Source: Polyangia bacterium (GTDB lineage Bacteria; Myxococcota_A; Polyangia; Fen-1088). Taken from it: a stretch of 64,000 nucleotides of DNA. Shown here in pieces: positions 1 through 64,000 of this stretch (its first letter is position 1; every line of letters begins with the position of its first letter). Where the stretch lies: assembly GCA_035578045.1 (NCBI GenBank), contig DATJWP010000096.1, forward strand, positions 18,623-82,622, written 5' to 3'. A program made the position numbers and the translations under genes. The notes below the pieces were generated by a model. It was not told the origin of the DNA. It saw nothing but the letters and a program-made list of their open reading frames with translations, and did no database searches.

Positions 1-1
1 G

Positions 2-1621
2 GCCTGCGCTCACGCGAAGTTCACCGGGCAGGTCGGGGTCTGTCTGGCCACGTCGGGTCCCGGCGCGATCCACCTCCTGAACGGCCTGTACGACGCGCAG
101 CTCGACCATCAGCCCGTGGTCGCCATCGTCGGCCAGCAGGCGCGCGCCTCTCTGGGCGGCGACTACCAGCAAGAGGTCGACCTGGTCTCGCTGTTCAAGG
201 ATGTCGCGCACGAGTACGTGCACATGGCGACCACGCCGGCGCAGATCCGACAGCTGGTCGATCGCGCGATGCGCATCGCCGCCGCCGAGCGCACGGTCAC
301 CTGCGTGATCGTCCCCAACGACGTGCAAGAGATGGAGGCGGTCGAGTCGCCGCCGCGCAAGCACGGGTCGGTGTTCACCGGCATTGGCTACAGCCCGCCG
401 CGCGTCCTGCCGCGCGACGAGGACCTGAAGCGGGCCGCCGAGGTCCTGAACGCCGGTTCGCGGGTGGCGATGCTGGTGGGGCGGGGGGCACTCGGCGCGG
501 CGGAGGAGGTGGCGCAGACCGCCGACGTGCTGGGGGCGGGGGTGGCCAAGGCGCTGCTGGGCAAGGCAGCGCTGCCGGACGATCTCCCGTGGGTCACCGG
601 ATCGCTGGGCCTGCTGGGCACCAAGCCGAGCTGGGAGCTGATGATGGAGTGCGACACCCTGTTCATGATCGGCTCCGGCTTCCCGTACTCCGAGTTCCTG
701 CCGGAGGAGGGCCAGGCGCGCGGCGTGCAGATCGATCTGGCCGCCCGCCGGACCAGCCTGCGCTACCCGATGGAGGTGAACCTGGTCGGCGACAGCGCGT
801 TGACCCTGCGGGCGCTGCTGCCCCTGCTGCAACGCAAGAGCGATCGCTCGTGGCGCAAGAAGATCGAGGCGAGTGTCGCCGACTGGTGGAAGGTGCTGGA
901 GGCGCGCGCCATGCACCCCGCGAAGCCGCTCAACCCCCAGCGCGTCTTCTGGGAGCTGTCGCAACGCCTGCCCGACAACGCCATCCTGACCAGCGACTCC
1001 GGTTCGTCCGCCAACTGGTTCGCGCGCGACATCAAGATCCGGCCCGGCATGATGGCGTCGCTGTCCGGGACGCTGGCCACCATGGGACCGGGGCTGCCCT
1101 ACACCGTGGCCGCCAAGTTCGCCTATCCGGAGCGGGTGGCGGTGGCGATGGTGGGCGACGGCGCGATGCAGATGAACGGCAACAACGTGCTCATCACGGT
1201 CTCGAAGTACTGGCGCGAGTGGAAGGATCCCCGCCTGGTGGTGCTGGTGCTGAACAACCGCGACCTGAACCAGGTCACCTGGGAGCAGCGCGCGATGAAC
1301 GGCGACCCCAAGCTGAACGCCTCGCAGGAGCTGCCCGACTTTCCCTATGCGGGCTACGCCGAGGCGCTGGGGCTGGTGGGCATCCGCGTCGATCAGCCCG
1401 ACCAGATCGGACCGGCCTGGGACCGGGCGTTCCGCGCCGACCGGCCCGTGGTGGTCGAGGCGATGACCGATCCCGAGGTGCCGCCGCTGCCGCCGCACAT
1501 CACGTTCAAGCAGGCCAAGTCACTCTCGTCCTCGTTGCTCAAGGGGGACAGCGGGTGGCGCGACATGGTCCGCGAGATCTATCGCGAGATGGTGGCGACC
1601 TGGAAGCCGCACAAGGGCTGA
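2..1621 (+). CDS. ThDP-dependent pyruvate oxidase/dehydrogenase (PoxB-like), 5' end outside window
   Basis: The frame is open from the window edge; the track starts it at internal GTG 116. The translation reads GVCLATSGPGAIHLLNGLYDA..VAIVGQ. It carries the ThDP motif GDGAMQMNGNN..LNNRDL. Overall colinearity matches PoxB as I recall it. Confidence 0.85.
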   Translation, partial: ACAHAKFTGQVGVCLATSGPGAIHLLNGLYDAQLDHQPVVAIVGQQARASLGGDYQQEVDLVSLFKDVAHEYVHMATTPAQIRQLVDRAMRIAAAERTVTCVIVPNDVQEMEAVESPPRKHGSVFTGIGYSPPRVLPRDEDLKRAAEVLNAGSRVAMLVGRGALGAAEEVAQTADVLGAGVAKALLGKAALPDDLPWVTGSLGLLGTKPSWELMMECDTLFMIGSGFPYSEFLPEEGQARGVQIDLAARRTSLRYPMEVNLVGDSALTLRALLPLLQRKSDRSWRKKIEASVADWWKVLEARAMHPAKPLNPQRVFWELSQRLPDNAILTSDSGSSANWFARDIKIRPGMMASLSGTLATMGPGLPYTVAAKFAYPERVAVAMVGDGAMQMNGNNVLITVSKYWREWKDPRLVVLVLNNRDLNQVTWEQRAMNGDPKLNASQELPDFPYAGYAEALGLVGIRVDQPDQIGPAWDRAFRADRPVVVEAMTDPEVPPLPPHITFKQAKSLSSSLLKGDSGWRDMVREIYREMVATWKPHKG

Positions 1622-1624
1622 CGC

Positions 1625-4600
1625 ATGTCCACGACCCGCCCGACCGACGTCGTCCCCATCACGCGCGTGAAGCCGCGCCCAGCGCCGCGGGTCGGCGCGC
1701 CCGATCTGGACGCGCTGGCCCAGAAGCTGGCCGCCCAGCTGGACGGCGAGGTGCGGTTCGACGCCGGCAGCCTCGCGCTGTACGCGACCGACGGTTCGAA
1801 CTACCGGCAGCTGCCGATGGGGGTGGTGATCCCGCGGCACAAGACCGACGTGCTGGCCACCATCGACGTGTGTCGCGAGTTCGGCGCGCCGCTGCTGTCG
1901 CGGGGCGGCGGCACCAGCCTGGCGGGGCAGTGCTGCAACTTCGCGGTCGTCATGGACATGTCGAAGTACCTGCACGGCATCCTCGAGCTGGACGCCTCGG
2001 GACGGCGGGCGCGCGTGTTGCCCGGGACGGTGCTGGACGTGCTGCGCGGCGCCGCCAACCGCCACGACCTGACGTTCGGGCCCGACCCGTCGACGCACAA
2101 CCACTGCACGTTGGGCGGAATGATCGGGAACAACTCGTGCGGCGTGCACTCGGTGATGTCCGGGCGCACATCCGAAAATGTGGAGGAGCTGGAGGTCGCG
2201 ACATACGACGGTCTGGTGATGCGGGCGGGGCCGACACCCCCGGAAGCGCTGGACGCGATCGTGCGGCAGGGGGGGCGGCGCGCCGACATCTACGGTCGGA
2301 TGAAGGCGCTGATCGATCGCGTCGGGCCGCTGGTCCGCGCGCGCTACCCGAAGATCCCGCGCCGGGTCTCGGGCTACAACCTGGATGAGCTCCTGCCCGA
2401 GAACGGGTTCAACGTCGCGCGCGCTCTGGTCGGCAGTGAAGGGACATTGGTCACCGTCCTCGAGGCGACGGTGCGCCTGGTCCCCTGGCCGCGCGCCCGC
2501 ACGCTGCTGGTCCTGGGCTATCCGGACATCACCGCGGCGGCCGACCACGTCCCGGCAGTCCTGGAAGAGGGGCCGATCGGCCTGGAGGCGATCGATCAGC
2601 GCCTCATCGACGACATGCGCAAGAAGGGTCTGCACGATCGCTACCTGGCCTACCTGCCCGACGGCCACGGCTTCCTGATGGCCGAGTTCGGGGGCGACAG
2701 CCGGGAAGAAGCGGACGCCAGGGCCCGCGACGCGCTCGCCCGGCTGCAGGGGGCGGCGCCTCGTCCGAACGGCAAGATCTACGACGACCCCGATCAGGAA
2801 CGAAAGCTCTGGGAGGTGCGGAAGTCGGGCCTGGGCGCGACAGCGCGCATCCCGGGGGCGCCGGACAGCTGGGAAGGGTGGGAAGATTCCGCCGTCCCGC
2901 CCCACAGGATGGGCGACTACCTGCGCGAGCTGCGCCCGTTGATGCAAGCGCACGGCTATGGCGGCGCGTTCTACGGACACTTCGGTCAGGGTTGTCTGCA
3001 CACGCGCATCAACTTCGACCTGACCAGCGCTGCGGGGATAGCCAAGTACCGTAACTTCGTCGAGGAGGCCGCCGATCTGGTGATCCGCCTGGGTGGGTCG
3101 CTCTCGGGAGAGCACGGCGACGGGCAGTCGCGCGGGGAGCTGCTGGTGCGCATGTTCGGCCCCGATCTGGTCGCGGCTTTCCGTGAGCTGAAGGCGATCT
3201 GGGACCCGGCGGGGCGGATGAACCCCGGCAAGGTCGTGGATCCGTACAAGATCGACCAGAACCTGCGTCTGGGCGCCGACTACCGGGCTCGCGAGGTCGG
3301 GACGCACTTCAGCTATCCGGACGACGACGGCGACTTCGCGCGCGCCACGCTCCGGTGCGTCGGCGTCGGCGAGTGCCGGCGCGCGGAAGGCGGCACCATG
3401 TGCCCCAGCTTCCGGGCCACGCGCGAGGAGATGCACAGCACGCGCGGGCGGGCGCACCTGCTGTTCGAGATGATGCGCGGCGACCGGCTGGCCGACGGCC
3501 AGCTCGAAGGCTGGCGCGATCCACACGTTCACGAATCGCTGGACCTGTGTCTGGCCTGCAAGGGCTGCAAGAATGACTGCCCCCTCAACGTCGACGTCGC
3601 GACGTACAAGGCCGAGTTCCTGGCGCACCACTACCAGGGGCGGCTGCGCCCGGCTCCCGCCTACGCCATGGGGCTGATCCACGACTGGGCGCGCTTGGCG
3701 GCGCTGGCGCCGGGCGTCGCCAACACGCTGTCGCAAGCGCCGCTGAGCGCGCGGCTGCTCAAGCGAATCGGCGGGCTCGCGCCGGAGCGGCCCATCCCAC
3801 CCTTCGCGGCGCGGACGTTCAAGGCGCTCTGGCGCCAGCGGCCAGCGCCATCGGTTCGGGGTCCCGAGGTGCTGCTCTGGCCCGATACCTTCAACGATCA
3901 CTTCTTTCCGGGGACGCTGCTGGCGGCCGCGGAAGTGCTCGAGAGCCTGGGATATCGCGTGACGGTTCCCAGGGGCGACGTCTGCTGCGGGCGGCCACTC
4001 TATGACTTCGGGATGCTGGACCGTGCCAAGCGCCTGCTTCGCAAGGACCTGCGGGCGCTGGCCAGCGCGATCGAGGCAGGAACGCCGGTGGTCGGCCTCG
4101 AACCATCCTGCGTCTCGGTGTTCCGCGACGAGATGGTGAACCTGCTGCCGCACGACGAGGACGCGCGACGTCTGAAGAAGCAGACCTACTTCTTTGCGGA
4201 GTTCCTGACCGAGAACACTCACCCCGAACGGCTGCCCAGGTTGGCCGGCAAGGCCGCCGTCCACGGCCACTGCCACGAAAAGTCGCTGCTGGGCGGCACC
4301 GACCACGGGCGCCGTCTGCTGGAGGCCCTGGGCCTGGACGTCCAGGTGTTGCAGACCGGATGCTGCGGCCTGGCCGGCTCCTTCGGGTTCGAGCGGGGCG
4401 AGAAGTTTCGCGTCTCGCAGAAGATCGGCGAGCTGGACGTGTTCCCGAAGGTTCGCGACCTGGATGTCGACACGCTGCTGGTGGGCGACGGGTTCAGCTG
4501 CCGCGAGCAGATCGACCAGGGGACCGCGCGCCGCCCCTTGCACGTGGCCGAGGTCGCGCGGCTGGCCCTGAATGGTCACGCGAGCGCGGTGGAACCAGCC

Positions 4601-4819
4601 CGCCTGGACCCCCGCCGTCCGGCGGCCGTCGCGGCGCTGGCGCTGGCGGGGCTGGTTGCCGGGCCGCTGCTGGCGCGCGGCCGTCTTCGCGCCACGCAGC
4701 CGATCGGTCGCCGGCTGTCTGGTGGCTGGACGCGCAGGTTGCTCGGAGCTGCGCTGCTGGCCGGTGCCGGTCTGGCCGCGCTGGCCGCCTCGGTGTCGGG
4801 CGTCAGGAGGGAGCGATGA
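1625..4819 (+). CDS. FAD-binding plus Fe-S/CCG-domain oxidoreductase (YdiJ / GlcD-GlcF fusion type 2-hydroxyacid dehydrogenase)
   Basis: 1064-aa ORF that starts 3 nt after the previous stop. It has an FAD_binding_4-like GGGTSLAGQ motif, the cluster motif CLACKGCKNDCP, and two CCG motifs (DVCCGRPLY, TGCCGLAGSFG). There are two hydrophobic helices at the C-terminus. Confidence 0.85.
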   Translation: MSTTRPTDVVPITRVKPRPAPRVGAPDLDALAQKLAAQLDGEVRFDAGSLALYATDGSNYRQLPMGVVIPRHKTDVLATIDVCREFGAPLLSRGGGTSLAGQCCNFAVVMDMSKYLHGILELDASGRRARVLPGTVLDVLRGAANRHDLTFGPDPSTHNHCTLGGMIGNNSCGVHSVMSGRTSENVEELEVATYDGLVMRAGPTPPEALDAIVRQGGRRADIYGRMKALIDRVGPLVRARYPKIPRRVSGYNLDELLPENGFNVARALVGSEGTLVTVLEATVRLVPWPRARTLLVLGYPDITAAADHVPAVLEEGPIGLEAIDQRLIDDMRKKGLHDRYLAYLPDGHGFLMAEFGGDSREEADARARDALARLQGAAPRPNGKIYDDPDQERKLWEVRKSGLGATARIPGAPDSWEGWEDSAVPPHRMGDYLRELRPLMQAHGYGGAFYGHFGQGCLHTRINFDLTSAAGIAKYRNFVEEAADLVIRLGGSLSGEHGDGQSRGELLVRMFGPDLVAAFRELKAIWDPAGRMNPGKVVDPYKIDQNLRLGADYRAREVGTHFSYPDDDGDFARATLRCVGVGECRRAEGGTMCPSFRATREEMHSTRGRAHLLFEMMRGDRLADGQLEGWRDPHVHESLDLCLACKGCKNDCPLNVDVATYKAEFLAHHYQGRLRPAPAYAMGLIHDWARLAALAPGVANTLSQAPLSARLLKRIGGLAPERPIPPFAARTFKALWRQRPAPSVRGPEVLLWPDTFNDHFFPGTLLAAAEVLESLGYRVTVPRGDVCCGRPLYDFGMLDRAKRLLRKDLRALASAIEAGTPVVGLEPSCVSVFRDEMVNLLPHDEDARRLKKQTYFFAEFLTENTHPERLPRLAGKAAVHGHCHEKSLLGGTDHGRRLLEALGLDVQVLQTGCCGLAGSFGFERGEKFRVSQKIGELDVFPKVRDLDVDTLLVGDGFSCREQIDQGTARRPLHVAEVARLALNGHASAVEPARLDPRRPAAVAALALAGLVAGPLLARGRLRATQPIGRRLSGGWTRRLLGAALLAGAGLAALAASVSGVRRER

Positions 4820-5196
4820 AGAACGGAGGGGGGCTCGGCCGTCAGACCTGGGTGATCGCGGAGGGCTACATCCCGGCGCGGAGCACCGGTCCAGAGCCGC
4901 CGATGACCAGCCATGAGACCGCCTGCTTGCTCAACACGGGTGACCGCGATGCGCACGTGCAGATCACCATCTACTACGCGGGGCGCGATCCGGCTGGACC
5001 CTATCGGGTGGTGGTCCCGGCGCGGCGGACGCTGCACCTGCGCTTCAACGACCTCGACGACCCGGAGCCCATCCCGCGCGACACCGACTACTCGAGCGTG
5101 ATCGAGTCCGACGCGCCCATTGTGGTCCAGCACACGCGTCTCGACTCGCGCCAGTCGGCGGCGGCGTTGCTGTCGACCATCGCGTTCGCTCCGTGA
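4816..5196 (+). CDS. Sensory rhodopsin transducer (ASRT, PF07100-like) family protein
   Basis: The internal ATG of track ORF 4360..5196 overlaps the upstream stop (ATGA). The 126-aa product carries WVIAEGYIP, PEPPMTSHE, DAHVQITIYY, GPYRVVVPARRTLHLRFNDL, PIVVQHTRLDSRQ and LLSTIAF. These match ASRT along its full length as I recall it. Confidence 0.85.
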   Translation: MKNGGGLGRQTWVIAEGYIPARSTGPEPPMTSHETACLLNTGDRDAHVQITIYYAGRDPAGPYRVVVPARRTLHLRFNDLDDPEPIPRDTDYSSVIESDAPIVVQHTRLDSRQSAAALLSTIAFAP

Positions 5197-5209
5197 TTAG
5201 GTTGGTTCC

Positions 5210-5419
5210 ATGAGCAATCGACCTACGCCAGCGCCGCGGGACATGGTCGAAGGTGGGCCGGAGCGACCCTCGAACGGCCAGGATGAGCCCGAGGAACACG
5301 CCCCCAAGCAGGGGAACGCGCCCCTCGAACCCGACCGGGGGCACGCCCTGGACGCGCCCTCCCACCACAGCGACGATCCCTGGTACCAGCCCGAGAGCGG
5401 GTCCCTGGGTCCAGACTGA
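5210..5419 (+). CDS. Small acidic Pro-rich hypothetical protein
   Basis: 69-aa ORF with an ATG start and mostly G/C-ending codons, consistent with host coding bias. No recognisable domain. Confidence 0.35.
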   Translation: MSNRPTPAPRDMVEGGPERPSNGQDEPEEHAPKQGNAPLEPDRGHALDAPSHHSDDPWYQPESGSLGPD

Positions 5420-5498
5420 TCGCGCCCGCAACCCGTGACCCGGTCCGTCCGATGAGCTTTCGTGACGGTCGGGCCAATCACTGCGATGCTGGCGCTGC

Positions 5499-6386
5499 TT
5501 GTCAGCGTCGCGCCGGTTCTCACGGACTCTTGGCCTCTGTCTTTGCCTGGCGCTGCTGGGGTGGTGGGCGACGGCGTGGGCCGCGGGCGCGCTGCGGGTC
5601 GACTTCGTCGACGTGGGGCAGGGCGATGCCGCACTGGTGACGTCGCCCACGGGAAAGACGGTGCTCATCGACGGCGGTCCCGCGCACGGCGCCCCGGCGC
5701 TGACGGAGTTCCTGGCGGCGCGCGTGCATGGCCCGCTCGATCTGATCCTGCTCAGCCACCGGCACGAGGATCACCTGGGGGGGCTGCCGCTGGTGGTCCG
5801 GCGGATCGGCGTCCGCGTCTTCCTCGATGCGCCGGTCGCTCACGCGGGCGCCGACTACGAGGCGCTCATGCGCGAGCTGGACGCGCGCGGCGTGCCGGCC
5901 CGGCTGGCGACGCGAGGGCGGCGCATCGACCTGGGCGGTGGCGCGGTCATCACGCTGCTCGGTCCGCCGGACCCTCCGATCGTCGGGTCGCGCTCGGACG
6001 TCAACGCCAACAGCGTGGTGGCGCGATTGACGTACGGGGACGTGGCGATCCTGTTCACCGGGGACGCCGAGTCGCCCACCGAAAGCTGGCTGCTCGCCTC
6101 CGGGGCCGAGCTGCGCGCCGACGTGCTGAAGGTCGCGCACCACGGGAGCCGCTATGCTTCCGGTGTGAAGCTGCTGCGCGCGGTCCGCCCGCGGATAGCC
6201 GTGATCAGCGCGGGCGCCGGGAACGAATACGGCCATCCGGCCGCCACGACGGTCCAGCGTCTGGCGCGGGCCGGCGCGACCGTCTACCGCACCGACCTGG
6301 ACGGCGACGTGACGGTCGAGACCGACGGCGCGTCGATTCGCGTCCGCACCAGCCGTCCTCACGCCGAGGCGCTGGCCACCCCATGA
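5499..6386 (+). CDS. Secreted MBL-fold hydrolase, ComEC/Rec2 C-terminal-domain type
   Basis: Signal-like N-terminus (LGLCLCLALLGWWATAWAAG). Motifs VDVGQGDAALV, SHRHEDHLGG, FTGDAE, KVAHHGS and NEYGHP are typical of the ComEC beta-lactamase-like domain. Confidence 0.85.
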   Translation: MSASRRFSRTLGLCLCLALLGWWATAWAAGALRVDFVDVGQGDAALVTSPTGKTVLIDGGPAHGAPALTEFLAARVHGPLDLILLSHRHEDHLGGLPLVVRRIGVRVFLDAPVAHAGADYEALMRELDARGVPARLATRGRRIDLGGGAVITLLGPPDPPIVGSRSDVNANSVVARLTYGDVAILFTGDAESPTESWLLASGAELRADVLKVAHHGSRYASGVKLLRAVRPRIAVISAGAGNEYGHPAATTVQRLARAGATVYRTDLDGDVTVETDGASIRVRTSRPHAEALATP

Positions 6387-6604
6387 GCACGACGTTGTTC
6401 GTCGACGCCATCGAGGGGGGGATCGCGCGGCTGCTGGCCGGGACCGAGGCGTTCAGCGTTCCGGTCCGGCTGCTGCCGCCGGGCACCCGAGAAGGAACCT
6501 GGCTGAGCGCGAGCTTCGTGGTTGTGCCACCCCCGCCCGACCGGGGGGAACAGATCCGGCGCCGGCTGGGGCGCAACGACGACGGCGGCGACATCAAGCT
6601 CTGA
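6383..6604 (+). CDS. DUF3006-like small protein
   Basis: The ATG overlaps the stop of the MBL gene (ATGA). The N-terminus FVDAIEGGIARLL..FSVPVRLLPPGTREGTWL resembles DUF3006. As I recall, this family is commonly paired with ComEC-type MBL genes. Confidence 0.6.
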   Translation: MSTTLFVDAIEGGIARLLAGTEAFSVPVRLLPPGTREGTWLSASFVVVPPPPDRGEQIRRRLGRNDDGGDIKL

Positions 6605-6660
6605 CGGATTCCCCCGGACGCTTTACCTTCAACCTCGATGGGTTCTGAGCGAGGTGAACC

Positions 6661-7113
6661 ATGCAGCGACGAGGTTTGTTTTTTGTGGCAGCGCTGGTCT
6701 GGGGTCTGGGCGCGGCGGGATGCACGGCCTCCAGCGAGGTGATTCACGGGTTCGGAACGACGCAGACCTGGACCCTGAGCATCAGCCCGCGGGTGCCCGC
6801 GGCCAGAGGCAAGATCAGCGTGCTCGCCGGCAAGGACGGCAATCAGACGGTCGACCTGGAGGTTCAGCGGCTGGCGGAGCCGGCGCAGGTGTTCGAGGGA
6901 ACCAGCACGTACGTGGTGTGGTTGCTGCCGCCCGACGGCCCGCCCACGAACATCGGCGTGCTGCCCCTCGACATGCACCTCCGGGCCCGGCTTCAGACCA
7001 AGACCCCCTACCGGGAGTTCGACGTGGAGGTGACCGCCGAGCCCACGCCCACCGCGACCCAGCCCAGCGGCGACACCAAGGTGATGGGCGCCTCCGTGCG
7101 CCTGCCGACCTGA
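6661..7113 (+). CDS. Hypothetical lipoprotein
   Basis: 150-aa ORF with lipobox LGAAGC. No recognised domain. Confidence 0.6.
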   Translation: MQRRGLFFVAALVWGLGAAGCTASSEVIHGFGTTQTWTLSISPRVPAARGKISVLAGKDGNQTVDLEVQRLAEPAQVFEGTSTYVVWLLPPDGPPTNIGVLPLDMHLRARLQTKTPYREFDVEVTAEPTPTATQPSGDTKVMGASVRLPT

Positions 7114-7173
7114 CCGGCGCTCTGGTTTCCGCCAGTCAACGCTCAATCAAACGGCGTAACTTGGTGGACACGT

Positions 7174-7452
7174 GTGTCAAACGTCGTTGACGTCATGTCG
7201 CATCAAAGCGACGAGAGGGGCATGGAGAGGTTCGAGAACTGCGTTGGACGGAGGCGGGGAGCGGCGGGCCTGCGCACGGACGGGACGCTCGATCGCGCCG
7301 CCGAGGAGACGGCGGATCCGGCCGTTTCGTCCGCCATCGCGACCTGGATCGCTCCCCGGACGGCGGGCACCGTTTCGCTCGCGGTCGCCCTGCGCGACAG
7401 CCGCGGTGGCCTGGACGCGGTCGTGATCTCGCTGGCCGTCATCGGACCCTGA
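7174..7452 (+). CDS. Hypothetical protein (weak call)
   Basis: 92-aa ORF with a GTG start and moderate GC3. It fills the gap between convergent genes. No motif found. Confidence 0.3.
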   Translation: MSNVVDVMSHQSDERGMERFENCVGRRRGAAGLRTDGTLDRAAEETADPAVSSAIATWIAPRTAGTVSLAVALRDSRGGLDAVVISLAVIGP

Positions 7453-7480
7453 CGGCCTGGCCGGCCTCGGGCGCCGGCAG

Positions 7481-9793
7481 TCAGCTCATCTCGAGCCGGG
7501 CGCCGCTGGGCGGCGCGGTGGCCTCGGCGGCGACGGACAGCAGCGCAGTGAGCCCGTGGCGCTTGTTCACGTACCAGACGCGCGCCTCGCGGTCGTGGCT
7601 GCCGTTGTCGGCGCTGCCCGAGAAGAACACGACCGGCAGGCGCGGGTGGCGCCGGCGGACGGTGGCGGCCAGATCGGGGCCGGTCATCTCGCCGGCCACC
7701 AGGTCCAGCAGCAGCAGGCAGGGTGGGGCCGACGAGGTCGGGCCATCCAGGAACGCGACCGCCTCCTGGACGTCGCGCACGCAGACCACGCGATAGCCCC
7801 CGTTCTCGAGCAGCTCGACCACCTGCGCCCGCACGCTGTCCTCGTTCTCGCAGTAGAGGACGGGGCCCAGGGCGCGGGCGGGGGCGGCCTCGCGGCGGAA
7901 CGGGGCCATGGCGGCCGCCTCCGTGACGGGCAGGTAGACGAAGAACGTCGACCCCGTGCCCGGCGCGGATTCGACCCGCATGTGTCCGCCGGCCTGCTCG
8001 ACGATGCCGTAAGCGGTCGACAGACCCAGCCCGGTGCCGCGGCCCTCGGCCTTGGTCGTGAAGAACGGCTCGAACACGCGGCGGGCGGTGGCGGCGTCCA
8101 TTCCGGTGCCGGTGTCCTGGACGCTCAGCACGGCGTAGCGCCCGGGCCGTCCCACAGCGCCGTCCACCAGGCTCTCGGCGTCCGTCGACACGACCACCGT
8201 GCCGCCGGCCGGCATCGCGTCCCGGGCGTTGGTCACCAGGTTGATGATCACGCGCTCGATCTGCGCCGGGTCGGTCAGCACGCTGGGAATGGCCGGCGCG
8301 CAGCGGATGTCGAGCCCCATCGAGGCCGGGATCAGGCGCCTCAGCAGCGGCCGCAGGTTCTCGAGCAGCGCCGACAGGTCGACGGCCGAGATCTGCAGCG
8401 GCTGCTGCCGGCTGACCGCCTGCAGCTGGCGGGTCAGCACGGAGGCGCGATCCGCGGCCTTGCGGATGTCCAGCAGGTCGGCCGCCGCCGCGCGCCCGCC
8501 GTCCAGCGCCGCCCTTCCCAGCTGCGCGCTGGCCGCCTCGACACAGGACCAGATCACGAAGATCAGGTTGTTGAAGTCGTGGGCGATGCCTCCGGCGAGC
8601 TGGCCGATCGCCTCCATGCGCTGGCTGTCGACGGCCCGGGCCTCCAGCTCGACCTCGCGGGTGATGTCCCTGCCGACCCCCTGGAACGCCAGGCTCTCGC
8701 CGCGCGGCGAGAAGATGCCCCGGATCACCCAGCGGTGGGTGCGCCGCTGCCCCTGCAGCGGGCCGCGGCTGGGGGTGGCGTGCGCGATGATTTCGACGGT
8801 GGGGGACTCCGGGGTCAGCGCCATCGCGGTCGACCACAGGCGGTCGCGCTCGGCCGGATCGACCGGGGTCAGGACCGAGAGGCCCAGGACGTCCTTCACA
8901 TCCCGGTCGTAATACCGGCAGAGGGCCGAGTTCACGTAGGTCAGGCGGCCGTCGCCCGAGAACCGGAACACCATGACCGGCAGGTCCTCGACCATCCGCC
9001 GGTAACGCTCCTCGCTCTCCCACAGCGCCTCGGTGCCGATCCGCAGCTGGTGGCGCGCGGCGACCAGCTCGCGCTCGGCGTCCTCGCTGAGCAGGATCGA
9101 CAGCACGGGGCGCGGGTCCAGCCGCAGACCGTAGCGGCGGACTTCGTACGACAGGTAGGCGGCCACGACGGGCGCCAGCAGCGCCGCGACCAGCGCGCGC
9201 GAGAAGACGATCCCGCCCAGCTCGGCCCGCAGCTTGCCGTACTGGTGCGCCACCGGCACGTAGATCAGGCCGTCGGCCACGAACACCACCGCCAGCGTCA
9301 CGAAGACGGGCAAGAGCAGCGGGGCCCCGCGGAGGCGGCGGCGGAAGGCCTCCCAGACCAGGCCCAGCAGCACCAGGTCCATCAGCGACGCGGCGATCGA
9401 TGCCAGACTGGCCCGCAGGCCGCTGGCCGGGAACATCGCCTCCGGAAAGGCCGGGAACTGCGCGTGCATGATGGTCGCCATCAGCGCGTAGAGCAGCCCA
9501 GACCCCATCACGACCACCAGCGCCGCGCGCCCGGCAAACCGACCGTCCGCGACGTACAGCAGGAAGACCGACAGCAACGTCGCCGAGAAGAAGATGTTGG
9601 AGCCGACGTTCAGCTGCAGGTCCCCGACCGGGACCATCGAGTGGTGGGTCGCGATCCAGGACCCCAGGCGCATGAAGGCCAGGACGGCGTACGAGTAGAC
9701 CAGGGTCGTGCGGCGGCGCAGAGCGTGAACGCCCAGCACAATCGCGAACACGACGACCGCCTCCACCAGGAGGTACACGACCTTGTCGCTCAC
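7481..9793 (-). CDS. Hybrid sensor histidine kinase/response regulator with a multi-TM N-terminal sensor and a PAS domain
   Basis: 770 aa. About 6-7 hydrophobic helices are followed by a PAS-like region. H-box IAHDFNNL; N, G1 and G2 boxes NLVTNARDAM, DTGTGMD and GTGLGLS. The C-terminal receiver has LLLLDL and VVFFSG. Confidence 0.9.
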   Translation of the reverse strand: MSDKVVYLLVEAVVVFAIVLGVHALRRRTTLVYSYAVLAFMRLGSWIATHHSMVPVGDLQLNVGSNIFFSATLLSVFLLYVADGRFAGRAALVVVMGSGLLYALMATIMHAQFPAFPEAMFPASGLRASLASIAASLMDLVLLGLVWEAFRRRLRGAPLLLPVFVTLAVVFVADGLIYVPVAHQYGKLRAELGGIVFSRALVAALLAPVVAAYLSYEVRRYGLRLDPRPVLSILLSEDAERELVAARHQLRIGTEALWESEERYRRMVEDLPVMVFRFSGDGRLTYVNSALCRYYDRDVKDVLGLSVLTPVDPAERDRLWSTAMALTPESPTVEIIAHATPSRGPLQGQRRTHRWVIRGIFSPRGESLAFQGVGRDITREVELEARAVDSQRMEAIGQLAGGIAHDFNNLIFVIWSCVEAASAQLGRAALDGGRAAAADLLDIRKAADRASVLTRQLQAVSRQQPLQISAVDLSALLENLRPLLRRLIPASMGLDIRCAPAIPSVLTDPAQIERVIINLVTNARDAMPAGGTVVVSTDAESLVDGAVGRPGRYAVLSVQDTGTGMDAATARRVFEPFFTTKAEGRGTGLGLSTAYGIVEQAGGHMRVESAPGTGSTFFVYLPVTEAAAMAPFRREAAPARALGPVLYCENEDSVRAQVVELLENGGYRVVCVRDVQEAVAFLDGPTSSAPPCLLLLDLVAGEMTGPDLAATVRRRHPRLPVVFFSGSADNGSHDREARVWYVNKRHGLTALLSVAAEATAPPSGARLEMS

Positions 9794-9921
9794 CGCTTCC
9801 CCTCCCGGAGCGGGAGGTTATCGCAAAACGGGCGCTTGGGGCACCGTGCGGCGTCGCGGTCGCAAGGAAGCGAAGGAAGGCGGCCGCCGGCCGGGGGCCA
9901 TCACGGACACTGGCCGGTGGC

Positions 9922-11634
9922 CTAGGGTGATCCGCCGACCACCCGCAGCTCGGCCACGCTGGTCCAGGCCTGCCCGCTCACCTCGGACAGAGCGACCAGC
10001 CGGATGTAGCGGCCGGTCTTGCGCGTGAACATCACCCGCTGGGCGCTCAGATCCTGGGTGAAGGTGCCGGTCGCGACCGCGTCCCCCCAGTTCGTCTTGT
10101 CGCTGCTGACGTAGAACTGCCAGTCGGCGATCATGCCGTGGTTGCTGCCGTCCTGGCGGGCGACGTACTGGAACCCCTCGACGCCGTACGAGGCGCCCAG
10201 GTCGATCTGGATCTCGTGCGGGTGCGCCGGCGCGCTGCCGGTGTACTGCGTGTGCCAGAAGGTCGAGGTCGAGCCGTCGAAGGCGTTGGTGGCCTTGTCG
10301 TTCTCGTCCTGCGTCTCCTGGCTGTCGGCGTAGACCAGCGACCAGCCGCTCTGCGAGATCAGCGTCTGGTCGTCCGACCACTGCCCGGTGGCCAGGTCCA
10401 GCTGCCACTGCGTGTAGTCGTTCAAGGTCAGCGAGGTGCCCGAGATCTGGATGGGGATCCAGATGTACTTCGAGCTGACCAGATCGGGGTCCTGCCAGCG
10501 GTCGGCCGCGAAGATGTACGTGGTGGCTGCCCCCGGTTGGCTGCCGGTGAACGGGATGACGTAGGCCGACTGCGTGTCGAAGGTGGTGCTGTCGCCCACG
10601 TTCGTCAGGCTGCCCCAGGGGCCGGCCATGCTGGTGGCCGACGCGTACTGCGCCTGGTTCGAGTCCCAGCCGGTCGCCGCCGACGCGATCAGGTAGTAGC
10701 GCCCGTTCTGCTTGAAGACGGCGGGGGCCTCGCGCGACTTGCCCGCGAACACCTTGGCCACCTGGCTCTTGACGGTCAGGTAGTCGTCCGAGAGCTGGTA
10801 GATCATCATGTCCTGGTTGTTGTTGGCGGCCGAGATGAAGTAGGCGGTGCCGTCGTCGTCCTTGAACAGCGTGTCGTCGCGCGACATGTTGCCGTCGGGC
10901 TGGAAGTGGCTCTTTTGAACGTAGTCGCCGTCGACCGTGGGGCCGGTGAAGACGCCGGCCTCCGCGGTCGCGTAGTTCGCCCCATCCCAGTGCAGCCACA
11001 TCACGTACTGCTGGGTCGACTCGTTGTAGACGACCTTGGGGCGTTCGATGATCCGGTCCGAGGCGGCCAGATCGGTCGAGGTCTGCCGGGTGATGATGGC
11101 GTTGCGGAACTCCCAGTTGACCAGGTCCTTGGAGGCGTAGCAGTTGACCGCGTTGAAGTTCCCCGAGTTCTTGGACTTGTCCTCGCCGACCCAGTACCAG
11201 GTGTCGCCGACCTGGATGAACCCGCCGCCGTGCGCCTCGATGCGCTTGCCGCTGGTGTCGTTCCAGAACCCGTTGTTGGCGATGGTGACCCAGTCGCCGG
11301 CGCCGGAGACTCCGCCCGCGGGGGTCGAGCCGCCCGACCCGCCCGGGGCGCCGGCCGCGCCACCGCCTGCGTGACCACCGGTGCCGGCCGGGCGCCCCGC
11401 GGCGCCGCCGGTCCCGCCCGTCGCGCGGATTCCGCCCTGGCCGCCCCCGGGGTTGCCCGCGACGCCCGTTCCCCCGGTGGCCTGGACCCCGCCGGTGCCG
11501 GCGGGTGCGCCGCCGCTGCCGGTCGCGCCGCCGCCCGTTCCGGTTCCGCCCGTCCCGCTCGCGTCCTGCGTCCCTTTGCCGCCGCAGGCGGCCGCCAGGA
11601 CGGCCACCAGGAACGTCAGCCGAAATCGGCGCAT
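9922..11634 (-). CDS. Glycoside hydrolase family 43 lipoprotein with a C-terminal F5/8 type C (CBM32-like) domain
   Basis: Lipobox LAAACG and a Gly-rich linker. The GH43-like core has IEAHGGGFIQVGDTWYWVGEDK and PAVFKQNGRYYLI. The discoidin-like C-terminus has NAFDGSTSTFWHT..IRLVALSE. Confidence 0.85.
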   Translation of the reverse strand: MRRFRLTFLVAVLAAACGGKGTQDASGTGGTGTGGGATGSGGAPAGTGGVQATGGTGVAGNPGGGQGGIRATGGTGGAAGRPAGTGGHAGGGAAGAPGGSGGSTPAGGVSGAGDWVTIANNGFWNDTSGKRIEAHGGGFIQVGDTWYWVGEDKSKNSGNFNAVNCYASKDLVNWEFRNAIITRQTSTDLAASDRIIERPKVVYNESTQQYVMWLHWDGANYATAEAGVFTGPTVDGDYVQKSHFQPDGNMSRDDTLFKDDDGTAYFISAANNNQDMMIYQLSDDYLTVKSQVAKVFAGKSREAPAVFKQNGRYYLIASAATGWDSNQAQYASATSMAGPWGSLTNVGDSTTFDTQSAYVIPFTGSQPGAATTYIFAADRWQDPDLVSSKYIWIPIQISGTSLTLNDYTQWQLDLATGQWSDDQTLISQSGWSLVYADSQETQDENDKATNAFDGSTSTFWHTQYTGSAPAHPHEIQIDLGASYGVEGFQYVARQDGSNHGMIADWQFYVSSDKTNWGDAVATGTFTQDLSAQRVMFTRKTGRYIRLVALSEVSGQAWTSVAELRVVGGSP

Positions 11635-11699
11635 CAGTCGAGGCTCTCGCGCGTGGAGGGCCTGGTCAACCGCCCCGATGCTCTCACATTTGGACGCCC

Positions 11700-13760
11700 A
11701 TGAACGGAACCGACCTGGTCGTCGACCTGGCGCTCATCATGCTGGTGGCGGCGGTCACGACGGTGCTGTTCCAGCGCCTGCGCCAGCCGGTGGTGCTGGG
11801 TTACCTGCTGGCGGGCGTCATCGTGGGCCCGCACTTCCCGGTCCCGCTGTTCGCCAACGAGGACGTCGCCCACCACCTGTCCGAGCTGGGCGTCGAGCTG
11901 CTGATGTTCTCGCTGGGGCTCGAGCTGAGCCTGGGCAAGCTGGTCGAGGTCGCCCCGATCGCCGGCGTCGTCGCGGTCATCGAGTGCAGCCTGCAGCTCT
12001 GGTCCGGCTACGCGCTGGGCCGGGCGCTGGGCGGGTCCTCGGTCGAGAGCCTGTTCGTCGGCGCGATGCTGGCCATCTCGAGCACCACCATCATCGTCAA
12101 GGCCTTCGCCGAACAGAAGATCGGCGGCCGCTTCGCGGACCTGGTGTTCGGCGTGCTGGTGGTCGAGGACCTGGTCGCGATCCTGTTGCTGGCCATCCTG
12201 ACCGCCATCGGTTCGGGGGCGAAGCTGTCGCCGCACGCGCTGGCCACCACCGTGGCCCGGCTGGTCATCTTCCTGCTCGCGACGCTGGCGTTCGGGATGC
12301 TGATCGTGCCGCGCGCGGTGCGGGCGATCCTGCGGCTGCAGCGGGCCGAGACGACCGTGGTGGCGGTCATCGGCCTTTGCTTCGGCTTCTCGCTGCTGGC
12401 GCGCGCGTTCGGCTACTCGGTGGCGCTGGGCGCGTTCCTGGGGGGCGCGCTGGTGGCCGAGTCGGGCGAGGGGCACCAGATCGCCGAGCTCATCGCCCCC
12501 GTGCGCGACATGTTCGCCGCCATCTTCTTCGTGTCGGTCGGCATGTTGATCGATCCCAAGGTCATCGTGGCGCACTGGGGGGTGATCCTGGCGATGATGG
12601 CGGTGGTGGTCGTGGGCAAGGTCGTGGGGGTCTCGGTCGGCGCGTTCCTGACCGGCAACGGCGTGGCCACGTCGGTCCGCGCCGGAATGAGCTTCGCGCA
12701 GATCGGCGAGCTGTCGTTCATCATCGCGGCGCTGGGGCTGTCGCTGGGCGCGGTCCGCCCCTATCTGTACCCGGTGGCGGTGTCTGTCTCGGCGCTGACC
12801 GCGCTGACGACGCCGTGGTTGATCCGGGCGGCCGGCCCGGTTGCGGCGTTCCTGGACCGGCGGCTGCCCCACGCCGTGCAGACCTATGCCTCGCTGTACG
12901 GCGCCTGGATCGACCGCCTGCGCGAGGTGCGGCAGCAGGGGTCCAGCTGGGCGCGGATTCGCCGTCTGGTGTTGCGGCTGCTGGCCGACGTCTGCGGGAT
13001 TGCCGCCGTGACGATCGGGGCCTCGCTGGCGTTCCCGGCGGTCGAGCGCGCGGCCGCGCGTCTGGGCTGGAACCCCAGCTCGCTGGTCGCTCGGGCGGGC
13101 CTGATCGCCGTGGGCGTGCTGCTGGCGGCGCCGTTCGGCGTGGGCGCCGTCCGGGTGGCGCGCGCGCTGGGCCTGCGCCTGGCGCTCGAGGCGCTGCCCG
13201 CGGACCAGACCGTCGATCTGTCGGCGGCACCGCGGCGCGCGCTGGTGGTGACCATCCAGATCGCCATCCTGCTGGCTGCCGGTATTCCACTGCTGGCGGT
13301 GACGCAGCCGTTCGTGCGGTCGGCGGCCGGGCCGGTGCTGCTGGTGCTCTTGCTGGCCGCGCTGATCGTTCCGCTCTGGCGGAGCGCGACCAACCTGGAG
13401 GAGCACGTCCGGGCCGGCGCCCAGGTGGTGGTCGAGGAGCTGGCCGCGCAGGGGCGCCGCGGGCACCAGCCGCCGGCCCGCCCCCCCGCGGTCGAGCGCG
13501 TGCTGGCGGGCATCGGCGGCGCCACGCCGGTCCGACTGGCGGCGGGCTCGCCGGCCATCGGGCGCACGCTGAAGCAGTTGGCCTTGCGGGGGCTCACGTC
13601 GGCGGCGGTGGTGGCGATCGATCGCGGCCAGGCCGGCCTGATCTTTCCGACCGGCGACGAAGCGCTGGCCGAGGGAGACGTGCTGGTGCTGACCGGCAGC
13701 CGCGAGGCCCTCGAGGCTGCCGAAAAGTTGCTGAAAATTGCCCGGGCGCCCGGCGATTGA
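11700..13760 (+). CDS. Cation:proton antiporter (CPA2/Kef-type) with a C-terminal RCK_C/TrkA_C domain
   Basis: In-frame ATG at 11700 within track ORF 11505..13760. The N-terminus VVDLALIMLVAAVTTVLFQRLRQPVVLGYLLAGVIVGP is followed by about 12 TM helices. The C-terminus has GRTLKQL.LR..AVVAIDR..GDVLVLTG. Confidence 0.85.
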   Translation: MNGTDLVVDLALIMLVAAVTTVLFQRLRQPVVLGYLLAGVIVGPHFPVPLFANEDVAHHLSELGVELLMFSLGLELSLGKLVEVAPIAGVVAVIECSLQLWSGYALGRALGGSSVESLFVGAMLAISSTTIIVKAFAEQKIGGRFADLVFGVLVVEDLVAILLLAILTAIGSGAKLSPHALATTVARLVIFLLATLAFGMLIVPRAVRAILRLQRAETTVVAVIGLCFGFSLLARAFGYSVALGAFLGGALVAESGEGHQIAELIAPVRDMFAAIFFVSVGMLIDPKVIVAHWGVILAMMAVVVVGKVVGVSVGAFLTGNGVATSVRAGMSFAQIGELSFIIAALGLSLGAVRPYLYPVAVSVSALTALTTPWLIRAAGPVAAFLDRRLPHAVQTYASLYGAWIDRLREVRQQGSSWARIRRLVLRLLADVCGIAAVTIGASLAFPAVERAAARLGWNPSSLVARAGLIAVGVLLAAPFGVGAVRVARALGLRLALEALPADQTVDLSAAPRRALVVTIQIAILLAAGIPLLAVTQPFVRSAAGPVLLVLLLAALIVPLWRSATNLEEHVRAGAQVVVEELAAQGRRGHQPPARPPAVERVLAGIGGATPVRLAAGSPAIGRTLKQLALRGLTSAAVVAIDRGQAGLIFPTGDEALAEGDVLVLTGSREALEAAEKLLKIARAPGD

Positions 13761-13791
13761 AATTTATCGCCCGGAGCGCGTTGTCACGGGC

Positions 13792-15201
13792 ATGACCACC
13801 ATGAGATCACGCGCGCTTGGCTTCGTTCTGTTGTGGGGAGTCGCAGTCGGCTGCGGGAGCTCGGGATCGAGCGAGGGTACCGGAGGGTCGGGCGGTCACG
13901 CGACCGGCGGCCACCTGGGGACGGGCGGCAGCGTGGGCAGTGGCGGCAGCGTGGGCTCGGGTGGTCACGCCGGCAGCGGCACCGGCGGCTCGGCGACCGG
14001 CGGTCAGGCCGGAAGCAGCGTGGGCTCGGGCGGTCACGCCGGCAGCGGCGCCGGCGGCTCGGCGACCGGCGGCAACGAAGGCGGCACCGGCGGCATGGCC
14101 GGTGGCGGCGGTGGTCACGCGGGCGGCGCGGGCGGTGCGGCTGGCAGCGCGGGCGGCGGCGCTGGTGGTCACGCGGGTACGGGCGGCGCGACCGGCACCG
14201 CCGGTGGCGCGGGTGGCGGCGGTGGTCACGCGGGCGCGGGCGGCGCGGCTGGCAGTGCGGGCGGCGCGGCCGGAAGCTCGGCGGGCGCCGGTGGCGCGGC
14301 CGGCGGCGGCGCGGGTGGTCACGCGGGTGCGGGCGGTGCGGCTGGCAGCGCCGGTGGCGCGGCCGGTGCCAGCGCGGGCGGCGCGGGTGGCGCAGCGGGC
14401 GGTGCTGGTGGCGCGGATGCGGCGCTGATCCGCGGCGGGTATCTGGTGAAGAGCGTGCTCGGCTGCACCGGTTGCCATGGCAACGATCTGTCGGGCAAGG
14501 ACTGCTTCGCGGGCAGCACCAGCGGCCCCGATTGTCTGAGCAGCGCGAACCTGACGCCGGACGCGACCGGTCTGATGGGTGTCAGCGATCAAGCGATCAA
14601 GGACGCGTTCAGGGTGGGCAAGGATCCCGATGGGTCGGGTAACTATCTGTTCTCGAACATGCCCTACTACCAGTTCACGCCCCTGACCGACGCCGACGCC
14701 GATGCGATCGTCGCGTACTTGAAGTCGGTGCCCGCCGTCTCGCACACGGTCGCGGCCGACGTCGGCATGTACGCCGAAGCCAATCGAAAGACTTCTCCCG
14801 ACTGGACGGGTGTGACGCTGTCGAGCGCCGACAACGGACAGTACATGGCGACGCTCACCTGCATCACCTGCCACACCGTCCGCGCCTCCGGCACCCCGAC
14901 GCACATCGATCCGACCAAGGCCTTCCAGGGGGGCTTCACGGTCACGGTCAGCGGACACGCCATTCAGACCTCCAACCTGACGCCCGACGCCACCGGCATC
15001 ATGGGCTGGACGGTCGATGAGATCGCCAACACGATCATCAACGATCTGGACAGGTCGACCCCGACCCCGAAGACGATCTGCGGGATGCGCGCGCTGTCCG
15101 GCATGCATACGTCCGACGCCGACGACATCGCCACCTACCTGCTGGGGTTGACGCCGGTGGTGAACAACATCACCCAGACCTGCAGCGCCGCCGGGTTGTG
15201 A
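13792..15201 (+). CDS. Di-heme cytochrome c lipoprotein with a long Gly/Ala/His-rich linker
   Basis: In-frame ATG at 13792 and lipobox AVGCG. Residues 22-208 are low complexity. There are two CxxCH motifs (CTGCHG, CITCHT). Confidence 0.8.
   Translation: MTTMRSRALGFVLLWGVAVGCGSSGSSEGTGGSGGHATGGHLGTGGSVGSGGSVGSGGHAGSGTGGSATGGQAGSSVGSGGHAGSGAGGSATGGNEGGTGGMAGGGGGHAGGAGGAAGSAGGGAGGHAGTGGATGTAGGAGGGGGHAGAGGAAGSAGGAAGSSAGAGGAAGGGAGGHAGAGGAAGSAGGAAGASAGGAGGAAGGAGGADAALIRGGYLVKSVLGCTGCHGNDLSGKDCFAGSTSGPDCLSSANLTPDATGLMGVSDQAIKDAFRVGKDPDGSGNYLFSNMPYYQFTPLTDADADAIVAYLKSVPAVSHTVAADVGMYAEANRKTSPDWTGVTLSSADNGQYMATLTCITCHTVRASGTPTHIDPTKAFQGGFTVTVSGHAIQTSNLTPDATGIMGWTVDEIANTIINDLDRSTPTPKTICGMRALSGMHTSDADDIATYLLGLTPVVNNITQTCSAAGL
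13951..14072 (+). repeat. Tandem 69-nt (23-codon) duplication inside the cytochrome c linker
   Basis: gtgggctcgggtggtcacgccggcagcggcaccggcggctcggcgaccggcgg at 13951 recurs at 14020. I counted 2 mismatches over about 53 nt. Confidence 0.7.
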
Positions 15202-15237
15202 TTTGCAGTCTCGGGCTTCCTCATCAACGATAGAGGG

Positions 15238-16152
15238 GTGGAAACCCGGGATCACATCACTCGTGGCCTGTTAGAGGGTGGGGCGGCGCGCGTGGTCGCG
15301 GTGACGGCGACGGACGTCGCCCGCGAGGCCGCGCGCCGTCACGACGCGTCCGGCGCGGCAGCGGTCGCGCTGGCCCGCGGTCTGACCGCCGGGCTCATGC
15401 TGGCGACGCTGACCAAGGACGAGGAGCGGGTCACCTTGCAAGTGCTGGGCGACGGCCCGCTCGGCACGCTGACCGTCGACGCCACGGCGGCCGGCACCGC
15501 GCGCGCCTACGTGAAGAACCCGGCGGTGCGGCTGGCCCAGCCGGCGGGCGGCGCCCGCTTCGAGATCGCGCCGGCGGTCGGTCGCTCCGGCCTCATCAGC
15601 GTCGTGCGCGACGTCGGCCTGCGCGACAACTTCCGGGGCCAGACGTCGCTGATGACCGGAGAGATCGACGAGGACGTCGAGCACTACCTGAACGTGAGCG
15701 AGCAGATCGAGAGCGCGCTCGGCTGCGAGGCGCTCCTCGACCCCGCGGGAGACGTGGTCAGCGCGGCCGGGCTGCTGGTGCAGGCGCTGCCCGGCAGCCA
15801 GGCGGCCGGACAGGTCCGGGCCGCGCGCGCGCGACTGCGCGCCGGTGCCCTGGCGGGCGCCATGGCTGGAGCGGACGACGTCGCCAAGCTGGTGGCTGCC
15901 ACGCTGGGGCCCGAGCTGGGGCCGGCCCAGCTGCTGGACCTGCGGCCGGTCACCTTTCGCTGTCCCTGTTCGCGCACGCGCGCGGGCGCGTCGCTGGCGC
16001 TGCTGGGGCAGGCAGAGGTGGCGCAGATGCTGGTCGAGGACGGCCGGGCCGAGGTGACCTGTAACTTCTGCCGCGCGCGCTACGAATTCTCGGCGGAGGA
16101 TCTGGAGCTCATCCGCCGCGAGCTCGACAGGTCGGCCGGCCTGCCCAGCTGA
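15238..16152 (+). CDS. hslO: Hsp33 family redox-regulated chaperone
   Basis: 304 aa with a GTG start. The Hsp33-like core carries the C-terminal zinc centre CPCS...CNFC. Confidence 0.85.
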   Translation: METRDHITRGLLEGGAARVVAVTATDVAREAARRHDASGAAAVALARGLTAGLMLATLTKDEERVTLQVLGDGPLGTLTVDATAAGTARAYVKNPAVRLAQPAGGARFEIAPAVGRSGLISVVRDVGLRDNFRGQTSLMTGEIDEDVEHYLNVSEQIESALGCEALLDPAGDVVSAAGLLVQALPGSQAAGQVRAARARLRAGALAGAMAGADDVAKLVAATLGPELGPAQLLDLRPVTFRCPCSRTRAGASLALLGQAEVAQMLVEDGRAEVTCNFCRARYEFSAEDLELIRRELDRSAGLPS

Positions 16153-16167
16153 CCGCCGGCGCGATCT

Positions 16168-17361
16168 TCACTCGCGCGTCGACACTTCACCCAAGCAACG
16201 GTTGAGGCAGCCGGACGCCTCGGTCTGGCACGAGGTCGCCTTCTTGTCGGACAGGCAGCTGGTCCCCCGCTGGTAGGCCTCGGTGCAGAGCTGGTAGCAG
16301 CTGTAGTTCCCCTCGGGATATCGCGGGCAGCTGCAGGCGCGGTAGTTGGGCTCGGCCTGGATGGCGGACAGGCACTGGGTCCGCGCGCTGCTCGAAGCCT
16401 CCAGGCAGCGGTCGCGGATGTCGTAGCAGCTCTTCTCGCAGGTCGCGACCTCGCCGCCCGCCTTGCTGCTGCCGCCGCTGGCAGGCCGTGCGGGCGCCTC
16501 GGCCGCCGGGGTCTCGGTGGCCTTGGCCGGCGTGAAGTCGGACGGAGCCGCCGAGGCGTGCGTGCTCTCGGCACCCGGCGGCGTCTGGCAGGTGCCCTCG
16601 GCGCCGCACTCCTCCGGGTCGGGGCAGTCGGTGTCCTTGCCGCACGCCTTGTGTCCGGACGAGATCCCGCACCGCCCCGCCACGCAGACCCGCCCGTTGC
16701 GGCACTCGCGATCCGCGGTGCAGCCGCCACCCGAGGCAACGACGGCGTCCTTCCTGGCGGGCGCCGGAAGCGCGGGAAGGCTCTGGCCGCCCGAACACTC
16801 GCTGTAAGCCGCTTCGACCGTGGGGCGGCGGCTGGTCCAGGCCGGGTGGGTGGCCGGCGGAAACGCCGCCATCGCCGACAGCGCGGACTGCAGCGCGGCG
16901 GGCTTCAGATCGGCCTTCCCCAGCGCGCAGCCGGCCCACGCGTCGGCGCGCAGCTCAGCGTCCCAGCCGCTGTTCATCCAGCTCGGATGATTGCCGATCG
17001 TGTCCAGGTGGTGCCCCAGCTGGTGCGCGACGAACCCGATCGTCGCGTTCGGGCCGTACGACGACTTGATCACGGCCAGGAACTTCGGGTTGAACGCGAT
17101 CTCGGTGACGCCGATGCCGGTCGTCGCCGTGAGCGCGTCGGGCGTCGTCGGGTTCACGACCAGCACCACCTTGCCGCAGCCCTTGGGACACAGGACCGCC
17201 TTCACGCGCTTCAGATCCGCTTGCAGGTTGGCGGGCGGCGTCGCGTCGGCGGTCGCGTCGTACGGCTTGGTGGTCGGCCCGAGCGCGCAGAGGAGCTGCG
17301 CCTGGGCGGGCGTCGTCAGCACCACCGCGGTGAGCAGCGAGAGGCAAAGGACGAGCTTCAT
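16168..17361 (-). CDS. Secreted YpfJ-like (neutral zinc metallopeptidase family) protein with an HQxxH variant and a Cys-rich C-terminus
   Basis: Signal peptide MKLVLCLSLLTAVVLTTPAQA. AHQLGHHLD..ELRADAWAGC parallels the AHExGHH..ELQADCxAG signature of PF04228 as I recall it. The C-terminal half has about 25 Cys. Confidence 0.65.
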   Translation of the reverse strand: MKLVLCLSLLTAVVLTTPAQAQLLCALGPTTKPYDATADATPPANLQADLKRVKAVLCPKGCGKVVLVVNPTTPDALTATTGIGVTEIAFNPKFLAVIKSSYGPNATIGFVAHQLGHHLDTIGNHPSWMNSGWDAELRADAWAGCALGKADLKPAALQSALSAMAAFPPATHPAWTSRRPTVEAAYSECSGGQSLPALPAPARKDAVVASGGGCTADRECRNGRVCVAGRCGISSGHKACGKDTDCPDPEECGAEGTCQTPPGAESTHASAAPSDFTPAKATETPAAEAPARPASGGSSKAGGEVATCEKSCYDIRDRCLEASSSARTQCLSAIQAEPNYRACSCPRYPEGNYSCYQLCTEAYQRGTSCLSDKKATSCQTEASGCLNRCLGEVSTRE

Positions 17362-17604
17362 GGCGCGACTCCTGATCGAGAAGTGGTCGAGGGGTTATGT
17401 GCTTCTCCCACGACAAACGCCAGGTAGCCGAGTGTTGGCTGTCACCGCAACCGCCCGTCCGGGCGCGGCGCGTCGCCTCCGGGGCCGCAGAATCATCGAG
17501 ATCCCGACGGCTGCGCATATCTGCGTCGGTGTAGGAGGTAGGCGCAGGCCACAAAAGCTCGCTATCGGAGATCGTGCTTCCGGATACAATGACGACTGCC
17601 CCCC

Positions 17605-18849
17605 GTGCGCACCCTTAGCCTCGTCTCCAGTGGACGATGGGCGCTGGTTCTGGCGCTCGTCCTACCCGCCTGCGCGAACCGCGGTATGGAAGGACCCGAC
17701 TCTGACGGGACGGGCGGGTCGCTCGGCACCGGCGGCAGCGTCGGCACCGGCGGCAGCGTCGCGACCGGCGGCGCTTCGGGCAAAGGTGGCTCGACCGGCG
17801 GCAGCGGGGGTCGAGGCGGCACCGTGGGGACGGGCGGGAGTGTCGGCACCGGCGGCACGACGGGCACGGGCGGCACCACCGGCACGGGCGGCGCCACCGG
17901 AACGGGCGGCACGACTGGCACCGGGGGCACGACCGGGACGGGCGGCACGACCGGCACCGGCGGCGCGGCCGGGAGCGCCGGGACGACCGGCACCGGCGGT
18001 CAGGCCGGAAGCTCCGGGACCGGTGGCGTGGCCGGAGCGGGCGGCGGCACGGGCGGCACGGCAGGCAGCGCGGGCGGCGCGGCCGGCAAGGGGATGGCCG
18101 GCGCGGGTGGCGCCGCGGGTGGTGGCGGCACGGGCGGCGCCGCGGGCTCCGCCGCCGGCAACGGCGGGCACGGCGGAGCCGGAGGCGCCGCGGGCTCCGG
18201 CAGCAACGTCTGCGAAGCGTCCACCACGCTCGACTGCACGACAGCCGGCGCCCTGACGCTGATGCCCGACGGCCTGGTCACGGATTTCTCTCCGGCGCAG
18301 TGGTCGTCGACGACCATGCTCTGGTGCGACGCCGACGGCCTGTCCGGCCAGACCTACAGCTTCGCGGGCACGGGCGCCGCCAGCGTGGTCACCGTCGACA
18401 CGACCGCCAACAACCTCAAGATGGCCCTGACCGTGCCTGCCAACGGGTACGCCGGTGGCGGCATCCTGTTCTACTCGTGCGTGAACGCCTCCAGCTTCAA
18501 CACGCTGTCGTTCAGCGCCGTGGTGCCGTCGGGCGGGGGCTCCCTCACCGGTTGCAACTGGGAGGTGCAGCTGCAGACGCAGGACGAGCGCCCGACCACC
18601 GCGACGATGCCCAGCGGCGGAACCTGCACCGCCAGCAGCTGCTACCAGGCGCCCGCGGTCACCAACCTGCAGGGCCCGACCGCCGCCGGGCACGTGTACA
18701 CCCAGCTTTTCACGGCCTTCACAGGAGGCGGCACCTTGACCGCTCCGCTGGCGACGCAGATCGTGGGCGTGCAGTGGCAGGTCAACGGCGGCAGCAGCGG
18801 CTGCACCGTCGAGCTGCACACCGACGACATCAAGTTCATCACGCAGTAG
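17605..18849 (+). CDS. Secreted lipoprotein with a G/T-rich repeat linker and a C-terminal carbohydrate-binding-like beta-sandwich
   Basis: GTG start and lipobox LPAC. About 170 aa of GTGG-type repeats. The C-terminus ends in TVELHTDDIKFI, as CBM-type domains do. Confidence 0.6.
   Translation: MRTLSLVSSGRWALVLALVLPACANRGMEGPDSDGTGGSLGTGGSVGTGGSVATGGASGKGGSTGGSGGRGGTVGTGGSVGTGGTTGTGGTTGTGGATGTGGTTGTGGTTGTGGTTGTGGAAGSAGTTGTGGQAGSSGTGGVAGAGGGTGGTAGSAGGAAGKGMAGAGGAAGGGGTGGAAGSAAGNGGHGGAGGAAGSGSNVCEASTTLDCTTAGALTLMPDGLVTDFSPAQWSSTTMLWCDADGLSGQTYSFAGTGAASVVTVDTTANNLKMALTVPANGYAGGGILFYSCVNASSFNTLSFSAVVPSGGGSLTGCNWEVQLQTQDERPTTATMPSGGTCTASSCYQAPAVTNLQGPTAAGHVYTQLFTAFTGGGTLTAPLATQIVGVQWQVNGGSSGCTVELHTDDIKFITQ
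17845..17965 (+). repeat. 18-nt (GTGGTT hexapeptide) tandem coding repeat
   Basis: ggcacSggcggcacSacS units are repeated about 6-7 times and translate to GTGGTTGTGGTTGTGGATGTGGTT... Confidence 0.6.
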
Positions 18850-18878
18850 CGCCAGCTCCCACGCACCAGCGTGAGCCT

Positions 18879-18897
18879 CACCGGCCCATAACCGGTG
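18879..18897 (+). terminator. Weak hairpin after gene 17605..18849
   Basis: CACCGG-cccataa-CCGGTG lies 30 nt after the stop. There is no U-tract. Confidence 0.25.
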
Positions 18898-19051
18898 GCC
18901 GGGACGTGGGGTGGGCTCGGAAGGCGTGGACCCACGCGGCTCGTCGCCGGTCACGAACAGCCGGCCGCCTGTGCGCGACCTCGCCCGACTTGAATTGAGC
19001 GGATGTTCCGGGCGCCGGGCGCGCGGGGGATGTGATGAGGGGAGCGAGGCG

Positions 19052-20356
19052 CTAGCGGCGGCGGCGGCGGGCGAAGGTCAGGGTCAGGCCGAGGAGCAGC
19101 AGGACTGCGCCGGTGCTGGTGGTCTCGCCGCGCACGGCGCAGGAGCAACCGTTCGAGCCAGAGTCGTTGCCGGCGCCGCTGTCGCCGCCGGTGGCCACCG
19201 TGCCGCCGCTGCCGGTGGTGATCGTGCCGCCGGTGCCGAGGATGCCACCGGTGCCGGTGCCGCCGGTGCCGGTGCCGCCGGTGCCGAGGATGCCGCCGGT
19301 GCCGAGGATGCCGCCGGTGCCGGTGCCACCGGTGCCGGTGCCGCCGGTCCCGTGGCCGCCGCCGCCGGCCATGCCGGCGCCCGCGTGGCCGCCGGCGCCG
19401 CCGGCCGCGGCGCCGCCCGAGCCGCCGGTCGCCCCGCCGCTCATGCCGCCGCCGCCGGTGGTGGAGGTGGTCGACAGGCCGCAGGCGCCCGTGGGCTTGT
19501 CGAGGCCCAGGAAGCTGATGACCTGGCCGTTGAGGTTGGCGCCGGTCAGGTCGTGCATCTGGCTGCTGGGGCCCAGGTTCGTCTGCAATCTCACGTTGCC
19601 GTTGCTGTCCTTGTACTCGGTTCGCGTCCACCCGCTGGGGGCGCCGCTGCCCGACATCCCGGACCCGAGGCCCGCCAGGTTCTGGATCTCACTCACCACG
19701 ACCGGGAGCCAGTAGTTGAAGTCGTACTGGTCGCCGCCGCCCACCCACTGCTGAGAGCAGGGGTACTGGCCGCTCCACTGGAACACGCCTTTCACCGTGT
19801 TCGCGTAGGAGGTGCCGTCGTTGCTGGACGGCTTCTGGCCGCACAGCTGGCACTGGGTGTCGTTCTTCGGCCAGGCGCCGGCCGGGAAGCCGGGCAACGC
19901 AGAGCCGCCCGCGAAGACGTCCGGGTAGACGGCGAGCAGCGTGTTGGTCATGCACCCGCCCGAGGAATACCCGGCTGCGAACACGCGCGTGGCATCGGCG
20001 TGCTTGTTCGTGATCAGGTACTTGACCATGGTCACGATGGCCAGCTTGTCACCGTCGCGGCTGGCGCTCGAGTCGAAGCAGTTCTTTCCCGCGTTCGGAG
20101 CGATGATGTAAAAGCCGTTGGTGTCAGCGGCCGACTGGAACCAGCTGTGGGCGTTCCCGGAGTTTCCGCTGCAGTAGTGAATCGCGACCAGGATCGCCGG
20201 CGGGTTGGCCAGCGTGGTCGGGGTGTAAAGGTCGCCCTGCAGGGTGGCCCCGAAGGCGTAGTTGGTCTGCCAGGCACCCGCTCGCGCCTCCGACGCCGTC
20301 AGGAGTCCGACGGCAGCCGCGACGAGAGCAACCGCATAGCTTCGGGATCGAGTCAT
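19052..20356 (-). CDS. PHB-depolymerase-family (CE1-like) esterase with a Gly-rich linker and a MYXO-CTERM sorting tag
   Basis: Signal peptide. Esterase motifs LVAIHYCSGNSGNAHSWF and the nucleophile elbow GYSSGG. The C-terminus is GCSCAV..GAVLLLLGLTLTFARRRRR. Confidence 0.8.
   Translation of the reverse strand: MTRSRSYAVALVAAAVGLLTASEARAGAWQTNYAFGATLQGDLYTPTTLANPPAILVAIHYCSGNSGNAHSWFQSAADTNGFYIIAPNAGKNCFDSSASRDGDKLAIVTMVKYLITNKHADATRVFAAGYSSGGCMTNTLLAVYPDVFAGGSALPGFPAGAWPKNDTQCQLCGQKPSSNDGTSYANTVKGVFQWSGQYPCSQQWVGGGDQYDFNYWLPVVVSEIQNLAGLGSGMSGSGAPSGWTRTEYKDSNGNVRLQTNLGPSSQMHDLTGANLNGQVISFLGLDKPTGACGLSTTSTTGGGGMSGGATGGSGGAAAGGAGGHAGAGMAGGGGHGTGGTGTGGTGTGGILGTGGILGTGGTGTGGTGTGGILGTGGTITTGSGGTVATGGDSGAGNDSGSNGCSCAVRGETTSTGAVLLLLGLTLTFARRRRR
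19225..19348 (-). repeat. Tandem coding repeats (GTGGT / GTGGIL units)
   Basis: The plus strand reads repeated gccgccggtgccgaggat and gccRccggtgccggt units. The minus-strand translation is GTGGTGTGGTGTGGILGTGGILGTGGTGTGGTGTGGILGTGG. Confidence 0.55.
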
Positions 20357-20454
20357 GGCTCAAATACCTCCGGGGGGAGACTGAGCCTACTCGCCAGAAC
20401 CGGCGAGATCTTCGCAGGTCTGGATCCTGCGCTGAGCCAAATATGCGAGTTGGC

Positions 20455-21282
20455 TCAATAGAACGAGATGTCGTCGACCCAGAAGTCGAAGATCTCGTTC
20501 ACGTAGAAGTTGAAGTCGACCGAATAGATGGCGCTGGTGTCCAGGGCGGCCTCCTGCAGGCCGAAGTTGCGCTGGCCCAGCCCGGCGAACGGGATGCGGT
20601 ACTGTGTCCAGCGCGTACTGAGCTGCGTCAGGTCGACGCCGAACTCGTCGTAGCAGGCGGTCGAGCCGGTCGAGACCGACGCGTCGCAGACTCCGCCCTC
20701 GGGGCGCGTGTACTTGTCGCTCACGGCAAAGCGCACCTGATTGGCGGAGGTGTCGCCGATGCGCGCCCAGAACGTGATGCCCGTGCGGGTGTGCGCGTCG
20801 TAGGGGAGCAGCCCGGCCGCCCCGCCGTCGACCGCTCCGTAGCGCATCGACGCCGTCGCCTCGGCCCAGCTGGTGAAGCCCTGTCCCGTCACGTGGATCG
20901 CGTACTTGCTGCCGCAGCGCCCGCCGTTCGGGATCAGCTCGGCCTGGGCGTCGCCGTTGGGGACGATGGTGGCGTTGGGCGAGAGCGCGTCACCGCCCGC
21001 CCACCAGCCGCCGTTTCGCCCCCCCTCCATCAGGATCGCCGGATCGGGCGCCTCCATGTCGTCGATCATGGCCGTTGGATCGACCGGGCCGCCGGCGTCA
21101 GGGCAGCTGGCCGCGGTCGAGCTGGACCCGCCGCCACCGCCGCCCGCGCCCGACGCGCCGCCCGACCCGGCTGCCGCCACGGGGCCGCCGGGCGGCGACG
21201 CCGCGTCCGATCCGCAGCCGGCGCCCACTCCCCAGGCCGCGGCCAGCGCGCAGGCGACGAACCAGCTGCTCCTCTGTGTCAT
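20455..21282 (-). CDS. Lipoprotein with a carbohydrate-binding-module-like domain
   Basis: This is the 3' part of composite track ORF 20455..22776. ATG at 21282 is preceded by AGGAGG with a 6-nt spacer. Lipobox GAGCG. The C-terminus is FDFWVDDISFY. Confidence 0.65.
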   Translation of the reverse strand: MTQRSSWFVACALAAAWGVGAGCGSDAASPPGGPVAAAGSGGASGAGGGGGGSSSTAASCPDAGGPVDPTAMIDDMEAPDPAILMEGGRNGGWWAGGDALSPNATIVPNGDAQAELIPNGGRCGSKYAIHVTGQGFTSWAEATASMRYGAVDGGAAGLLPYDAHTRTGITFWARIGDTSANQVRFAVSDKYTRPEGGVCDASVSTGSTACYDEFGVDLTQLSTRWTQYRIPFAGLGQRNFGLQEAALDTSAIYSVDFNFYVNEIFDFWVDDISFY

Positions 21283-21299
21283 CGGCGTCCTCCTCATGC

Positions 21300-22622
21300 T
21301 CACACGAAACCGGCCAGCGGACCGCTGCACCAGCTGGCCTGGCCGAACGTCGTGTCTGGGATGTCCATCGCGTTCAGGATCGACAGCAGCAGGTTGTTGT
21401 GGGCCAGCCCCTGTCCCTCGAAGTCGAGGTATCGCCCGGTCACCAGCGGACCGCCGCCGGTTCCCGCCAGCACGTAGGGGGCGTCCTGCCGGCTGTGGGT
21501 GTTCCCCTTGGCCAGCTCGTTGCACCAGAGCACCAGCGTGTTGTCGAACAGCGTCCCGCCGCCCGCGTCCGGCGTCGCCTTGAGGCGCGCGATCAGCCCC
21601 GCCATCTGCTGCGCGTACCAGCCGTTGATCTGCGTCAGCTTGCTGACCGCGTCGGTGTCGCTGTCGCTCCGGTGCGAGAGGTCGTGGTGGCCGTCGGAGA
21701 TGCCCAGCCAGGTGAACCTGACCTGCGACACCGAGCGCGACCACTGCAGCGACGCGACCCGGGTCAGGTCGCACGCCAGCGCCATGGTGAGCAGGTCCAT
21801 CTGGATCGCGCCCACCGCCGGGAAGGAGTCGTTCGACTGGGCCGAGACCGGCGGGACGGCGGGGTCGGCGCAGGCCGGGTTGTTCTCGACCAGGCTGGTG
21901 GTGAGGCGCGTCTCGATCTCCCGGATCGCCGTCAGGTGCTGGTCCAGCCGCTGCTTGTCGGCGCTGCTGATCTGGCCCCCGATCCGCGTGTACTCGGCGC
22001 CGACCGCGTCCAGGATCGACTTGTGCCGGGCGCGCTCGCGCGCCAGCACGGTGGGGTCGGTGTGCAGATCGGAGAAGATGGTGTCGTAGACCGCCACCGG
22101 ATCGTCGGTCGGCGGCAGCGGCTGGTTGGCGGCGCGGTAGATCATCCGCCCCCAGTCGTCGGCGGCGCCCACCTGGACCCCGAGCTCGAGCGACCGGAAG
22201 GGCGTGGGCGCGGCCAGCGCCTCGGCGATGCGCTGGTCGACCGAAGGCCCGGTGGCCCAGCCGGCGGGTGGCGCGCCGACGCCGGCGAAGGGCCCGGGGT
22301 TCAGCGGCGTGCCGGTCAGCATTCCGCTGATCCCGTTCTGGTGCCCGTCGCCGCCGCCCCCCTGCTGCAGGAGCCCCTGCACGATCACCAGGTCGCCCTG
22401 GTGGGGCGCCAGCGGCGACAGGATGGGCGACAGCGTGAAGTCGAGCTCGGTGCCGGTCGGCGTCCAGGCCGGCAGCGTGCCGTTGGCCGAAAACATCACC
22501 ACGAACCGCCTGGGCGAAGTCCCGGCGCGGGCGCGGCGCGGGCGCATCGCCTCGAGGAAGGGGAGGGCGATGGCGGCGCCCCCCAGACCGCGCAGGACCG
22601 TCCGTCGCGAGAGCCTTTTCAT
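21300..22622 (-). CDS. DUF1552 domain protein with a Tat-type signal
   Basis: MKRLSRRTVLRGLGGAAIALPFLEAM is followed by a DUF1552-like core. The start overlaps the upstream stop (ATGA). Confidence 0.8.
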   Translation of the reverse strand: MKRLSRRTVLRGLGGAAIALPFLEAMRPRRARAGTSPRRFVVMFSANGTLPAWTPTGTELDFTLSPILSPLAPHQGDLVIVQGLLQQGGGGDGHQNGISGMLTGTPLNPGPFAGVGAPPAGWATGPSVDQRIAEALAAPTPFRSLELGVQVGAADDWGRMIYRAANQPLPPTDDPVAVYDTIFSDLHTDPTVLARERARHKSILDAVGAEYTRIGGQISSADKQRLDQHLTAIREIETRLTTSLVENNPACADPAVPPVSAQSNDSFPAVGAIQMDLLTMALACDLTRVASLQWSRSVSQVRFTWLGISDGHHDLSHRSDSDTDAVSKLTQINGWYAQQMAGLIARLKATPDAGGGTLFDNTLVLWCNELAKGNTHSRQDAPYVLAGTGGGPLVTGRYLDFEGQGLAHNNLLLSILNAMDIPDTTFGQASWCSGPLAGFV

Positions 22623-24223
22623 GGTTGCGACTCCGGTGGGAGGTTGCGGAACTCGGCCATGCGGACGGTCTGGCGGACCATCTGCTTGAAGTCGCCCCCC
22701 GGCGCCGACAGGGTCGCGGCCAGCGCCGCGATCGTGCACAGGTCCCCGCCGGTCTGCTCGCTGCGCCCGAAGGCATAGCGGAACCACTGGGTCGCCGCGC
22801 AGCTGGCCACCTGGGCGCTGCCGGCCAGCTTGGTGGCCAGGCTGGGGATGCCGTCCAGGTCGCCGTCGACGTCGGTGTCGGTCAGCGAGCCGGTCGCGTC
22901 GACCGGCTGATCGGCGTCGGTGTCGCGCCAGACGCCGGTGGCGTCCATGTGCTCGAACGCGAACCCGATCGGGTCCATGTACTCGTGGCAGCTGGCGCAG
23001 AACGGATCGGCGGTGTGCTGCGCGAAGCGCTGGCGGGTCGGCAGCCGCGGGTCGACGACCGGCGGCGCCACCACGACCGTCGGCGGCGGCGGGGGCGGCG
23101 GATGACAGAAGAGCTGCGCCCGCACGAACTTGCCGCGCAGGACCGGCGACGTCTGGTCGGCCTTGGCGTGCACGGCCAGGAAAGCCCCCTGGGTCAGCAT
23201 CCCGGCGGCCCGGGTGGGATCCAGCGCGATGCGCTGGTAGCCGGTCCCGGCCGGTGCGGGCAGGCCGTAGTACGAGGCCAGCGACGCGTCGGCGAAGGTC
23301 ACCGGCGCGGTGAGCAGCGAAGCCAGCGTCGGCCCGCTGTTCCAGGCATCGGCCAGGAACATCGACGTCTCGGTGGCCAGCGCCGCCGGCGTGTCGTCGG
23401 TCCAGTTCCGGAGCAGCGAGCGGTTCTTGTCGATCGTGTCGATGCCTTCGACCTCCCACCACTCGCTGGCGAAGTGGACGAACAGATCCGCGGCGCGCCC
23501 GGCGGCCAGCAGGCGGTCGGTCTGGGCCAGCAGGCCGGATTCCGTGGCCAGGTCACCCCGCTCGGCGGCTTGCAGCAGCGTCTCGTCGGGCGGCGCCGCG
23601 GTCAGCATGAACGCCAGGCGGGTCGCGAGCGCGTACCCGTCCAGCGCCGGTTCCGGCCGATACAGGAACTGCGGCGCCTGCAACATCGCCGCGACCACGC
23701 CCTGGACGCCGTCCGCCGGCCCCGGAGCGGCGGTGGCGGCATAGAGCTGCAGCATCGCCTGCTGTTCGTCGCCGGTCAGCGCGCGGCGCCAGGCACGGCG
23801 CCCGAAGGCGCCGGTGAACGCAGCCACGCAGCCCGCGTCGCCCGCCGTCGGATCGCAGCTGCCGAACGCCGCCAGCAGCGGCGCGTTCGCGACCAGCGCC
23901 GCCGCCGCCTGCTCCGCCGCTTCCAGATAGCGTTCGGCGTGCAGGCTCGAAACGCTGTACACGGTGGCGATGTCGTCGAAGTCCATCGTCTCCTCGTCCG
24001 GCGGCAGGTTCTGCGCGATGGAGGGATCGACGCCGGTCAGATCGGCCAGCGCGTGACCGTACTCGAAGCGCGTGATCCGGCGCAGCGGCGCCGGGCCGGG
24101 GTCGGTGGCGCACAGCGGCGAGCTGGTGGTCGTCGTCGTTCCGGCGCCGCCGGAGTGACAGCCCGACAAGGCCGACAGCAGCACACACAGAGGCAGTCTG
24201 CGCAGCATCGGGCGACCTCCCAT
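22619..24223 (-). CDS. DUF1587/DUF1592/DUF1595/DUF1588/DUF1585-type protein (cytochrome-like CxxCH)
   Basis: Lipobox LSGCH. Motifs RRITRFEYGHALADLTG, TSPVLRGKFVRAQLFC..PPPPPP and CASCHEYMDPIGFAFE are typical of this Planctomycete/Myxobacterial family. Confidence 0.8.
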   Translation of the reverse strand: MGGRPMLRRLPLCVLLSALSGCHSGGAGTTTTTSSPLCATDPGPAPLRRITRFEYGHALADLTGVDPSIAQNLPPDEETMDFDDIATVYSVSSLHAERYLEAAEQAAAALVANAPLLAAFGSCDPTAGDAGCVAAFTGAFGRRAWRRALTGDEQQAMLQLYAATAAPGPADGVQGVVAAMLQAPQFLYRPEPALDGYALATRLAFMLTAAPPDETLLQAAERGDLATESGLLAQTDRLLAAGRAADLFVHFASEWWEVEGIDTIDKNRSLLRNWTDDTPAALATETSMFLADAWNSGPTLASLLTAPVTFADASLASYYGLPAPAGTGYQRIALDPTRAAGMLTQGAFLAVHAKADQTSPVLRGKFVRAQLFCHPPPPPPPTVVVAPPVVDPRLPTRQRFAQHTADPFCASCHEYMDPIGFAFEHMDATGVWRDTDADQPVDATGSLTDTDVDGDLDGIPSLATKLAGSAQVASCAATQWFRYAFGRSEQTGGDLCTIAALAATLSAPGGDFKQMVRQTVRMAEFRNLPPESQP

Positions 24224-24292
24224 GATCCAAAAGAGTCGCCTCCGGGCGCGCGCGGCGCACGTATTTTACGACCGCGGGCTTATAGTCGCCGC

Positions 24293-26425
24293 ATGCGACG
24301 GGGATGGGCGGTGGCTCTGGCGGCCGGGGCCGTGCTGGGGGCGTGCGGGGGTGGTGGCGCCGGTCCGGGAAGCGGCGCCGGACGGGGCGGCGGTCAGGCC
24401 GCCATGGGCGGGGCCGGCGCGGGCGGCGGCGGACCTGGCGGTCAAGCTGGAGCGCGCGCCGACGGGGGCGCGCCCGACGGCTCGCTGTCGACGGGCACGT
24501 TTCCCTACCCGGGGCGCTGGTGGGCGTCGCTGAGCGGCGCGCAGGGCGACGGGGGCGCGGCGGTCGACCGCGGTCCGTTCGTCATCCACTGGAGCGCCAC
24601 CGACCCGAGCGACCGGGGTCTTTGGACGCGCTTCGGCGTGTATCCGCTGGCCGCCAGCACCGCGACCGACGGCAGCACGACCTTGCTGATGGACGCGCCC
24701 GGCACCAGCGGGTGCTGGTCGATCTACGCGACCGCCGACGTCCAGTCGCTGCAGGTCCAGCCCTGCAACCAGTCACCCTCGTCAGGAACACCGCCGCTCG
24801 GGTTCTTCGACGATCATCCCCGGCTGCTGGCCGAGATCCCGCTGCCGCCCCTGGGCCCCAGCAGCAACACGCTGCTCACGGTGAACGCCGGGACGACCGG
24901 CCCGGCCAACGGCGGCGGCGACTGGGCTGTCTTCTCGATCGGTGCCGAGACCTGGTACTGGCGCGCCGACCTGGGCCGTGCGTTCGATCTGGGCCGTAAC
25001 GTGGGGACGTCGGCGGTGGGCTCGCCGGATGGGCACTGGCTGCTGTTTCTGGGTCCCGGCAGCACCGGGCAGCAGTTCCCGTCGCTGGATGCCCTGAACA
25101 CGATGACCGGGACGACCACCAAGATCGCCGACTCGTCGGTCAGTCTGCCGGTGTTCTCGCCCGACAGCCGGCGCGCCGCGTTCTACGCCAACGCCCCGTT
25201 TCAGAGCCGAGGCGACCTGGTGACGTACGAGTTCGCCAGCGGCCAGACCACCACCCTGGCCCCGCACGCCTACGCCGATCCCGGAACCGCATCGACCGTC
25301 GCGTTCTTTGCCAGCGGCGATCGGGTGGTCTTCGCCGCCTACGACGCGTCGACGTCGTTCTCATCCGGATCGATCCCCATGTACGCCTACGACTTCACGA
25401 CGGCCGACATGCTGTCGTTCGGCGACTCCATGACGCTGACGCCGTTTCCGGGGCAAGCGTATGTCGCTCTCCAGACCGTGACCGACCAGGCCACGGGCGA
25501 CGGTCAGGTGCTGCTGCTGCACGACGAGCCGGGCCTGGCCCCGAAGGTGCTGGCAGAGGCCGACAGCGGCGCCGGCGTCTGGCCGGACGCGACCGGGACC
25601 CAGGTCGCGTACGTGAGCGGCGGCGTGCTGAGCATCGCCGCCGTCGCCGGCACCCCGCCGCTCACCCTGCCCGGGGACGCGGTCCCGTTCGGCGTCGTGG
25701 CGGGGCCGGTTCGCGCCGAGGAGACCACGCCCGGCCGGCCGGTGGCCGCCTGGTTCGCCAGCACGGGCGGGATCGTTCATCAGGTCCTGGGGAGCGGCCA
25801 GTACGAGCTGCGCAACGACGATCCCACCACGAACCTGACCACCGCCTTCCCGATCCCCGACGGCTGGACGTTCACCTTGGTGTCACCGCTGGGGGACGTC
25901 GTCCTCACCAGCGGCGATTCGGCCGCCGCGGTCGTCTGGCCGAACGCGCCCCTGAACCTGAACGCGCCGCCCGGGGCGCTGAGCCAGCTCTACCAGACGG
26001 TCTACGTGTTCTCGGCCAGCGATCGCTACCTGACCTATCAGATGGACAGCTATCTGATGGTCCACGATTTCGTCAGCTCGACCACCACCCAGCTCTCGTC
26101 GCTGGCGGTGTCGGGGACCAGCGTGACCAGCCCGCAGACCGCGGTCTCGGTGGTCTGGCTCGACAGCAGCACGCCGATGAAAGCCTACGCGCCGGACGGC
26201 ACGTCGTGGACGCTGCCCGGGCCCGGGACGGGGCCGCTGATGAACCCTTCGGGAACCGCGATGGGCTACGAGGGGTCCGCGAACAGCGCCACCTACCTGA
26301 TGCGCATGCAGGCCGGCGCCACCCCGGTGATCGTCGGCAACGGAGCGCCGGTGGCCGTCACCGACACGCAGGTGATCTTCCGGGACGTCGACGGGGTGTG
26401 CGCGGTGGCGCTGCCGGCGCCCTGA
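24293..26425 (+). CDS. Lipoprotein with PD40/TolB-like beta-propeller repeats
   Basis: In-frame ATG at 24293 of track ORF 22625..26425 (the upstream part is a shadow of the minus-strand gene). Lipobox LGACGG. Motifs SPDGHWLLF and FSPDSRRAAFYA. Confidence 0.6.
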   Translation: MRRGWAVALAAGAVLGACGGGGAGPGSGAGRGGGQAAMGGAGAGGGGPGGQAGARADGGAPDGSLSTGTFPYPGRWWASLSGAQGDGGAAVDRGPFVIHWSATDPSDRGLWTRFGVYPLAASTATDGSTTLLMDAPGTSGCWSIYATADVQSLQVQPCNQSPSSGTPPLGFFDDHPRLLAEIPLPPLGPSSNTLLTVNAGTTGPANGGGDWAVFSIGAETWYWRADLGRAFDLGRNVGTSAVGSPDGHWLLFLGPGSTGQQFPSLDALNTMTGTTTKIADSSVSLPVFSPDSRRAAFYANAPFQSRGDLVTYEFASGQTTTLAPHAYADPGTASTVAFFASGDRVVFAAYDASTSFSSGSIPMYAYDFTTADMLSFGDSMTLTPFPGQAYVALQTVTDQATGDGQVLLLHDEPGLAPKVLAEADSGAGVWPDATGTQVAYVSGGVLSIAAVAGTPPLTLPGDAVPFGVVAGPVRAEETTPGRPVAAWFASTGGIVHQVLGSGQYELRNDDPTTNLTTAFPIPDGWTFTLVSPLGDVVLTSGDSAAAVVWPNAPLNLNAPPGALSQLYQTVYVFSASDRYLTYQMDSYLMVHDFVSSTTTQLSSLAVSGTSVTSPQTAVSVVWLDSSTPMKAYAPDGTSWTLPGPGTGPLMNPSGTAMGYEGSANSATYLMRMQAGATPVIVGNGAPVAVTDTQVIFRDVDGVCAVALPAP

Positions 26426-26437
26426 GCGCGCCCGCCG

Positions 26438-26711
26438 TCACCAGTGCAGGTGCCAGCCGGAGGCGCGGGCGCCCCACGCCAGCACGGTGAAGCGGGCGAA
26501 CCGCAGCACCAGCATCAGCGGCAGCAACCGAAGAGGACGCGGCGCGACGCCGGGGACCAGCGCGGCCGTCACCGAGACCGGCGGCGACCAGCCCGATCGT
26601 GAGCGGCGACCGCCGTCGCTGCGCGCCGGCCAGCGCCGTGGCGGCCTCCGGGCTGACGAGCCAGAAGACCGTGCCGATGAACGCGACGGCGGCCAGGCTG
26701 AGGAGCGACAT
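26438..26711 (-). pseudogene. Small YqaA/DedA-like membrane protein, apparently split by a +1 frameshift
   Basis: The N-terminal half MSLLSLAAVAFIGTVFWLVSPEAATALAG..TIGLVAAG lies in one frame. The membrane-like C-terminal half VTAALVPGV..LLPLMLVLRFARFTVLAWG continues in another frame and ends at 26438. Both alternative continuations are Arg/Pro-rich junk. Confidence 0.3.
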
Positions 26712-26724
26712 GTTCGCGGACAAG

Positions 26725-26751
26725 CGTACCTGAACGATCGATGCAGGTACG
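26725..26751 (-). terminator. Hairpin downstream of the bactofilin operon
   Basis: CGTACCTG-aacgatcgatg-CAGGTACG forms an 8-bp stem 57 nt after the bactofilin stop. No clear U-tract. Confidence 0.35.
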
Positions 26752-26807
26752 GTGAACAGCCGCCGACGTTTCGGGGACGACAGCCGCTTCTGAGCTCGAT
26801 CAAAACG

Positions 26808-27284
26808 CTACTGGACGCCGTTCTGATCTTGAGCGGGCGGCTGCTGCTCGGGCTCCGCAGCGGGCTTGCCGCGGCCGTGGCCGTTGCCGCGCGCCGCCGC
26901 GACGGCCTTGGCCTTGTCGGGCGCGTCACCCACCGCCAGCTCGCAGTCGCCGAACACCATCTCGATCCGACCCTCGCTGCGCCGCAGGCTCACCTCCAGC
27001 GACTCGGCGCGGATGATGGTCTTGTCGCGCACGCGGCCCGACAGCTCGACGACCTTGGCGTCGAACTCGCCCGCGATCTCGCCGCGCGAACGGAGCTCGG
27101 TGACCTTGGCCTTGCCGGACAGCACGCCGCTGTCGGCGACCTCGACCGACGGTCCGCTCAGCTCGCCCTCGACGCGCCCTTGCACGACGATGGGACAGGT
27201 CGACGTCAGGGTCCCCTTCAGCTCGGTCCCCTCTTCGATCAGAGTCTTCTTTTCGCTCATCGTCGTCATCCGCCTTTCAGTCAC
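26808..27284 (-). CDS. Bactofilin (DUF583 polymer-forming cytoskeletal protein)
   Basis: The core IEEGTELKGTLTSTCPIVVQGRVEGELSGPSVEVADSGVLSGKAKVTELRSRGEIAGEF has the bactofilin beta-helix periodicity, and the tail is Pro/Gln-rich. Start is either GTG 27284 (GTGA with the upstream stop) or ATG 27269/27260. Confidence 0.85.
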   Translation of the reverse strand: MTERRMTTMSEKKTLIEEGTELKGTLTSTCPIVVQGRVEGELSGPSVEVADSGVLSGKAKVTELRSRGEIAGEFDAKVVELSGRVRDKTIIRAESLEVSLRRSEGRIEMVFGDCELAVGDAPDKAKAVAAARGNGHGRGKPAAEPEQQPPAQDQNGVQ

Positions 27285-28330
27285 TTCACGATCTTCACGC
27301 GCAACCGGCTGCCCCGCTCGAACGCGAAACGGGTCAGCGAGTCGTTTTGCAGCACCGACGCCACCACGGCGCCGCCGCTCGAAACCACCAGCTCGCGGGG
27401 GCCGACGATTCCCGGGCTCTCCCGCTCGAAGAAGTGCCCGTGCACGGTGATCATCCCAGCGCCCGAGATCGTGCAGTCGGCCAGGACGCCGGCCTCGCCG
27501 ATCACCAGCTCGGTCCCGTCGCCCACGTTGATGGCGCAGTTCTCGAACAGGCTGTCGATCTCGACGCGGGCGCCGCCGTCGAAGTCCAGCGTGGCGTTCT
27601 TCAGCACGTCGCCGCGCCCGAAGTATCGACGCGACGCCGGCGCGGTCGCGGCCGCGGCCGGCCGCCGCAGACCGCTGAGCAGGCCCGGGATCTCGCCGTT
27701 GGTGATCCGGCCGGTGCCGTCGCCCGCTTCGCTGGTGTCGAGCCAGGCGACCAGCACGTCCCCCAGCGGGGCGCCGGTGCCGATCAGGCCGGCCACCTTG
27801 GCGCCCGTGAAGTCCGCCTTGGTCAAGATGGCGCCGCGCAGGTTGACCGCCCGCATGTCGGCCTCCATGGCCTTGACCGCGCCCAGCGCCGACTCCTCGA
27901 AGTTGGCGTGGGTGAGCACCGCGTGGCGCAGGTCCGCGCCGGTCAGGTTCGCCGCGCTGACCTGCGCAAACGACAGCAGCGCGCCCGAGAGGTTCGCGCC
28001 GGCCAGGCTGGCTCCGTCCAGGTTCGCGCGCGCCAGGTTGGCGCGCGAGAGGTTCGCCCGATCCAGCTTGGCCCCTTCCAGGTCGGCGTTCTCGAGGTTC
28101 GCCTCCTGCAGGTCGCTGCCGACCAGGTAGGCCTCGCGCAGGCTGGCGTTCTTGAGCGTGGCCTTGCGCAGGACCACCGCCTCGAGGTTGGCGCCTTCCA
28201 GATCGGCGCGCGACAGCGCCGCGCCCGGCATCGACGCGCGCGAGAGATCGATCCCACGCAGGTCCGCGCGGTCGAGCTTCTCGTTCTTGCGCAGCTTCTG
28301 AAGAGCCTGGTCGCGTGTCAGCTCACCCAT
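27281..28330 (-). CDS. Pentapeptide-repeat protein with a C-terminal beta-helix-like domain
   Basis: About 32 contiguous A(D/N)LxX pentads (ADLRG IDLSR ... ADFTG AKVAG) occupy nt 27791..28270. A 170-aa second domain follows. Confidence 0.9.
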   Translation of the reverse strand: MGELTRDQALQKLRKNEKLDRADLRGIDLSRASMPGAALSRADLEGANLEAVVLRKATLKNASLREAYLVGSDLQEANLENADLEGAKLDRANLSRANLARANLDGASLAGANLSGALLSFAQVSAANLTGADLRHAVLTHANFEESALGAVKAMEADMRAVNLRGAILTKADFTGAKVAGLIGTGAPLGDVLVAWLDTSEAGDGTGRITNGEIPGLLSGLRRPAAAATAPASRRYFGRGDVLKNATLDFDGGARVEIDSLFENCAINVGDGTELVIGEAGVLADCTISGAGMITVHGHFFERESPGIVGPRELVVSSGGAVVASVLQNDSLTRFAFERGSRLRVKIVK

Positions 28331-29622
28331 GTCCGTCCTTCCTCTCGCTTCTTGGCCTTGGCAGACTGGGCCGTCCGCCCGATCAGCTCCTCGACCTCGT
28401 CGATCTTCTTGTTGAATGGCAGCTTCTCGAGCCGCTGGACCAGGTCGACCTCGCCCAGCCGCACCAGCTCGATCGTGATCTGCAGCAGCGAGACCTGGCG
28501 CTCTCGCCTCAGGTGCCGCTTCCCGATCCGGCCCTGCTCCGACCAGTTCCGGGAGGCGCCCTCGAACGCGCCGTGCTGGGTGCGCAGGTCGGCCACCAGG
28601 CGGGCCAGCTCGCGCAGCGTGGCCCCCGTGTCGACCGCGGCCAGCCCGGCGGGCGTCGCCTGCCGGAACGCCTGGACCCGCGCCACCAGGGCCGCCGCGA
28701 CCTCGTCGGCGATGCCGCTCACCGCGGCGATCTCCTCGGCGCGCCCCGCGTACAGCGCCGACAGCTTGCCGAACCCGGCCGCCGTCAGCTTCTCGATCGA
28801 GAGCGGATCAAGGCCGGGGACCTGCTCGAGCAGCGCCCGGACGATCAGCGGCTCGCGTCGATCCCGCTCGCCCTGCAGCTCGAACGCGCGGGGCAGGCAG
28901 GCGCGCAGCGGCGCGTAGGCGGCCAGCAGCGCGTCGCGCGCGGCAGCCGAGGGCGTCGCGGGCTGACCGGGCGCCAGGACGTCCGCGAGCGCCGCGTCGA
29001 ACCGATCGAGCGCCTCGACCAGCGCGGTGTGCCCGACCGGCTCGGCCATCTTGCGCAGCGACCGCAGCACCGGGCGGGCCATCTCGAGCCAGCTGGCCTG
29101 GGCCTCGCCCCACTGCAGCTCCATCATCGCGCCCCGGATCTCGGCCACGTAGGGGACGGCCAGGTCCTCGAACGTCGCGCGGAGGGCCGCCTGATCGGAG
29201 GCCGTCGAGGCGCCATGCGCGACCTTGGCGGCCGGCTCGGCGCCCAGCGCCTTTTCGATGGCCAGGTCGACCGAGCCGCTGTCGGGCTCCGTGATCGTGG
29301 TGGGAACGGCCACGGGCGGCGGCAGAACCGGCGGGCGCACCGCGCCGTAGGCCATGGTGGTCGAGAGCTCGGGGCGTTTCCAGGCGCCGTTGGGCGGCGC
29401 CGGAATGGGCGGCGTCGCGGGGGTGGCGGCGGCCGGATGGACCCCGTTCGGCTTGGCCGGGGGCGCGGGTGGGAACGGAGGCGGCGGGGCCGGCGCTTGC
29501 GCCGCTGTCTCACTGGAATCTGCGGTCGGGTGCGAGCTGCGCTCACCTCGCGCCGGCGGCTCGGCGGCGGGCCTGGACGCCTCGCCCGCGGCGGGCTTCT
29601 TGAGTCGCGAGAAGATGCTCAT
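28318..29622 (-). CDS. Proline-rich protein with helix-hairpin-helix-like motifs
   Basis: 434 aa with a Pro-rich N-terminal 100 aa. HhH-like motifs VPGLDPLSIEKLTAAGF and VSGIADEVAAALV. The 3' end overlaps the pentapeptide gene by 13 nt. Confidence 0.6.
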   Translation of the reverse strand: MSIFSRLKKPAAGEASRPAAEPPARGERSSHPTADSSETAAQAPAPPPPFPPAPPAKPNGVHPAAATPATPPIPAPPNGAWKRPELSTTMAYGAVRPPVLPPPVAVPTTITEPDSGSVDLAIEKALGAEPAAKVAHGASTASDQAALRATFEDLAVPYVAEIRGAMMELQWGEAQASWLEMARPVLRSLRKMAEPVGHTALVEALDRFDAALADVLAPGQPATPSAAARDALLAAYAPLRACLPRAFELQGERDRREPLIVRALLEQVPGLDPLSIEKLTAAGFGKLSALYAGRAEEIAAVSGIADEVAAALVARVQAFRQATPAGLAAVDTGATLRELARLVADLRTQHGAFEGASRNWSEQGRIGKRHLRRERQVSLLQITIELVRLGEVDLVQRLEKLPFNKKIDEVEELIGRTAQSAKAKKREEGRTWVS

Positions 29623-29708
29623 CCCAGCCTCCGGCGCGACGTCTGCATCGACGCAAACGGGGCCGATCTTGATGTGCGTTCTGCCCCCGGCCCTCGGGTT
29701 TCTGTGCT

Positions 29709-30509
29709 TTGTTGGAGCGCATGCGCTGCGCCCTGATCGTTTCCGTCCTGGCGGCCGGCGCCATGGGGGCCTGCAGTCAATCGCTGACCAGCAGCACGCC
29801 GGGGACGGGCGGATCCGGGACGGGAGCCGGCGGCGCAGGTGGATCGTCCCTGGAGTCGATGTGCGACAGCCTGGTCACTCAGTATCAGGCCGCGATCGTC
29901 GATGCGCAGACCTGCGGCGTCGGGCGGCCTGGGCAATGTCAGGTGAAGGTCGATTCCGCCCTGTCGTCCTGCGGTTCCTGTCCGACTTACGTGAACGACC
30001 TTTCGAAACCGATGGCGATCGAGCAGGCCTGGTTCGGCGCCGGTTGCAACCAGCTTCCGTCGGCTCCGTGCGTCGTATCAACCTGCATCAGCACGACCAA
30101 CGCCGACATGTGCGGCGTCGCGCCGGGCAGCACCCACGGGACCTGCAGCTATGCCTCGCCGGGGACCGACGGTGGCTGGGGCTGGCCGGACGGTGGTTCC
30201 AGCATCTGCGACACCCTGGACCAGAAGTACCAGGCGGCAATGCCGGCCGCGAAAAGTTGCAACCCCGCCACACCCACGCAGTGCCAGACGGTCGTGCCGT
30301 TGGATCTCTCCTGCTACGGTGGGTGCGGGATCTACGTGAACGACGCGACCGAGCTCTCGGCCATCCAGCAGGCGTGGGATGCGGCCGGCTGCCCCACCGC
30401 GTCGGTGGTGTGCCCGGGAATCGGCTGCCTGCCGGTCATCGGGAGCGCGTGCGCCGCGACGGACGGCGGCGGCGCGGCCTGCTCGACCTCGTACGACGTT
30501 TTCCGGTGA
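29709..30509 (+). CDS. Secreted lipoprotein with two tandem 8-Cys modules
   Basis: Lipobox AMGACS and a Gly-rich linker. Two colinear modules of about 100 aa follow (CDSLVTQYQAA..YVND..IEQAW..AGC and CDTLDQKYQAA..YVND..IQQAW..AGC). Confidence 0.65.
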   Translation: MLERMRCALIVSVLAAGAMGACSQSLTSSTPGTGGSGTGAGGAGGSSLESMCDSLVTQYQAAIVDAQTCGVGRPGQCQVKVDSALSSCGSCPTYVNDLSKPMAIEQAWFGAGCNQLPSAPCVVSTCISTTNADMCGVAPGSTHGTCSYASPGTDGGWGWPDGGSSICDTLDQKYQAAMPAAKSCNPATPTQCQTVVPLDLSCYGGCGIYVNDATELSAIQQAWDAAGCPTASVVCPGIGCLPVIGSACAATDGGGAACSTSYDVFR

Positions 30510-30519
30510 GGCTGCGCGC

Positions 30520-31773
30520 TCAGCGAACGCAACGAACCTGGGCCGTATTGGACATGACGTCGGCCTCGGGATTTCCCATCCCGAAGTAGACGCGCCAGGC
30601 GCTGGCGCTCATTCCGGCCAGCGGCGATGCCGACCAGAAGTAGTCCGCCGTCGCGTCGAGCGCCGTGGTGTCGATGGTGGGGCCCGGGCGGGCGACGCCG
30701 AAGTCCACCAGCGTGAGCAGCTCTTTCTTGGTGGGGAGGCGCCAGCCCGTGCCTCCGAGCGCCGCCACCAGGGAGCCGGCGCAATAGGCCTTGGCGTCCG
30801 CCCACGTCATCGGCGTCGGCGCCGGGAACTCCTGCCAGGTGAGCCTGGTCCCGGCGTCGTAGACGGTCGCGCCGGCGCTGGTGTAGCGGGCGGGTGGGGC
30901 GCCCGCGTCGGCCGTGGCGTTCGGGTCGATCCCCACGCACCGAACGGAGAACGTCGACGACGTGGCGTAGGTGTCGACGAAGCCGCCGCCGAACCCGACG
31001 GCCCACGCGTAGCCGGTCTGGCCCGCGTCGGCCAGGGATGACCAGAAGGAGCTGTTCGCCGGCGTCCCGGGGAAGGCGGTGGCGTTGATGGTGGGCCCGG
31101 GGCTCACGACGGTGTCGTCGATCAGCGACGCCAGCTCGATGGGCGTCGGCAGGCGCCACCGGCGGTTGGCCAGGCTCAACCCGGGGCAATAGGTCTTGGC
31201 GTTGGACCAGGTGTACTGGCTCGAGGGCGGGGTCTGCTGCCAGACCAGGCCGGTGACGTCGTCGGTCACGGTGCCGTCGACGCTGACCGAGTAAGCCATC
31301 GGGTTCGGCGCGCCGGCCGCGACGTCCGCGGTGTCGTTCGGCATCGGCCAGCCGGCCCAGCGCGGGTCGATGCTGCCACCGAGCGACAGGCCGCCCGCTC
31401 CGCCGGTGCCGCTTCCGTTGCCGGCGGCGCCCACGACGCCCCCGCTGCCGCCACCCGTCCCGGTGATCGCGCCTGCTCCGGCGCCACCGCCGGTGCCCAC
31501 GCGGCCGCCGGTGGCGGCGCCGCCCGAGCCGGAGGCGTTGCCGTTCCCGCTGACCTGGCCGTCGCCGCCGGCCGCCTGGCCGTCGCTGCCGGCAGAGCCG
31601 ACCGTGTTGCCGCCGGCGTTGCCCGCGCCGGTGCCGGCGCTGTTGCCACCATGCCCTCCGGGCGCGCCTCCGCCGGGGTGGGATGCCGGCAAGCTGCTCG
31701 AGCTGCAGCCGACCAGCAATGAGAGGAGCGTTGCGCGTCGGAGCCTCTGTCCAGTGCCCATCAGGTCCCCCAT
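30520..31773 (-). CDS. DUF1566 (Lcl C-terminal-like) domain lipoprotein, two copies
   Basis: Start ATG at 31773 or 31761. Lipobox LLVGCS and a Gly-rich linker. Motifs WRLPTPIELASLID and WRLPTKKELLTLVD. Confidence 0.75.
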   Translation of the reverse strand: MGDLMGTGQRLRRATLLSLLVGCSSSSLPASHPGGGAPGGHGGNSAGTGAGNAGGNTVGSAGSDGQAAGGDGQVSGNGNASGSGGAATGGRVGTGGGAGAGAITGTGGGSGGVVGAAGNGSGTGGAGGLSLGGSIDPRWAGWPMPNDTADVAAGAPNPMAYSVSVDGTVTDDVTGLVWQQTPPSSQYTWSNAKTYCPGLSLANRRWRLPTPIELASLIDDTVVSPGPTINATAFPGTPANSSFWSSLADAGQTGYAWAVGFGGGFVDTYATSSTFSVRCVGIDPNATADAGAPPARYTSAGATVYDAGTRLTWQEFPAPTPMTWADAKAYCAGSLVAALGGTGWRLPTKKELLTLVDFGVARPGPTIDTTALDATADYFWSASPLAGMSASAWRVYFGMGNPEADVMSNTAQVRCVR

Positions 31774-32097
31774 CTCGGTACAACGGGGGGGAACTATTTC
31801 ATACTTCCAATCTCTCACTGGAACGCGAACCAGCCGCGCAGCGTGCCGGCATGGGGCTGGTCGCAATTCGGTCCCCCGAGGCCGGCCCGGGCTGGCGGTG
31901 AGAAAACTGTCAGTGGGCTGGTCGCCGCAGGCCGCGAGCCCGACGACCGAAAATGCGAAAACCGGCGCCCGCACCAAAGATCGAAGATTCATGAAGGTCT
32001 TCGGTGAGCTGCCCCTGTGCAAGTGGCGCACGGCCAGGGGCGTTCCCGTCACGTCGCGGCTTGAATCGGGAACGCCGAGATCCTAGGCTCCCGCCTG

Positions 32098-34059
32098 GTG
32101 CGCGAGAGGACCACCAGCGCGACCGCCCTGATTCTCACCGGGCTCCTGGTGAGCGGCGGCCAGACCTCGAAAGCGGCGCCGGCGCCACCGGCGCCCGTGA
32201 GCGGCGGCGACGTCCTGGTCATCGACGGCGGGCACGCGACCGGCCAGACCACGCTGGAGAACGCGCAGCGCGACGGCCTGACCGTCGTCGATCTCTCGGA
32301 CGACTGGCTGCCGTACATCTTCTCCGAGGAGCCGGGGAAGCCGCAGCCGATGCGCCCCTATCTGATCGATCTGGCCAACGGGCGGTTCCGCGCGAGCAGC
32401 GCCTATGCGCGGGCCCGCGAGGACCGCTTCTTCGAGGCGTTCGGGATCTTCCCCAGCCTGAACCTGGTGCGGAAGCGGCTGGCCGACAAGAAGCGCCACG
32501 CCTGCCACGAGCGGGTGAAGGACTCGGTGCTCGAGGAGCTGTCGGCCAAGAACGTGATCCCGGCCGAGGAGGCCGAGAAGGTCCCCAACCCCGACACCGC
32601 GGCGGTCGCGGCCGGCACGGCGCCGGCCATGATTCCGACCGGCAAGACCGTCTCGCCGCGCCCGCTGACCCCGACCGAGAAGCGGGCCGTGATCGCGATG
32701 CAGGCCCACCTGCGCTGCGAGGACGTGCTGTCGGGCAAGGCGACCGCCGGCCGGATGGATCGGCGAACGGTCGAGGGGCTCAAGGTCTACCAGCGGCTGC
32801 AGATGCTCGCCGACAGCGGCAACATCGATCCAGAGACGCGCGCGGCGCTGCTGGGCGACACGCACGAGCAGGACTTCCGGGCCTTGCTGCGGGCGCTGCG
32901 GGCCCGGGTCGTCGACGCGACGGGTTTGATCGAGGACGGCTCGGCGGCCGGGGTCCTGGGTCAGGTTCAGGGGCGCCTGCTCGACACCGCGGAGTTCCAG
33001 CCGCTGCCCGCGCAAGCGGCCGGCGAAAAGCCCCCGGCCGGGACGCCCGCGCCGGCGGCGGCGGCGAAGATCGTCCCGGCGCCCGATCTGATCGCGGCGG
33101 CGACCCAGGCGGCCACGCAGGCGCTCGGCTGGACGTCGCCGGACGCCGTCCTCGCCAGCACGCTGGTCGCGGCGCCGCCCGCCGGCAAGAAACCGGCCCG
33201 CGGCGCGGCCCGCAAGGGGCTGGCCCCCTTGCCGGCGGCGGTCGCGATCCGGCTCCCGCCGCCGCCCCCTTACCACAGCGCCAACATGGAGCTGCGCGCC
33301 GAGATCGATCGCGGTCAGGTCAACCTGGAGCGGCCCAAGCTCGACAAGGAAGGGCACAAGAAGTGGAAGCCCCCGGTCGCCGACCGCCCGACCATCACGC
33401 TGTACGCGCGCGCGGGTGACCACGAGGTGGCCCTGTGCCGCTGGCCGACCACGATCGGCGGCTGGAAGACGTTCGAGAAGTCGGACGGCACCATGGCGCT
33501 CAAATACAAGGAGTCCGTGACGGGCGACGCCGTCTGGCCGGAGGTCCTGGCCACGCCGACCTGGCACCCGGCGCCGGGGATGCCGACGCGCCGGCTGCTC
33601 ATCAAGGTGGGCGACTCGTTCGTTCCGAAGACCGAGATCATCGGCCCCGGCTACCACGCCGCCTACGGGCTGGTGGCGATCGTCCACCACCAGATCATGG
33701 GCGTCGACGACAAGGGCCAGCAGCAGCTCGAGGACCTGCGGATCCGCACGCACGGCACGCCCGGCTACCGATCGGTCAAGCGCGGCGAGAGCAACGGCTG
33801 CCACCGCCTGCACAACTTCGAGGCCTTGCGGCTGGCGAGCTTCCTGGTCAAGCACCACGCGAACGTGCGCGACGGCCTGGTGCCCGAGGACTACGTGCGG
33901 CACCTGCAGTACAAGGGGCAGGACATCGCGTTGCAGAGCGACAGCAAGGGTTACCGCTTCCGATTGACGCCGCCCGTGCCGGTCAAGGTTCTGGACGGCG
34001 ACATCCACGGCGACGCCAAGGCCGTCAAGCGAATGGTGCCGCTGGCCACGGTCCCGTAG
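32098..34059 (+). CDS. L,D-transpeptidase (YkuD) family protein with a peptidoglycan-binding-like domain
   Basis: Signal-like N-terminus. PG_binding-like region AMQAHLRCEDVLSGKATAGRMDRRTVEGLKVYQ. Catalytic motif THGTPGYRSVKRGESNGCHRL. Confidence 0.8.
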   Translation: MRERTTSATALILTGLLVSGGQTSKAAPAPPAPVSGGDVLVIDGGHATGQTTLENAQRDGLTVVDLSDDWLPYIFSEEPGKPQPMRPYLIDLANGRFRASSAYARAREDRFFEAFGIFPSLNLVRKRLADKKRHACHERVKDSVLEELSAKNVIPAEEAEKVPNPDTAAVAAGTAPAMIPTGKTVSPRPLTPTEKRAVIAMQAHLRCEDVLSGKATAGRMDRRTVEGLKVYQRLQMLADSGNIDPETRAALLGDTHEQDFRALLRALRARVVDATGLIEDGSAAGVLGQVQGRLLDTAEFQPLPAQAAGEKPPAGTPAPAAAAKIVPAPDLIAAATQAATQALGWTSPDAVLASTLVAAPPAGKKPARGAARKGLAPLPAAVAIRLPPPPPYHSANMELRAEIDRGQVNLERPKLDKEGHKKWKPPVADRPTITLYARAGDHEVALCRWPTTIGGWKTFEKSDGTMALKYKESVTGDAVWPEVLATPTWHPAPGMPTRRLLIKVGDSFVPKTEIIGPGYHAAYGLVAIVHHQIMGVDDKGQQQLEDLRIRTHGTPGYRSVKRGESNGCHRLHNFEALRLASFLVKHHANVRDGLVPEDYVRHLQYKGQDIALQSDSKGYRFRLTPPVPVKVLDGDIHGDAKAVKRMVPLATVP

Positions 34060-34070
34060 GCGGCGCGCCC

Positions 34071-34895
34071 GTGATCGACATCGGCGCCAACCTGACGTCG
34101 AAGGCGTTCGCGCGCGATCTGCCGGCCGTGATGGATCGCGCCGCGGCGGCCGGACTGGAGGCTGTGATCGTGACCGGGACCAGCCTGGGCGCCAGCCGTG
34201 CGGCGGCCGAGCTGGCTGCGCACGGCGGGCCAGTCCCCCTGTTCGCCACCGCGGGCGTCCACCCGCACCATGCCGTCGAGGCGACCGGCGACTGGCTGGC
34301 GGAGCTGCGGGCGCTGGCCCGGCGCCCGCGCGTGGCGGCCCTGGGCGAATGCGGCCTCGACTTCAACCGGGACTACTCGCCGCGCGCCGACCAGGTCCGC
34401 TGCTTCCGGGCCCAGCTGGAGCTGGCCGCCGAGCTGCGCCTGCCGCTGTTCCTGCACGAGCGCGACGCCCACGACACCTTCGCTGGCATCCTGCGCGAGC
34501 ACCGCGCGTCCCTGGCCGGCGCGGTCATCCATTGCTTCACCGGGACGCGCGCGCAGCTGGACGTCTACCTGTCGCTGGACCTGCACGTCGGCGTCACCGG
34601 CTGGATCTGCGACGAACGCCGAGGCGGGGACCTGGTCGCCGCCGCGCCGGCGATCCCGGCCGAGCGCCTGATGATCGAGACCGACGCCCCCTATCTGCTG
34701 CCGCGCAACATGCCCGGGCCGCCGCGGGACCGGCGCAACGAGCCGGCCTTCCTGCCGCACGTGCTGAGCGCCGTGGCCGCCGCGCGCCGCGAGGCGCCGG
34801 CCACCACCGCGGCCGCCACCACCGCCACCGCGCGGGCCTTCTTCCGACTGGGGTTGGGGCTGGGGGCGCACAAATTCCACGATTCTCTGCCCTAA
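34071..34895 (+). CDS. tatD: TatD family metal-dependent hydrolase
   Basis: GTG at 34071 within track ORF 33435..34895. Motifs IDIGANLTS, GVHPHH, ALGECGLDFNR, LPLFLHERDA, IHCFTG and IETDAPYL. Confidence 0.85.
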   Translation: MIDIGANLTSKAFARDLPAVMDRAAAAGLEAVIVTGTSLGASRAAAELAAHGGPVPLFATAGVHPHHAVEATGDWLAELRALARRPRVAALGECGLDFNRDYSPRADQVRCFRAQLELAAELRLPLFLHERDAHDTFAGILREHRASLAGAVIHCFTGTRAQLDVYLSLDLHVGVTGWICDERRGGDLVAAAPAIPAERLMIETDAPYLLPRNMPGPPRDRRNEPAFLPHVLSAVAAARREAPATTAAATTATARAFFRLGLGLGAHKFHDSLP

Positions 34896-34902
34896 TGGAG
34901 AC

Positions 34903-36633
34903 ATGAAAAGGTCTGCGCTGTCGGCGGCTCTGGTCACGCTGCTCGGGCTCGGTGCCTCCGGCACCGCCCGGGCGACCGACTACTACGTGGCCACGGACGG
35001 GAGCGATTCGAACCCCGGCACGATGGACATGCCGTTCGCCACCCTGCAGAAGGGGGCCAGCGTGGCGGCCGCGGGCGACACCGTCTACATCCGGGGCGGG
35101 ACCTACAAGATCACGACGCCCGCCAACAGCGGCGCGGGGATCAACTTCACGAAGAGCGGGACCTCGGACACGAACCGGATCAAGTACTGGGCCTACCCGG
35201 GAGAGACCCCGGTCTTCGACTTCACGAACCTGGTCATCTCGACGACCGGCTACACCATGGGGTTCGTGGTGAACGCCAGCTACCTGCACTTCAAGGGGCT
35301 GGAGATCTGCTGCGTGCCGATGAACATGTTCTCGAACAACGGCATCTCGGTGGATGGCAGCTCCGGCCACGACATCTTCGAGCAGCTCAACATGCACCAC
35401 AACAGCGGCAACGGGATCTTCGTGGGCAACAAGAGCGGCGGCGGACACCAGATCGTCAACTGCGACGCGCACGACAACTACGACGCGACGTCCAACCAAG
35501 GCCAGGGGCAGAACGCCGACGGCTTCGGCGTCCACTACCAGACCACGGGCGACACGACGATCATCCGCGGCTGCCGATCCTGGTGGAACTCCGACGACGG
35601 CTACGACCTGATCAACCAGGAGGTCCCCGTCACCGTCGAGAACTCCTGGGCGTTCGGCAACGGCTACGCCATGTACGGCACCTTCAACCCGGCCGACGGG
35701 AACGGCAACGGGTTCAAGATGGGGTCCAGCCAGACCGGCATCCGCCACCTGGTGCAGAACAACGTCGCCTGGAAGAACAAGGCCAGCGGCTTCTACGCCA
35801 ACCATTCGACGGGCGGGAACACCTGGTACAACAACACGTCGTTCATGAACGGGACCCAGTACAACATGCTGGCCAGTCCGGCCGGCGATCCGAACACGAC
35901 CATCACGTTGACCGGATCGCTGGTTCACATCATGCGCAACAACATCGGCTACCCGAACAAGAACACCAACATGACGGGCGTCGACACCATGTTCAACACC
36001 TGGGACCTGAGCATCACGCCGGCCGGCAGCGACTTCGCCAGCATCGCCGATCCCAGCGTCTCGATGACCGGCATGGCCATCGAGGGGATGGGCGCGCTCG
36101 GCCCGCGCCAGGCCGACGGCAGCCTCCCCGACGTCGACTTCCTGACGCTGTCGGCAGCCAGTCGAATGATCGACAAGGGGACTGACGTGGGCCTTCCGTA
36201 CGTGGGAGCGGCGCCGGATCTGGGCGCCTACGAGTACGGCGCGACGCCGGCCAGCGGCACGGGCGGGACCGGCACGGGGGGAACCGGGACCGGCGGGACC
36301 GGGACCGGCGGAACCGGCACGGGAGGCAAGGCCACTGGCGGCGGCGGGATCGCCGGCTCTGCGGGGCGGGCCGGCACCGGCGGCGCCGGCGTGGCCGCCG
36401 GCGGTCGCTCGGGGACCGGCGGCACGGCTCCCGTCGACGCCGGCACGGCGTTGGGGACCGGCGGCACGACCACCGGGACGGGCGGCTCGGGGACCGGCGG
36501 CGCCACGGGCACGGACGAATCCGGCTCGGCAGGCTGCGCGTGCGCCGTCGAGGCGCGACCGCCGGCCGGCGCGCTCGCGCTCGCGGTGGCCCTCCTGGGC
36601 GCCTTCGTGGTTCGGCGCCGCCGCTCGCGTTGA
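34903..36633 (+). CDS. Secreted right-handed beta-helix polysaccharide-lyase-like protein (pectate lyase superfamily) with a MYXO-CTERM tag
   Basis: Signal peptide. DYYVATDGSDSNPGT..PFATLQKG..GDTVYIRGGTYK is followed by beta-helix repeats. A GTGGT linker precedes the C-terminus GCACAV..LAVALLGAFVVRRRRSR. Confidence 0.75.
   Translation: MKRSALSAALVTLLGLGASGTARATDYYVATDGSDSNPGTMDMPFATLQKGASVAAAGDTVYIRGGTYKITTPANSGAGINFTKSGTSDTNRIKYWAYPGETPVFDFTNLVISTTGYTMGFVVNASYLHFKGLEICCVPMNMFSNNGISVDGSSGHDIFEQLNMHHNSGNGIFVGNKSGGGHQIVNCDAHDNYDATSNQGQGQNADGFGVHYQTTGDTTIIRGCRSWWNSDDGYDLINQEVPVTVENSWAFGNGYAMYGTFNPADGNGNGFKMGSSQTGIRHLVQNNVAWKNKASGFYANHSTGGNTWYNNTSFMNGTQYNMLASPAGDPNTTITLTGSLVHIMRNNIGYPNKNTNMTGVDTMFNTWDLSITPAGSDFASIADPSVSMTGMAIEGMGALGPRQADGSLPDVDFLTLSAASRMIDKGTDVGLPYVGAAPDLGAYEYGATPASGTGGTGTGGTGTGGTGTGGTGTGGKATGGGGIAGSAGRAGTGGAGVAAGGRSGTGGTAPVDAGTALGTGGTTTGTGGSGTGGATGTDESGSAGCACAVEARPPAGALALAVALLGAFVVRRRRSR
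36256..36330 (+). repeat. 15-nt (GTGGT pentapeptide) tandem coding repeat, 5 units
   Basis: The units are ggcacgggcgggacc, ggcacggggggaacc, gggaccggcgggacc, gggaccggcggaacc and ggcacgggaggcaag. Confidence 0.65.
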
Positions 36634-36637
36634 GGCG

Positions 36638-37006
36638 CTACTCGATCTCGAGCAGCTCGACCTCGAACAGCAGCGTGGCGTGCGGCGGAATGACGCCGCC
36701 CGCGCCGCGCGCGCCGTAGCCGAGATCGGGCGGGATGAGGAGCGTGCGCTTGCCGCCCTTCTTCATCGTCGCCACGCCCTGGTCCCATCCCTTGATCACG
36801 CGCCCCTGTCCCAGCGGGAACGTGAACGGGCGGCCGCGATCGACGGAGCTGTCGAACTTGGCGCCCTTCGCGCCGTCGACCCAGAGCCAGCCGGTGTAGT
36901 GCATCACGCAGGTCTGGCCCTGGGCAGGAGTCGCACCCGTACCGGGTGCGGTGTCTTCGTACTGGAGCCCGCTCGACGTCATGGTCATCGCCATGCGCCA
37001 CAGCAT
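36638..37006 (-). CDS. FKBP-type peptidyl-prolyl cis-trans isomerase
   Basis: Motifs [31 protein letters not shown]...MK.GGKR.L.IPP.LGYG and [13 protein letters not shown]. Confidence 0.9.
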
Positions 37007-37072
37007 GTCACGGGAAGCCGGTGTAGAGCAGGGGCCATTGCTCTGGACGGCGTCCTGTGCGAATCGATCCGG

Positions 37073-38209
37073 ATGCGACGAAGCCTGGCCGCGTGGTCCG
37101 CGCTGGCGATGGCGCTTTCGGCCTGTTCGTCCTCGAGCGGCGGGTCCGGGTCCGGCGGGTCCGGAGCCGGCGGAACCGGGGGCCAGGCGGGCGGACCCGG
37201 CCAGGCCGGTACGGACGGTCAGGCAGGTAGGGCCGGACAGGCCGAGGCGACGGGCGGCGCCGTCGCCTCGACCGGTGGCATCGGCGCGGCCGGCTCCGGT
37301 GGACGCGGCGATGGGGCCGGCGGAAGCGGCGGTGGCGCCGGGGCAGCGGCCGGCGGCGCCGGCGGACGCTCCGCGGGCGGTTCACCTGGTGCCGGCGGCA
37401 GCGGTTCGCAGGTCTGCGGCATGGGCGCCGAGAACGACAACGTTGCTTTGACCTGCCCGAACGGACAGGTCATCGCCGGCGTCGTGTTCGCCAGCTTCGG
37501 AACGCCGGCCGGAGCCTGCGGGGCGTTCACGGCGGGCGCCTGCGACGCGACCGACTCCGTCCCGCTGGTCAATGCCCTCTGCGTCGGGCGCTCCGCCTGC
37601 ACCATCCCGGCCAGGAACGACGTGTTCGGCGACCCGTGCGACAAGACAACGAAGAGCTTCGCCGTCGAGGTCAGCTGCGGAGCGGTGGCCAGCGCAAACA
37701 GCGGCTGTCCGTTCTCGGGCCACGTCACCTATACGCTGACCAGGTCGGCGAACCCCACCGCCGACGAGCAGACCGCCTACGACGAGATCACGGTCGCGAT
37801 GGACGCCGCCGTCGCCATGTACAACTGCTACGCGAACATCACCAAGGCCGACACCGTCACCTACAACACCGGCGTCCAGACCGCCGACGGCAACGTCAAC
37901 GGCTCGATCCGCTTCGGCCCCGACTCGACGTACAGGACGATGCCGACCTCCATGCACGAGATCGGCCATACCGTCGGGATCGGCAGCGCGCCGTTCGACG
38001 CGCTGGTGAGCAACGGCATCTTCACGGGCACGAACGCCACCAATCAGCTCCGCGCGATCACGGGCAACGCGACCGACCAGGTCAACGCCGACCAGATGCA
38101 CTTCTGGCCCTACGGCCTCAATTACGACAGCGAGTACCACGACATCAACGACGGCATCGACCACTGCAAGATGGTCACGGCAATCCGCAAGGACATGGGG
38201 ATGAACTGA
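37073..38209 (+). CDS. Secreted lipoprotein with a SUEL-type (galactose-binding) lectin domain plus an HExxH domain
   Basis: ATG at 37073 within track ORF 36680..38209. Lipobox LSACS. Lectin motif [24 protein letters not shown]...[22 protein letters not shown]. The C-terminal domain carries [11 protein letters not shown]. Confidence 0.7.
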
Positions 38210-38211
38210 CC

Positions 38212-40794
38212 GTGGCCGACCTACATCCCACCCTGCGCGAGCTGGCGGCCGGCCTCACGCTGGCCACCGGCCAGAAGCACAAGGTCGTCGTCCCCAAGCT
38301 GGACGTCGACACGATCGAGATGGAAGACATCCACTTCCACCACAACAGCGACGTGGTGCTGCCCTGGGGGTATGGCGAGGAGACCGGGCTCGACGACGAC
38401 CAGGACCGGCTGTCCGGCATCTCGGTGATCGCCGCGGCCCTCCGTTATGCCAAGGACAACCCGTCGAAGAAGCTGCTGCTGGCGGGCCACACCGATTCGT
38501 CGGGCGAGTCCGACTACAACCGAAAGCTGTCGGAGGCCCGCGCCAAGACCACCAAGGCGCTGCTGACGGACGACAAGTCGGGCTGGGGCAGCCTGTGCGT
38601 CGAACACCAGACGGTCGAGGACCTGCAGCAGACGCTGCTCTGGGTCGCGGCGACCCACGGCTGGCCGTGCAACCCGGGCCCGATCGACGACACGATGGGC
38701 CCGAAGACCCAGGCGGCCCGCCGGGCGTTTCGCAAGCGCTACAACGACGAGTTCTCCGCTTCACTGCCGCTCGACGCCGAGGAGACGTCAGCCCAGGACT
38801 GGGAAGCTTTCTTCGACCTCTTCGATCTCGGCCTGCAGGACGAGCTGGGCGACGACCTGAGCGCGTGCCGGTCGGCGCTGTCTTTCTACAGCCCGGACAT
38901 CCTGGCCTGCGGCGAGGACTTCGCCGAGGGGGACAACAGCCCGGCGGGGATGCGGTCGGTGGCGGACCGCCGGGTCGACATGCTCTTCCTCGATCCCTCG
39001 AAGCCGTATCCGGATTTCTTTTCCGAGAAGCCGCCCGGCAATTCCATCTATGGCCCCGTGCCGCTGGTCAAGCGACGCTACCTCCCGGTGGCTCCGCCGG
39101 TTCAGCTCGCGCTCAAACTGACGGCCATCGAGGGGCTGTACCCGCCCGGCTTCAAGCAGGACGGCGACGTGGCGCCCAAGGCCTCCGGCTACAATGAAGG
39201 TTATCTCAGCGAAGACGATCTGGGCCGGGTCTTCGTCAACCACAAGCCGCGCACCGACCCCACCCAGGCCTGGGACGACGTCGTCACCAAGGACACGCAA
39301 TACATCGAGCTGGAGGCTTCCGTCGAGCTGGTCCAGGGCCCGAAGATCCCGCCCGAGGCGCGCGTCCAGTGGGAATGGTTCGATCCCAACGACAAGGACC
39401 ACCCGGACACGAACGCGCACGGCGCGCTGGTTCCCGACCAGGTCGACGTGGACGGCCGGGCGCGCAGCATGCTGAACCGCGGGACGTGCGACTTCCCCAA
39501 GCCCGGCAGCAAGGACATGGCCCGCTTCGGTCAGGCGGGCGATTTCGGTTTTGCCGACGCGGCCACCGTGAAGCTCGCCGACACGCAGATCACGGACGGC
39601 ACCAGCCGGGTGCGGCTGCACGTCAGCAACGTCGCCGGCGACAACTTCGTCGTCGTGGCGCGCCTCAAGAACTCGCCGCGCGTCGCTCCTTCGGGGCAGG
39701 TGCGCACCGGGGTGATGACGGTGTGGAAGCGGATCGACGTCGAGTACGTGAAGATGGCCGGCGCCTTCTCGCTGCCGGTCGATCAGGTGCCGCCGTTCTT
39801 CGAGCCGGCGCGCGTCCAGATGGACTTCGCCCCCGAGCGCCCGGTGCCGTCCCAGCACTTTCTCACCAAGCTCGACAAGGATAAGGAGTCGGCCTGCGCG
39901 ATGTACGCCACGGCTTCGAATGGCGAATTCAAGTTAGAAGGGAAGCCCGGATGGTTCTTCCTGGCGGCGGCCGAGCGGTGTTCCAGCGAGAACGCTAGCT
40001 CACCCAGCGATGGTGGCCCGAAGACGGTTTACCGGGGCAAGGCCCGGGTGGCCCAGGCGAGCGGAGGCGGAGAGAACTGGGAGAAGCTGGTCGTCGATCA
40101 GGTCATCACCGACAAGGTCGCGATCGTTACCGTGCACGACGTCGAGGGCGGTCCAAGGGGCTTCCAACCGATTTGGAAGAAACAGGTCACCGGCAACCAG
40201 ACGCACCTGCACCTGTGGGGCATCGACTACCAGTCGGACTTCGAGGTACCGCGTGGCCAGAAGACGGGTTTGCTCGGCGCTCCCGGGAAGGGCGGCGCCT
40301 ACGACAAGACGGACAACTACTACCTCCAGCACCGGTTCCGGTACCCTTCCAGCGCTTGGGAGCCGGGCGGGATGGGGTTCGCCGACGAGGTGTTCATCAA
40401 AGCGGCGCCGCCGGGAACAACGGAGACCACCGGCCTCAGCCCCAGCGCGCGCTTCGCGGGGCAGGAGTACTTCGCGGGCCGGTTGTTGATCTTCACGCGC
40501 GCCTTCGAGGCGACGTCACTAGACGCCGACGACGTGGTCAGCACGATCGTCCACGAGTTCACCCACGCCTTCGGCTATCCGCACAAGTGCGGCTATTACG
40601 GCTGGCCGCAACCGCCCGAGTTCAGCTGCTCGATGAATTACTTCCTCACCTGGATCTACAAGGTCGGGACGCGCGAGCTGCAACGGTTCTTCTTCGGCAC
40701 GTCCGGGGGGCACCTCTGTTCGAAGCACCTGTCAGGCGTCCGCGAGGTGAACCTGGAAGACAACCCAGCTATCTGGAAGTGGAGCGGCTCGTGA
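38212..40794 (+). CDS. OmpA-like plus peptidoglycan-binding-like plus large metzincin-motif protein, no signal peptide seen
   Basis: GTG start 2 nt after the previous stop. OmpA_C-like region IHFHHNSDVVLP..LLLAGHTDSSGESDYNRKLSEARA. PG_binding-like region LQQTLLWVAATHGWPCNPGPIDDTMGPKTQAARRAF. Near the C-terminus, HEFTHAFGYPH (HExxHxxGxxH) is followed by CSMNY (Met-turn-like). Confidence 0.7.
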   Translation: MADLHPTLRELAAGLTLATGQKHKVVVPKLDVDTIEMEDIHFHHNSDVVLPWGYGEETGLDDDQDRLSGISVIAAALRYAKDNPSKKLLLAGHTDSSGESDYNRKLSEARAKTTKALLTDDKSGWGSLCVEHQTVEDLQQTLLWVAATHGWPCNPGPIDDTMGPKTQAARRAFRKRYNDEFSASLPLDAEETSAQDWEAFFDLFDLGLQDELGDDLSACRSALSFYSPDILACGEDFAEGDNSPAGMRSVADRRVDMLFLDPSKPYPDFFSEKPPGNSIYGPVPLVKRRYLPVAPPVQLALKLTAIEGLYPPGFKQDGDVAPKASGYNEGYLSEDDLGRVFVNHKPRTDPTQAWDDVVTKDTQYIELEASVELVQGPKIPPEARVQWEWFDPNDKDHPDTNAHGALVPDQVDVDGRARSMLNRGTCDFPKPGSKDMARFGQAGDFGFADAATVKLADTQITDGTSRVRLHVSNVAGDNFVVVARLKNSPRVAPSGQVRTGVMTVWKRIDVEYVKMAGAFSLPVDQVPPFFEPARVQMDFAPERPVPSQHFLTKLDKDKESACAMYATASNGEFKLEGKPGWFFLAAAERCSSENASSPSDGGPKTVYRGKARVAQASGGGENWEKLVVDQVITDKVAIVTVHDVEGGPRGFQPIWKKQVTGNQTHLHLWGIDYQSDFEVPRGQKTGLLGAPGKGGAYDKTDNYYLQHRFRYPSSAWEPGGMGFADEVFIKAAPPGTTETTGLSPSARFAGQEYFAGRLLIFTRAFEATSLDADDVVSTIVHEFTHAFGYPHKCGYYGWPQPPEFSCSMNYFLTWIYKVGTRELQRFFFGTSGGHLCSKHLSGVREVNLEDNPAIWKWSGS

Positions 40795-41627
40795 GCCAGG
40801 AGCAAGGCCAGGAAAAAGGTGAGGATCAGACCGAGTTGAGCTTGCGGCTGCGGGCACCGGCCACGGCGACGGCGGGGCTGCTGCCGCTGTTCGTCGAGGT
40901 GACTCTGGCGAACGACAACGAGGCGACCGACTACTACGCCCTAACGAACTGCGATCCCTGGTCACCGCCGTTCCCGGTGGAGTTCACGTTGAGCGGGGAG
41001 GGTGGAGAAGTCACCTTACCGGCGAGATCCACCGCCACCGCCGGCGCGACGCCGACCGGATTCGATCTCCTGCCCCACCAGGCCCGAACTTTCGTGTTGG
41101 ACCTGTCGGAGCTCGAGACGGACGTGCCGCCCGGCGCCTGGCGGCTCTCGGCCCGCTGGGTCATGCGCCACGAGCAGCCGCGATCGTCGCCGGTCTCGAT
41201 CACTTTCGAGGCGGGCGACCCCGCCGACGCGCCGCTGATCCGGCGGTTGCGTGGCCTCGGTGGCGGGACCTCTCCGTCCTGGGCGAACCTGATCCAGGAG
41301 CGGGCCGCGCTTGACGACGAGGCCTTGCGGCGGCTGTCGGCGTCCAGCCGCCGGACGCTGCTGCCCTACCTGATCCTTCACGAGGCCGTGCATGGTCCCC
41401 AGCCCCTGTCGCAGCTCCCGCTCGAGTTCCTATCGGCGCACTTCCAGGGTCCCTGGGCCAGCGAGGCCAGCGTGCTGACGTACGAGCTCTTCTCCGCTCG
41501 GGCGGTGCCCGATCTCGCTGCAAGGCGGGCGGCCATCCTCGCGCGCTGGCCGGGTGTCGAATTCCGGCTGGACCAGGTCGATCGGGGCGCGGGCCTGCTC
41601 ACGCTCTGGCGCGAGGAATACCGATGA
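40791..41627 (+). CDS. Hypothetical protein, translationally coupled partner
   Basis: The GTG overlaps the upstream stop (GTGA). 278 aa, no signal peptide and no recognised motif. Confidence 0.55.
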   Translation: MSQEQGQEKGEDQTELSLRLRAPATATAGLLPLFVEVTLANDNEATDYYALTNCDPWSPPFPVEFTLSGEGGEVTLPARSTATAGATPTGFDLLPHQARTFVLDLSELETDVPPGAWRLSARWVMRHEQPRSSPVSITFEAGDPADAPLIRRLRGLGGGTSPSWANLIQERAALDDEALRRLSASSRRTLLPYLILHEAVHGPQPLSQLPLEFLSAHFQGPWASEASVLTYELFSARAVPDLAARRAAILARWPGVEFRLDQVDRGAGLLTLWREEYR

Positions 41628-41995
41628 GGTCTATCGCCGTCCTATTGCTGGGCGCCCTGAGCGCCTGCCAGTACGCCGTTCCCGAGGCGCAGGGTGCGGC
41701 GCCGCAGCGCCGAGACGACGCTGGGCTCACCGATGCGGCGGCCAAAGAGCGCCAGCCGGACCGGCGGTCATCTAAGGATTCCCTGGTCGGCCTCACCCGC
41801 AAGCAGCTCCTGGCACGTCGCGGGGCGCCGACCAGGAAGGAAGGCGGCCGATGGATCTACACGTCCGACCAGTCGGGTTGCCGCGACAGGATCGTCAACG
41901 AGGTCGTCACTTTTGAGGGCGATCGGGTCGCGCGCGTGACGCTGCAATTTCGCCATACCACCGAGGATTGCGGCATCATGCCGGGGCTCCGCTGA
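41624..41995 (+). CDS. Small lipoprotein (BamE/SmpA-OmlA-like fold suspected)
   Basis: The ATG overlaps the upstream stop (ATGA). Lipobox LSACQ. The segment GLTRKQLLARRGAPTRKEGGRWIY resembles SmpA_OmlA. Confidence 0.6.
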   Translation: MRSIAVLLLGALSACQYAVPEAQGAAPQRRDDAGLTDAAAKERQPDRRSSKDSLVGLTRKQLLARRGAPTRKEGGRWIYTSDQSGCRDRIVNEVVTFEGDRVARVTLQFRHTTEDCGIMPGLR

Positions 41996-41997
41996 GC

Positions 41998-42885
41998 ATG
42001 CCCGCCGTCGACCAGTCGGTGCGGTTGCTGGCGGCTTCCGGGCCGGTCACGGCGGTGCTCGGGTCGCCTGGCCGCGCGGGCGACACCAATGCGATCCGGA
42101 CCAACGAGGCGCGGGCGATCTTGCTGGAGCTGCGGCGCGACGAGGCCTGGCCGGCGCTGGTCGCGCTGCATGAGCTGGCGATGGGCTTCGAGGTTCATCT
42201 TCCGTCTCGGGTCGCGTCGGAAGAGCTGGCGGAGGGGATCGAGGAGGCGCTCGAGGCCGGCCGGCTCTGGTTCTACCGAGGCTGGGGCGGGCTGGCGGGC
42301 GGAGCGGCGGACGGGGCCGGCGCTTTCGCCAATGGGCCCGCCGCAGAGCTGGCGCGCGACCTGGTGGGCGGGCAGGGCGACGTGTTTCTCGACGGGCGCC
42401 AGTATCGCCTGGTGCCCGCCGGCATCGTGAGCGCGGGGTTCGTGGGGGACGACTACCGCCCGGTCGCGCCGGCCGAGGCGCGTGGCCTGATCGAGCGGAT
42501 GGCGGCGCGCTTCACCCGCCGGCCCGACTTCCGTGGACGCTGGGAGCAGGCCGCGGGGCTGCTGACGGACGGTAGCGACGAGAACGGGCTGATGCTCCTG
42601 CGCTACACCCCGCCCAGCGGGGGCGTCGCGCCCGCCGACGAAGCGCCCGCGACGACCCCTTCGCAGCTCAAGCCCGCGATCGCGCCCGAGTACTGGATCG
42701 AGATCGAGCTGGTCTACGACGACGACACACCCTTCGACGGGAGCAGCCAGCTCCAGCTGCCGGGCGGGCGCACCATCGACGCCACGCCCGACGAAAGCGG
42801 GGTGGTCCGGGTCGACGGGCTGACGGCGGACGGCGACTGCAAGCTGACGTTCCCGGACATCGCGGCGGCGCTCGGTCCGTCCTGA
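41998..42885 (+). CDS. Hypothetical protein, last gene of the five-gene operon
   Basis: ATG 2 nt after the previous stop. 295 aa. The C-terminal 70 aa are beta-rich (YWIEIELVYDDDTPFDG..VVRVDGLTADGDCKLTF). Confidence 0.55.
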   Translation: MPAVDQSVRLLAASGPVTAVLGSPGRAGDTNAIRTNEARAILLELRRDEAWPALVALHELAMGFEVHLPSRVASEELAEGIEEALEAGRLWFYRGWGGLAGGAADGAGAFANGPAAELARDLVGGQGDVFLDGRQYRLVPAGIVSAGFVGDDYRPVAPAEARGLIERMAARFTRRPDFRGRWEQAAGLLTDGSDENGLMLLRYTPPSGGVAPADEAPATTPSQLKPAIAPEYWIEIELVYDDDTPFDGSSQLQLPGGRTIDATPDESGVVRVDGLTADGDCKLTFPDIAAALGPS

Positions 42886-42955
42886 ACCGTTCCGCAGGGT
42901 TTTCGCAGTCGTCACCTGGGCGGGGCACCGGACCGGGCAAACATCCCCGTTTCCC

Positions 42956-44116
42956 GTGCGACGTCTGCTCTCGGTCCTTGTCGTCACGTTGCTGGCGTCC
43001 CGGGCGGGCGCCGAGCCCGACCGTCAGGCGCGGGCGGCGCTCGGCCGCGCGATCTTCTTCGATCGCGCCCTGTCGGAGCCGGCCGGGACCAGCTGCGCCA
43101 GCTGCCACGATCCGGCGCGGGCATTTTCGGGCGACAACGGATCGGGCGCGGGCGTGCCGGCGGGGAGCCGGCGCGGCCAGCTGGCCCGGCGCAGCACACC
43201 TTCGCTGCTGTACCTGAAGTTCGTCCCGCCCTTCCGGTTCGTGGGCGAGCCGGAAAAGCACGCGCTGGACCAGGAGCCGTACGGCGGCTTCTTCTGGGAC
43301 GGGCGCGCCAACACGATCGCCGAGCTGACGCAGCAGCCGCTGCTGAACCCGCGCGAGATGAACAACCGCGACCTGGCGCAGATCGCGCGCAAGCTGCGGC
43401 GCGCGCGATATGCGCCCGCGTTCCTGAGGGAGTTTCCCGAGGCGTCCCGCGACGACGGCCAGGCGGTGGCGGCGCTGGGCATCGCCGTCGAGGAGTTCCT
43501 GACCTCGCCCCAGATGGCGCCGTTCTCGTCGAAGTACGACGACTTCGCGGCTGGTAAGGCCACGCTGTCGGTGGCCGAGGCGCGCGGGCTGGCGCTGTTC
43601 CGCGATCGCAAGCGCGGCAACTGCGTCCGCTGCCACACGCTCTCCAGCCACCCGCCCTCCGTCGAGCGGTCGCTGTTCACCGACTTCGGGTACGAGGTGG
43701 TGGGCGCTCCCCGCAACCGCCACTTGCCCCGGGGCTTCCGCCAGCCCGACGACCGCGGCCTGTGCGAGCGCACCGACACCAACGTCCCGTCCAACGAGAC
43801 GCAGTGGTGCGCCAGCTTCCGGACCCCGTCCTTGCGGAACGTCGCCCTGCGCCCCAGCTTCATGCACAACGGCGCCTTCACCAGCCTGCGCGACGTGATC
43901 GTCTTTTACGCCACGCGGGCCACCGACCCGCGACGCTGGTACCGCCAGGCGCTGTATGACGATACGCCCGTGCCATACCGCGGCCTGATCGACACGGTCA
44001 GCGTCCCTTACAACCGCAAGCCGGGAGACCCGCCGGCCTTCACGGACGCCGAGATCGACGACCTGGTGGCGTTCCTGCAGACCCTGACCGACCGGCGACT
44101 GCCCGAACGTCCGTGA
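42956..44116 (+). CDS. Di-heme cytochrome c peroxidase (CCP/MauG family)
   Basis: Signal peptide. Heme motifs CASCHD and CVRCHT. Conserved FFWDGRA and SLRNVA..FMHNG. Confidence 0.85.
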   Translation: MRRLLSVLVVTLLASRAGAEPDRQARAALGRAIFFDRALSEPAGTSCASCHDPARAFSGDNGSGAGVPAGSRRGQLARRSTPSLLYLKFVPPFRFVGEPEKHALDQEPYGGFFWDGRANTIAELTQQPLLNPREMNNRDLAQIARKLRRARYAPAFLREFPEASRDDGQAVAALGIAVEEFLTSPQMAPFSSKYDDFAAGKATLSVAEARGLALFRDRKRGNCVRCHTLSSHPPSVERSLFTDFGYEVVGAPRNRHLPRGFRQPDDRGLCERTDTNVPSNETQWCASFRTPSLRNVALRPSFMHNGAFTSLRDVIVFYATRATDPRRWYRQALYDDTPVPYRGLIDTVSVPYNRKPGDPPAFTDAEIDDLVAFLQTLTDRRLPERP

Positions 44117-44117
44117 C

Positions 44118-44152
44118 GGTCCTGCAGCAGCAGGACCCGTCCCCGAGGGACG
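44118..44152 (+). terminator. Two consecutive GC-rich hairpins after the peroxidase gene
   Basis: GGTCCTGC-agca-GCAGGACC (8 bp) starts 2 nt after the stop. It is followed immediately by CGTCCC-cgag-GGGACG. No U-tract. Confidence 0.4.
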
Positions 44153-44295
44153 ACATGCGCCGGTCATCTTGCGCGCGTTCGGCGCGGTCTTCGTTCTGCT
44201 CGATCTCAACCTTCGTCTTTTGGGCCTGATCCTGGGCGCCTTCACCCTTCGGGGCTGTTGACCCTCCTCGGCCAGATCGGCGCGAAGCGACGCTC

Positions 44296-44673
44296 TCAGA
44301 GGGTCGCGGGCTCCAACCGTATCGTCAACCCCCACAACACCGCGGCCGCCAGGGCGTAGCCGGCAAACAGCGTTCCCAGGGTCGCACCGTGCAACAAGAA
44401 TTCTTCCCAGGTTTTCGGACGAGGATGCCATCCGATTCGATCCATCCAGGATGGGAGCCGACACAGGGCATACAGGCCGGGGGCCACGCCGAGGAGTCCC
44501 CCGAACGTCGCCGTGATCCGGGTGCTCGCGGCGACGCGGATCCGGCCGTTGCACGCGGAGCACTGAAAGAATTTCGTTATTCCCCCGTTGAAGAATTGAT
44601 TCCCGGGAACGCGGGTCAGTTCGCCGCAAAGCGGGCAACTATTTCGAGCGATCCCCGCTGTGTCGTGGGACAT
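44296..44673 (-). CDS. Small zinc-ribbon membrane protein, lower-GC gene
   Basis: 125 aa with CPLCG...CSACNG followed by two hydrophobic helices. It is visibly richer in A/T-ending codons than its neighbours. Confidence 0.5.
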   Translation of the reverse strand: MSHDTAGIARNSCPLCGELTRVPGNQFFNGGITKFFQCSACNGRIRVAASTRITATFGGLLGVAPGLYALCRLPSWMDRIGWHPRPKTWEEFLLHGATLGTLFAGYALAAAVLWGLTIRLEPATL

Positions 44674-44733
44674 CGTGGACCACCTCAGGTTAGACCAAAC
44701 ACCCCGTGCCGATGTTAACCCAAAGCACCTGAG

Positions 44734-45420
44734 TCAGCGGCTGACCATTCGTGCATCGGCCAGATCGGCGCGAATGGTGCGCGCCAGGTCATGGGGCGAG
44801 AGGTCTCGTGCGCCCGGCGTGCAGGCGATGCGCTGCGTGGGCTGGCCCACCCACGACGCGAGGTCCGAGTGAGCCTCGAGCGCCGCGACCACGGCGTCGA
44901 CCTCTTTCCCGAGCGAGGGATAGCGCTCTCGGCAGTGGTCGCTTCCGACCCGCATGCGATCACGGCTGGCGCAGACGACGCGGGAGACGGTTCTTGAATC
45001 GCAGAGCTCGTCCTGATTGTGCGGTTCCTCGAGGTTGGGACAGAGCGTCTCGAGCGCGTCGCGAAGGCCCGAGACCTGGCCGGTGCGGAGGCGCCTGACG
45101 AGCACGCCGCCCGTCTCGATGCAGCGGTGGCCTTCGTAGACCAGGGTGCCGTCGTCGAACACGGCGAGCTCCCAGGCGGGCTCGTCGCGCTCGCCAGCTT
45201 CCGGGACGCGGGCCACGTAGACGAGCGGCGTCTGGCCCACCAGTTCCTGGAGCGCCGGGGTCGCGGGGCCGTCCGCGCGCTCGTTCATGCGGTCGGCGGC
45301 AGGACCCTGCCAGCTTTCGGGCCGCGGGATGGTCATGGCGGGAGAGCTGGTGGCGGCTGTCGTCGAGCACCCTGCCAAGAAGAGGCAGAGCGAGCCATAG
45401 ATGAGGGGAGCGCTTGCCAT
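44734..45420 (-). CDS. Hypothetical lipoprotein
   Basis: ATG at 45420 (MASAPLIYGSLCLFLAGCS). It lies immediately downstream of dinB. Confidence 0.55.
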   Translation of the reverse strand: MASAPLIYGSLCLFLAGCSTTAATSSPAMTIPRPESWQGPAADRMNERADGPATPALQELVGQTPLVYVARVPEAGERDEPAWELAVFDDGTLVYEGHRCIETGGVLVRRLRTGQVSGLRDALETLCPNLEEPHNQDELCDSRTVSRVVCASRDRMRVGSDHCRERYPSLGKEVDAVVAALEAHSDLASWVGQPTQRIACTPGARDLSPHDLARTIRADLADARMVSR

Positions 45421-45454
45421 GCGCCTCGGGACTTGCAGCGCTCGGGCCAACGAC

Positions 45455-46783
45455 TCACGAGCCGGGATCCCGGGCGTCCGGGCCTGAGCCCCGCCCGCCT
45501 GGCACTCGCGAGGGTGCCCCGATCGCCAACTTGGCAGCCGCGCTCCCGCCGCCGAGCTGGGTCGCCAGCGTCACGGTCGAGAAGCCGTACCTGTCCCGAA
45601 TCTGGTCCACGACGGCGGCGGCTTTCTCGTGCTGATCGAAGAGGGACAGCTGTTCGAACGCTCCCAGGTTCGAGAGCTGAACGCCCAGCAGCCGCACCGG
45701 CAGCGGGCGGGTGCGCGCGGCCGCCAGCATCTCCTTGAGGACGGGGTAGAGCTCGAGCTCGGAGCTGGTGGGCGCCAGCGTGCGCGATCGAGTCAGCGTG
45801 TGAAAGTCGGCGTAGCGCAGCTTCAGCGTCACGGTGCGCGCCTTGATGTGGCGCTTGCGGGCGCGCCAGCAGACGCGCTCGCACAGCCCGCAGAGGACCG
45901 ACTGGACCACCGCCGGGTCGGACACGTCCTCGCGGAACGTCCGCTCGTTCGAGATGCTGCCGACGGTCTCCCCCTCCGGATCGTGCTCCGAGAACGCCGG
46001 GCGCTCGCGCCCGAGGTCGCCGGAGCCCCGTCCCTGGACGCCGCGCTGGATGCCGGGCGCCCAGGCGCCGAAGATCTGGCGCAGCTCGGCGAGCGGCGCC
46101 TCCGCCACCGCCCCCAGCGTCTCCAGCCCGGCGGCGTGCAGCTTCCCCTCGGCGACCGGACCGATGCCCGGGAACGATCGGACCGGCAGCGGCGCCAGCA
46201 CGGCCCGCTCGACCCCGGCCGGCACCAGCATCACGCCACGGGGTTTGGCCAGCGCGGACGCCACCTTGGCCATCACCTTGCTGGTGGCGATGCCGGCGCT
46301 GGCGGGAAGGCCCAGCTCGCGATCGATCGCGGCCGCCAGCTCGAGCACCGCGCGCTCGATCGCGACGTCCTCGTTCTGGTCGCCTGGTCGCCCGTAGAGC
46401 CGCTCGCAGCCCGTGAAGTCCAGGAACATCTCGTCGATGGATGCCACCAGCACGGTGGGCGAAAACCGTCGCGCGATCTCGCGCACCCGCTCTGCGTGCT
46501 CGCCGTAGGTCTCGCCGCGGGTCGGAAGGTAGATCGCGTCGGGGGCCAGCTTGCCTGCCTCGACCAGCGACATGCCGGACTTCACGCCCAGCCGCCGAAC
46601 CTCATAGCTGGCCGCCGTCACCACGCCGCGCGTGCCCGGCTGGCCGCCGACGACCACCGGTTTCCCCTCGAGCGTGGGATCCAGGAGCCGCTCGACCGAA
46701 ACGAAGAACGTGTCCAGGTCCAGACAGCAGATCCGGGGGGCCGCCAGCGGTCCCGACCGTGCCGCTTCCGTGGCCGTCGACAT
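45455..46783 (-). CDS. dinB: DNA polymerase IV (Y-family)
   Basis: In-frame ATG at 46783 of track ORF 45455..47713. Motifs [26 protein letters not shown] and SIDEMFLD. The little-finger region is present. Confidence 0.9.
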
Positions 46784-46855
46784 CGCATGAATGTAACACG
46801 AACGACTGAACCCATGTTCAGCCATGGGCCGTGGCGATCTGGTAGGCTGGCCGGC

Positions 46856-47815
46856 ATGACTCTGCTCGAATCGCTGAAGCGCTACACCACGATCGTGGCC
46901 GACACCGGGGACATCGAGGCCATCCGCAAGCACCGTCCCCAGGACGCGACCACGAATCCCTCGCTCTTGCTCAAGGCCGCGCAGCAGCCCGATTACCGCG
47001 AGCTGGTCCAGCGCGCGCTCAAGGCCTCGCAGGCGGTGGCCGGCGACAAGGCCGCGCGCACGGCGGCGTTCATGGACGGCCTGTTCGTCGAGTTCGGGTG
47101 CGAGATCCTGAAGATCGTCCCCGGCCGCGTCTCGACCGAGGTCGACGCCACCTATTCCTTCGACACCGAGGGGACCATCGCCAAGGCTCGCCACTTCATC
47201 GACCTCTACAAGCAGGCCGGCGTGCCGCGCGAGCGCGTGCTGATCAAGGTCGGCACCACCTGGGAGGGCATCCGCGCCGCCGAGCGGCTGGAGGCGGAGG
47301 GCATTCACTGCAACATGACGCTGCTGTTCTCGTTCGCGCAGGCGGTGGCCTGCGCCGAAGCGGGCGTCACGCTGATCTCGCCCTTCGTCGGCCGCATCTA
47401 CGACTGGTACCTCAAGGACCGCGGCGTGAAGGACATCGCCCCCGAGGAGGATCCGGGCGTCGCCTCGGTCGACCGCATCTACAACTACTACAAGAAGTAC
47501 GACTACAAGACGCAGGTCATGGGCGCCAGCTTCCGCAAGGCGGCCCAGGTCGAGCGGCTGTGCGGGTGCGACCTGCTCACCATCAGCCCGGAGATCCTGG
47601 CCGAGCTGGGCGCCAAGACCGGCGAGCTGCCGCGCCGGCTGTCGCCCGAGGCGGCCAAGAAGACCGACGCGCCCAAGCTGCACCTGGACGAGAAGGCCTA
47701 TCGCTGGCTGCACAACGAGGACCCGATGGCCGTCGAGAAGCTGTCGGACGGGATCCGCAAGTTCAACGCCGACGCGCGCAAGCTCGAGGCCTACGCCGAC
47801 ACGTTGTTGCGGTAG
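46856..47815 (+). CDS. tal: Transaldolase
   Basis: ATG at 46856. Motifs [45 protein letters not shown] and ISPFVGRI. Confidence 0.9.
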
Positions 47816-47868
47816 AGCCCGACCGGGATCCGCCCGCGATTCGAGAGCTAGGCTCCCGGGAACGAGCC

Positions 47869-48270
47869 ATGAGTCCCAAGAAGCGCCGGGCGGCCGGATC
47901 GGGAATCGACGCCATCGTGCGAGATCTGCGCGCCTTCGGGCTGGCCTACCCGGGCGCGCACCTCAAGAGCCCCTGGCCGGGCCACGCCGACCTGGCGGTG
48001 AATGACAAGACCTTCGCCTACCTCAGCGTCGAGGGCGAGCCGCTGGGGATCTCGTGCAAGCTGCCGCGGTCCGCCGATCTGGCGCTGGCGCTGCCGTTCA
48101 CCAAGCCGACCCCCTACGGGCTGGGGAAGTCGGGCTGGGTCTCGGCGCAGTTCACGAACGCGCGAGAGGTTCCGGTCGCGATGTTGAAGGAGTGGATCGA
48201 CGAGAGCTACCGCGCGCAGGCGCCCAAGCGCCTGGTCGCGCGGCTGAATCAGGGATCCGCGGTGAAGTGA
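47869..48270 (+). CDS. MmcQ/YjbR family DNA-binding protein
   Basis: ATG at 47869. 133 aa with AYPGAHLKSPWPGHADLAVNDKTFAYL and the C-terminal EWIDESYR. Confidence 0.7.
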   Translation: MSPKKRRAAGSGIDAIVRDLRAFGLAYPGAHLKSPWPGHADLAVNDKTFAYLSVEGEPLGISCKLPRSADLALALPFTKPTPYGLGKSGWVSAQFTNAREVPVAMLKEWIDESYRAQAPKRLVARLNQGSAVK

Positions 48271-49181
48271 ACGTTGTTCATCGGGAGCACGCCGACGACG
48301 CTTCCGGAGCCGCTGCTGCCGCTGACGGCGATGTCGAACCTGGTCACGAGGCCGTCAGTCCGAACCGCGCACGCCGACATGGTGCACGCGCAAGGCGTGT
48401 CCAGGAGACAGAGCGAGAGCTTGCCGCAGTCGACCGTCGTGGTTTTCTGCGTGGTCGGGTTCACCAGCGCGCAGGTCATGTCCGGGGTGCCTCCCGGGCC
48501 CTGCGAGCTCCAGTTGGGGAGGCAGGTGGTGTATCCCGGCGCGGGCTGCTGAAGCGCGCACCAGCCCGTCCAGAGCTCATAGGTTGTGAATCCGAAGCGC
48601 AGCCGCCCGGAGACCAGGCTGGCGTCGCGCATCGTGTAGGTGAACCCCTCTGAGATGTACCGGCTGGCGGCCAGACCGAGGTCGGTGACGTGGCCGGGGC
48701 TGAACAGGTCCGCCGGGTAGGTGACATCCGGGTCGGTCGCAGGAGGCGGCGGGGTGCCCTGACCCAGGATCACGGTGCCCGTCAGCTGACCGCTCGCATC
48801 GGCCGTGAAGGTGATGTGGATGGCGTCGGAGCCCGACGGAAAGGAGAAGTTCTCGATGTAACCCGTCCAGGACTGGGTGACCGGGCCGCCGGTGCCCGCC
48901 TGTCCGCTTCCGGCGACGCCGGTGACCGTGCTGCCGGCGGCGCCGCCCATCCCGCCCGCTCCGCCCGCTCCGGCAGTTCCGGCGCTGCCCCCCGTGCCCG
49001 GGGCGCCGCCGCTCATCCCGCCGGTGCTCGTGCCGCCGCCGCCGCTGCCCCCGGTCCCGGCTGCGGAAACGCCACCGCTCCCGCCGGTCCCGTCGAGGGC
49101 TCCCACGATATGCTGGTTGTCGCAACCGGCCAGCACGACCGCCGCGGCGACGGTGAAGGTGCAGATGCTCGCTCTCGTCAT
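48249..49181 (-). CDS. Hypothetical lipoprotein with a Gly-rich linker
   Basis: ATG at 49181 and lipobox LAGCD. The 3' end overlaps the convergent gene by 22 nt. Confidence 0.55.
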   Translation of the reverse strand: MTRASICTFTVAAAVVLAGCDNQHIVGALDGTGGSGGVSAAGTGGSGGGGTSTGGMSGGAPGTGGSAGTAGAGGAGGMGGAAGSTVTGVAGSGQAGTGGPVTQSWTGYIENFSFPSGSDAIHITFTADASGQLTGTVILGQGTPPPPATDPDVTYPADLFSPGHVTDLGLAASRYISEGFTYTMRDASLVSGRLRFGFTTYELWTGWCALQQPAPGYTTCLPNWSSQGPGGTPDMTCALVNPTTQKTTTVDCGKLSLCLLDTPCACTMSACAVRTDGLVTRFDIAVSGSSGSGSVVGVLPMNNVHFTADP

Positions 49182-49213
49182 GTTCCCCCAGTGGCGCGAG
49201 ACCGCGGGACCTT

Positions 49214-50161
49214 TCACTGCCCGACCGCGGCGCGCGCGCCGCCCGCGAACCGCCCCTCGGGGAACAGGGCCAGGTACTCCCGCAGATCGCTTCGCGCGCC
49301 CGCGGCGTCGCTGGAGGCCGCCCGGCAAGCGGCGCGGCCCCAGAACGCGCGCTCCGTGATCGAGTCGAGCGGTCGATCGGCCGCCAGCAGCCGATCCAGG
49401 TCGGCGACGGCCGCCGCACACCTGCCGGCCGCCGACCGCAGCTCGGCCCGGGCGATCAGCAGATCGCGCCCGCCGCCGCTCGGCGCGAGAGCCGCGCCAT
49501 CCAGCAGCGCCAGCGCCTCGACGTTGCGGTGCAACTTGAGCAGCGCTTCGATGCGCGCGCGCGTCGCCTCGGGCGCCAGCGGCCCGGTCGCGAAGCGCGC
49601 GTCGTGCGCGTCCAGCAGCGCCAGCGCGCCGGGCGCGTCGGCGTCACGCCGGAGCTTCTGTAACGCTCTCGCCAGCAGCTCGGACTCCTGCGCCAGCGGC
49701 GACGCCACCGGCCTGGGCGGTGCCGCCACCCGCTCCGGTCGCGGGGCGATCGGTGGGGGCGGCCGCGGGGTCGTCTCGGGCTCCGGCGGCCGCGGCTCGA
49801 GCTCTGGCGGCGGCGTGAGGCGGGGACCGCGCGCCGCCACCCGCGCATGCGGAGCAGGCGACGGAGCGGGCGCACGAACCTCCGGCGCAGGCTTTCGCGG
49901 CCTGAACAGATGGAAGTAACGCTGCCCGGCGGCGGTCAGCGCCCCGCCCGACAGGAGCAGCACGGCCGCGATCGCCACCCGCACCGCCCAGTGACGCTGG
50001 GGCGCGCGCCGCGCCCGGCGCAACCGCCGCCGGATCGCCGCGAGCCGGTCGGCGCTGGGGGCGTCGGTGGCCGCCGCCTGGCGCAGCAACGCCCCGGCGC
50101 GCGACTCCGGGCTGCCGTCGTCGGTGCGTCGTACCCAGCGGTCCGCGCTTCCGCGTTTCAT
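49214..50161 (-). CDS. Putative anti-sigma factor (single TM, Pro-rich spacer, TPR-like C-terminus)
   Basis: The ATG overlaps the sigma-factor stop (ATGA). There is one TM helix (VRVAIAAVLLLSGGALTAAG). The position immediately downstream of the ECF sigma gene supports the call. Confidence 0.55.
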   Translation of the reverse strand: MKRGSADRWVRRTDDGSPESRAGALLRQAAATDAPSADRLAAIRRRLRRARRAPQRHWAVRVAIAAVLLLSGGALTAAGQRYFHLFRPRKPAPEVRAPAPSPAPHARVAARGPRLTPPPELEPRPPEPETTPRPPPPIAPRPERVAAPPRPVASPLAQESELLARALQKLRRDADAPGALALLDAHDARFATGPLAPEATRARIEALLKLHRNVEALALLDGAALAPSGGGRDLLIARAELRSAAGRCAAAVADLDRLLAADRPLDSITERAFWGRAACRAASSDAAGARSDLREYLALFPEGRFAGGARAAVGQ

Positions 50162-50769
50162 CGATGCTCTCCGGTTTCGCGGTCCATCTCTTCCAGGAAG
50201 CGCCGGCGCGCCCGGTGCAGGTGGACCCAGACGGTCGCCAGCTTGCGTCCGGTCATCGCCGCGATCTCCTCGCCCGAGGTCCCCTCGAGCTCGAACAGGA
50301 TCAGCACTTCGCGATATCTGTCGGGCATGCGATCGAGGATCCGGTAGACGGTCTGGGAGGCGCGCCGCCGCTCCAGCTCCTCGATGGGCGTCAGCGGCGC
50401 CGGCGAGACCGATCGTTCGACGTCGGCCCGGCGGGTACGCGTCAGCCAGCCGCGGATCCGATCCTTTCGCCGCCGCCCCCGGACCACGCGCTCGGCGATT
50501 CGATACAACCACGTCGTCAGCTTGGCGTCGCCCCGGAACTCGGGCAGCTGCCGATCGACGACCAGGAAGACCTCGTGGACCAGGTCGTCGACGTCGGCGC
50601 GCGGGCCGCCCAGGCGGCCGACCCAGCGAGCCACGGTCGGGGCGTGAACCCGATAGATCTCGTCCAGATCGAGGGGCACGGGTGGTTGGCCCGGGCCGAC
50701 CACGTTCCTGTTGGCGAGCACTTGCATCGAACGGCCCGTCAGTGTCGTGAGCCCCACGGAACCTTTCAC
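50158..50769 (-). CDS. ECF-type RNA polymerase sigma-70 family factor
   Basis: Region 2 is DDLVHEVFLVV..F.G.AKLTTWLYRIA. Region 4 is YREVLILFELEG.SGEEIA..TG....TV...LHRAR. Confidence 0.85.
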   Translation of the reverse strand: MKGSVGLTTLTGRSMQVLANRNVVGPGQPPVPLDLDEIYRVHAPTVARWVGRLGGPRADVDDLVHEVFLVVDRQLPEFRGDAKLTTWLYRIAERVVRGRRRKDRIRGWLTRTRRADVERSVSPAPLTPIEELERRRASQTVYRILDRMPDRYREVLILFELEGTSGEEIAAMTGRKLATVWVHLHRARRRFLEEMDRETGEHR

Positions 50770-51683
50770 GGCATTCGACCCAGGCTCAACCCGAGGGCCA
50801 GCTGGAGCTCGAAGCGGGGGATCTGCCCCTGATCGGCCAGACCGGTGATCTCCAGGCGATCGCGGCCCGGCCAGACCAGCACGTCCAGGCCGACCCAGGG
50901 GGTGGCGTTACCCCACGGCCTTCCTGCCTGGACGCCCAGGCTGGCCCCGAGCTGCGAGCTGGAGCTGGCCGCGGTGGTCGACAAGCCGACCCCTTCGACG
51001 CTCAGCAGCGCAGCCACGCCCTGGGCGCGCGCCGCCAGGATGGTGCGCCCGACGTCGAATCGCGCCTCGGGCCCGGCGCCGAAGGCGACGCGGCTCCAGC
51101 GCGCGGCGTCGGCGTAGGCGCCCACCGGCGCAGAGCGGGCTGTCACGCCCGAAACGGTGAGGCCGAGACCCATGTGCCAGCCGCCGGGCGCGATCCATCC
51201 CCCGATGCGGGCGCCGGGCGCCGCCTGTCCGCCGGTCACGGACCCGATCAGCGCCAGCCCCAGGTCCCAGCTGAGGGGCGGCGCCGGCGGTGCGGCCGCC
51301 TGCGTCACCTGGACCACGGCTGTCGGTTGTTCGCTGCGGCTCGCAGGAGGGGGCAGGGTGACCTGGGCGGTGATGCGGGGATCCAGGTCCGCCTCCCAGG
51401 CGGCGATGACGATGGCCACGGCGTGAGCCAGATCGGCGCAGCTCTCGGCGGCGGGGAGATCGCGCTCGGCGAGCTGCTGGTCACGCGGATCCAGCAGCCG
51501 GACGTGCAGGCCCCCGCCGTCACGGGACAGGCGGACGTGGTGCTGGTCCGCGGTCCGGTCGCCCGCCGCGGCCGGCGCCATCTCGACCAGAAGGCGGCTG
51601 ACGTCGGGCGGGGCAGGGCAGGTGACGTCGCCGGCGACGTCGACCGCGACCAACGCGAGCCCCAGCGCCAGCCCGAGGGACAT
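50766..51683 (-). CDS. Hypothetical envelope protein (beta-rich C-terminal half), first gene of the ECF operon
   Basis: 305 aa. Its stop overlaps the sigma GTG start (GTGA). The C-terminal half has alternating Gly/hydrophobic strands. Confidence 0.5.
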   Translation of the reverse strand: MSLGLALGLALVAVDVAGDVTCPAPPDVSRLLVEMAPAAAGDRTADQHHVRLSRDGGGLHVRLLDPRDQQLAERDLPAAESCADLAHAVAIVIAAWEADLDPRITAQVTLPPPASRSEQPTAVVQVTQAAAPPAPPLSWDLGLALIGSVTGGQAAPGARIGGWIAPGGWHMGLGLTVSGVTARSAPVGAYADAARWSRVAFGAGPEARFDVGRTILAARAQGVAALLSVEGVGLSTTAASSSSQLGASLGVQAGRPWGNATPWVGLDVLVWPGRDRLEITGLADQGQIPRFELQLALGLSLGRMP

Positions 51684-51791
51684 TGCGCGATTCTATGTCG
51701 CCGCCGGACCGCGCACGTGGGCGAGAAACCTGTCCGTTGTGGCGCCGGCCCACCTGTCGACCTGTGGGTCGAAGTCGAGCCGCCCGAGCTG

Positions 51792-51884
51792 TTGACAGGA
51801 GCGCCATCGCTGACGTAAATGAATATGAATTTCAGTTTCAATTAAGTCAGGAGCGGCCAGCGGCCACGCGCCCCGAGCCCGGCC
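51792..51884 (+). promoter_or_regulatory. Promoter-operator-leader module, copy 1
   Basis: TTGACA at 51792 with a 17-18-nt spacer to gTAAAT. An AT-rich island at 51816..51846 carries TGAA/TTCA inverted repeats. Conserved blocks CGGCCAGCGGCC (51854..51865) and GCGCCCCGAGCCCGG (51868..51882) follow. Confidence 0.45.
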
Positions 51885-51912
51885 AGCAGCAGGCGAGACG
51901 CCGGAGGCTCGG

Positions 51913-52119
51913 TTGGACACGAACGACGAACATCATCGACTGCACGATCTGCGGTGCCGTTGCGGCAGCCTGGTGGCGCGGCTGCTGGACGGCAAGCTGG
52001 AGTTGAAGTGCCGCCGCTGCCAGCGGATCGGCGTCATCGATCTCGCTGCTGCTCGCGCCGCCGGCGGGCCGATCGAGATCGCCTGGCAAGCCGAGTCGCC
52101 CCGAGCGACACGGCGGTGA
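51913..52119 (+). CDS. Com-like zinc-ribbon small protein
   Basis: TTG start with GGAGG 5 nt upstream. 68 aa with LRCRCGSLVARLLDGKLELKCRRCQRIGVI, the C-x-C...C-x-x-C spacing of the Mu Com family as I recall it. Its stop overlaps the receptor GTG (GTGA). Confidence 0.55.
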   Translation: MDTNDEHHRLHDLRCRCGSLVARLLDGKLELKCRRCQRIGVIDLAAARAAGGPIEIAWQAESPRATRR

Positions 52120-54623
52120 CCGCGCTGCTGCTCCGGTCCTGCGGGCTTGGCCTGGCCCTCTGGCTCCTTTCGACCCCTCGCGCCTGGGGCGCCTCGTCCG
52201 CCGACGGCGGTGAGAGCGATGGTTCGCCGTCGGACGCCGGCGCGCTGGAGCCCGACGCGGTCACGCCGCCCCGCCTGGTCGAAGAGGCCCAGCCGGTCTA
52301 TCCCGAGGATGCCGGCGCCGCCGGCATCGAGGGGACCGTGGTCTTGGCGATCACGATCGACGACGCCGGCGTGGTGACCGACGCCGCGGTCGAGCAAGCG
52401 CTGGGGCACGGGCTCGACGAGGCGGCGCTGGATGCAGCACGGCGCTCGCGGTTCACGCCGGCGTTGCGGGGCGGACGCCCGATCGCTGCGCGGATCCGCT
52501 TCGCCTGCCACTTCGCGGCGCCGCGCCCGCCCCGGCCCGCACCGGCACTGCCGGCGCCGATCGCCGCGCCGCCGCCGGCGCCGCCCGAGGCGATCAGCGA
52601 CGTGACCATCCGGGGCGCCTCGGCCGCGCGGCGGTTGCGCGAGTCAGCGGAAGCGGTGACCGTGGTGGAGACCAAGCAGGCGCAAAGCGAGAGCGCCGAC
52701 CTCGGCGAGGTGCTGGCCCGCGTTCCGGGGCTGGCCGTGCAGCGCAGCGGCGGCCTCGGCTCGTATGCGCGGATCTCCCTCAACGGTCTGACCGACGACC
52801 AGATCCGGTATTACATGGACGGGATCCCGCTCGACGCAGCCGGGTTCGGGCTGGGGTTGCAGAACACGCCGCTCGCCTTCGTCGATCGCGTCGAGATCTA
52901 CCGCGGGGTGGTGCCGGCGCGCTTCGGCGCCGACGCCCTGGGCGGCGCCATCAACGTCGTCACGCTGGACGATCCCCGCGGCACGCACGGCGGCGGGTCG
53001 CTGCAGCTCGGCTCGTTCGGCACCACCCGGGCCACCCTGGCGGCGCGCAGGGCGCGGCCGGACAGCGGGCTCTACACCGCCCTCAGCCTGTTCGCCGATC
53101 ACGCGGACAACGACTACCCGGTCGACGTTCAGGTGCCCGATGCGCTGGGGCGCCTCACCGTCGAGCGTGTCCACCTGTCCCACGCCGCCTACTCGGGCTA
53201 CGGCGGGATGGCCGACATCGGCCTGGTCAATCGCGCCTGGGCCCGGCGATTGCTCCTGCGACTGTTCGCCAACCGTCAGGACGACGACATTCCGACCAAC
53301 CTGGTCATGACGGTCCCCTATGGCGAGGCGCGGTACGGAGAGGTGGCTCGGGGCGCCAACCTGCGGTACGAGGCGCCGCACCTGGCGGGATCGCCGGTGG
53401 GCGCGACCGCCATCGTCGCCTACAGCCGCAACTCGACCAGCTTTCAGGATCTGTCGCCGTGGGTCTACGACTGGTTTGGGCAGCAGGTTCGCGCGCGTAC
53501 CCGTCCGGGCGAGATCGGTCCGCCGACGGACCAGACGATCTGGGACGACAAGGTGCTGGCCCGCCTGTGGTTCACCTGGGCGCCGCGCCAGGGACAGGAG
53601 GCTCGGCTGGCGCTGGCGCCGACCTTCGACCGCCGGACGGGAGAGAATCGGGAAGCCACCGCCGGTCACGATCCACTGGCGGGCCTGCGCCGCTACCTGA
53701 CCGTCGTCGCGGGCGGCGAGTACGAGGTCGATCCGTTCCAGCGCCGGCTGCAGGCGATCACCTTCGTGAAGGGTTACCTGTACCGAACCTGGGCCGACCA
53801 GCCGCTGGCCGGCGGCGGCACCCAGCGCTTGCAGCAGGACAGTCTGACCGGCGGCGCCGGCGAGGAGGTCCGCTATCGCTTCAGGCCCGCGCTCTGGGCC
53901 AAGGCTTCGTACGAACGAACCACGCGCTTCCCGTCGCCCGACGAGGTGTTCGGAGACGGCGTCTGGACGATCGCCAACCTCGAGCTGCGGCCGGAGCGAA
54001 GCCACAACGCCAACCTGAGCCTGACCGTCGACGACTGGCCGACCCATGCCGGCGCCGTGCGTGGGGAGCTGAACGTCTTCTTCCGGCAGGCGTCGGACCT
54101 GATCGTGCCGGTCCCCAGCACCGAGACGACGGTCTACGACAACGTCAACACCGCCCTCAGCCAGGGGCTGGAGGCCAGCGCGGGATGGACGGCGCCGCGC
54201 GGGTGGCTGGCGATCGACGGCAACGCGACCTGGCAGAGCCTGCGCAACCGATCGTCGACCGGCCAGTTCGGGGCGTTCGACGGGGACCGGATCCCGAACC
54301 GGCCCTGGCTGTTCGCGAACGCGTCCCTGCGCGCGCGGCGGACGGCGTTGTCGGCGCCAGGCGACGAGCTGTCGCTCGGCTGCTACCTGCGCTACGTGCA
54401 CGCGTACTACCGCGGCTGGGAGAGCCTGGGCCTGCCGCAATACAAGCAGGTCATCCCCTCGCAAACCACGCTCGACGTCGTCCTGACCTACGCCACGGGC
54501 GGCAAGCTGCGACAGATCTGGACGCTGGAGGCCGACAACCTGGCGGACGCCAAGGTCTACGACTTCTATGGCGTGCAGCGCCCCGGGCGCGCGTTCTACG
54601 CCAAGGTCGTGGTGGAGTACTAG
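52116..54623 (+). CDS. TonB-dependent receptor with an N-terminal TonB C-terminal-like domain
   Basis: Signal peptide. TonB_C-like region PPRLVEEAQPVYPEDAGAAGIEGTVVLAITIDDAGVV..LDEAALDAARRSRFTPA..G.P. Plug region VTVVE..DLGEVLARVPGLAVQRSGG and IEIYRG. The barrel ends in an aromatic residue (VVVEY). Confidence 0.85.
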   Translation: MTALLLRSCGLGLALWLLSTPRAWGASSADGGESDGSPSDAGALEPDAVTPPRLVEEAQPVYPEDAGAAGIEGTVVLAITIDDAGVVTDAAVEQALGHGLDEAALDAARRSRFTPALRGGRPIAARIRFACHFAAPRPPRPAPALPAPIAAPPPAPPEAISDVTIRGASAARRLRESAEAVTVVETKQAQSESADLGEVLARVPGLAVQRSGGLGSYARISLNGLTDDQIRYYMDGIPLDAAGFGLGLQNTPLAFVDRVEIYRGVVPARFGADALGGAINVVTLDDPRGTHGGGSLQLGSFGTTRATLAARRARPDSGLYTALSLFADHADNDYPVDVQVPDALGRLTVERVHLSHAAYSGYGGMADIGLVNRAWARRLLLRLFANRQDDDIPTNLVMTVPYGEARYGEVARGANLRYEAPHLAGSPVGATAIVAYSRNSTSFQDLSPWVYDWFGQQVRARTRPGEIGPPTDQTIWDDKVLARLWFTWAPRQGQEARLALAPTFDRRTGENREATAGHDPLAGLRRYLTVVAGGEYEVDPFQRRLQAITFVKGYLYRTWADQPLAGGGTQRLQQDSLTGGAGEEVRYRFRPALWAKASYERTTRFPSPDEVFGDGVWTIANLELRPERSHNANLSLTVDDWPTHAGAVRGELNVFFRQASDLIVPVPSTETTVYDNVNTALSQGLEASAGWTAPRGWLAIDGNATWQSLRNRSSTGQFGAFDGDRIPNRPWLFANASLRARRTALSAPGDELSLGCYLRYVHAYYRGWESLGLPQYKQVIPSQTTLDVVLTYATGGKLRQIWTLEADNLADAKVYDFYGVQRPGRAFYAKVVVEY

Positions 54624-54628
54624 GCGGC

Positions 54629-56404
54629 GTGAAGCTGTCACGCCTGTCCTTCACCCGCCTCTGGGCGGCCCACGCCTGGCTCGGCGTGACGTGCGGCCTG
54701 GTGCTGCACGTGATGTTCTTCGCGGGCGGGTTCGCCCTGTTCCACGACGAGCTCAGCGCCTGGCAGGAACCCGAGCTGTCGCGGGCCCCCCCCGAGCAGT
54801 CGGTCGGGCGGCTGGTGGCGCGGGCGCTCGAGGCGAGCGCGGCCCCGCCGGTCGCGCTGGAGGTGACGATGCCGGGTCCGAACCGGCCCTTCGTGGAGCT
54901 GGCCTGGACCGAGACGTCGGGCGCGCGTGGTGAAGCCCGCCTCGAGGCCGCCTCTGGGCGTGCCGCGCCCGAGACCTCGCACCTGGCGCGCGTGCTCTTC
55001 TGGCTGCACTTCCTCTACCACCCGCGCGTTCCGTGGGGGATGAACGTGGCCGGGTTGTTCGGCGCCGCCCTGCTGCTGGCGCTGGTCACCGGGCTGCTGA
55101 TTCATCTCAAGGATCTCGTGCGCCAGCTCTATCAGCTGCGGGCTGATCGTTCGCCGCGCGTCCTCTGGTCGGATCTGCACAAGGTCCTGGGCGTGATGGG
55201 GCTGCCGTTTCAGATCGCCTACGCGCTGACGGGAGCGGTCATCGGCCTGGCGCCGGTGATGCTCTCGCTGGCGACCGGTCCGATCTTCCATGGCGACCGC
55301 GCGGCGGCTGCCCGGGCGCTGTGGGGCGAGAGCGCGGCGCCGGTCCCGGCGGGGCGCCGCGCGCCGGCGCTGCCGCTCGACGACCTGCTGTCACGCGCGC
55401 GCGCCGTCGTGCCGGGCTTCGAACCCGACTTCGCGCGGCTGGACAACCTCGGCGATGCGGCGGCTCGGGCCGCGTTCTGGGGGCGGCGGCCGGGCCGGCT
55501 GTTCGCCCGGGGGGACGTCGTGCTGCGCGCCACCGACGGCGCCCTGATCGCCGACGGCGCCAGCACGCCGCCCACGCCGGGTGCGGCGGTGACCCGCTGG
55601 GCGACAGGGCTTCACTACGTCTGGTTCGGCGGCGTGGCGGCGCGGATCCTGTGCGCGCTGCTGGCTGCGGCGGCTTGCCTGACCATCCTGAGCGGCAACT
55701 GGATCTGGCTGGCGCGCCGCGAGTCGACCGCGGCACGCGCTGGAAACCGGCTGTTGCTCCGCCTGACGATCGGGATCGGCGGCGGGCTGTTGCTGGGAAC
55801 CGCCGGGCTATTCTGGGCCAACCGACTGGCTCCGCCGGCGGCGCGCCTGGACGCCGAGACCTGGGCCTTCTTCGGAACCTGGGCGGCGACGGCCACGCTG
55901 TTCGCCGCCCGAGCAGAGTCGCGGGGCGGCTGGGTCGGGCTTCTGCGGCTGGCGGGAGCCGCCTTCACCGCCGTGCCGCTGCTGACGGCCGCCCGGTTCG
56001 CCGCGACCGCGTCGTGGGCCGGTGTCGCAGCTGCTCTGGGCGGCGTCGACACCGCCCTGGCGGGGCTGGGCCTGCTGCTGCTGCTGGCTTCGGAGATGGT
56101 CCAGCGCGCGGCGGCCCGTGCGACGGCGCGCGGCTCTGGTCCCCTGGATCGACCGGCGAGGCGGCCGGTGGCGGCCCGCGTGCTTCCGGCGCTGCTTCTG
56201 GCGGCCGTGCTCGCGGCCGTTCGCGTGGGGCAGTTCCCGACGGAGGTCGGCGAAGCGGTCCTGTTCGCGCTCGCCGCTTTCACGACCGCCGTCTCGATCT
56301 TCGTCCCGCTGGCCGCGCTACGCCCGCGCTGGGCCTGGCACGCCGCCCTGGCGGCGCCGGTGGTCGCGCTGGCGCTGCTGGCGGTCGAGGCGCGCGCGCG
56401 ATGA
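54629..56404 (+). CDS. PepSY-associated TM helix protein (PiuB-like iron-regulated membrane protein)
   Basis: GTG at 54629. The N-terminus LWAAHAWLGVTCGLVLHVMFFAGGFALFHDEL is followed by multiple TM helices. Confidence 0.8.
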   Translation: MKLSRLSFTRLWAAHAWLGVTCGLVLHVMFFAGGFALFHDELSAWQEPELSRAPPEQSVGRLVARALEASAAPPVALEVTMPGPNRPFVELAWTETSGARGEARLEAASGRAAPETSHLARVLFWLHFLYHPRVPWGMNVAGLFGAALLLALVTGLLIHLKDLVRQLYQLRADRSPRVLWSDLHKVLGVMGLPFQIAYALTGAVIGLAPVMLSLATGPIFHGDRAAAARALWGESAAPVPAGRRAPALPLDDLLSRARAVVPGFEPDFARLDNLGDAAARAAFWGRRPGRLFARGDVVLRATDGALIADGASTPPTPGAAVTRWATGLHYVWFGGVAARILCALLAAAACLTILSGNWIWLARRESTAARAGNRLLLRLTIGIGGGLLLGTAGLFWANRLAPPAARLDAETWAFFGTWAATATLFAARAESRGGWVGLLRLAGAAFTAVPLLTAARFAATASWAGVAAALGGVDTALAGLGLLLLLASEMVQRAAARATARGSGPLDRPARRPVAARVLPALLLAAVLAAVRVGQFPTEVGEAVLFALAAFTTAVSIFVPLAALRPRWAWHAALAAPVVALALLAVEARAR

Positions 56405-56676
56405 CGACCGCGGGGCCGACCCGCGCGGTGGCGGCGGTGCGGGTCCTCGGCGCCGCGCTGGGCGGGCTCGCGGTGGCCGGTGCGGCTTCGCTCTGCCTGG
56501 CGCGGCTGCCGTTGCCGGCGCCGGGGCTCGGCTTCGCGCTGGGCGTGGCGCTGTTCGTTCCCCTCTGGGTGGCGCTGGCCTGCCTGGGCCTTGTCGCCCG
56601 TCGCGCCCGCCATGTGTGGCTCGCCTGCGCTGGAGCCGCCACGATCTTCGCCTGGCTCGCCTGGCTGTTCGGCTGA
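56401..56676 (+). CDS. Small membrane protein (DUF3325-like)
   Basis: The ATG overlaps the PepSY stop (ATGA). 91 aa with three hydrophobic helices. This is the usual partner position. Confidence 0.55.
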   Translation: MTTAGPTRAVAAVRVLGAALGGLAVAGAASLCLARLPLPAPGLGFALGVALFVPLWVALACLGLVARRARHVWLACAGAATIFAWLAWLFG

Positions 56677-56688
56677 TCGAGATTCTGG

Positions 56689-56785
56689 TTGACAGCCGGG
56701 CCGGCGGTCGTTACAAATGATTTTGAAAGTCGTTTTCATTTAGAGATTTCAGCGGCCAGCGGCCCCCAGCGCCCCGAGCCCGGTC
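56689..56785 (+). promoter_or_regulatory. Promoter-operator-leader module, copy 2
   Basis: TTGACA at 56689 with a 17-nt spacer to TACAAA. The AT-rich palindrome AAATGA(56715)-N15-TCATTT(56741) follows. The same conserved blocks CGGCCAGCGGCC (56753..56764) and GCGCCCCGAGCCCGG (56769..56783) are present. Confidence 0.5.
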
Positions 56786-56831
56786 GGTTCGACAGGACCG
56801 ATCAGCTCGTCACGCATGGGAGCGGCCGCGC

Positions 56832-57548
56832 ATGAACCTGATCACCGCGCTGAAGTCACTGTTCGTCGGATCCGGCGCCACCTGGATCCTGTGGTTGCTG
56901 CTGGGGCTGGCGGGCGTGGCGCTGGCGATCGCCGTCGAGCGCGCGCTCTACCTGCGCGGCCGGGACGCCGACCTGGGCGGCCTGGCGCGCGCCCTCGAGG
57001 CGCGCCTGGAGGCGCGCGACGTCGCGGGGGCTCGCAGGGTGCTGGCCGGATCGCGTTCCTTGGCGGCCTCGGTCGCCGCCGCCGGCCTGCGGGTCGCGCA
57101 CCTTGGTCCGGCCGCCGCCGAGAGAGCGATGCAGGGAGCGTCGGCCGTCGAGCGCGCGCGGCTGGAAGCTCGCCTGGCCTTTCTCGGCACGCTGGGCAAC
57201 AACGCCCCGTTCGTCGGTCTGTTCGGCACCGTCGTGGGGGTCGTTCAGGCCTTCGACCGGCTGGGCGTGACCGGCGCCGGCGGCGCCGCCGGCCAGGCCG
57301 CGTCGCAGGCGGTCATGGCGGGCATCTCGGAGGCCCTGATCGCGACGGCCGTCGGGATCGGCGTCGCGCTGCCGGCGGTCGCCGCTCACAACTACTTCCA
57401 GCGTCGGATCAGCCGGCTGCTGGACGGGACGGAAGCGGTCAACAGCGTCGTCCTGGCTTACCTGCTGGCCGAGGAGCCGCCGCCGGACGGGTTGGTGGTG
57501 GCGGACGTCGCGTCGGAACCGGCCGCCGCGCGGCTGCGGGGGGCCTGA
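56832..57548 (+). CDS. exbB: MotA/TolQ/ExbB proton-channel protein
   Basis: 238 aa with three TM helices. Conserved LGTLGNNAPFVGLFGTVVGV and ALIATAVGI. Confidence 0.85.
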   Translation: MNLITALKSLFVGSGATWILWLLLGLAGVALAIAVERALYLRGRDADLGGLARALEARLEARDVAGARRVLAGSRSLAASVAAAGLRVAHLGPAAAERAMQGASAVERARLEARLAFLGTLGNNAPFVGLFGTVVGVVQAFDRLGVTGAGGAAGQAASQAVMAGISEALIATAVGIGVALPAVAAHNYFQRRISRLLDGTEAVNSVVLAYLLAEEPPPDGLVVADVASEPAAARLRGA

Positions 57549-57549
57549 G

Positions 57550-57984
57550 GTGGCCGGTGCGGCGAGCACCCCGGGGCGCGGGCGCGCGGGGGCGATCATC
57601 GAGGGCATCAACGTCACGCCCCTGGTCGACATCATGCTGGTGCTGCTGGTGATCTTCATCGTGACCGCCAAGGTTCTGGTCACACCGGCCGTGCCGCTGG
57701 ACCTGCCCAAGGTGGCGCGGGCGGACGAGATCCAGGTGGTCTTTGCAGTGACGATCCCGGTCCAGGGGGAGACGCGCGTCGACGGTCAGCCCGTCGCCGA
57801 CGAAGCGGCGCTGGCGGCGCTGGCGGCGGCCGCGGTGGCCCGCGATCGCGATCTGCGCGCGGTCATCCAGGCCGACGGCGCCGTGCCGCACCGGCGGGTG
57901 GTGCGCGCGCTGGATGCGCTCCGGCGGGCCGGCGTCGAGAAGGTGGCGGTCGCCACCCAGCTGGAAGACCAGGGGGCGCGTTGA
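57550..57984 (+). CDS. exbD: ExbD/TolR biopolymer transport protein
   Basis: INVTPLVDIMLVLLVIFIV and a periplasmic domain with a VIQADGAVPHRRVVRALDALRRAG-type segment. Confidence 0.85.
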   Translation: MAGAASTPGRGRAGAIIEGINVTPLVDIMLVLLVIFIVTAKVLVTPAVPLDLPKVARADEIQVVFAVTIPVQGETRVDGQPVADEAALAALAAAAVARDRDLRAVIQADGAVPHRRVVRALDALRRAGVEKVAVATQLEDQGAR

Positions 57985-58775
57985 TGCGACACGCCCGCGC
58001 TCGCTACCTGGCGTTCGCCACCGGCGAGCGGCCGCACCGGCTGGCAGCGAGCCTGTTCGGACCCGCCGGAGGCTCGTCGCGATCGCGTCTGCTGGCTGGT
58101 GCCAGCGTCGCCGCGGCCGCCTACACGGCGCTGGGAGCATGGATTGCCACGCGCCCCGGGCGGCCGGCGCACGCGTCGCCGCACCCGCCCGAGGTCGCCG
58201 TCGAGCTGCTGGTGACGCGGCCGCTTCCCATCCCGCCTCCTTCACCCGCGAGCCCGCGAGCTGTTCGGCGGGTGTCGGTGGCGCACGCGTCGCCACCTCC
58301 GGCGCGGGCGGCCCAGCCAGCGCAGGCGGCGCCCGTCGTGGCGCGAGCGGCCGCGCCCGAGGCGCCCCTGGACCTGACCGACTTCTCGATCGCAACCGGC
58401 GGTGCGACGCGCTCGGCCGGCGGCGCGACGTCCAGCTCTGGCCCGGCGGGGGCCGCCGATTCCGCGCCGGGCGCGGGCGAGCCGATGCCGGACCTTTCGC
58501 GGCCGGTCTCGATTCGCGACACCGAGTGGCGGGACTGCGCCTGGCCCGCTCAGGCCGACGCCCTGGGCGTCGACGAGCAGGTCGTCGCCATGCGCGCGAT
58601 CGCCTCCGCCGAGGGCCAGTTCGAGTCGGGTGAGGTGGTGGGCGACCCGGGTTACGGGTTCGGCGCCGCGTTGCTCTCGTGCGCGCGGCGCCATGGGTTC
58701 GCGCCGGCGCTCGACCGGCAGGGGCGCCCCGTGCGGGCCCGCTCCGGGCTCATTCGCTTCACTTTCACCAGATGA
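57984..58775 (+). CDS. tonB: TonB family energy transducer
   Basis: The ATG overlaps the exbD stop (TGATG). One TM helix, a Pro/Ala-rich spacer, and a divergent TonB_C-like end (..FAPALDRQGRPVRARSGLIRFTF). Confidence 0.7.
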   Translation: MRHARARYLAFATGERPHRLAASLFGPAGGSSRSRLLAGASVAAAAYTALGAWIATRPGRPAHASPHPPEVAVELLVTRPLPIPPPSPASPRAVRRVSVAHASPPPARAAQPAQAAPVVARAAAPEAPLDLTDFSIATGGATRSAGGATSSSGPAGAADSAPGAGEPMPDLSRPVSIRDTEWRDCAWPAQADALGVDEQVVAMRAIASAEGQFESGEVVGDPGYGFGAALLSCARRHGFAPALDRQGRPVRARSGLIRFTFTR

Positions 58776-58795
58776 GGACGGAAAGGACCGGTTCG

Positions 58796-60028
58796 ATGAA
58801 AGTCAGCAAGCAGGTCGGAATCATGTGGACGCTGCTGGTGGTCGCGCCTTTGGCCGGCTGCGGCGGCGCCGGCGCAGAGCAAAAAGACAGCGCGGCCCAG
58901 GGGCCGGTGTACGTCGTCTCGACCGGGGTCAGCTCGGGCGACGATTTCTTCGGCTACCTGACCACCGTGGGGTCGCTCGATCCCGGGACCACCTTCTCCC
59001 TGGACGGCGCGATCGAGGTCGACCCTTCGTGGATCTTCTCGTCGCCGGGCAAGCCGTACGTCTATGCGGCGTCGCTGCTCCAGCCGACGATCGATCGCTA
59101 CCTGATCACGGACTCCGGCGCGCTGGCCAGGGACGCGACCGTCAGCTTCGCGAACCTGGGCGTGCAGAGCGCCTACCTGGCGGCGTCCGCCCCGATCTAC
59201 TCGGATGACAAGTCCTACTTCGTCGACGACGCCCAGGACCAGATGGTGATCTGGAATCCGGCGGCGATGACGATCATCGGCACGATCCCCTTCGGCGACC
59301 AGCCCGAGGGGGCGCTGCCGCCCCAGCCCGAGGGCACCGTCGTGGTGCACGACGGACTGATCATGACCGCTATCGATTGGTCGGATTCGTCCAGCGATCC
59401 GAGCCTGTACGGATCGAAGGTACGACTTCTGGGGATCGATCCCGCGACTGACACCATCGTGCAGTCGACCACCGACGCGCGCATCACGTATGCGTCTCCG
59501 CTGGCGCAGGCTTCGGACGGAACGGTGTACTACAGCCCGCCGTCGTTCGTGGCCGCCGAGATCCAGGTCGCTCCTGGACACGGCAGCCCCTCGCAGGCGC
59601 TCTCGGTCGGGCCCACCAGCGCGGCGTTCGATCCGACGTTCGACCTGGATCTCTCCGCGCTGGTGGGTGGACGCCCGGCGGGCGACTTCATCCTGCTCGA
59701 CGATCAGACGGCCATCGTCCGGGCGTGGCACGCCGACCTGGCCGATCCGGTGACCGAGGCCAACTGGAAAGACGTGCTCTGGACGGAGGCCGGGTTCTTG
59801 TGGTGGCGCTGGCACGTCGGCGATGCCCAGGCCATCCAGATCCCCAACCAGAGCCCGGGCGCCCTGGGCGCCAGCGTCACGCGCATCGACGGGAAGCTCT
59901 ACGTCGTCCGCACCAGCGCCGACTCGACCACCAGCACGCTGGACGAGATCGACGCGCAAGGCGAGTTCACCGCCACGCTGTCGGGTCCAGGGCAGCTCAT
60001 CGGCGCCGGCGCCGTGCGGGTTCGGTGA
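58796..60028 (+). CDS. Lipoprotein, paralog A (beta-propeller-like, unknown family)
   Basis: ATG at 58796 and lipobox LAGCGG. It shares VIWNPAAMTIIGTI, LLGIDPATDTIV and FDPTFD segments with 60805..62019. Confidence 0.6.
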   Translation: MKVSKQVGIMWTLLVVAPLAGCGGAGAEQKDSAAQGPVYVVSTGVSSGDDFFGYLTTVGSLDPGTTFSLDGAIEVDPSWIFSSPGKPYVYAASLLQPTIDRYLITDSGALARDATVSFANLGVQSAYLAASAPIYSDDKSYFVDDAQDQMVIWNPAAMTIIGTIPFGDQPEGALPPQPEGTVVVHDGLIMTAIDWSDSSSDPSLYGSKVRLLGIDPATDTIVQSTTDARITYASPLAQASDGTVYYSPPSFVAAEIQVAPGHGSPSQALSVGPTSAAFDPTFDLDLSALVGGRPAGDFILLDDQTAIVRAWHADLADPVTEANWKDVLWTEAGFLWWRWHVGDAQAIQIPNQSPGALGASVTRIDGKLYVVRTSADSTTSTLDEIDAQGEFTATLSGPGQLIGAGAVRVR

Positions 60029-60032
60029 CGAC

Positions 60033-60818
60033 GTGCTGCAAGCCGCGCTGGTCACCTTCCGCGAAGGGATCGAGTCCTTTCTCATCGTCGCTGTGGTCAC
60101 CGCATACCTGAGGAAAACGGGGCGCGCCGCCCTGATCCAGGGGGTGCGCGTCGGGGTCGCGCTCTCCGCCGTCACCTGCGTGGTGGGGGCGTGGCTCTGG
60201 TTGCAGGTGCCGAACCAGCCGTTCTATGAGGGGTTGGGCGCGCTGGTCGCCGCGCTCCTGGTCGGAGGCCTGCTCTGGCAGACGATGCGGGCCGGGCGGC
60301 GCCTGGCGGGAGAGATCGAGCGGCGCATCGAGGCGGCCGCGGGTCGGGCGGGGTCATCGGCGCGGGCCGCAGCCGGCGTGGCGGCGGTCACCGCGCTGCT
60401 GGTGACCCGCGAGGGGTTGGAGGCGGTCTTCTACCTGGGCGTGCAGGCGCTGGCGGCGCGGAGCTCGGCCGGCGGCTGGCGCGCGCACGCGGTCGTGGCG
60501 GGCGCCGCCGCCGGGCTCGCGGCGGCGGCGGCGGTCGCGCTCGGCTGGGTCCGGATCGCCCGCCGGCTGAACCTGGCCGTGGTCCTGCGCGTGACGGCGC
60601 TGTTTCTGGCGCTCTTCCTGGTCCAGCTGGTCGTCTACGGCGTCCATGAGCTGGCGGAGAGCGGTGTCATCAGCGGCAGCCAGGCCTTTCACGACGCCAC
60701 CGAGGTCTTTGGCCCGGACGGTCGAATTGGCCACCTCATCTCGTACTCGCTGCTGGGGGCGCCGCTCGTCTACCTGGTCTTGGCAATCAAACAGAGGAGA
60801 ATCCATGCTTCGTCGTGA
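60033..60818 (+). CDS. FTR1/EfeU-family high-affinity iron permease
   Basis: GTG at 60033. Two RExxE motifs (REGIES, REGLEA) sit in TM helices. About 7 TM segments. Confidence 0.8.
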   Translation: MLQAALVTFREGIESFLIVAVVTAYLRKTGRAALIQGVRVGVALSAVTCVVGAWLWLQVPNQPFYEGLGALVAALLVGGLLWQTMRAGRRLAGEIERRIEAAAGRAGSSARAAAGVAAVTALLVTREGLEAVFYLGVQALAARSSAGGWRAHAVVAGAAAGLAAAAAVALGWVRIARRLNLAVVLRVTALFLALFLVQLVVYGVHELAESGVISGSQAFHDATEVFGPDGRIGHLISYSLLGAPLVYLVLAIKQRRIHASS

Positions 60819-62019
60819 GTTGTTGGGTGTGGCGCTGGCCGGCGTCTGTTCGTTCGGCTGCGGCGGTGGCACGTCCGGCGGGCCCGGACCCGCGGCCGAC
60901 AAGTACGTGCTGGGGTCGGTCGTCATCGACGCCGACGGAAACCGGACCACCTACGTTCAGACGATCGCGTCGCTGGACGACGGTCCTTTCGACAACACCA
61001 GGGCGATCGAGCTGCCGGGCAACGGCGTGGTCATGGCGGGGAAGAGCGCGTTCTACGTCGGCCTCACCGAGGAGCCGACCTGGGTCCGCTACGCGCCCGA
61101 CGCCGGCGGCGCCATCGTCGAGGCCGGGCGCATGAGCCTGCTTTCGACCGGGGCCGGCGCCATCGACTACGGAAACGCCATCGTCGACGAGGAGACGGCC
61201 GTGTCCGTCTTCAGCAACCCGCCGCTGGCCGTGGTCTGGAACCCGACCACCATGACGATCACCGGCGAGATCGATCTGGCAAGCCTCGCCCGGGACGGCT
61301 ACGACCTCGAGGTCTGGACCACCGTCGCGCACAACGGGCTGGTCTACGTGCCGGGGCGCTGGTCCGACTGGACCGGCGACCGCATCTACCCGGCGGTGTC
61401 GCTGACGATCCTCGATCCCAAGGCCATGACCGTCCTGGGCACCGCGCTCGACGACCGGTGCGCCAGCGGCGGCCGGCCGGTCTTCGACGCCGCCGGCTAC
61501 GCCTATGTCCTGGGCGACGGCCGCACGTATTCGATCCAGATGTTCGCGAACGCCGCCGGGACGACGGCGCCCCAGAACTGCCTGCTCCGCATCGCGCCCG
61601 GCCAGACCACCTTCGACCCCGGGTACGACTACCCGATTCCGTCTTTGACCGGCGGTCTCGAGACGGTCGGCGAGCTCGACACGGCCGACGCGGACAGCGG
61701 GCTCGGGTACTCGCCCATGTTCTACCCGGAGCAGCTTCCGGCCGGCGTCGAGCCCATCGACTTCGGCTTCTGGAACTATCCGGCGTTCAAGATGTGGCGC
61801 CTCCACCTGACCGATCCCCCCACCGCCGAGGTGGTCGACGGCGCCCCGTTCTCGACGATCGGCTTCACCGGCAGCGCGCTGGGCGGGTATCTTTACGAGG
61901 GCGAGAGCGCCGACGGCGCGACGACCGACGTCTACCAGTATGATCCGACCTCCAATACGGCCCGGAAGCGGTTCACGATGGACGGCTACTTCTACGGGCT
62001 CTTCCCGCTGGAGCCGTAG
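60805..62019 (+). CDS. Lipoprotein, paralog B
   Basis: ATG at 60805 preceded by GAGGAGA. Lipobox SFGCGG. Segments VVWNPTTMTITGEI, LTILDPKAMTVL and FDPGYD are colinear with paralog A. Confidence 0.6.
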   Translation: MLRRELLGVALAGVCSFGCGGGTSGGPGPAADKYVLGSVVIDADGNRTTYVQTIASLDDGPFDNTRAIELPGNGVVMAGKSAFYVGLTEEPTWVRYAPDAGGAIVEAGRMSLLSTGAGAIDYGNAIVDEETAVSVFSNPPLAVVWNPTTMTITGEIDLASLARDGYDLEVWTTVAHNGLVYVPGRWSDWTGDRIYPAVSLTILDPKAMTVLGTALDDRCASGGRPVFDAAGYAYVLGDGRTYSIQMFANAAGTTAPQNCLLRIAPGQTTFDPGYDYPIPSLTGGLETVGELDTADADSGLGYSPMFYPEQLPAGVEPIDFGFWNYPAFKMWRLHLTDPPTAEVVDGAPFSTIGFTGSALGGYLYEGESADGATTDVYQYDPTSNTARKRFTMDGYFYGLFPLEP

Positions 62020-63256
62020 GCCCGGCGGTCCGATCGCCCTCCTCGCGGTCGCGGCCGTCATCGCCGCCCTCCTGGGGAGCCCGTCCGGTCTGCGCGCCCA
62101 GACGCCCGACGCGGGCGTCGAGGATCTCGCCCAGCTCCAGGAGAAATACCGGGCAGAGCCGGACGCGCAGCAACGAGCCCTGATCGTCGCGCGCATGAGC
62201 TGGTTGCCCGGGGCCGACGTGGTGCTTCGCCAGATCCTGGCGACCGATCCGTCCGACGAAGTGGCCATGGCGGCCGGGAACGCCTGGCGGCGCGGGCTGC
62301 TGGGGGGCGTGGTGGGCGCCCTCCAGGCGCGGCTCGACGCCACGACCGACCCGGCCCGACGGGCCCGCCTGGCCCGCGAGGTCGAGCGCTACCAGGTCTT
62401 CGCGGCCGGACAGAACCTGCCGCGCTTCCTGCGCGAGGCGCCGCCCGTCTTCGAGGTGAAGACCGACAGCAAGCGCCGGGTGCGCGTGCTGGCGTTCGGG
62501 GACTTCGGCGACCACAGCCCCCGCCAAGACCGGATCGCCGAGGCGATGCGGCGTTACCACCAGGACGAGCGCTTCGATCTGGCCATCACGCTGGGCGACA
62601 ACTTTTACCCGGCCGGAATCGCGACGCCGACCGACGACCGCTGGCGGCACGAGTTCGAGCGCCTCTACAGCCCGATGCGCATCCCGTTCTTCGCGTCGCT
62701 GGGCAACCACGACTGGGTGCTGGCGGACAGTCCCGCGGCAGAGGTCCTGCACTCGGGCGGTCCGGACGGCTGGCGGATGCCGGCCGCGCGCTATTCGTTC
62801 GTCGCGGGGCCAGTCCAGTTCTTCGCGCTGGACACCGACCTGGTGACGCGCGCCGAGCTCGACTGGCTGGACGCCGAGCTCGGTCGGAGCAAGGCGCGCT
62901 GGAAGGTGGTGTTCGGTCATCACCCCATCTACTCCGAGGGGCTCTATCACGACGAGACCGCGCTCCAGCAGAGCCTGCTGCCCATCCTGCGGGGCCGCGC
63001 GAACCTCTACATCTGCGGGCACGAGCACGATCTCGAGCACCTCACCCCCGACGGTGGGGTCAACTTCGTGGTGGCGGGTGGCGGCGGCGCGCCCACCTAT
63101 CCGATCAAGCCCGGGCCGCGCGCTCTGTTCGTCAGCAACGCCAACGGCTTCGCCGTGATCGACGCGGATCAGAAGGCGCTGACCGTCAGCCTGATCGGCG
63201 CCGAGCTGAAGGTGCTACACCGGTTCACCATCACCGGGGGCTCGGACCGGCCGTGA
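61940..63256 (+). CDS. Metallophosphoesterase (purple acid phosphatase / ACP5-like) with an N-terminal helical extension
   Basis: Motifs GDFGD, GDNFY and GNHDW, then GHHP..., GHEHD. The only in-frame ATG, GTG or TTG start is 61940, giving an 80-nt overlap with the upstream gene. It also gives an SRR-containing, Tat-like signal, so the start is uncertain. Confidence 0.7.
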   Translation: MIRPPIRPGSGSRWTATSTGSSRWSRRPGGPIALLAVAAVIAALLGSPSGLRAQTPDAGVEDLAQLQEKYRAEPDAQQRALIVARMSWLPGADVVLRQILATDPSDEVAMAAGNAWRRGLLGGVVGALQARLDATTDPARRARLAREVERYQVFAAGQNLPRFLREAPPVFEVKTDSKRRVRVLAFGDFGDHSPRQDRIAEAMRRYHQDERFDLAITLGDNFYPAGIATPTDDRWRHEFERLYSPMRIPFFASLGNHDWVLADSPAAEVLHSGGPDGWRMPAARYSFVAGPVQFFALDTDLVTRAELDWLDAELGRSKARWKVVFGHHPIYSEGLYHDETALQQSLLPILRGRANLYICGHEHDLEHLTPDGGVNFVVAGGGGAPTYPIKPGPRALFVSNANGFAVIDADQKALTVSLIGAELKVLHRFTITGGSDRP

Positions 63257-63697
63257 AGCCCTTGCCACCAGCTGGCTGAGCAGGGCGGTCAGCCGGGCCT
63301 GATCGCCTCGAGAGATGACGCCCACCAGGGCTGCCACCTCGGTCGCGACCTGATCCTCGACGATTCGTGACAGCCTGCGTCCCTGGGCCGTGACGCGAAT
63401 GCGCGCCGCGCGTCGATCCTCGCGCGAGGGGATCCGCTCCACCAGCCCGCGCCGTTCGGCCCGATCGATCAGCCCGCTCAGGCTGGACTTCTCGAGCTCC
63501 AGGTAGCGCGCCAGCTCCAGCATGCCCGGCTCTCGATCGCGAAGGATCCCCAGCAGCCGCACCTGGATCAGCGACAGATCGTGCCCGCCGGCGATCCGCG
63601 CCAGCAGCCCGTGCAGATGGAACGACAGCTGAAACAGGCCGTCGACCAGGGTGAGCTCGGGCGTCTTGGCGGGCATGCGCGGGGAGCGGCTGGACAT
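63215..63697 (-). CDS. MarR family transcriptional regulator
   Basis: 160 aa. Winged-helix region LSLIQVRLLGILRD..GMLELARYLELEKSSLSGLIDRAERRGLVER..DRRA. Confidence 0.85.
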   Translation of the reverse strand: MSSRSPRMPAKTPELTLVDGLFQLSFHLHGLLARIAGGHDLSLIQVRLLGILRDREPGMLELARYLELEKSSLSGLIDRAERRGLVERIPSREDRRAARIRVTAQGRRLSRIVEDQVATEVAALVGVISRGDQARLTALLSQLVARASRPVRAPGDGEPV

Positions 63698-63736
63698 TGT
63701 TCGCGAGACGAACTAGATTGTTCGTGTCACGAACAA
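63697..63736. promoter_or_regulatory. Two inverted-repeat operator candidates in the marR / oxidoreductase divergent region
   Basis: TTGTTCG-cgaga-CGAAC at 63697..63713 and the perfect repeat TTGTTCG-tgtca-CGAACAA at 63718..63736. Both share the GTTCG/CGAAC half-sites. Confidence 0.5.
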
Positions 63737-63748
63737 GGAGAGGTTCGC

Positions 63749-64000
63749 ATGAAAGCTGCCGTGGTGCGAGCGTTCGATCAGGCCCCTCATTACGAGGCGT
63801 TCTCGCCGCCGGCGGACGCGGAGGGGACTCTTGTCGACGTCCTGGCCGCGGCGCTCTCGCCCCGCGTCCGTTCGGCGGCTTCGGGCCGCCACTACACCAG
63901 CCGCGGGATCCTGCCGCTGGTGCCGGGCCTGGACGGGGTGGGGCGGCTGGCTGACGGGCGGCGGGTCTACTTCGTGGCCGCCGACGACCGGCTGGGAACG
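63749..64000 (+). CDS. Zinc-type alcohol dehydrogenase / quinone oxidoreductase (MDR) family, 3' end outside window
   Basis: ATG at 63749 preceded by AAGGAGAGG. MKAAVV..F..P. is typical of an MDR N-terminus. The frame is open to the window end. Confidence 0.7.
   Translation, partial: MKAAVVRAFDQAPHYEAFSPPADAEGTLVDVLAAALSPRVRSAASGRHYTSRGILPLVPGLDGVGRLADGRRVYFVAADDRLGT

Follow-up and report, generated by a model that had tools for sequence, protein, structure and literature searches.

On the minus strand of the window (the whole stretch of 64,000 nucleotides that was analysed) there are three tightly packed open reading frames, all of them where the initial annotation had placed them.

28318..29622, minus strand: gene 1, encoding a helix-hairpin-helix (HhH) protein; ORF of 434 aa, first in the operon
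27281..28330, minus strand: gene 2, encoding a pentapeptide-repeat protein (PRP); ORF of 349 aa
26808..27284, minus strand: gene 3, encoding a bactofilin, as an ORF; 158 aa from GTG 27284
26808..27260, minus strand: gene 3 with the preferred start, picked from orthologues; 150 aa from ATG 27260
27261..27280, minus strand: PRP-bactofilin junction, with a conserved, Shine-Dalgarno-like GAAAGGCGGATGA element
26725..26751, minus strand: 8-bp hairpin (arms 26725-26732 and 26744-26751; CGTACCTG/CAGGTACG) with an 11-nt loop

The description of these genes as an interlocked trio is borne out. The HhH and PRP genes overlap by 13 nt as claimed, at 28318-28330 of the window; orthologous loci instead leave some 13-40 nt between the two genes, where a ribosome-binding site of the GAGGAGG type is found. 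It had also been proposed that the bactofilin starts at the GTGA where the PRP gene ends. The GTGA is present at 27281-27284, but a start there is less likely than one at ATG 27260, which is 20 nt past the PRP stop and has a GAAAGGCGG element before it, because the start ATG-AGC-GA(A/G) (MSE or MTE) is common to every orthologous locus. Other possible upstream starts are ATG 27269 and GTG 27284. The same AAAGGCGGA-TGA/TAG element as in the window is found at the PRP-bactofilin junction of loci L001, L003, L006, L007, L010 and L014. True ATGA overlaps of 4 nt are seen at the junction in several orthologues, and tight coupling of these two genes is therefore a family property. The 8-bp hairpin reported after the bactofilin gene is likewise there, about 57 nt past the stop codon. 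No U tract is attached to it, terminator calling gave no terminator at this position, and the predicted folding of the region does not exceed that of shuffled sequences (z = -0.91); its significance is doubtful.

Conservation, duplication and fusion of the genes

The order HhH, PRP, bactofilin is found in 18 further loci besides the window, with an HhH orthologue preceding the PRP gene in each of the 18 and the PRP gene lying between the other two in all triad loci. The full triad is present in the complete genome of the cultured Pendulispora albinea. A comparison of neighbouring genes across the triad loci found none that is conserved. Since the order recurs in 18 further loci with unshared flanks, the arrangement is far beyond chance, and the recurring order supports the original view of the three genes as a conserved functional module around a bactofilin.

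The core of the module is the PRP-bactofilin pair. The two genes are adjoining or fused in 21 of the 21 informative loci, a bactofilin is next to the PRP in all eight loci that were retrieved via the PRP itself, and two loci (L012 and L013) carry a tandem duplication of the whole pair. The HhH gene is missing from three of the eight PRP-anchored loci and is therefore not obligatory: some lineages can do without it but not without the pair. This had been overlooked in the initial annotation. The triad family is seen in Polyangia-type genomes, with no Myxococcus name among the matches. Similarly, the 201 members found of the HhH protein family are so far only from Polyangia-type myxobacteria, and the protein of the window is 100% identical to one annotated as hypothetical in a Polyangia MAG.

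The PRP, its C-terminal domain and the bactofilin form one polypeptide in at least seven different sequences (P0282, P0302, P0353, P0361/P0452, P0373/P0453). Their samples of origin are independent, and clustering at 50% identity puts them in at least four groups. The occurrence of gene fusions argues for a physical association of the module proteins, as the earlier idea of a complex had supposed. One of the fusion loci adjoins rarA, and another is divergent from mraZ-rsmH, the head of the dcw cluster. A fusion of the HhH protein to the PRP is seen in one sequence only (P0346, from a contig of 5.6 kb), and could have arisen from a frameshift error.

Domains of the three proteins

The PRP is predicted by AF2 (mean pLDDT 91) to consist of two β-helices, a pentapeptide-repeat rod and a bactofilin-like C-terminal domain.

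27761..28270, minus strand: pentapeptide-repeat rod, residues 21-190, about 33-34 repeats; PF00805
27629..27760, minus strand: conserved cap segment (W-L-D-x-S-x-x-G-D-G...N-G-E-I-P-x-L-L-S-G, conserved in alignments A2 and A6) and short disordered linker
27284..27628, minus strand: C-terminal domain, residues 235-349 (115 residues); AF2 pLDDT 93.9, pTM 0.86

The protein matches PF00805 at 134.5 bits (cut-off 20.2, E 7.5e-40). The AF2 model has about 33 pentapeptide strands in residues 23-183, one per 5 residues, which is near the 32 repeats originally claimed, with a capping helix at residues 6-14 ahead of the rod. The rod differs in length among orthologues by blocks of 60 aa, equal to three coils, and is near neutral, with a net charge of -1 over 170 residues (-5 to +1 in orthologues). 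In common with Qnr, MfpA and AlbG, it is predicted to be a right-handed quadrilateral β-helix of A(D/N)LxX repeats; unlike them, it is near neutral and is extended by the bactofilin-like domain. The top Foldseek matches of the rod model are PRP structures. Among them, PRPs of consensus or cyanobacterial type (HetL, Np275/276) come nearest in fold, at 32-40% identity, compared to only 12-23% for the structures of Qnr, MfpA and AlbG. The closest relatives in sequence and structure are PRPs of the HetL, Np275/Np276 and Alr5209 families (Foldseek E 1e-11 to 1e-14), although the NCBIfam scores are under cut-off for both Alr5209 (104 bits, cut-off 125) and HetL (88 bits, cut-off 260), and the models and structures of these relatives stop short of the C-terminal domain. 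We know of no bactofilin partner for such PRPs.

The cap has a pLDDT of 80-87, falling to 44 at linker residues 223-231, and the pTM is 0.61 for the full PRP compared to 0.86 for the C-terminal domain alone. This indicates that, as modelled, the PRP is composed of two rigid modules flexibly joined.

The C-terminal domain is the most conserved part of the PRP, with 64-85% identity across loci compared to 43-88% for the repeats. Its family has 180 representatives among 1.84 billion (1.84e9) proteins, and it stands after pentapeptide repeats in the architectures examined. It has no Pfam match and no PDB sequence match, and hhalign against bactofilins gives a probability of 0.9-1.3% even with 272 sequences. 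Nevertheless, a structural search of the PDB puts a bactofilin filament subunit first, that of T. thermophilus (6RIB_A; TMq 0.66, TMt 0.79; rmsd 2.7 Å over the whole domain, probability 1.00, Foldseek E 0.074), and the model also matches BacA 2N3D (TM 0.56/0.65). The domain is thus predicted to have a bactofilin fold, hidden at the sequence level. The initial annotation had missed this cryptic domain. Small β-helices tend to look alike, and the similarity could be convergent, given that there is no sequence homology and that the Foldseek E is only 0.074.

Gene 3 encodes a canonical bactofilin, scoring 44 bits against PF04519 (cut-off 27.9). Its profile matches the bactofilin structures 6RIA and 2N3D, and its C-terminal tail is rich in Pro, Ala and Lys. 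The norm for the family is membrane association by a short N-terminal peptide. Here the N-terminal tail is very short, MSE(T)KK right before the first β-strand, and inspection of the tails of the operon bactofilins, in the window and in orthologues, found no peptide resembling such a membrane-targeting sequence (MTS).

The HhH protein contains the following regions.

29596..29622, minus strand: N-terminal peptide MSIFSRLKK, a candidate MTS or short docking motif
29218..29586, minus strand: Pro/Ala-rich low-complexity linker, residues 13-135; 24% Pro, 21% Ala
28849..29217, minus strand: conserved region, residues 136-258, with dense invariant columns, ending in an invariant F-E-L-x-G-E-R-D-R-R-E-P
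28657..28848, minus strand: degenerate (HhH)2 domain, residues 259-322; HHH_5 22.2 bits, residues 264-314
28321..28656, minus strand: basic C-terminal region, residues 323-434, with conserved columns; net +5, pI 10.1

In the alignment of HhH proteins (A1), M1-S2-I3-F4 are invariant and S5-R6 nearly so. The motif MSIFS[RK]L is present in 63 of the 120 family members listed, and those that do not have it look like truncated gene calls; it is found once per locus, always at the start of the HhH gene. The peptide, which had also been passed over, resembles the bactofilin MTS as established by experiment (consensus MFSKKKK, BacA MFSKQAKS, MFSRKTE; PMC12448750), the likeness covering about 5 residues with the hydrophobic pair shifted two positions relative to M1-F2 of BacA. 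In lineages that have no HhH gene, the PRP itself has an N-terminal extension with a Pro-rich linker; that of P0353 begins MSLISRLF, and that of P0315 carries a zinc ribbon. The linker of the HhH protein varies in length and sequence, being poorly aligned in A1 with many indels, and in Pendulispora has grown to some 400 aa rich in Ser and Pro. For residues 136-258, Pfam at E<=10 gave one chance-level match only, and a PDB sequence search gave no match.

The HHH_5 score of the window protein is under the cut-off of 27. However, 17 of 21 aligned family members match this profile (best E 1.8e-7), and at the family level an (HhH)2 fold is supported. There are weak PDB profile matches to the HhH regions of LigA, UvrC and RadA, where GIG and GVG stand in place of the GLE/GLD and GIP/GIA found here. 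In both hairpins (PGLDP, SGIAD) the GhG signature is without its second glycine and the basic residues that come after GhG in UvrC are missing, and the domain is acidic (net -1, pI 5.15). The domain therefore resembles the (HhH)2 of UvrC, LigA, RadA and RuvA in having two consecutive helix-hairpin-helix motifs, and differs from it in its degenerate hairpins, its acidity, and its position between two novel conserved regions. For the C-terminal region there was no PDB match and no homologue was recognised. The proposal that this protein binds DNA thus keeps its fold, and is left weak by the degenerate hairpins and the acidic domain.

Related systems and alternative readings

Taken together, the locus most likely encodes a composite bactofilin scaffold rather than a DNA-mimic or topoisomerase complex. 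The bactofilin scaffold BacNOP-PadC-ParABS of Myxococcus xanthus (PMC5703909; bioRxiv 10.1101/2020.06.17.156356) is similar in that myxobacterial bactofilin polymers are encoded in an operon with a dedicated adaptor, with paralogous bactofilin-fold proteins in both operons; the difference is that the adaptor here is a PRP with a bactofilin-like domain, and not ParA-like. No ParA or ParB domain is present in the three proteins or the scanned immediate neighbours, and a chromosome link of the module is not supported. Client adaptors or paralogues elsewhere include BacB of C. crescentus, LmdC of H. neptunium, and the CcmA-Csd5/Csd7 system of H. pylori. As in BacA/BacB-PbpC, BacA-LmdC and CcmA-Csd5/Csd7, a bactofilin scaffold is here encoded together with a partner. 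In contrast to the bactofilin systems described for these species, such as BacA-PbpC (PMC12448750), the unit contains no peptidoglycan enzyme, the second bactofilin-fold protein is beyond sequence recognition and has a PRP rod of about 170 residues, and the MTS-like peptide is carried by a third protein instead of the bactofilin. The halofilins were also discovered through their fold. HalA and HalB, described as archaeal bactofilin families (PMC11459167), are likewise divergent bactofilin-type proteins outside the classical family, but are archaeal, have other architectures, and contain no pentapeptide repeats.

It is possible, if tentative, that the module is a scaffold for cell-envelope morphogenesis. 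The PRP rod would then be the adaptor for a client enzyme of the peptidoglycan or envelope, and the HhH protein the membrane anchor. This reading is about the client alone and does not conflict with the structural model of a composite scaffold. It is consistent with the functions described for bactofilins, mostly in cell shape and peptidoglycan (PMC12448750), with the MTS-like N-terminus of the HhH protein, with the fusion locus at mraZ-rsmH, and with a gene of the window, 2.5 kb away, that has a PG_binding_1 domain and, by eye, an L,D-transpeptidase-like active-site motif. However, neither of these neighbours is conserved across loci, the conserved unit contains no envelope enzyme, and reading the three proteins by eye revealed neither a signal peptide nor a transmembrane segment.

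Somewhat less likely is that the PRP controls the length or number of polymers, and is not a repeating co-polymer subunit. Its C-terminal domain would then have one polymerisation-competent end, and would cap or nucleate bactofilin filaments or form finite PRP-Bac-Bac-PRP rods. The domain matches the fold of a bactofilin subunit while its sequence has diverged past recognition from polymerising bactofilins, as would follow from altered polymer interfaces. On the other hand, one-to-one fusions and translational coupling imply stoichiometric and not substoichiometric amounts. Simple capping of long filaments is a poor fit to this, whereas finite rods agree with it.

The model first proposed, in which the module is a nucleoid anchor or topoisomerase modulator, now looks improbable. 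In it, the bactofilin would hold in position an HhH protein that binds DNA without sequence specificity and a PRP that mimics DNA towards gyrase or topoisomerase IV, in the manner of Qnr and MfpA. The (HhH)2 fold, with its weak UvrC, LigA and RadA matches, is in its favour, as are the basic C-terminal 112 residues of the HhH protein (net +5, pI 10), which could bind nucleic acid, the fusion locus beside rarA, and the organisation of ParABS by the Myxococcus bactofilins BacNOP via PadC (as described in PMC5703909). Against it, the PRP scores only 44 bits against Qnr (cut-off 240) and 49 bits against MfpA (cut-off 360), its structural neighbours are generic or cyanobacterial, and its rod is near neutral where a DNA mimic is expected to be strongly anionic; a role as DNA mimic or topoisomerase effector is thus not supported. 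In addition, the PRP runs into a bactofilin-like domain where Qnr and MfpA have their dimerisation end, the HhH hairpins do not have the GhG signature and flanking basic residues, there is no conserved par, topoisomerase or nucleoid-protein gene near the loci, and some lineages do without the HhH gene. Finally, that these are mere co-transcribed neighbours forming no complex, with a coincidental small β-helix, is hardly credible: despite the undetectable sequence homology and the Foldseek E noted above, the pair is always adjoining or fused among unconserved flanks, has been duplicated, is repeatedly fused in independent samples, and has a C-terminal domain family essentially confined to the PRP-bactofilin context.

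A proposed composite scaffold

We therefore propose, with moderate confidence, that the locus encodes a lineage-specific, self-contained, three-protein composite bactofilin scaffold. The polymer would be formed by the canonical bactofilin. The PRP would be a two-module adaptor, made up of the rigid rod of about 33 repeats, the short flexible linker and the bactofilin-fold β-helix, which would dock end-on onto the bactofilin or co-assemble with it in roughly stoichiometric amounts. Protruding rods would decorate or interrupt the polymer, and may serve as a spacer or as a binding surface for a client. The HhH protein would be an accessory tether, in which MSIFSRLKK and the long disordered Pro-rich linker supply in trans the membrane targeting that the bactofilin does not have, while binding of the PRP-bactofilin assembly, and perhaps also of nucleic acid, would fall to the GERDRREP region, the degenerate (HhH)2 and the basic C-terminus.

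In full-text searches, no paper came up on the three-gene module or on any link between bactofilins and pentapeptide-repeat proteins, in agreement with the initial annotation, which knew of no such system. This is thus a three-gene cytoskeletal module undescribed so far and, judging from the genomes in which it is found, one that is apparently specific to the soil myxobacteria of the Polyangia group.

Organisation and conservation of the triad

The window, which has a high GC content of about 70-73%, contains three minus-strand open reading frames exactly where the initial annotation had placed an HhH protein, a pentapeptide-repeat protein (PRP) and a bactofilin. These are listed here with the junction between the last two; L numbers denote other genomic loci, and P numbers the protein sequences of single relatives.

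28318-29622, minus strand: HhH-family gene, 434 aa
27281-28330, minus strand: PRP gene, 349 aa
26808-27284, minus strand: bactofilin gene, 158 aa
27261-27284: junction element AAAGGCGGA followed by TGA or TAG, also present at the PRP stop in L001, L003, L006, L007, L010 and L014

Pfam confirms two of the three family assignments: the PRP matches PF00805 with 134.5 bits (cut-off 20.2) and the bactofilin matches PF04519 with 44 bits (cut-off 27.9; E 2.6e-11, residues 14-98), a profile of the orthologous bactofilins also matching the structures 6RIA (E 4e-4) and 2N3D (E 5e-4). The HhH-family protein has a 100% identical counterpart, annotated as hypothetical, in a Polyangia MAG. The 13-nt overlap between the HhH-family and PRP genes is present in the window, as is the GTGA at 27281-27284, but the latter is not where the bactofilin appears to begin. 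The start ATG-AGC-GA(A/G), preceded by the conserved AAAGGCGGA element, is universal among the compared orthologues, which makes ATG 27260, 20 nt past the PRP stop, the most likely start of the window bactofilin. In several orthologues this junction is a genuine ATGA overlap. It is worth adding that the element brings together the final K-G-G codons of the PRP, its stop and a Shine-Dalgarno-like sequence, joined in some loci by an overlapping ATG; the PRP stop of the window lies 12 nt earlier than elsewhere, yet the element is kept.

The 8-bp hairpin described downstream of the bactofilin gene does exist (26725-26751), but shows no sign of a terminator role or of an unusual fold (z = -0.91). 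It has no U tract, and an intrinsic terminator at this point was rejected, since the scan of the minus strand called none and the fold of the region is unexceptional. Rfam and tRNA scans across the whole window gave no matches.

The three-gene order extends well beyond this genome. A profile of the HhH protein was scanned against one genome per GTDB species and identified 14 loci, all of them in Polyangia, Kofleriaceae or 'Myxococcales' MAGs, with the order HhH, PRP, bactofilin in every one of the 13 loci in which the contig continues. Two of these (L012 and L013) have the order HhH-PRP-Bac-PRP-Bac, and the PRP-bactofilin pair has therefore been duplicated as a unit. Eight more contexts were retrieved via PRP relatives. 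The triad is complete in L015, L016, L017, L019 and L021, L017 being the complete genome of the cultured myxobacterium Pendulispora albinea; L020 has a PRP followed by a bactofilin without the HhH gene; and in L018 and on the P0282 contig PRP and bactofilin are fused, again without the HhH gene. PRP and bactofilin thus adjoin or are fused in all 21 informative loci. These two make up the core of the system, and the HhH gene is a frequent, non-obligatory accessory.

In the fusions, one polypeptide holds pentapeptide repeats and the PRP C-terminal domain, joined by a linker to a bactofilin domain that Pfam confirms (P0282, P0302, P0353, P0361 with P0452, and P0373 with P0453). The samples behind them are independent, and the sequences form at least four clusters at 50% identity. 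Such fusions are classical Rosetta-stone evidence, which points to a physical or functional partnership of PRP and bactofilin. There is also one fusion of the HhH protein to the PRP (P0346), a singleton on a short contig, which is only a hint of a link between those two.

In the fusion lineage (L018 1-2417 and 4724-9651, and the P0282 contig), one contig has the gene oriented divergently to mraZ-rsmH, where the dcw cluster begins, and the other has it behind a rarA-like AAA+ gene, with a helical-repeat protein of ~2000 aa downstream in both. A further relative, P0188 (114 aa, on a 585-bp metagenome contig), is a chimera: at a shared 'GVL' motif, the N-terminal half of an operon-type bactofilin passes into the PRP C-terminal domain, of which it has the second half. 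It could be an artefact of assembly or else a natural recombinant of the two β-helices.

None of the flanking genes of the window is conserved in any compared locus, and they therefore give no guilt-by-association clue to a client. The neighbours of the triad are unrelated secreted or envelope proteins, and none of the following is kept beside the triad in other loci.

22619-24223, minus strand: DUF1585-1595 (PSD/PSCyt) protein
29709-30509, plus strand: Cys-rich, secreted-looking protein with an internal duplication
30520-32052, minus strand: protein with two Lcl_C (DUF1566) domains
32098-34059, plus strand: protein of 653 aa, PG_binding_1 domain; a motif like the L,D-transpeptidase active site (HG...SNGCHR) was seen by eye

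An origin of the triad as a defence system or mobile element was dropped, because the PADLOC defence models matched none of the three proteins and the PRP C-terminal domain was absent from the plasmid and phage collections searched.

The pentapeptide-repeat rod and the C-terminal domain

The PRP comprises a repeat rod (residues 21-190), a cap and linker (191-234) and a C-terminal domain (235-349). AlphaFold2 models the full-length protein with a pLDDT of 91, falling to 44 at residues 223-231 between the modules. The rod is predicted as an N-terminal capping helix followed by about 33 pentapeptide strands, with a strand every five residues and pLDDT >90. It has the tandem A(D/N)LxX repeats and the quadrilateral β-helix that mark PF00805, and the top 13 Foldseek matches are all PRP structures. 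The closest of these are consensus-designed and cyanobacterial PRPs (32-40% identity); the structures of Qnr, MfpA, EfsQnr and AlbG align with the rod at 12-23% identity.

The initial annotation had proposed that the PRP is a DNA mimic of the Qnr/MfpA type, acting with a DNA-binding HhH protein and the bactofilin in a nucleoid-anchoring or topoisomerase-modulating complex. The PRP does not match that class: it scores 44.2 bits against the NCBIfam Qnr model (cut-off 240), 48.7 against MfpA (cut-off 360) and 30-46 against the Qnr subfamily models (cut-offs 425-500). Nor is it anionic, the rod having a net charge of -1 (pI 6.2) and the rods of 14 orthologues between -5 and +1, these being net charges and not surface electrostatics. 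Proteins of the Qnr/MfpA type form tail-to-tail homodimers and inhibit or protect gyrase, and in this PRP the C-terminal end of the rod runs on into another domain. The rod of the window (27761-28270) was also compared with the PRP orthologues in L003-L008 and L011-L014. The PRPs of the window, L001 and L002 have about 350 aa and most others 409-420 aa, with L010 intermediate at 376 aa; the longer PRPs exceed the window type by exactly 60 residues, which is 12 pentapeptides or three coils. A length that changes in such blocks suits a spacer or display rod more than it suits a calibrated DNA mimic.

Conservation within the PRP is highest not in the rod but in the C-terminal domain (27284-27628), at 64-85% identity across loci; the repeat region has 43-88% and the HhH protein 40-63%. 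This domain has no Pfam match at E<=10, and a profile search against the PDB gave only a match at chance level. Its family numbers only 180 members in an exhaustive HMM search over 1.84 billion representative proteins, and in every full-length architecture examined the domain is located C-terminal to pentapeptide repeats. Free-standing short versions were set aside, their contexts being frameshifted long-read assembly fragments or contig ends with a normal triad.

Foldseek searches with the full-length model were dominated by the repeat rod and were uninformative on the C-terminal domain, which was therefore modelled alone. AlphaFold2 gave a pLDDT of 93.9 and a pTM of 0.86, each turn of ~19 residues having three short strands. 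Bactofilins have a triangular, right-handed β-helix, and the modelled domain is a small β-helix that superposes on a bactofilin subunit. Its best match in the PDB is the filament subunit of Thermus thermophilus bactofilin, 6RIB_A (TMq 0.66, TMt 0.79, rmsd 2.7 Å over 115 columns, probability 1.00, E 0.074), and Caulobacter BacA (2N3D) also matches (TM 0.56/0.65). Sequence homology was rejected as evidence, hhalign giving a probability of 0.9% against the operon bactofilins and, globally and locally with 272 C-terminal domain sequences against about 25 bactofilins, at most 1.3%. The claim is thus that the domain is predicted to have a bactofilin-like fold; it is a claim about fold and not a demonstration of homology.

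Ahead of the flexible linker, residues 191-234 (27629-27760) cap the rod with a strongly conserved sequence, W-L-D-x-S-x-x-G-D-G-x-x-R-x-x-N-G-E-I-P-x-L-L-S-G. The segment is modelled as a small hairpin and helix with pLDDT 80-87, and could be an interaction site.

The HhH-family protein and its putative membrane-targeting peptide

In an alignment of 21 relatives, the protein opens with an invariant N-terminus, MSIFSR(L)(K/R)(K/R). A Pro/Ala-rich linker, whose length differs between relatives, leads to a strongly conserved stretch that closes with F-E-L-x-G-E-R-D-R-R-E-P, and after this come the (HhH)2 domain and a C-terminal region that is basic (net +5). Searches of Pfam, NCBIfam and PDB sequences with the regions either side of the HhH domain found no relatives, and a likeness to HPt domains seen by eye at residues about 180-200 was dropped, having no statistical support. 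The HHH_5 model (PF14520) scores 22.2 bits on the window protein (cut-off 27), and is found at E<=0.01 in 17 of the 21 relatives (best 1.8e-7), reaching 31.4 bits in P0346.

In (HhH)2 domains that bind DNA, basic residues beside the GhG hairpins contact the phosphate backbone. The hairpins here have neither the GhG signature nor the adjoining basic residues of UvrC and LigA: hairpin 1 is PGLDP (PGL[DE]P, DLET or ELEP in the family) compared with PGIGPIRKKK in UvrC, and hairpin 2 is SGIAD (G[IV][GPA] in the family) compared with GVGP in LigA. The domain is acidic, with a net charge of -1 and a pI of 5.15. It therefore looks degenerate for DNA binding, contrary to the DNA-binding role first proposed, and the gene is dispensable in some lineages. 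With a PRP that is neither Qnr/MfpA-like nor anionic, this weakens the nucleoid/topoisomerase model, which loses both of its pillars and is left as an unlikely alternative.

The N-terminal motif of MSIFSR type is present in 63 of the 120 family members listed, the remainder looking like truncated gene calls. Each locus has a single copy, invariably at the start of the HhH-family gene. In Pendulispora albinea (CP089984.1, L017 5999-7966) the motif lies ahead of the annotated start and of a Ser/Pro-rich linker of ~400 aa: the gene is called as 280 aa, but its open reading frame can be followed back to MSIFSRLFNKGQ for a total of about 655 aa, and the public annotation has probably cut the gene short.

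Membrane-targeting sequences (MTS) of bactofilins have been defined experimentally: MFSKQAKS for BacA, a global consensus of MFSKKKK and MFSRKTE for Proteus mirabilis (PMC12448750). To judge by these examples, the MSIFSRLKK of the HhH protein resembles a bactofilin MTS. When the operon bactofilins were examined for an MTS of the MFSKKKK type, which is typical of canonical bactofilins bound to the membrane, none was found, the MSEKK of the window protein running straight into the first strand. The orthologous bactofilins begin MSE(T)KK, MNEGKR, MIEKSSS and similar, with tails that are short or unrelated. In lineages without the HhH gene, the PRP has its own N-terminal module on a Pro-rich linker: P0353 begins MSLISRLF and P0315 (L020 4001-5692) carries a zinc ribbon, with a Pro-rich linker in both. 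These extensions suggest a modular exchange of the targeting end.

A proposed composite bactofilin scaffold

The best-supported reading is that the triad encodes a lineage-specific composite bactofilin scaffold. Bactofilins polymerise independently of nucleotides into non-polar filaments, and here the canonical bactofilin would form the polymer. The PRP would attach to it or co-assemble with it through the bactofilin-like C-terminal helix, projecting the rigid rod. The HhH protein would serve as an accessory tether, which may bind the membrane in trans through its N-terminal peptide. The data show the conservation of the module, the duplication of the pair, the fusions, the modelled fold of the C-terminal domain and the conserved peptide; from these we infer direct binding between PRP and bactofilin, assembly as either a co-polymer or a cap, tethering to the membrane, and a client for the scaffold. 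A bolder version, which we hold only tentatively and consider rather unlikely, is that this is a new kind of bactofilin cytoskeleton. Its polymer would be heteromeric, a sequence-cryptic bactofilin paralogue with a rigid PRP rod alternating with or capping the canonical bactofilin, and MSIFSRLKK, on the long disordered tether of a third protein, would provide membrane attachment in trans.

BacNOP-PadC and BacA-PbpC are likewise scaffolds of a bactofilin with an adaptor, and the two bactofilin-fold proteins proposed here recall paralogous bactofilin pairs. The present system differs from all of these in that its second bactofilin-fold protein escapes recognition by sequence and carries a fused PRP rod, in that the MTS-like peptide is on a separate protein, and in that the unit includes no Par protein or cell-wall enzyme. 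A scaffold of the BacNOP-PadC type has a co-encoded ParA-like adaptor and a link to ParB/parS; here neither a ParA nor a ParB domain turned up in the triad proteins or in the immediate neighbours scanned in the window. A full-text literature search returned no paper linking bactofilins to pentapeptide-repeat proteins; the one co-mention was unrelated.

The module is present in Pendulispora albinea, which is cultured and fully sequenced, and experiments are therefore feasible. If the bolder version is true, this would be the first structural, cytoskeletal role for a pentapeptide-repeat protein, and the first bactofilin to outsource its membrane anchor. The module is a possible case of membrane targeting in trans. 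Most pentapeptide-repeat proteins outside the Qnr/MfpA class have no assigned function, and bactofilins are widespread scaffolds with few known clients or adaptors. A conserved partnership backed by fusions gives the PRP a concrete and testable role as a structural element of a cytoskeletal polymer, and a bactofilin-fold domain invisible to sequence methods suggests that the bactofilin superfamily is larger than Pfam indicates.

Follow-up and report, generated by a model that had tools for sequence, protein, structure and literature searches.

A candidate orphan polymorphic-toxin cassette in a Polyangia bacterium, with a metzincin-like protein and links to secretion-spike proteins

T6SS effectors and the rules by which they are loaded are, to our knowledge, known almost entirely from Proteobacteria, and several described systems bear on the locus considered here. 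In P. aeruginosa and A. baylyi, VgrG2b and Tpe1-Tpi1 represent HExxH zinc-metallopeptidases that are linked to a TTR-like spike adaptor domain, occur in spike-fused and free-cargo forms, and are neutralised by an adjacently encoded protein; VgrG2b itself joins a TTR domain to a metallopeptidase toxin that has its own immunity protein (PMC6899460). In the EAEC VgrG1-Tle1 pair, as summarised in two papers, a small C-terminal TTR beta-sandwich on the spike recruits a specific cargo effector (PMC6899460, PMC10673891). LysM and PG_binding_1 domains are recurrent at vgrG loci, either encoded by genes of their own or fused to the end of VgrG or the start of a toxin, and experiments showed that LysM bridges VgrG and an effector and serves in its loading (Commun Biol 2023, PMC10673891). 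In the same work, PG_binding_1 was reported in gamma-proteobacteria only and OmpA was not listed. MIX, FIX and RIX effectors of Proteobacteria, mostly Vibrionaceae, place a shared N-terminal domain before varied toxins and have related stand-alone adaptors or tethers (PMC10435454). Among myxobacteria, Myxococcus xanthus has the TsxE/TsxI pair: TsxE, a T6SS effector and amidohydrolase, bears a PG-binding (LysM) domain, its gene comes immediately after vgrG2, and the immunity gene is its neighbour. Polyangia-type myxobacteria can possess dozens of vgrG genes (PMC5801462).

The window analysed here, meaning the whole stretch of 64,000 nucleotides, comes from a Polyangia bacterium (contig DATJWP010000096.1). 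Its five tightly spaced plus-strand ORFs have exactly the coordinates and junctions given in a first-pass annotation of the same DNA: g1 at 37073-38209; g2 at 38212-40794 (GTG start, 860 aa), following a 2-nt gap; g3 at 40791-41627 (278 aa), with a GTGA overlap; g4 at 41624-41995 (123 aa), with an ATGA overlap; and g5 at 41998-42885, after another 2-nt gap. The ORFs of g2-g5 are identical to the public gene calls, whereas g1 has a shorter start in those calls. A promoter and terminator scan detected neither between g5 and the following gene. On balance, g2-g3-g4-g5 is probably an orphan polymorphic-toxin cassette that lies away from secretion genes and is most likely delivered by a T6SS. Comparative evidence favours one of the options named in the first-pass annotation, a toxin accompanied by immunity and chaperone proteins. 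The annotation had also found no match to any described system, yet T6SS metallopeptidase effector-immunity pairs (PMC6899460) and PG-binding loading domains at vgrG loci (PMC10673891) have been described. The general kind of system is known; the protein families of the cassette are undescribed.

Searches of Pfam and NCBIfam with all five proteins returned only SUEL and OmpA. The SUEL_Lectin match (PF02140; E = 3.6e-18, 66.1 bits against a cut-off of 31.4) belongs to g1, which also matched PDB entry 5h4s in a profile search (E = 3.9e-31). With an LSAC lipobox and HEIGH at residue 295, in its C-terminal domain, g1 is the lectin and HExxH lipoprotein that it was first taken to be. It is, however, a co-oriented neighbour outside the conserved module. 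It adjoins g2 in this window only and is missing from all other g2 loci. The genes around its nearest homologues, at 83% and 71% identity, are unrelated to the cassette, and g1 homologues sit beside FBPase or polysaccharide-lyase genes. A check of synteny thus reduces the proposed five-gene unit to a recurring unit of four, g2-g5.

Horizontal acquisition had been suggested from an apparent excess of A/T-ending codons relative to neighbouring genes. Measured against 16 flanking genes (GC3 of 0.897 +/- 0.053), the GC3 z-scores of g1-g5 are -0.10, -0.03, -0.77, -1.73 and +0.29, respectively, and so provide no anomaly on which to base that suggestion. There is a local GC3 dip at 39900-40000 (0.76), set against a whole-gene mean of 0.895 for g2. 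The G+C dip at 38-41 kb arises because second codon positions are low (g2 GC2 = 0.449), reflecting amino-acid composition. Among close relatives the cassette is placed in differing genomic contexts. A prophage origin was considered and rejected, since phage genes are absent near g2 loci; the sole phage genes encountered lie beside an unrelated locus, L046.

The g2 protein has ~29 full-length homologues, of metagenome or MAG origin throughout, and 27 homologues make up its alignment (A1). An AF2 model of the full-length protein has a mean pLDDT of 77.7. Inspection of the sequence shows no hydrophobic leader in the N-terminal stretch VADLHPTLRELAAGL..., a feature conserved across the 27 homologues. 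Signal peptides are absent family-wide from g2 and g5, and g3 of this clade also has none; these three proteins are therefore made in the cytoplasm. Residues ~25-262 of g2 (38284-38997, plus strand) comprise an OmpA-like domain into which a PG_binding_1-like helical bundle is inserted, in line with the secondary structure of the AF2 model; this composite is referred to here as the OmpA/PGB module. The OmpA match (PF00691) scores 28.9 bits against a gathering cut-off of 27.2, the motifs GHTDSSG...YNRKLSEARA and a closing strand RRVDMLFLD are recognisable, the Asp/Arg-containing OmpA segment GHTDSSGESDYNRKLSEARA is present, and PG_binding_1 is recorded in several homologues, all of which bears out the initial reading of g2 as OmpA-like and PG-binding-like. 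The description of g2 as peptidoglycan-anchored fares differently, as the protein has no export signal by which PF00691 could anchor it in the producer's own wall. The same module precedes varied C-terminal domains, and it behaves as a shared N-terminal trafficking module and not as a wall anchor. Its candidate role would be spike loading, PG tethering or both. For genes such as g2, an "OmpA family protein" annotation is misleading.

Two further regions of g2 remain together regardless of what precedes them. The first is a beta-sandwich middle region (39079-40281, plus strand; residues ~290-690), which always occurs with the second, a divergent metzincin-like Zn-peptidase domain and candidate toxin (40282-40794, plus strand; residues 691-860). 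The pair is retained where the N-terminal module has been replaced (L023, L031, L034 and L036), for instance by the cadherin/VCBS-like repeats of L036. The polymorphic-toxin reading is adopted because this pair stands behind other N-terminal modules (L023, L034, L036) and the OmpA/PGB module stands before other C-termini. By eye, the N-termini of L023 and L034 looked like that of g5; neither the g5N HMM nor the short-N HMM confirmed this.

The metzincin signature that had been read at the end of g2 is present and conserved. It consists of HEFTHAFGYPH (40552-40584, plus strand), which conforms to the zinc-binding signature HExxHxxGxxH in translation and by conservation, and SCSMNY (40624-40641, plus strand), a candidate Met-turn. 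Residues H781, E782, H785, G788, H791, C793, C806, M808, N809, C836 and H839 are invariant or nearly so in A1, M808 of SCSMNY being invariant, and the zinc-binding signature is degenerate in P0031 only. No protease family exceeded threshold for g2 in Pfam or NCBIfam. Below threshold, Reprolysin_5 was matched by nine of ten protease-domain members (best E = 6.9e-5), with other matches to Reprolysin_2, Reprolysin_4, Astacin and Matrixin. Assignment of this domain to the metzincins rests on the motifs and these sub-threshold matches. A profile of the domain gave weak matches only among PDB sequences (MMP-14 and an NPCBM active site, E ~1), and the VgrG2b C-terminal structure was not among its matches in all PDB sequences at E <= 10. 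A PDB search gave no match for a ~110-aa insertion of LysM-like appearance in P0029-type protease domains. In Foldseek searches, the full model matched mostly generic Ig-like or pilin folds, the sole protease fold being fragilysin at a weak E = 0.037, and the middle region matched Ig-like or pilin-like structures only. Modelling of the protease domain by itself with AF2 (A5, 10 sequences) gave a pLDDT of 36, too low to be usable.

The gene g3, translationally coupled to g2 in this window, is the next gene after g2 in each of the 29 distinct loci whose sequence extends far enough to show it. It often overlaps g2 and is tandemly duplicated in L001, L002 and L020. Because of this constant position and occasional duplication, g3 is read as an immunity gene, and the protein is proposed as the cognate immunity or inhibitor protein of g2. 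As noted from the outset, it has no recognisable motif: Pfam and NCBIfam were negative, and a profile search of PDB sequences found no significant match. Although g3 in this clade has no signal peptide, some g3 homologues elsewhere bear export signals.

The small protein g4 had been described as a BamE-like lipoprotein. The lipoprotein part of that description stands, given a lipobox (LLGALSAC) and export signals in all g4 homologues; the BamE-like part is not confirmed. As to BamE/SmpA_OmlA, nine members of the g4 family had no Pfam match, and the best PDB profile match, OmlA (2pxg), is non-significant at E = 0.95. A 65-aa C-terminal domain contains two invariant Cys (alignment A8). In the closest relatives g4 follows g3 (L008, L009, L014, L016 and L032), in L003, L018 and L026 it lies upstream of g2, and in the long-flank loci L001, L006 and L028 it is missing. 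It is proposed as a periplasmic accessory or second immunity protein.

The last gene, g5, encodes a ~200-aa N-terminal region (residues 1-205; 41998-42612, plus strand) that is helical or mixed and belongs to no known family, joined by a conserved TPSQ linker to a transthyretin/CarboxypepD_reg-like beta module, g5C (42682-42873, plus strand), so that the beta-rich C-terminal module first noted by eye was indeed found. The g5 family includes 1893 representative clusters (50% identity) at E <= 1e-3. Profile searches of g5 against PDB sequences gave nothing significant, and Pfam matches of g5C to CarboxypepD_reg and SpaA are sub-threshold only. The first g5 sub-domain is common to ~190-aa "short g5" proteins. 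Archangium violaceum Cb vi76 and A. gephyra have such short g5 genes only (L072, L073) and lack the g2 cassette. The N-terminal region is proposed as the docking part of an adaptor.

The same g5C module occurs as a C-terminal extension of VgrG proteins, where it shares 47% identity over 58 residues with VgrG residues 712-768 (E = 2e-11). Eight VgrG-g5C fusions were found, six of them Pfam-verified, with Phage_GPD matches down to E = 2.9e-101; g5C-bearing VgrGs hold Phage_GPD, Phage_base_V and Gp5_trimer_C. Peptide patterns of g5C, used on their own, retrieved 42 loci among species-representative genomes, and 24 of these hold a VgrG within 8 kb. A LysM/PG_binding_1 gene immediately follows VgrG-g5C. 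The protein P0038 combines CIS_spike_tip (PF19267; 26.8 bits, cut-off 24.1) with two g5C modules, which hhalign relates to g5C at 93% probability, and an OmpA/PGB module. Likewise, the L065 product joins OmpA and PG_binding_1 to Phage_base_V (E = 1.3e-19), and the L082 cluster encodes a ClpV-like ATPase, a short g5, an OmpA/PGB protein, a LysM/PGB protein and VgrG. Eight of ten long g5 relatives are fusions of g5 with OmpA, with or without PG_binding_1. In one clade of g2 homologues a short g5-type protein is fused at the N-terminus, and in one such fused effector, P0027, residues 4-180 correspond to the free short g5 of L018 at 35% identity (E = 8e-27). Judging by the g5-OmpA/PGB fusions and by gene adjacency, g5C may bind a specific cargo effector. 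Both g4 and g5 recur beside g2 in shuffled order. For example, the order is g2-g3-g4-g5 here, g2-g3-g5 in L006 and L012, and g4-g5-g2 in L018 and L026, followed by g3 in L018 and ending inside g2 in L026. Free-standing g5 with its N domain has an adjacent vgrG in one of seven such loci. Neither the 64-kb window nor the fetched flanks of g2 loci (up to 10 kb, shorter at contig ends) contain genes for VgrG, PAAR, Hcp or any other T6SS component; among these loci, L001, L018 and L028 lie on long contigs of 293, 123 and 105 kb. Ties between the cassette and spike proteins, though repeated, are indirect.

Set beside the described systems, the cassette resembles VgrG2b and Tpe1-Tpi1 in pairing an HExxH-type zinc-metallopeptidase, here a candidate one, with a linked TTR-like module and an adjacent neutralising candidate (PMC6899460). 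It differs from them in that the g2 protease domain has no detectable sequence similarity (PDB profile, E <= 10) and in that g2 contains, besides this domain, the OmpA/PGB module and a beta region of 400 aa. Moreover, the TTR-like module resides on a separate adaptor, g5; it is not on the effector, and no linked VgrG carrying it was seen. Whereas PA0261 is required to be periplasmic (PMC6899460), g3 lacks a signal peptide. The distribution of PG-binding domains at vgrG loci (PMC10673891) has a similar pattern here. The g2 module, however, is a composite of an OmpA-like domain and an inserted bundle, is paired with a TTR-type adaptor family and, unlike the gamma-proteobacterial PG_binding_1 domains, occurs in Myxococcota, Acidobacteriota, Planctomycetota, Verrucomicrobiota and Bacteroidota. 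The C-terminal domain of EAEC VgrG1 is comparable to g5C; the difference is that g5C is detached from VgrG and joined through the TPSQ linker to a novel N-region. The division of labour between a shared N-terminal domain, varied C-termini and stand-alone adaptors is as in MIX, FIX and RIX effectors, although the domains are unrelated. With TsxE/TsxI the cassette has in common a myxobacterial host, a PG-binding domain and an adjacent candidate immunity gene, but g2 is metzincin-type and has no linked vgrG.

In the proposed mechanism, g2 would be a cargo effector that is synthesised in the cytoplasm and lacks a signal peptide. The OmpA/PGB module would load it on a VgrG/PAAR spike and possibly hold it on the target cell wall, while the beta-sandwich and metzincin-type zinc protease would form the toxic part, probably cutting recipient proteins that belong to the envelope or are otherwise essential. 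Binding by g3 would neutralise the protease, and g4, a disulfide-bearing extracytoplasmic lipoprotein, may add protection in the periplasm. The N-terminal region of g5, as adaptor, would dock g5C and the effector on a spike encoded elsewhere. The linkage of the genes, the fusions, the domains held in common with spike proteins and the conserved catalytic motif are direct observations; toxicity, neutralisation by g3, T6SS-dependent export, the binding partners and the compartment attacked are what we infer. Some observations run against this reading. Immunity proteins against periplasm-acting toxins are normally exported, and a PG-binding protease is expected to act in the periplasm, yet in this clade g3 lacks a signal peptide. 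In addition, T6SS genes are absent from the window and the g2 flanks, several long-flank loci have no g4, and free g5 is rarely near vgrG.

With the same toxin-immunity-adaptor logic, the carrier might instead be another contractile injection system, extracellular or cytoplasmic, but this is unlikely. The T6SS genes adjoin no g2 locus, the CIS_spike_tip family at the start of P0038 is named for contractile injection systems generally, and LysM-type proteins belong to the core of eCIS particles (PMC10673891). Against it stand the T6SS-type VgrG architecture of g5C-bearing spikes and the ClpV-like ATPase in one cluster, and the surroundings of g2 and g5 loci showed no genes for sheath, tube or baseplate. 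It is also distinctly unlikely that g2 leaves the cell as a secreted or predatory protease through lysis, vesicles or an uncharacterised exporter, with g3 as an intracellular silencer or chaperone and the PG module as a tether to prey walls. Myxobacteria are indeed predators rich in secreted hydrolases, g3 is cytoplasmic in this clade, and the repeats of L036 are typical of secreted proteins; left unexplained would be the VgrG C-terminal module on g5 and the fusions of OmpA/PGB to spike OB and spike-tip domains. Outer-membrane exchange may be set aside as well. Like SitA/SitI toxins, the cassette is of a polymorphic toxin-immunity type scattered in myxobacterial genomes. SitA toxins, however, are TraAB-delivered lipoproteins with a signal peptide and lipobox, and this route was rejected for g2 because it has no lipobox, nor has it a signal peptide.

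The main idea of the first-pass annotation was a resident envelope machine that would use a protease anchored to peptidoglycan, together with its partners, to remodel the cell wall of the producer itself; this is improbable. The lack of signal peptides on g2, g3 and g5 counts against it, as do the deletion of the GHTDSSG...YN segment in six of the 27 g2 homologues, the variable cassette contexts among close relatives, the non-syntenic position of g1, and domain swapping and immunity-like duplication, which are typical of conflict systems. Such a machine would nevertheless fit the OmpA-like and PG_binding_1-like domains, with their usual Asp/Arg-containing motif, and the lipoprotein nature of g4. 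Least probable of all is an intracellular conflict system (e.g., anti-phage) in which a self-directed g2 protease is restrained by g3 and never exported. By sequence all three large proteins are cytoplasmic and the pairing is as tight as in toxin-antitoxin systems, but export signals on some g3 and all g4 homologues, the links to spike proteins, and PG-binding domains that have no cytoplasmic substrate do not agree with it.

A broader and more tentative proposal is possible, though we consider it somewhat doubtful: the OmpA/PGB module and the g5 family would form an unrecognised effector-loading route for contractile spikes, spanning the five phyla named above, in which a PG-binding fold is re-used as the spike-docking handle of polymorphic toxins, with protection in the g2 clade split between g3 in the cytoplasm and g4 in the periplasm. 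The g5 adaptor family and the OmpA/PGB N-module provide two search markers for effectors of Myxococcota, Acidobacteriota, Planctomycetota and Verrucomicrobiota, and the cassette adds a new metzincin-type candidate toxin family together with its candidate inhibitor family. It also poses a puzzle, in that the toxin bears cell-wall-binding domains whereas its universal partner, g3, is cytoplasmic. Its solution could point to PG-binding folds acting as loading handles, or else to an immunity split between compartments.

Five plus-strand open reading frames make up the block: g1 (37073-38209), which encodes a SUEL-lectin lipoprotein and is followed by a 2-nt gap; g2 (38212-40794), which begins with GTG and runs into the next frame through a GTGA overlap; g3 (40791-41627), joined by an ATGA overlap to g4 (41624-41995); and, after another 2-nt gap, g5 (41998-42885). 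The first-pass annotation had proposed these frames, and their positions and all four junctions were reproduced exactly; g2-g5 also agree with the public gene calls on the matching contig, which is annotated "MAG TPA: Polyangia bacterium". The motifs it read in g1 are real (SUEL lectin, E = 3.6e-18; a lipobox; HEIGH), as is the OmpA domain of g2, which narrowly exceeds the Pfam cut-off (28.9 versus 27.2 bits), and HEFTHAFGYPH and SCSMNY are present close to the g2 C-terminus. A suspected excess of A/T-ending codons, taken as a hint of horizontal acquisition, was not borne out: GC3 of the flanking genes is 0.897 +/- 0.053 (n=16), and the z-scores against those 16 genes are -0.10, -0.03, -0.77, -1.73, and +0.29 for g1 to g5, respectively. 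The G+C content of the window is ~71%, and that of g2 is reduced because its second codon positions are low (0.449). The sole terminator-like hairpin 3' of the block (44172-44186, +) lies beyond a gene for cytochrome-c peroxidase (42956-44116), which may share a transcript with g1-g5.

An AlphaFold2 (AF2) model of the 860-aa g2 protein (mean pLDDT 77.7), together with the alignment of its homologues, divides it into three parts. Residues ~25-262 form an OmpA-like alpha/beta domain, from GHTDSSG...YNRKLSEARA to the closing strand RRVDMLFLD, with an inserted helical PG_binding_1-like bundle (together, the OmpA/PGB module). Residues ~290-690 are beta-sandwiches for which Foldseek matches were limited to pilin- or integrin-like Ig folds, and residues 691-860 comprise a beta-sheet followed by the HExxH helix. 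In this last part the catalytic motif, M808, three cysteines, and H839 are invariant or nearly so. Sub-threshold Reprolysin_5 matches occur in nine of ten members, others match astacin and matrixin models, no curated Pfam or NCBIfam family was reached, and an AF2 model of the domain alone was unusable; the label "metzincin-type" thus stands at motif level. The GHTDSSG...YN segment has been deleted from six homologues, so at least some of the family can probably do without peptidoglycan binding. Signal peptides were assigned by eye throughout, and none was seen in g2 or any aligned homologue.

Variants of the protease domain are also found. An insertion of ~110 aa occurs in protein P0029 and at L028 6953-9949, L031 3-2237, L034 334-2787, and L037 1-714; it is LysM-like by eye only, with no PDB match. 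The g3 partners of these proteases have signal peptide-like N-termini, whereas those of the main clade lack them. In P0031, a 679-aa homologue that lacks the OmpA/PGB module, QGICQNFGLPH stands in place of the zinc motif; this may be a copy that was inactivated or repurposed.

Full-length g2 homologues number ~29, every one from metagenomes or MAGs. Among 29 distinct loci with DNA available downstream of the g2 homologue, a g3 homologue (278 aa in the window) lies immediately 3' of g2 in all 29, usually overlapping its stop codon, and tandem double copies of g3 occur in L001, L002, and L020. At L002 12600-14400 (an ENA contig), both g3 copies and part of g2 are split into many short frames, a pattern suggestive of decay or of an assembly or frameshift error. 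The gene for the 123-aa lipoprotein g4 comes after g3 in the nearest relatives (L008, L009, L014, L016, L032) and is located 5' of g2 in a clade further removed (L003, L018, L026). A g5-type protein is encoded downstream of g3 in the window, L006, and L012, and directly upstream of g2 in L017, L018, L021, L025, L026, L027, and L030. In one clade a short version is fused to the N-terminus of the g2 homologue: an end-to-end alignment places the free 202-aa protein of L018 on residues 4-180 of the fused effector P0027 (35% identity, E = 8e-27). Genomic surroundings differ even among relatives 70-78% identical. The proposed five-gene unit is not supported, as g1 adjoins g2 in the window only; the closest g1 homologues (83% and 71% identity) adjoin FBPase or polysaccharide-lyase genes. 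The recurring unit is therefore g2 and g3, usually with g4 and/or g5.

The C-terminal domain of g1 (165 aa, containing HEIGH) belongs to a large family of its own in Sorangium and Polyangiaceae (P0194-P0313), where it follows Gly-rich linkers and either SUEL lectin or CBM2 domains; "PE-PGRS family protein" is the annotation of some members. Two homologues are directly 3' of a polysaccharide-lyase-like gene. In the window, a Pel9A-like beta-helix protein (34903-36633, +) ends in Gly/Thr-rich repeats, GCACAV, a hydrophobic stretch, and RRRRSR, which looks like a MYXO-CTERM-type sorting tail.

Polymorphic toxin systems are recognized by a constant trafficking module with swappable toxins, together with a constant toxin behind swappable trafficking modules. 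Here, the middle and protease regions of g2 recur behind other N-termini, namely a ~100-aa domain in L023 and L034 and cadherin/VCBS-like repeats in L036. The OmpA/PGB module, in turn, precedes unrelated C-terminal regions in P0032-P0037, a 458-aa protein (L003), and a 1359-aa protein (L057). For example, P0034 (1277 aa) carries the module before a different long C-terminal region containing HECGH, which suggests a further zinc-peptidase cargo of the same delivery class as g2. A second cassette in L043 (6196-9758, -), adjoining P0038 on the opposite strand, encodes a 405-aa OmpA/PG_binding_1 protein, a 301-aa unknown protein, and a 482-aa LCAT/PGAP1-type lipase, and may be another effector set with this handle.

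The g5 family is large and unannotated (1893 clusters at 50% identity, E <= 1e-3, in an exhaustive profile search). The 295-aa g5 consists of an N-terminal region of ~200 aa, for which profile searches found no relatives of known family, a linker with a conserved TPSQ, and a 60-aa C-terminal beta module of transthyretin (TTR)/CarboxypepD_reg type (g5C). Eight of ten long relatives are fusions with OmpA, some also with PG_binding_1. In the linker (window 42640-42675), P221 and S222 of TPSQ are conserved in >= 90% of 44 diverse family members; the motif, absent from VgrG-g5C fusions and small post-vgrG g5C proteins, could be a docking or cleavage site.

Searching species-representative genomes with two g5C peptide patterns yielded 42 loci in Myxococcota, Acidobacteriota, Verrucomicrobiota, Planctomycetota, Desulfobacterota, Gemmatimonadota, and Bacteroidota. 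In eight, a 635-809-aa protein terminates in g5C, and Pfam identifies six of these proteins as VgrG (Phage_GPD down to E = 2.9e-101, Phage_base_V, Gp5_trimer_C); the other two match a VgrG profile built in this analysis. Residues 233-288 of the window g5 are 47% identical to residues 712-768 of one of these VgrG proteins (E = 2e-11). A gene for a free 120-155-aa g5C protein is directly 3' of vgrG in nine or ten further loci, and VgrG lies <= 8 kb away in 24 of the 42. Several such post-vgrG genes, encoding 120-135 aa (L051 3172-3576, L064 7818-8195, L077 7830-8237, L078 7797-8195, L083 4788-5186), open with a segment, SGSAGSAVSP...EADxADPGE, resembling the VgrG-g5C fusion linker, and look like VgrG C-termini split off into their own genes. 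In all four loci sampled, VgrG(-)g5C is followed by the gene for a protein with LysM and/or PG_binding_1. For the OmpA/PGB module itself, a connection with the spike is suggested by three further architectures: P0038 combines CIS_spike_tip (26.8 bits, cut-off 24.1) with two g5C modules and OmpA/PGB; a 513-aa protein in L065 combines OmpA, PG_binding_1, and Phage_base_V (E = 1.3e-19); and L082 groups VgrG with a ClpV-like ATPase, a short g5, an OmpA/PGB/g5C protein, and a LysM/PGB protein, all encoded next to one another.

These observations make it likely that g2 and g3 pair as toxin and inhibitor, the g2 protease being the putative toxin and g3 its specific inhibitor. That the cassette is a type VI secretion system (T6SS) cargo system is favored with modest confidence; the toxic and immunity functions, the binding partners, and the route of export are all inferred. 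T6SS genes were found neither within the 64-kb window nor in the flanks of any g2 locus (up to 10 kb, shorter at contig ends), and g2 would be a cargo effector loaded onto a spike (VgrG/PAAR) encoded elsewhere in the genome. Its handle would be the OmpA/PGB module, with g5C, carried either by VgrG or by the free g5 adaptor, as likely partner; the evidence for this partnership is fusion order and adjacency only. The g5 N-terminal region would attach to the spike in trans, which would explain why g5 genes bearing it accompany orphan cassettes and seldom adjoin vgrG (one of seven loci). Remaining probability is shared by another contractile carrier, a predatory protease released differently, an envelope machine, and an intracellular conflict system.

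By eye, most g3 proteins lack a signal peptide, those with one being in L028, L031, L036, L037, and L040 and the second copy in L020; g4 is exported in all members and has two invariant cysteines. In the most economical, speculative view, g3 would neutralize the protease either prior to export or when it is delivered to the cytoplasm, and g4 or exported g3 would guard the periplasm.

LysM and PG_binding_1 domains recur at vgrG loci as free proteins, at the C-terminus of VgrG, or at the N-termini of toxins, and bridging of VgrG and effector by LysM has been shown (PMC10673891). VgrG2b has a TTR domain followed by an HExxH metallopeptidase that acts in the periplasm and is blocked by periplasmic PA0261, and the cargo homologue, Tpe1, has the immunity protein Tpi1 (PMC6899460). 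A LysM-bearing T6SS effector is known in M. xanthus, and the Polyangia-type species Minicystis rosea has 61 vgrG paralogues (PMC5801462). The cassette fits this framework and so belongs to a known kind of system. Its novelty lies in the toxin, inhibitor, lipoprotein, and adaptor families, none of them represented by a model in Pfam or NCBIfam; in the composite OmpA/PGB handle and its pairing with a detached VgrG-type TTR adaptor; and in the spread over phyla in which T6SS cargo has hardly been studied.

Follow-up and report, generated by a model that had tools for sequence, protein, structure and literature searches.

What would a protein with a peptidoglycan-binding head and a metzincin-type zinc motif do in a bacterium, and how would it leave the cell, if it is made with no export signal? 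The question is raised by a gene of an uncultured soil myxobacterium (class Polyangia), lying in a 64-kb stretch of DNA analyzed here as a whole (the window). Its product is identical to P0001, deposited as "OmpA family protein [Polyangia bacterium]", a label that masks the real nature of the gene and should be read as an annotation warning.

We find that the protein, called the effector below, belongs to a family of at least 212 representative clusters at 50% identity (profile A5, C-terminal region), all unannotated and without a Pfam, NCBIfam, or PDB family. Its members are probably undescribed toxins injected into rival bacteria, since they are signal-less and relatives lie beside type VI spike genes. 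The family is concentrated in Myxococcota, mostly from soil and sediment; twelve complete Sorangium genomes carry members, and the patchy spread includes Planctomycetales and Salinivenus MAGs. The N-terminal heads are swappable: OmpA-PGB, LysM, an uncharacterized β-rich module, or none. The features of the locus are collected in table 1.

Table 1. Features of the effector gene and its cassette (window coordinates)
Feature	Coordinates	Strand	Basis or remark
Effector gene, 860 aa	38212..40794	+	Split OmpA-like/PGB head, β-rich core, C-terminal metzincin-like domain
OmpA-like peptidoglycan-binding domain, aa ~30-262, interrupted	38299..38997	+	Pfam OmpA, Foldseek, conserved residues
PG_binding_1-like helical bundle, aa ~120-222, inside OmpA-like fold	38569..38877	+	Model helices, homolog PF01471 scores
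Conserved β-sandwich core, aa ~286-527	39067..39792	+	No known family
C-terminal catalytic region, aa 528-860, predicted metzincin-like zinc peptidase	39793..40794	+	Profile searches
Zinc-binding consensus HEFTHAFGYPH (HExxHxxGxxH), aa 781-791	40552..40584	+	Translation, conservation
C793 to Met-turn C806-S-M808-N-Y: first two putative Cys3His ligands and the methionine	40588..40641	+	Conservation
C836-S-K-H839 (CxxH), completing the putative structural Cys3His zinc site	40717..40728	+	Conservation
Partner gene, 278 aa, no signal peptide	40791..41627	+	Candidate inhibitor/immunity protein or loading factor
Lipoprotein gene, 123 aa, signal with lipobox LSAC	41624..41995	+	Candidate periplasmic immunity protein
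295-aa protein, C-terminal prealbumin/transthyretin-like sandwich, aa ~230-290	41998..42885	+	Candidate spike-docking adaptor

Reading frame, wall-binding head, and core

With a GC3 of 0.90 and a GC2 of 0.45 throughout, the frame 38212-40794 is truly coding. GTG 38212, supported as the start codon, lies 2 nt past the stop codon of the upstream gene, and 14 full-length homologs begin at the equivalent aligned position. An upstream in-frame start with a signal peptide, named by an earlier sequence-only reading of this DNA as the case that would overturn its view, was looked for and not found: the extension to 37231 is rich in Arg, runs out of frame over the real upstream gene, and yielded no hydrophobic stretch. 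Within the effector itself, the highest 19-residue Kyte-Doolittle value is at most 1.13; thus neither a signal peptide nor a transmembrane helix is predicted, in agreement with the earlier claim of no detectable signal peptide and extending it to transmembrane segments. According to this hydropathy scan and the N-terminal alignment, on which the signal-less call is based, the effector has the profile looked for in T6SS cargo, that is, no Sec/Tat signal and a soluble cytoplasmic precursor. The absence is family-wide, no export signal being found in any of more than 100 members.

The motifs that had been read from the translation are all present in 38212-40794 (+), including IHFHHNSDVVLP (aa 40-51), GHTDSSGESDYNRKLSEARA (aa 92-111), and WPCNPGPIDDTMGPKTQAARRAF (aa 151-173). 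The proposed OmpA C-terminal-like motif is backed by Pfam OmpA (PF00691; 28.9 bits, cut-off 27.2, aa 71-120), half of the profile being aligned because of a PGB-like insertion, and by Foldseek (OprF 5u1h_A, TM(target) 0.60; OmpA 7rjj_A, 0.64; ~230 columns spanning the insert), with partial matches to Pal, YfiB, and OprF. The AF2 model reaches a pLDDT of ~80-95 in this region and displays the β-α-β-α-β-β fold. Since the final OmpA strand (DRRVDMLFLD, aa 252-261) falls after the PGB-like segment, the two domains are nested and not consecutive. For that segment, whose resemblance to PG_binding_1 was also suggested earlier, the placement after the OmpA fold does not hold. The insert is helical in the AF2 model (122-132, 135-149, 164-181, and 194-221); PF01471 gives no match at E ≤ 1 in the effector, and scores above its cut-off of 23 bits in the aligned segment of homologs (P0036, 32.6 bits; P0033, 25.2; P0027, 24.6). 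Among the head residues conserved in the homolog alignment (H93, D95, L106, S107, and R110), all in the GHTD...LSEARA motif, D95 occurs in at least 90% of the sequences and R110 is invariant. In Pal and Acinetobacter baumannii OmpA domains, an Asp and an Arg bind the diaminopimelate (DAP) carboxylate of peptidoglycan. This Asp/Arg pair is retained in the effector head, which is predicted to bind DAP likewise.

Behind the head, the long central stretch reported as unrecognized sequence turns out to be ~500 aa of β-rich protein of no known family. Its core, common to the effector and to Sorangium proteins of 544 aa, carries the motifs IEGLYxPG, GYxSxDDxGRIFVNH, WxWxDPxD, AGDNF, and WKRIDVEY; Foldseek returned for it only Ig-like, pilin, and integrin β-sandwich matches.

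The metzincin-like C-terminal domain

HEFTHAFGYPH follows the metzincin consensus HExxHxxGxxH/D, as the sequence-only reading had it. The residues H781, E782, H785, G788, H791, C793, C806, M808, N809, and Y810 vary little or not at all in the homolog alignment; HExxH...H is retained in 132 of the 135 relatives scanned, and the extended motif HExxHxxGxxHxC..CxM..CxxH in 159 of 161 (~98%). A motif kept to this degree is not a product of chance, and the conservation of the Glu and the three His indicates selection on catalysis; loss of conservation among relatives, the other outcome that would have told against the earlier view, was checked for and the motif is conserved. Downstream, CSMNY (aa 806-810) is present as described and supplies, at the level of sequence, the Met-turn methionine: M808 is invariant in the alignments and aligns with the C-I-M of BaP1. 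The distance of 17 residues first given was approximate, the Met standing 16 after the third His.

The sub-threshold Pfam matches of relatives fall in the zincin/metzincin clan only, the commonest being Reprolysin_5 (49/66 relatives, best E = 2.6e-5; P0027, 18.5 bits, cut-off 27); M54 is weakly matched in 6 of 66, with PDB 2x7m at E = 0.26. Nearly all matches of a PDB profile search with alignment A10 are metzincins, and BaP1 was aligned from HExxHxxGxxH through the Cys-x-Met turn. No match of the catalytic domain to any peptidase family or structure exceeded the thresholds, the 50 best Foldseek matches listed for the full effector model include no peptidase, and a domain-only model (pLDDT 52.6) was too poor to use. 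The C-terminus appears to be a new type of zinc protease, metzincin-like, with a predicted activity. Metzincins are usually protein endopeptidases, so that any substrate named for the effector would be a guess, a point that counts against the T6SS-effector reading.

A second set of residues, C793, C806, C836, and H839, forms a putative Cys3His cluster that may bind a structural zinc. The C, C, M, N, and Y of the C793/CSMNY region are invariant or nearly so, and C836 and H839 (CxxH) are invariant in alignments A7 and A10. The effector spacing is HxC-x12-CxM-x27-CxxH; C-x12-C (C793 to C806) is found in 111 of 159 relatives, in which the modal spacings are 12 and 26-28. In one member, P0031, HExxH is lost and the fold-stabilizing Cys/His residues and the partner gene are kept, as in a catalytically dead protein.

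Cassette, spike linkage, and explanations

The effector gene is the first of a tight four-gene cassette encoding protease, partner, lipoprotein, and transthyretin-like-domain protein. The GTG start of the partner gene overlaps the effector stop (GTGA), and an ATGA overlap joins the lipoprotein gene to the partner gene. A partner of ~280 aa is encoded by the next gene downstream in 83 of the 86 loci, those without it ending at a contig edge; it is present in tandem copies in two loci (L002 and L052) and has no Pfam or PDB match. Partner homologs lack a signal peptide in ~48 of 50 cases, the other two carrying one. The lipoprotein has homologs in 17 loci, every one belonging to the OmpA-PGB subfamily (0 in other subfamilies; BLASTP E = 2e-9 against the L005 homolog). 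The effector is therefore accompanied by two candidate immunity genes (40791-41627 and 41624-41995) with strong co-occurrence, the universal one without a signal peptide. A signal-less universal partner is unexpected for immunity to a periplasm-acting toxin, and this, as well as the retention of the partner gene beside the catalytically dead P0031, speaks against a T6SS effector.

The transthyretin-like label of the 295-aa protein, which has no Pfam match, is based on pairwise and iterative similarity, which weighs against the T6SS-effector reading: its sandwich resembles the repeats of P0038 (E = 5e-6) and the N-terminal extension of P0027 (E = 4e-4), and its similarity to the C-terminal end of the VgrG of locus L030 emerges in an iterative search. 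Its orthologs come after the partner gene in L042 and L044; a small transthyretin-like protein is encoded upstream of the effector in L005, L014, L016, L046, and L048; and the orthologs P0027 and P0028 are fusions of this transthyretin-like protein with the effector.

Spike and adaptor genes are linked to the family in a minority of loci. In L030, the end of a VgrG gene (Phage_GPD 187.5 bits, Gp5_trimer_C 97.8, Phage_base_V 57.3) and a family member downstream of it, itself followed by the partner gene, are 15 bp apart; the C-terminus of this VgrG bears a sandwich of the transthyretin-like type. The order in L031 is effector, partner, DUF2169, VgrG (Phage_GPD 262 bits), and in L089 a VgrG lies within 2.5 kb of a member. 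In eight Sorangium genomes, the gene after the partner gene encodes DUF2169 (168.8 bits); DUF2169 is a T6SS adaptor, and myxobacteria are the group richest in adaptor genes (PMC7714669). VgrG transthyretin-like (TTR-like) domains, in turn, dock effectors (PMC7043769). In P0038, the OmpA-PGB module is fused to CIS_spike_tip (26.8 bits, cut-off 24.1), and in L062 a 449-aa gpD-like protein with a transthyretin-like end (Phage_GPD only 15.5 bits) is encoded directly upstream of a member. No T6SS, CIS, or other secretion-system gene was found in the 64-kb window, and no T6SS/CIS gene less than 10 kb away from any of the seven other members that were inspected; these flanks and the minority share of linked loci, like the lack of a supra-threshold match for the catalytic domain, count against the T6SS-effector reading. 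None of the flanks examined contained eCIS genes for sheath, tube, or baseplate.

The explanation toward which we lean is that the effector is a cargo of a T6SS or of a near relative among contractile injection systems, heading a four-gene cassette, with predicted export and activity. The non-classical export or effector-like lifestyle proposed from the sequence gains support from the signal-less family, the partner, the VgrG/DUF2169 neighbors, and the P0038 fusion. The effector would fold in the cytoplasm, with zinc in the Cys3His cluster doing the structural work of disulfides, as in the cytosolic archaemetzincins; the cytoplasmic partner would escort it or keep it inactive; and the transthyretin-like-domain protein would dock it on the VgrG/PAAR spike. 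Once fired into a neighboring Gram-negative cell, it would be fixed to the sacculus in the prey periplasm by the OmpA/PGB head, and the protease would cut wall-proximal envelope proteins or, possibly, stem peptides, sister cells being protected by the cassette lipoprotein and/or the partner.

A more elaborate three-way control is unlikely as a whole. Here the metzincin, devoid of a pro-peptide, would be held inactive in the producer cytoplasm by the ~280-aa inhibitor, which, being universal, would be a zymogen lock and not an immunity protein; a detachable transthyretin-domain adaptor, sometimes effector-fused, would dock it on the spike; a separate periplasmic lipoprotein would counter, in sister cells, only the versions with peptidoglycan-binding heads; and the injected effector, fixed to the prey sacculus via its DAP-binding OmpA/PGB head, would sever the proteins (Lpp, Pal, OmpA-type) that tether the outer membrane to the wall.

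Effector and partner, both signal-less, form a translationally coupled, universal pair, and the Cys3His site fits a reducing compartment; a cytoplasmic toxin-antitoxin-like or abortive-infection module could thus be envisaged, in which the partner-held protease stays in the producer and, when released, destroys cytoplasmic targets, the OmpA/PGB/LysM heads binding DAP-containing wall precursors (UDP-MurNAc-pentapeptide, lipid II). We judge this quite improbable: it leaves the VgrG/DUF2169 adjacency and the spike-type domain fusion unexplained, the lipoprotein co-varies with the wall-binding head, two partner homologs bear signal peptides, and no PADLOC defense model matches the cassette proteins except for a generic OmpA/MotB resemblance. 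The same low probability is given to an endogenous envelope-remodeling or autolytic protease (developmental lysis, spore formation, or turnover of outer membrane-wall tethers), reaching the periplasm by an unrecognized route or acting after lysis, with the partner as regulator. The wall-binding domains are of a kind usual in resident envelope proteins, the window neighbors are ordinary secreted hydrolases and housekeeping genes, and Myxococcota undergo programmed lysis; yet none of more than 100 members has an export signal, swappable heads, patchy distribution, and duplicated partner genes are hallmarks of conflict systems, and the linkage to spike and adaptor genes would go unexplained. That the effector is the payload of an extracellular, phage-tail-like particle (eCIS) and not of a cell-anchored T6SS is suggested by the P0038 fusion and by the short gpD-like neighbor in L062, but is very unlikely given that the three verified neighbors are long VgrGs with Gp5_trimer_C and a T6SS/phage OB domain, that DUF2169 is a T6SS adaptor family, and that the flanks examined lack sheath, tube, and baseplate genes. 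Finally, a wall-binding scaffold or adhesin with a non-catalytic HExxH domain, for which P0031 and the archaemetzincin-like CarG of Myxococcus xanthus, reported to have a role in transcription and no protease activity, may serve as precedents, is highly improbable in view of the general base Glu and the three zinc-binding His in the effector and in 132/135 relatives. CarG itself has been handled functionally via complementation of a carG mutant (PMC3427221).

Should the T6SS-cargo reading hold, a widespread, wholly unannotated effector family would be added to the type VI/contractile-injection repertoire, together with a new metzincin family with an archaemetzincin-like, metal-stabilized C-terminus and three new accessory families (partner, lipoprotein, and transthyretin-domain adaptor) with testable roles; OmpA-like, PG_binding_1-like, and LysM wall-binding domains would be exchangeable targeting heads on injected toxins. 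The three-way control, if true, would represent a logic not described for T6SS effectors, and tether severing a new killing mode. Since Sorangium cellulosum So ce56 carries a family member and is culturable, the predictions are directly testable.

Comparison with known systems

The OmpA C-terminal/Pal/MotB-type domains share with the effector head the fold and the GHTD...LSxxRA residues. The known members are Sec-exported and held in place by a barrel, lipid, or transmembrane helix; here, on the other hand, the domain sits at the N-terminus, has no signal peptide, is interrupted by the PG_binding_1-like insert, and serves effector-like proteins as an exchangeable head. Among metzincins, the best profile similarity is to adamalysins/reprolysins (M12B; e.g. 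snake-venom BaP1), in all cases below cut-offs. These are secreted, disulfide-bonded zymogens with pro-domains, whereas the effector family lacks both signal peptide and pro-peptide and shows a Cys/His pattern that suggests metal binding. Membership in M12B was rejected, Pfam scores being below cut-off in relatives and no Reprolysin-family match being found in the effector.

Archaemetzincins (M54; AmzA, human AMZ1/2, and M. xanthus CarG) are, like the effector, signal-less, and are cytosolic. In these proteins the zinc motif is followed at once by a Cys, then by a CxM Met-turn and a distal pair of Cys, which make up a Cys4 finger for a second zinc of structural function, with the fingerprint HEXXHXXGXXHCX4CXMX17CXXC (PMC3427221). 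The order of elements in the effector, H-x-C, CxM, CxxH, parallels this arrangement (PMC3427221), but the spacing differs (HCx4CxMx17CxxC vs. HxCx12CxMx~27CxxH), the fourth putative ligand is His and not Cys, and archaemetzincins are single-domain proteins of ~200 aa, in contrast to the multi-domain effector. We thus consider this a resemblance only and reject M54 membership, the fingerprint being absent.

A close parallel is VgrG2b of Pseudomonas aeruginosa (H2-T6SS; immunity PA0261), a spike-delivered toxin, as proposed here, that combines a TTR-like domain with a C-terminal zinc metallopeptidase acting in the prey periplasm on wall-associated processes (PMC7043769). A similar site of action is proposed for the effector; a transthyretin-like domain belongs to the delivery arrangement of VgrG2b and, as proposed, to that of the effector, and the cognate protective gene directly downstream of VgrG2b has a candidate equivalent downstream of the effector (PMC7043769). 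Yet the VgrG2b peptidase is fused to the spike, while the effector would be a separate cargo with its own peptidoglycan-binding head and two candidate protective genes instead of one; no sequence or fold match of the effector to VgrG2b was found. VgrG-dependent T6SS cargo effectors, such as Tse4 of A. baumannii, are, as proposed for the effector, large, signal-less, wall-acting cargo proteins, and are tied to a specific VgrG (PMC11796386). Tse4-type effectors display lytic transglycosylase/endopeptidase folds of known families, whereas the effector described here would join a metzincin-like domain to non-catalytic wall-binding domains.

Architecture of the 860-aa protein

This single ORF translates to a sequence identical to one deposited, from a metagenome-assembled genome, as "OmpA family protein [Polyangia bacterium]". 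G+C in the window ranges from 66 to 75%, and the ORF shows a GC3 of 0.90 and a GC2 of 0.45 throughout, the same as its neighbors; it is therefore coding and looks native, and the idea of a horizontal island, drawn from the lower GC at 38–42 kb, was rejected on the same GC3. Its GTG start at 38212 lies two bases past the stop of the upstream gene, and 14 full-length homologs, with identity down to 37%, share the aligned start position. The sequence-only reading had seen no signal peptide, and this holds: the highest 19-residue hydrophobicity window is 1.13 (Kyte-Doolittle), so neither signal peptide nor membrane helix is present, and no full-length family member carries a signal peptide. An upstream signal-bearing start was ruled out, since reading further upstream in frame yields an Arg-rich sequence, out-of-frame over the true upstream gene and devoid of any hydrophobic stretch, and homolog N-termini agree with 38212.

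An AlphaFold2 model built with 36 homologs (mean pLDDT 79.6, pTM 0.69) predicts an OmpA-like fold at residues ~30–262, ending in the strand DRRVDMLFLD (252–261), with a predicted four-helix segment (~120–222) set within it. The OmpA segment was the sole match of the full protein in Pfam, NCBIfam, and PDB sequence searches (Pfam OmpA, 28.9 bits vs. a cut-off of 27.2), with partial matches to Pal, YfiB, and OprF. Foldseek aligned the model to OprF and Klebsiella pneumoniae OmpA (target-normalised TM 0.60–0.64) across ~230 columns, a span explained by the interruption of the OmpA fold by the four-helix segment. All motifs quoted from the sequence alone were found in the translation; the proposed PG_binding_1-like piece corresponds to the four-helix insert, although the protein itself falls below the Pfam reporting level, and the segment aligned to the insert exceeds the PG_binding_1 cut-off in the relatives P0036, P0033, and P0027. 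In Pal and Acinetobacter baumannii OmpA, one Asp and one Arg hold the diaminopimelate of peptidoglycan; of the equivalent residues in this family, D95 is conserved in at least 90% of sequences and R110 is invariant. Residues ~286–760 form a beta-rich core which, among the Foldseek matches listed, resembles only Ig-like, pilin, and integrin sandwiches; the full model against PDB gave, among the matches listed, only OmpA and Ig-like sandwiches. No match was obtained in BFVD viral structures, and thus no link to phage lysins.

The last ~170 residues carry, in order, HEFTHAFGYPH, K-C793, C806-S-M808-N-Y, and C836-S-K-H839. Searching with a profile built from the C-terminal 171 residues recovered, at E <= 1e-3, at least 212 clusters (representatives at 50% identity), 57 of these at E <= 1e-30. 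The metzincin zinc site noticed by the sequence-only reading is retained among homologs, with HExxH...H intact in 132 of the 135 sequences scanned (the exceptions being P0031, P0171, and P0022, frameshifted by appearance), and the extended signature HExxHxxGxxHxC-x12-CxM-x26-28-CxxH is present in 159/161. No Pfam or NCBIfam model covers the domain; sub-threshold Pfam matches in 66 relatives fall in the zincin/metzincin clan only (Reprolysin_5 in 49, M66 in 20, M10 in 13, other Reprolysin models in 12–13, M54 in 6, and astacin in 4). Against PDB sequences a first C-terminal profile (A5) found no relevant match and a broader one was needed (A10, 30 sequences), which retrieved almost exclusively metzincins: myroilysin (E = 0.0033), BaP1 (0.0069, the alignment running through Cys-x-Met), and archaemetzincin (0.26), as well as MMP-14, astacin, and ADAMs. 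The AlphaFold2 model of the catalytic region alone (pLDDT 52.6) was too poor for structure search. Judged from profiles and motifs, the predicted catalytic domain represents a putative new metzincin-type family. Archaemetzincins have the fingerprint HEXXHXXGXXHCX4CXMX17CXXC, and a structural zinc under their Met-turn, held by four cysteines, takes the place that disulfides have in secreted metzincins (PMC3427221). Here the elements follow in a matching order, His-x-Cys ... Cys-x-Met ... Cys-x-x-His, but with other spacings and with His as one of the putative ligands, so the protein is not filed as M54. The putative structural Cys3His zinc site would suit cytoplasmic folding.

Coordinates of the features discussed, in the window and in the loci of relatives (L-numbers)
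Location	Feature	Coordinates	Strand	Description
Window	Pel9A-like beta-helix protein	34903-36633	+	long (GTGG)n-type Gly/Thr linker
Window	upstream neighbor	37061-38209	+	lipoprotein-type signal, Gly/Ala-rich linker, SUEL/rhamnose-binding lectin domain (PF02140, E = 5.5e-18)
Window	effector candidate	38212-40794	+	860 aa, single ORF
Window	partner	40791-41627	+	278 aa
Window	lipoprotein	41624-41995	+	123 aa
Window	295-aa protein	41998-42885	+	
Window	ExbB/ExbD/TonB-type cluster	56832-58775	+	beside PepSY_TM and TonB-receptor-plug genes
L008	OmpA-like gene	8541-9758	-	divergent, 405 aa
L008	gene downstream of P0038	12215-14608	+	797 aa, no family
L010	P0031	2466-4505		decayed HExxH
L010	partner	4536-5402	-	convergent
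L011	833-aa protein	11973-14474	+	
L013	735-aa protein	4612-6816	+	
L025	partner homolog	648-1637	+	N-terminal signal peptide

Exchangeable heads and a conserved cassette

The OmpA-like head with its nested PG_binding_1-like bundle (OmpA-PGB) is a swappable module. The unit occurs on unrelated bodies, namely the large C-termini of P0033/P0036 and those of P0034/P0035 (the latter pair with HESGHG), behind a zinc ribbon in P0030, and, in P0038, behind a CIS_spike_tip domain (26.8 bits, cut-off 24.1) and a pair of prealbumin-like sandwiches. The body made up of core and metzincin domain, in turn, bears another, beta-rich N-terminal module in most ~700-aa members, a LysM head in a few (Pfam E = 4.9e-6), and no head in 544-aa Sorangium proteins; all family members looked up are annotated "hypothetical protein". 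A "C2-like" label for the commonest N-terminal module of the wider family came from inspection by eye and found no match in Pfam, and we do not claim it. The genes listed near P0038 may mark another orphan spike-effector island. Two genes past the closest genomic ortholog of our protein (L011), an 833-aa protein combines CarboxypepD_reg-like, OmpA, and PG_binding_1 segments, pointing to reuse of the wall-binding module in the same locus; its N-terminal part resembles the 295-aa protein of the window.

In the window the effector candidate heads four abutting genes: stop and start codons overlap at 40791 (GTGA) and 41624 (ATGA), and two bases separate the genes at 41996. The partner lies directly downstream in 83/86 loci, that is, in every locus with enough sequence, those without it stopping at a contig edge and one partner gene being convergent. 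Partner loci come from Polyangia, Nannocystaceae, Sorangium, one Planctomycetales MAG, and one Salinivenus MAG, and L002 and L052 each have tandem copies of the gene. No relatives were found in Pfam or PDB, even with a 16-sequence profile, and a second large search returned close "hypothetical proteins" only. About 48 partner homologs have no signal peptide; L025 and P0226, one of them from a Salinivenus MAG, do, and the compartment of the partner may differ between lineages. In P0031 the HExxH has decayed to QGICQ while the Cys/Cys/Met/Cys/His positions are kept, and the convergent partner gene still adjoins it; the surroundings of P0031 also include OmpA and PG_binding_1 as genes of their own and a protein with a doubled transthyretin-like domain.

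The lipoprotein (lipobox LSAC) has homologs in 17 loci, 17/17 of the OmpA-PGB subfamily and none of other subfamilies, its gene lying either behind the partner or upstream of the effector. At the C-terminus of the 295-aa protein is a prealbumin/transthyretin-like sandwich that resembles the repeats of P0038 (E = 5e-6) and the extension at the N-terminus of P0027 (E = 4e-4), as found by pairwise and iterative searches, global alignment to such extensions being uninformative. L042 and L044 have an ortholog of the 295-aa protein behind the partner gene; a ~200-aa protein bearing a sandwich of this kind lies just upstream of the effector in L005, L014, L016, L046, and L048, and is joined to the effector's N-terminus in P0027 and P0028, a Rosetta-stone link between sandwich protein and effector.

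Elsewhere in the window, the lectin-domain neighbor has a C-terminal HExxH motif of no Pfam family and is suggestive of a secreted lectin-metalloprotease that does not belong to the cassette. The tail of the Pel9A-like protein (GCACAVE, hydrophobic stretch, RRRRSR) resembles, by eye, a myxobacterial MYXO-CTERM sorting signal, and the ExbB/ExbD/TonB-type cluster is ordinary iron-uptake context, unrelated to the effector.

Linkage to contractile injection genes in relatives

Secretion-system genes were found neither in the 64-kb window nor in seven other flanks examined. In a Polyangia MAG (L030), a 914-aa VgrG (Phage_GPD 187.5 bits, Gp5_trimer_C 97.8, Phage_base_V 57.3) stops 15 bp short of the gene for a family member whose active site is intact and which has its partner gene behind it. 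In Sorangium So ceGT47 (L031) the order is effector, partner, DUF2169, and VgrG (Phage_GPD 262 bits); a VgrG lies 2.5 kb away in L089, and in eight Sorangium genomes the gene after the partner encodes a DUF2169 protein (168.8 bits). VgrG calls rest on single-pass phmmer and Pfam; a three-round jackhmmer search from VgrG wandered off to the transthyretin-like domain. The L030 VgrG has, in its C-terminal ~60 residues, a match to the sandwich found in small proteins upstream of members in L054, L058, and L062; the upstream gene in L062, weakly gpD-like (15.5 bits), was not counted as a VgrG. DUF2169 is a T6SS adaptor family with spikes and effectors enriched among its neighbors, and the largest adaptor repertoires are those of myxobacteria (PMC7714669). 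By rough estimate, chance placement directly beside a vgrG or DUF2169 gene in several independent lineages is very unlikely, because a genome holds a handful of vgrG/DUF2169 genes among ~8000–10000. TTR-like domains of VgrG dock cargo effectors, and Pseudomonas aeruginosa VgrG2b combines such a domain with a periplasm-acting zinc metallopeptidase (PMC7043769). Directly behind the effector-partner pair in L013, a 735-aa protein with repeated prealbumin-like sandwiches and Peptidase_M15_3 (41.2 bits) is probably a second, spike-borne wall hydrolase effector; its Cys-rich N-terminus appears PAAR/DUF4280-like by eye.

A candidate cargo effector and its rivals

With the architecture, conservation, cassette, and linkage in relatives observed here, the reading with most support makes the protein a cargo effector of a T6SS (or related CIS), namely a protease that would anchor itself to target-cell peptidoglycan; we infer its export, periplasmic action, and substrate, and also what the three accessory genes do. 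What fits least well is the cytoplasmic location of the universal partner. The partner may be a pre-secretion inhibitor or loader, and the lipoprotein a periplasmic immunity protein of the wall-binding subfamily; alternatively, the toxin may itself act in the cytoplasm. We give lower weight to a cytoplasmic toxin-antitoxin or defence module, against which PADLOC defence models matched nothing in the cassette beyond generic MotB/OmpA resemblance, and likewise to an endogenous envelope protease, an eCIS payload, or a non-catalytic scaffold. NTP-dependent conflict systems of the Aravind type, considered for their OmpA and metallopeptidase effectors, do not fit, since TM segments precede OmpA in their effectors (PMC7159879).

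In Pfam, NCBIfam, PADLOC, PDB sequences, and the searchable literature we found no description of the metzincin family and its Cys3His signature, of the nested OmpA/PGB head as a targeting module, or of the partner, lipoprotein, and adaptor families. Specialists in T6SS, myxobacteria, and peptidases should find these of solid interest, and Sorangium offers a way to test them. The cargo effector reading places them within a kind of system already known, the T6SS effector with its protective genes, metallopeptidase effectors such as VgrG2b included.
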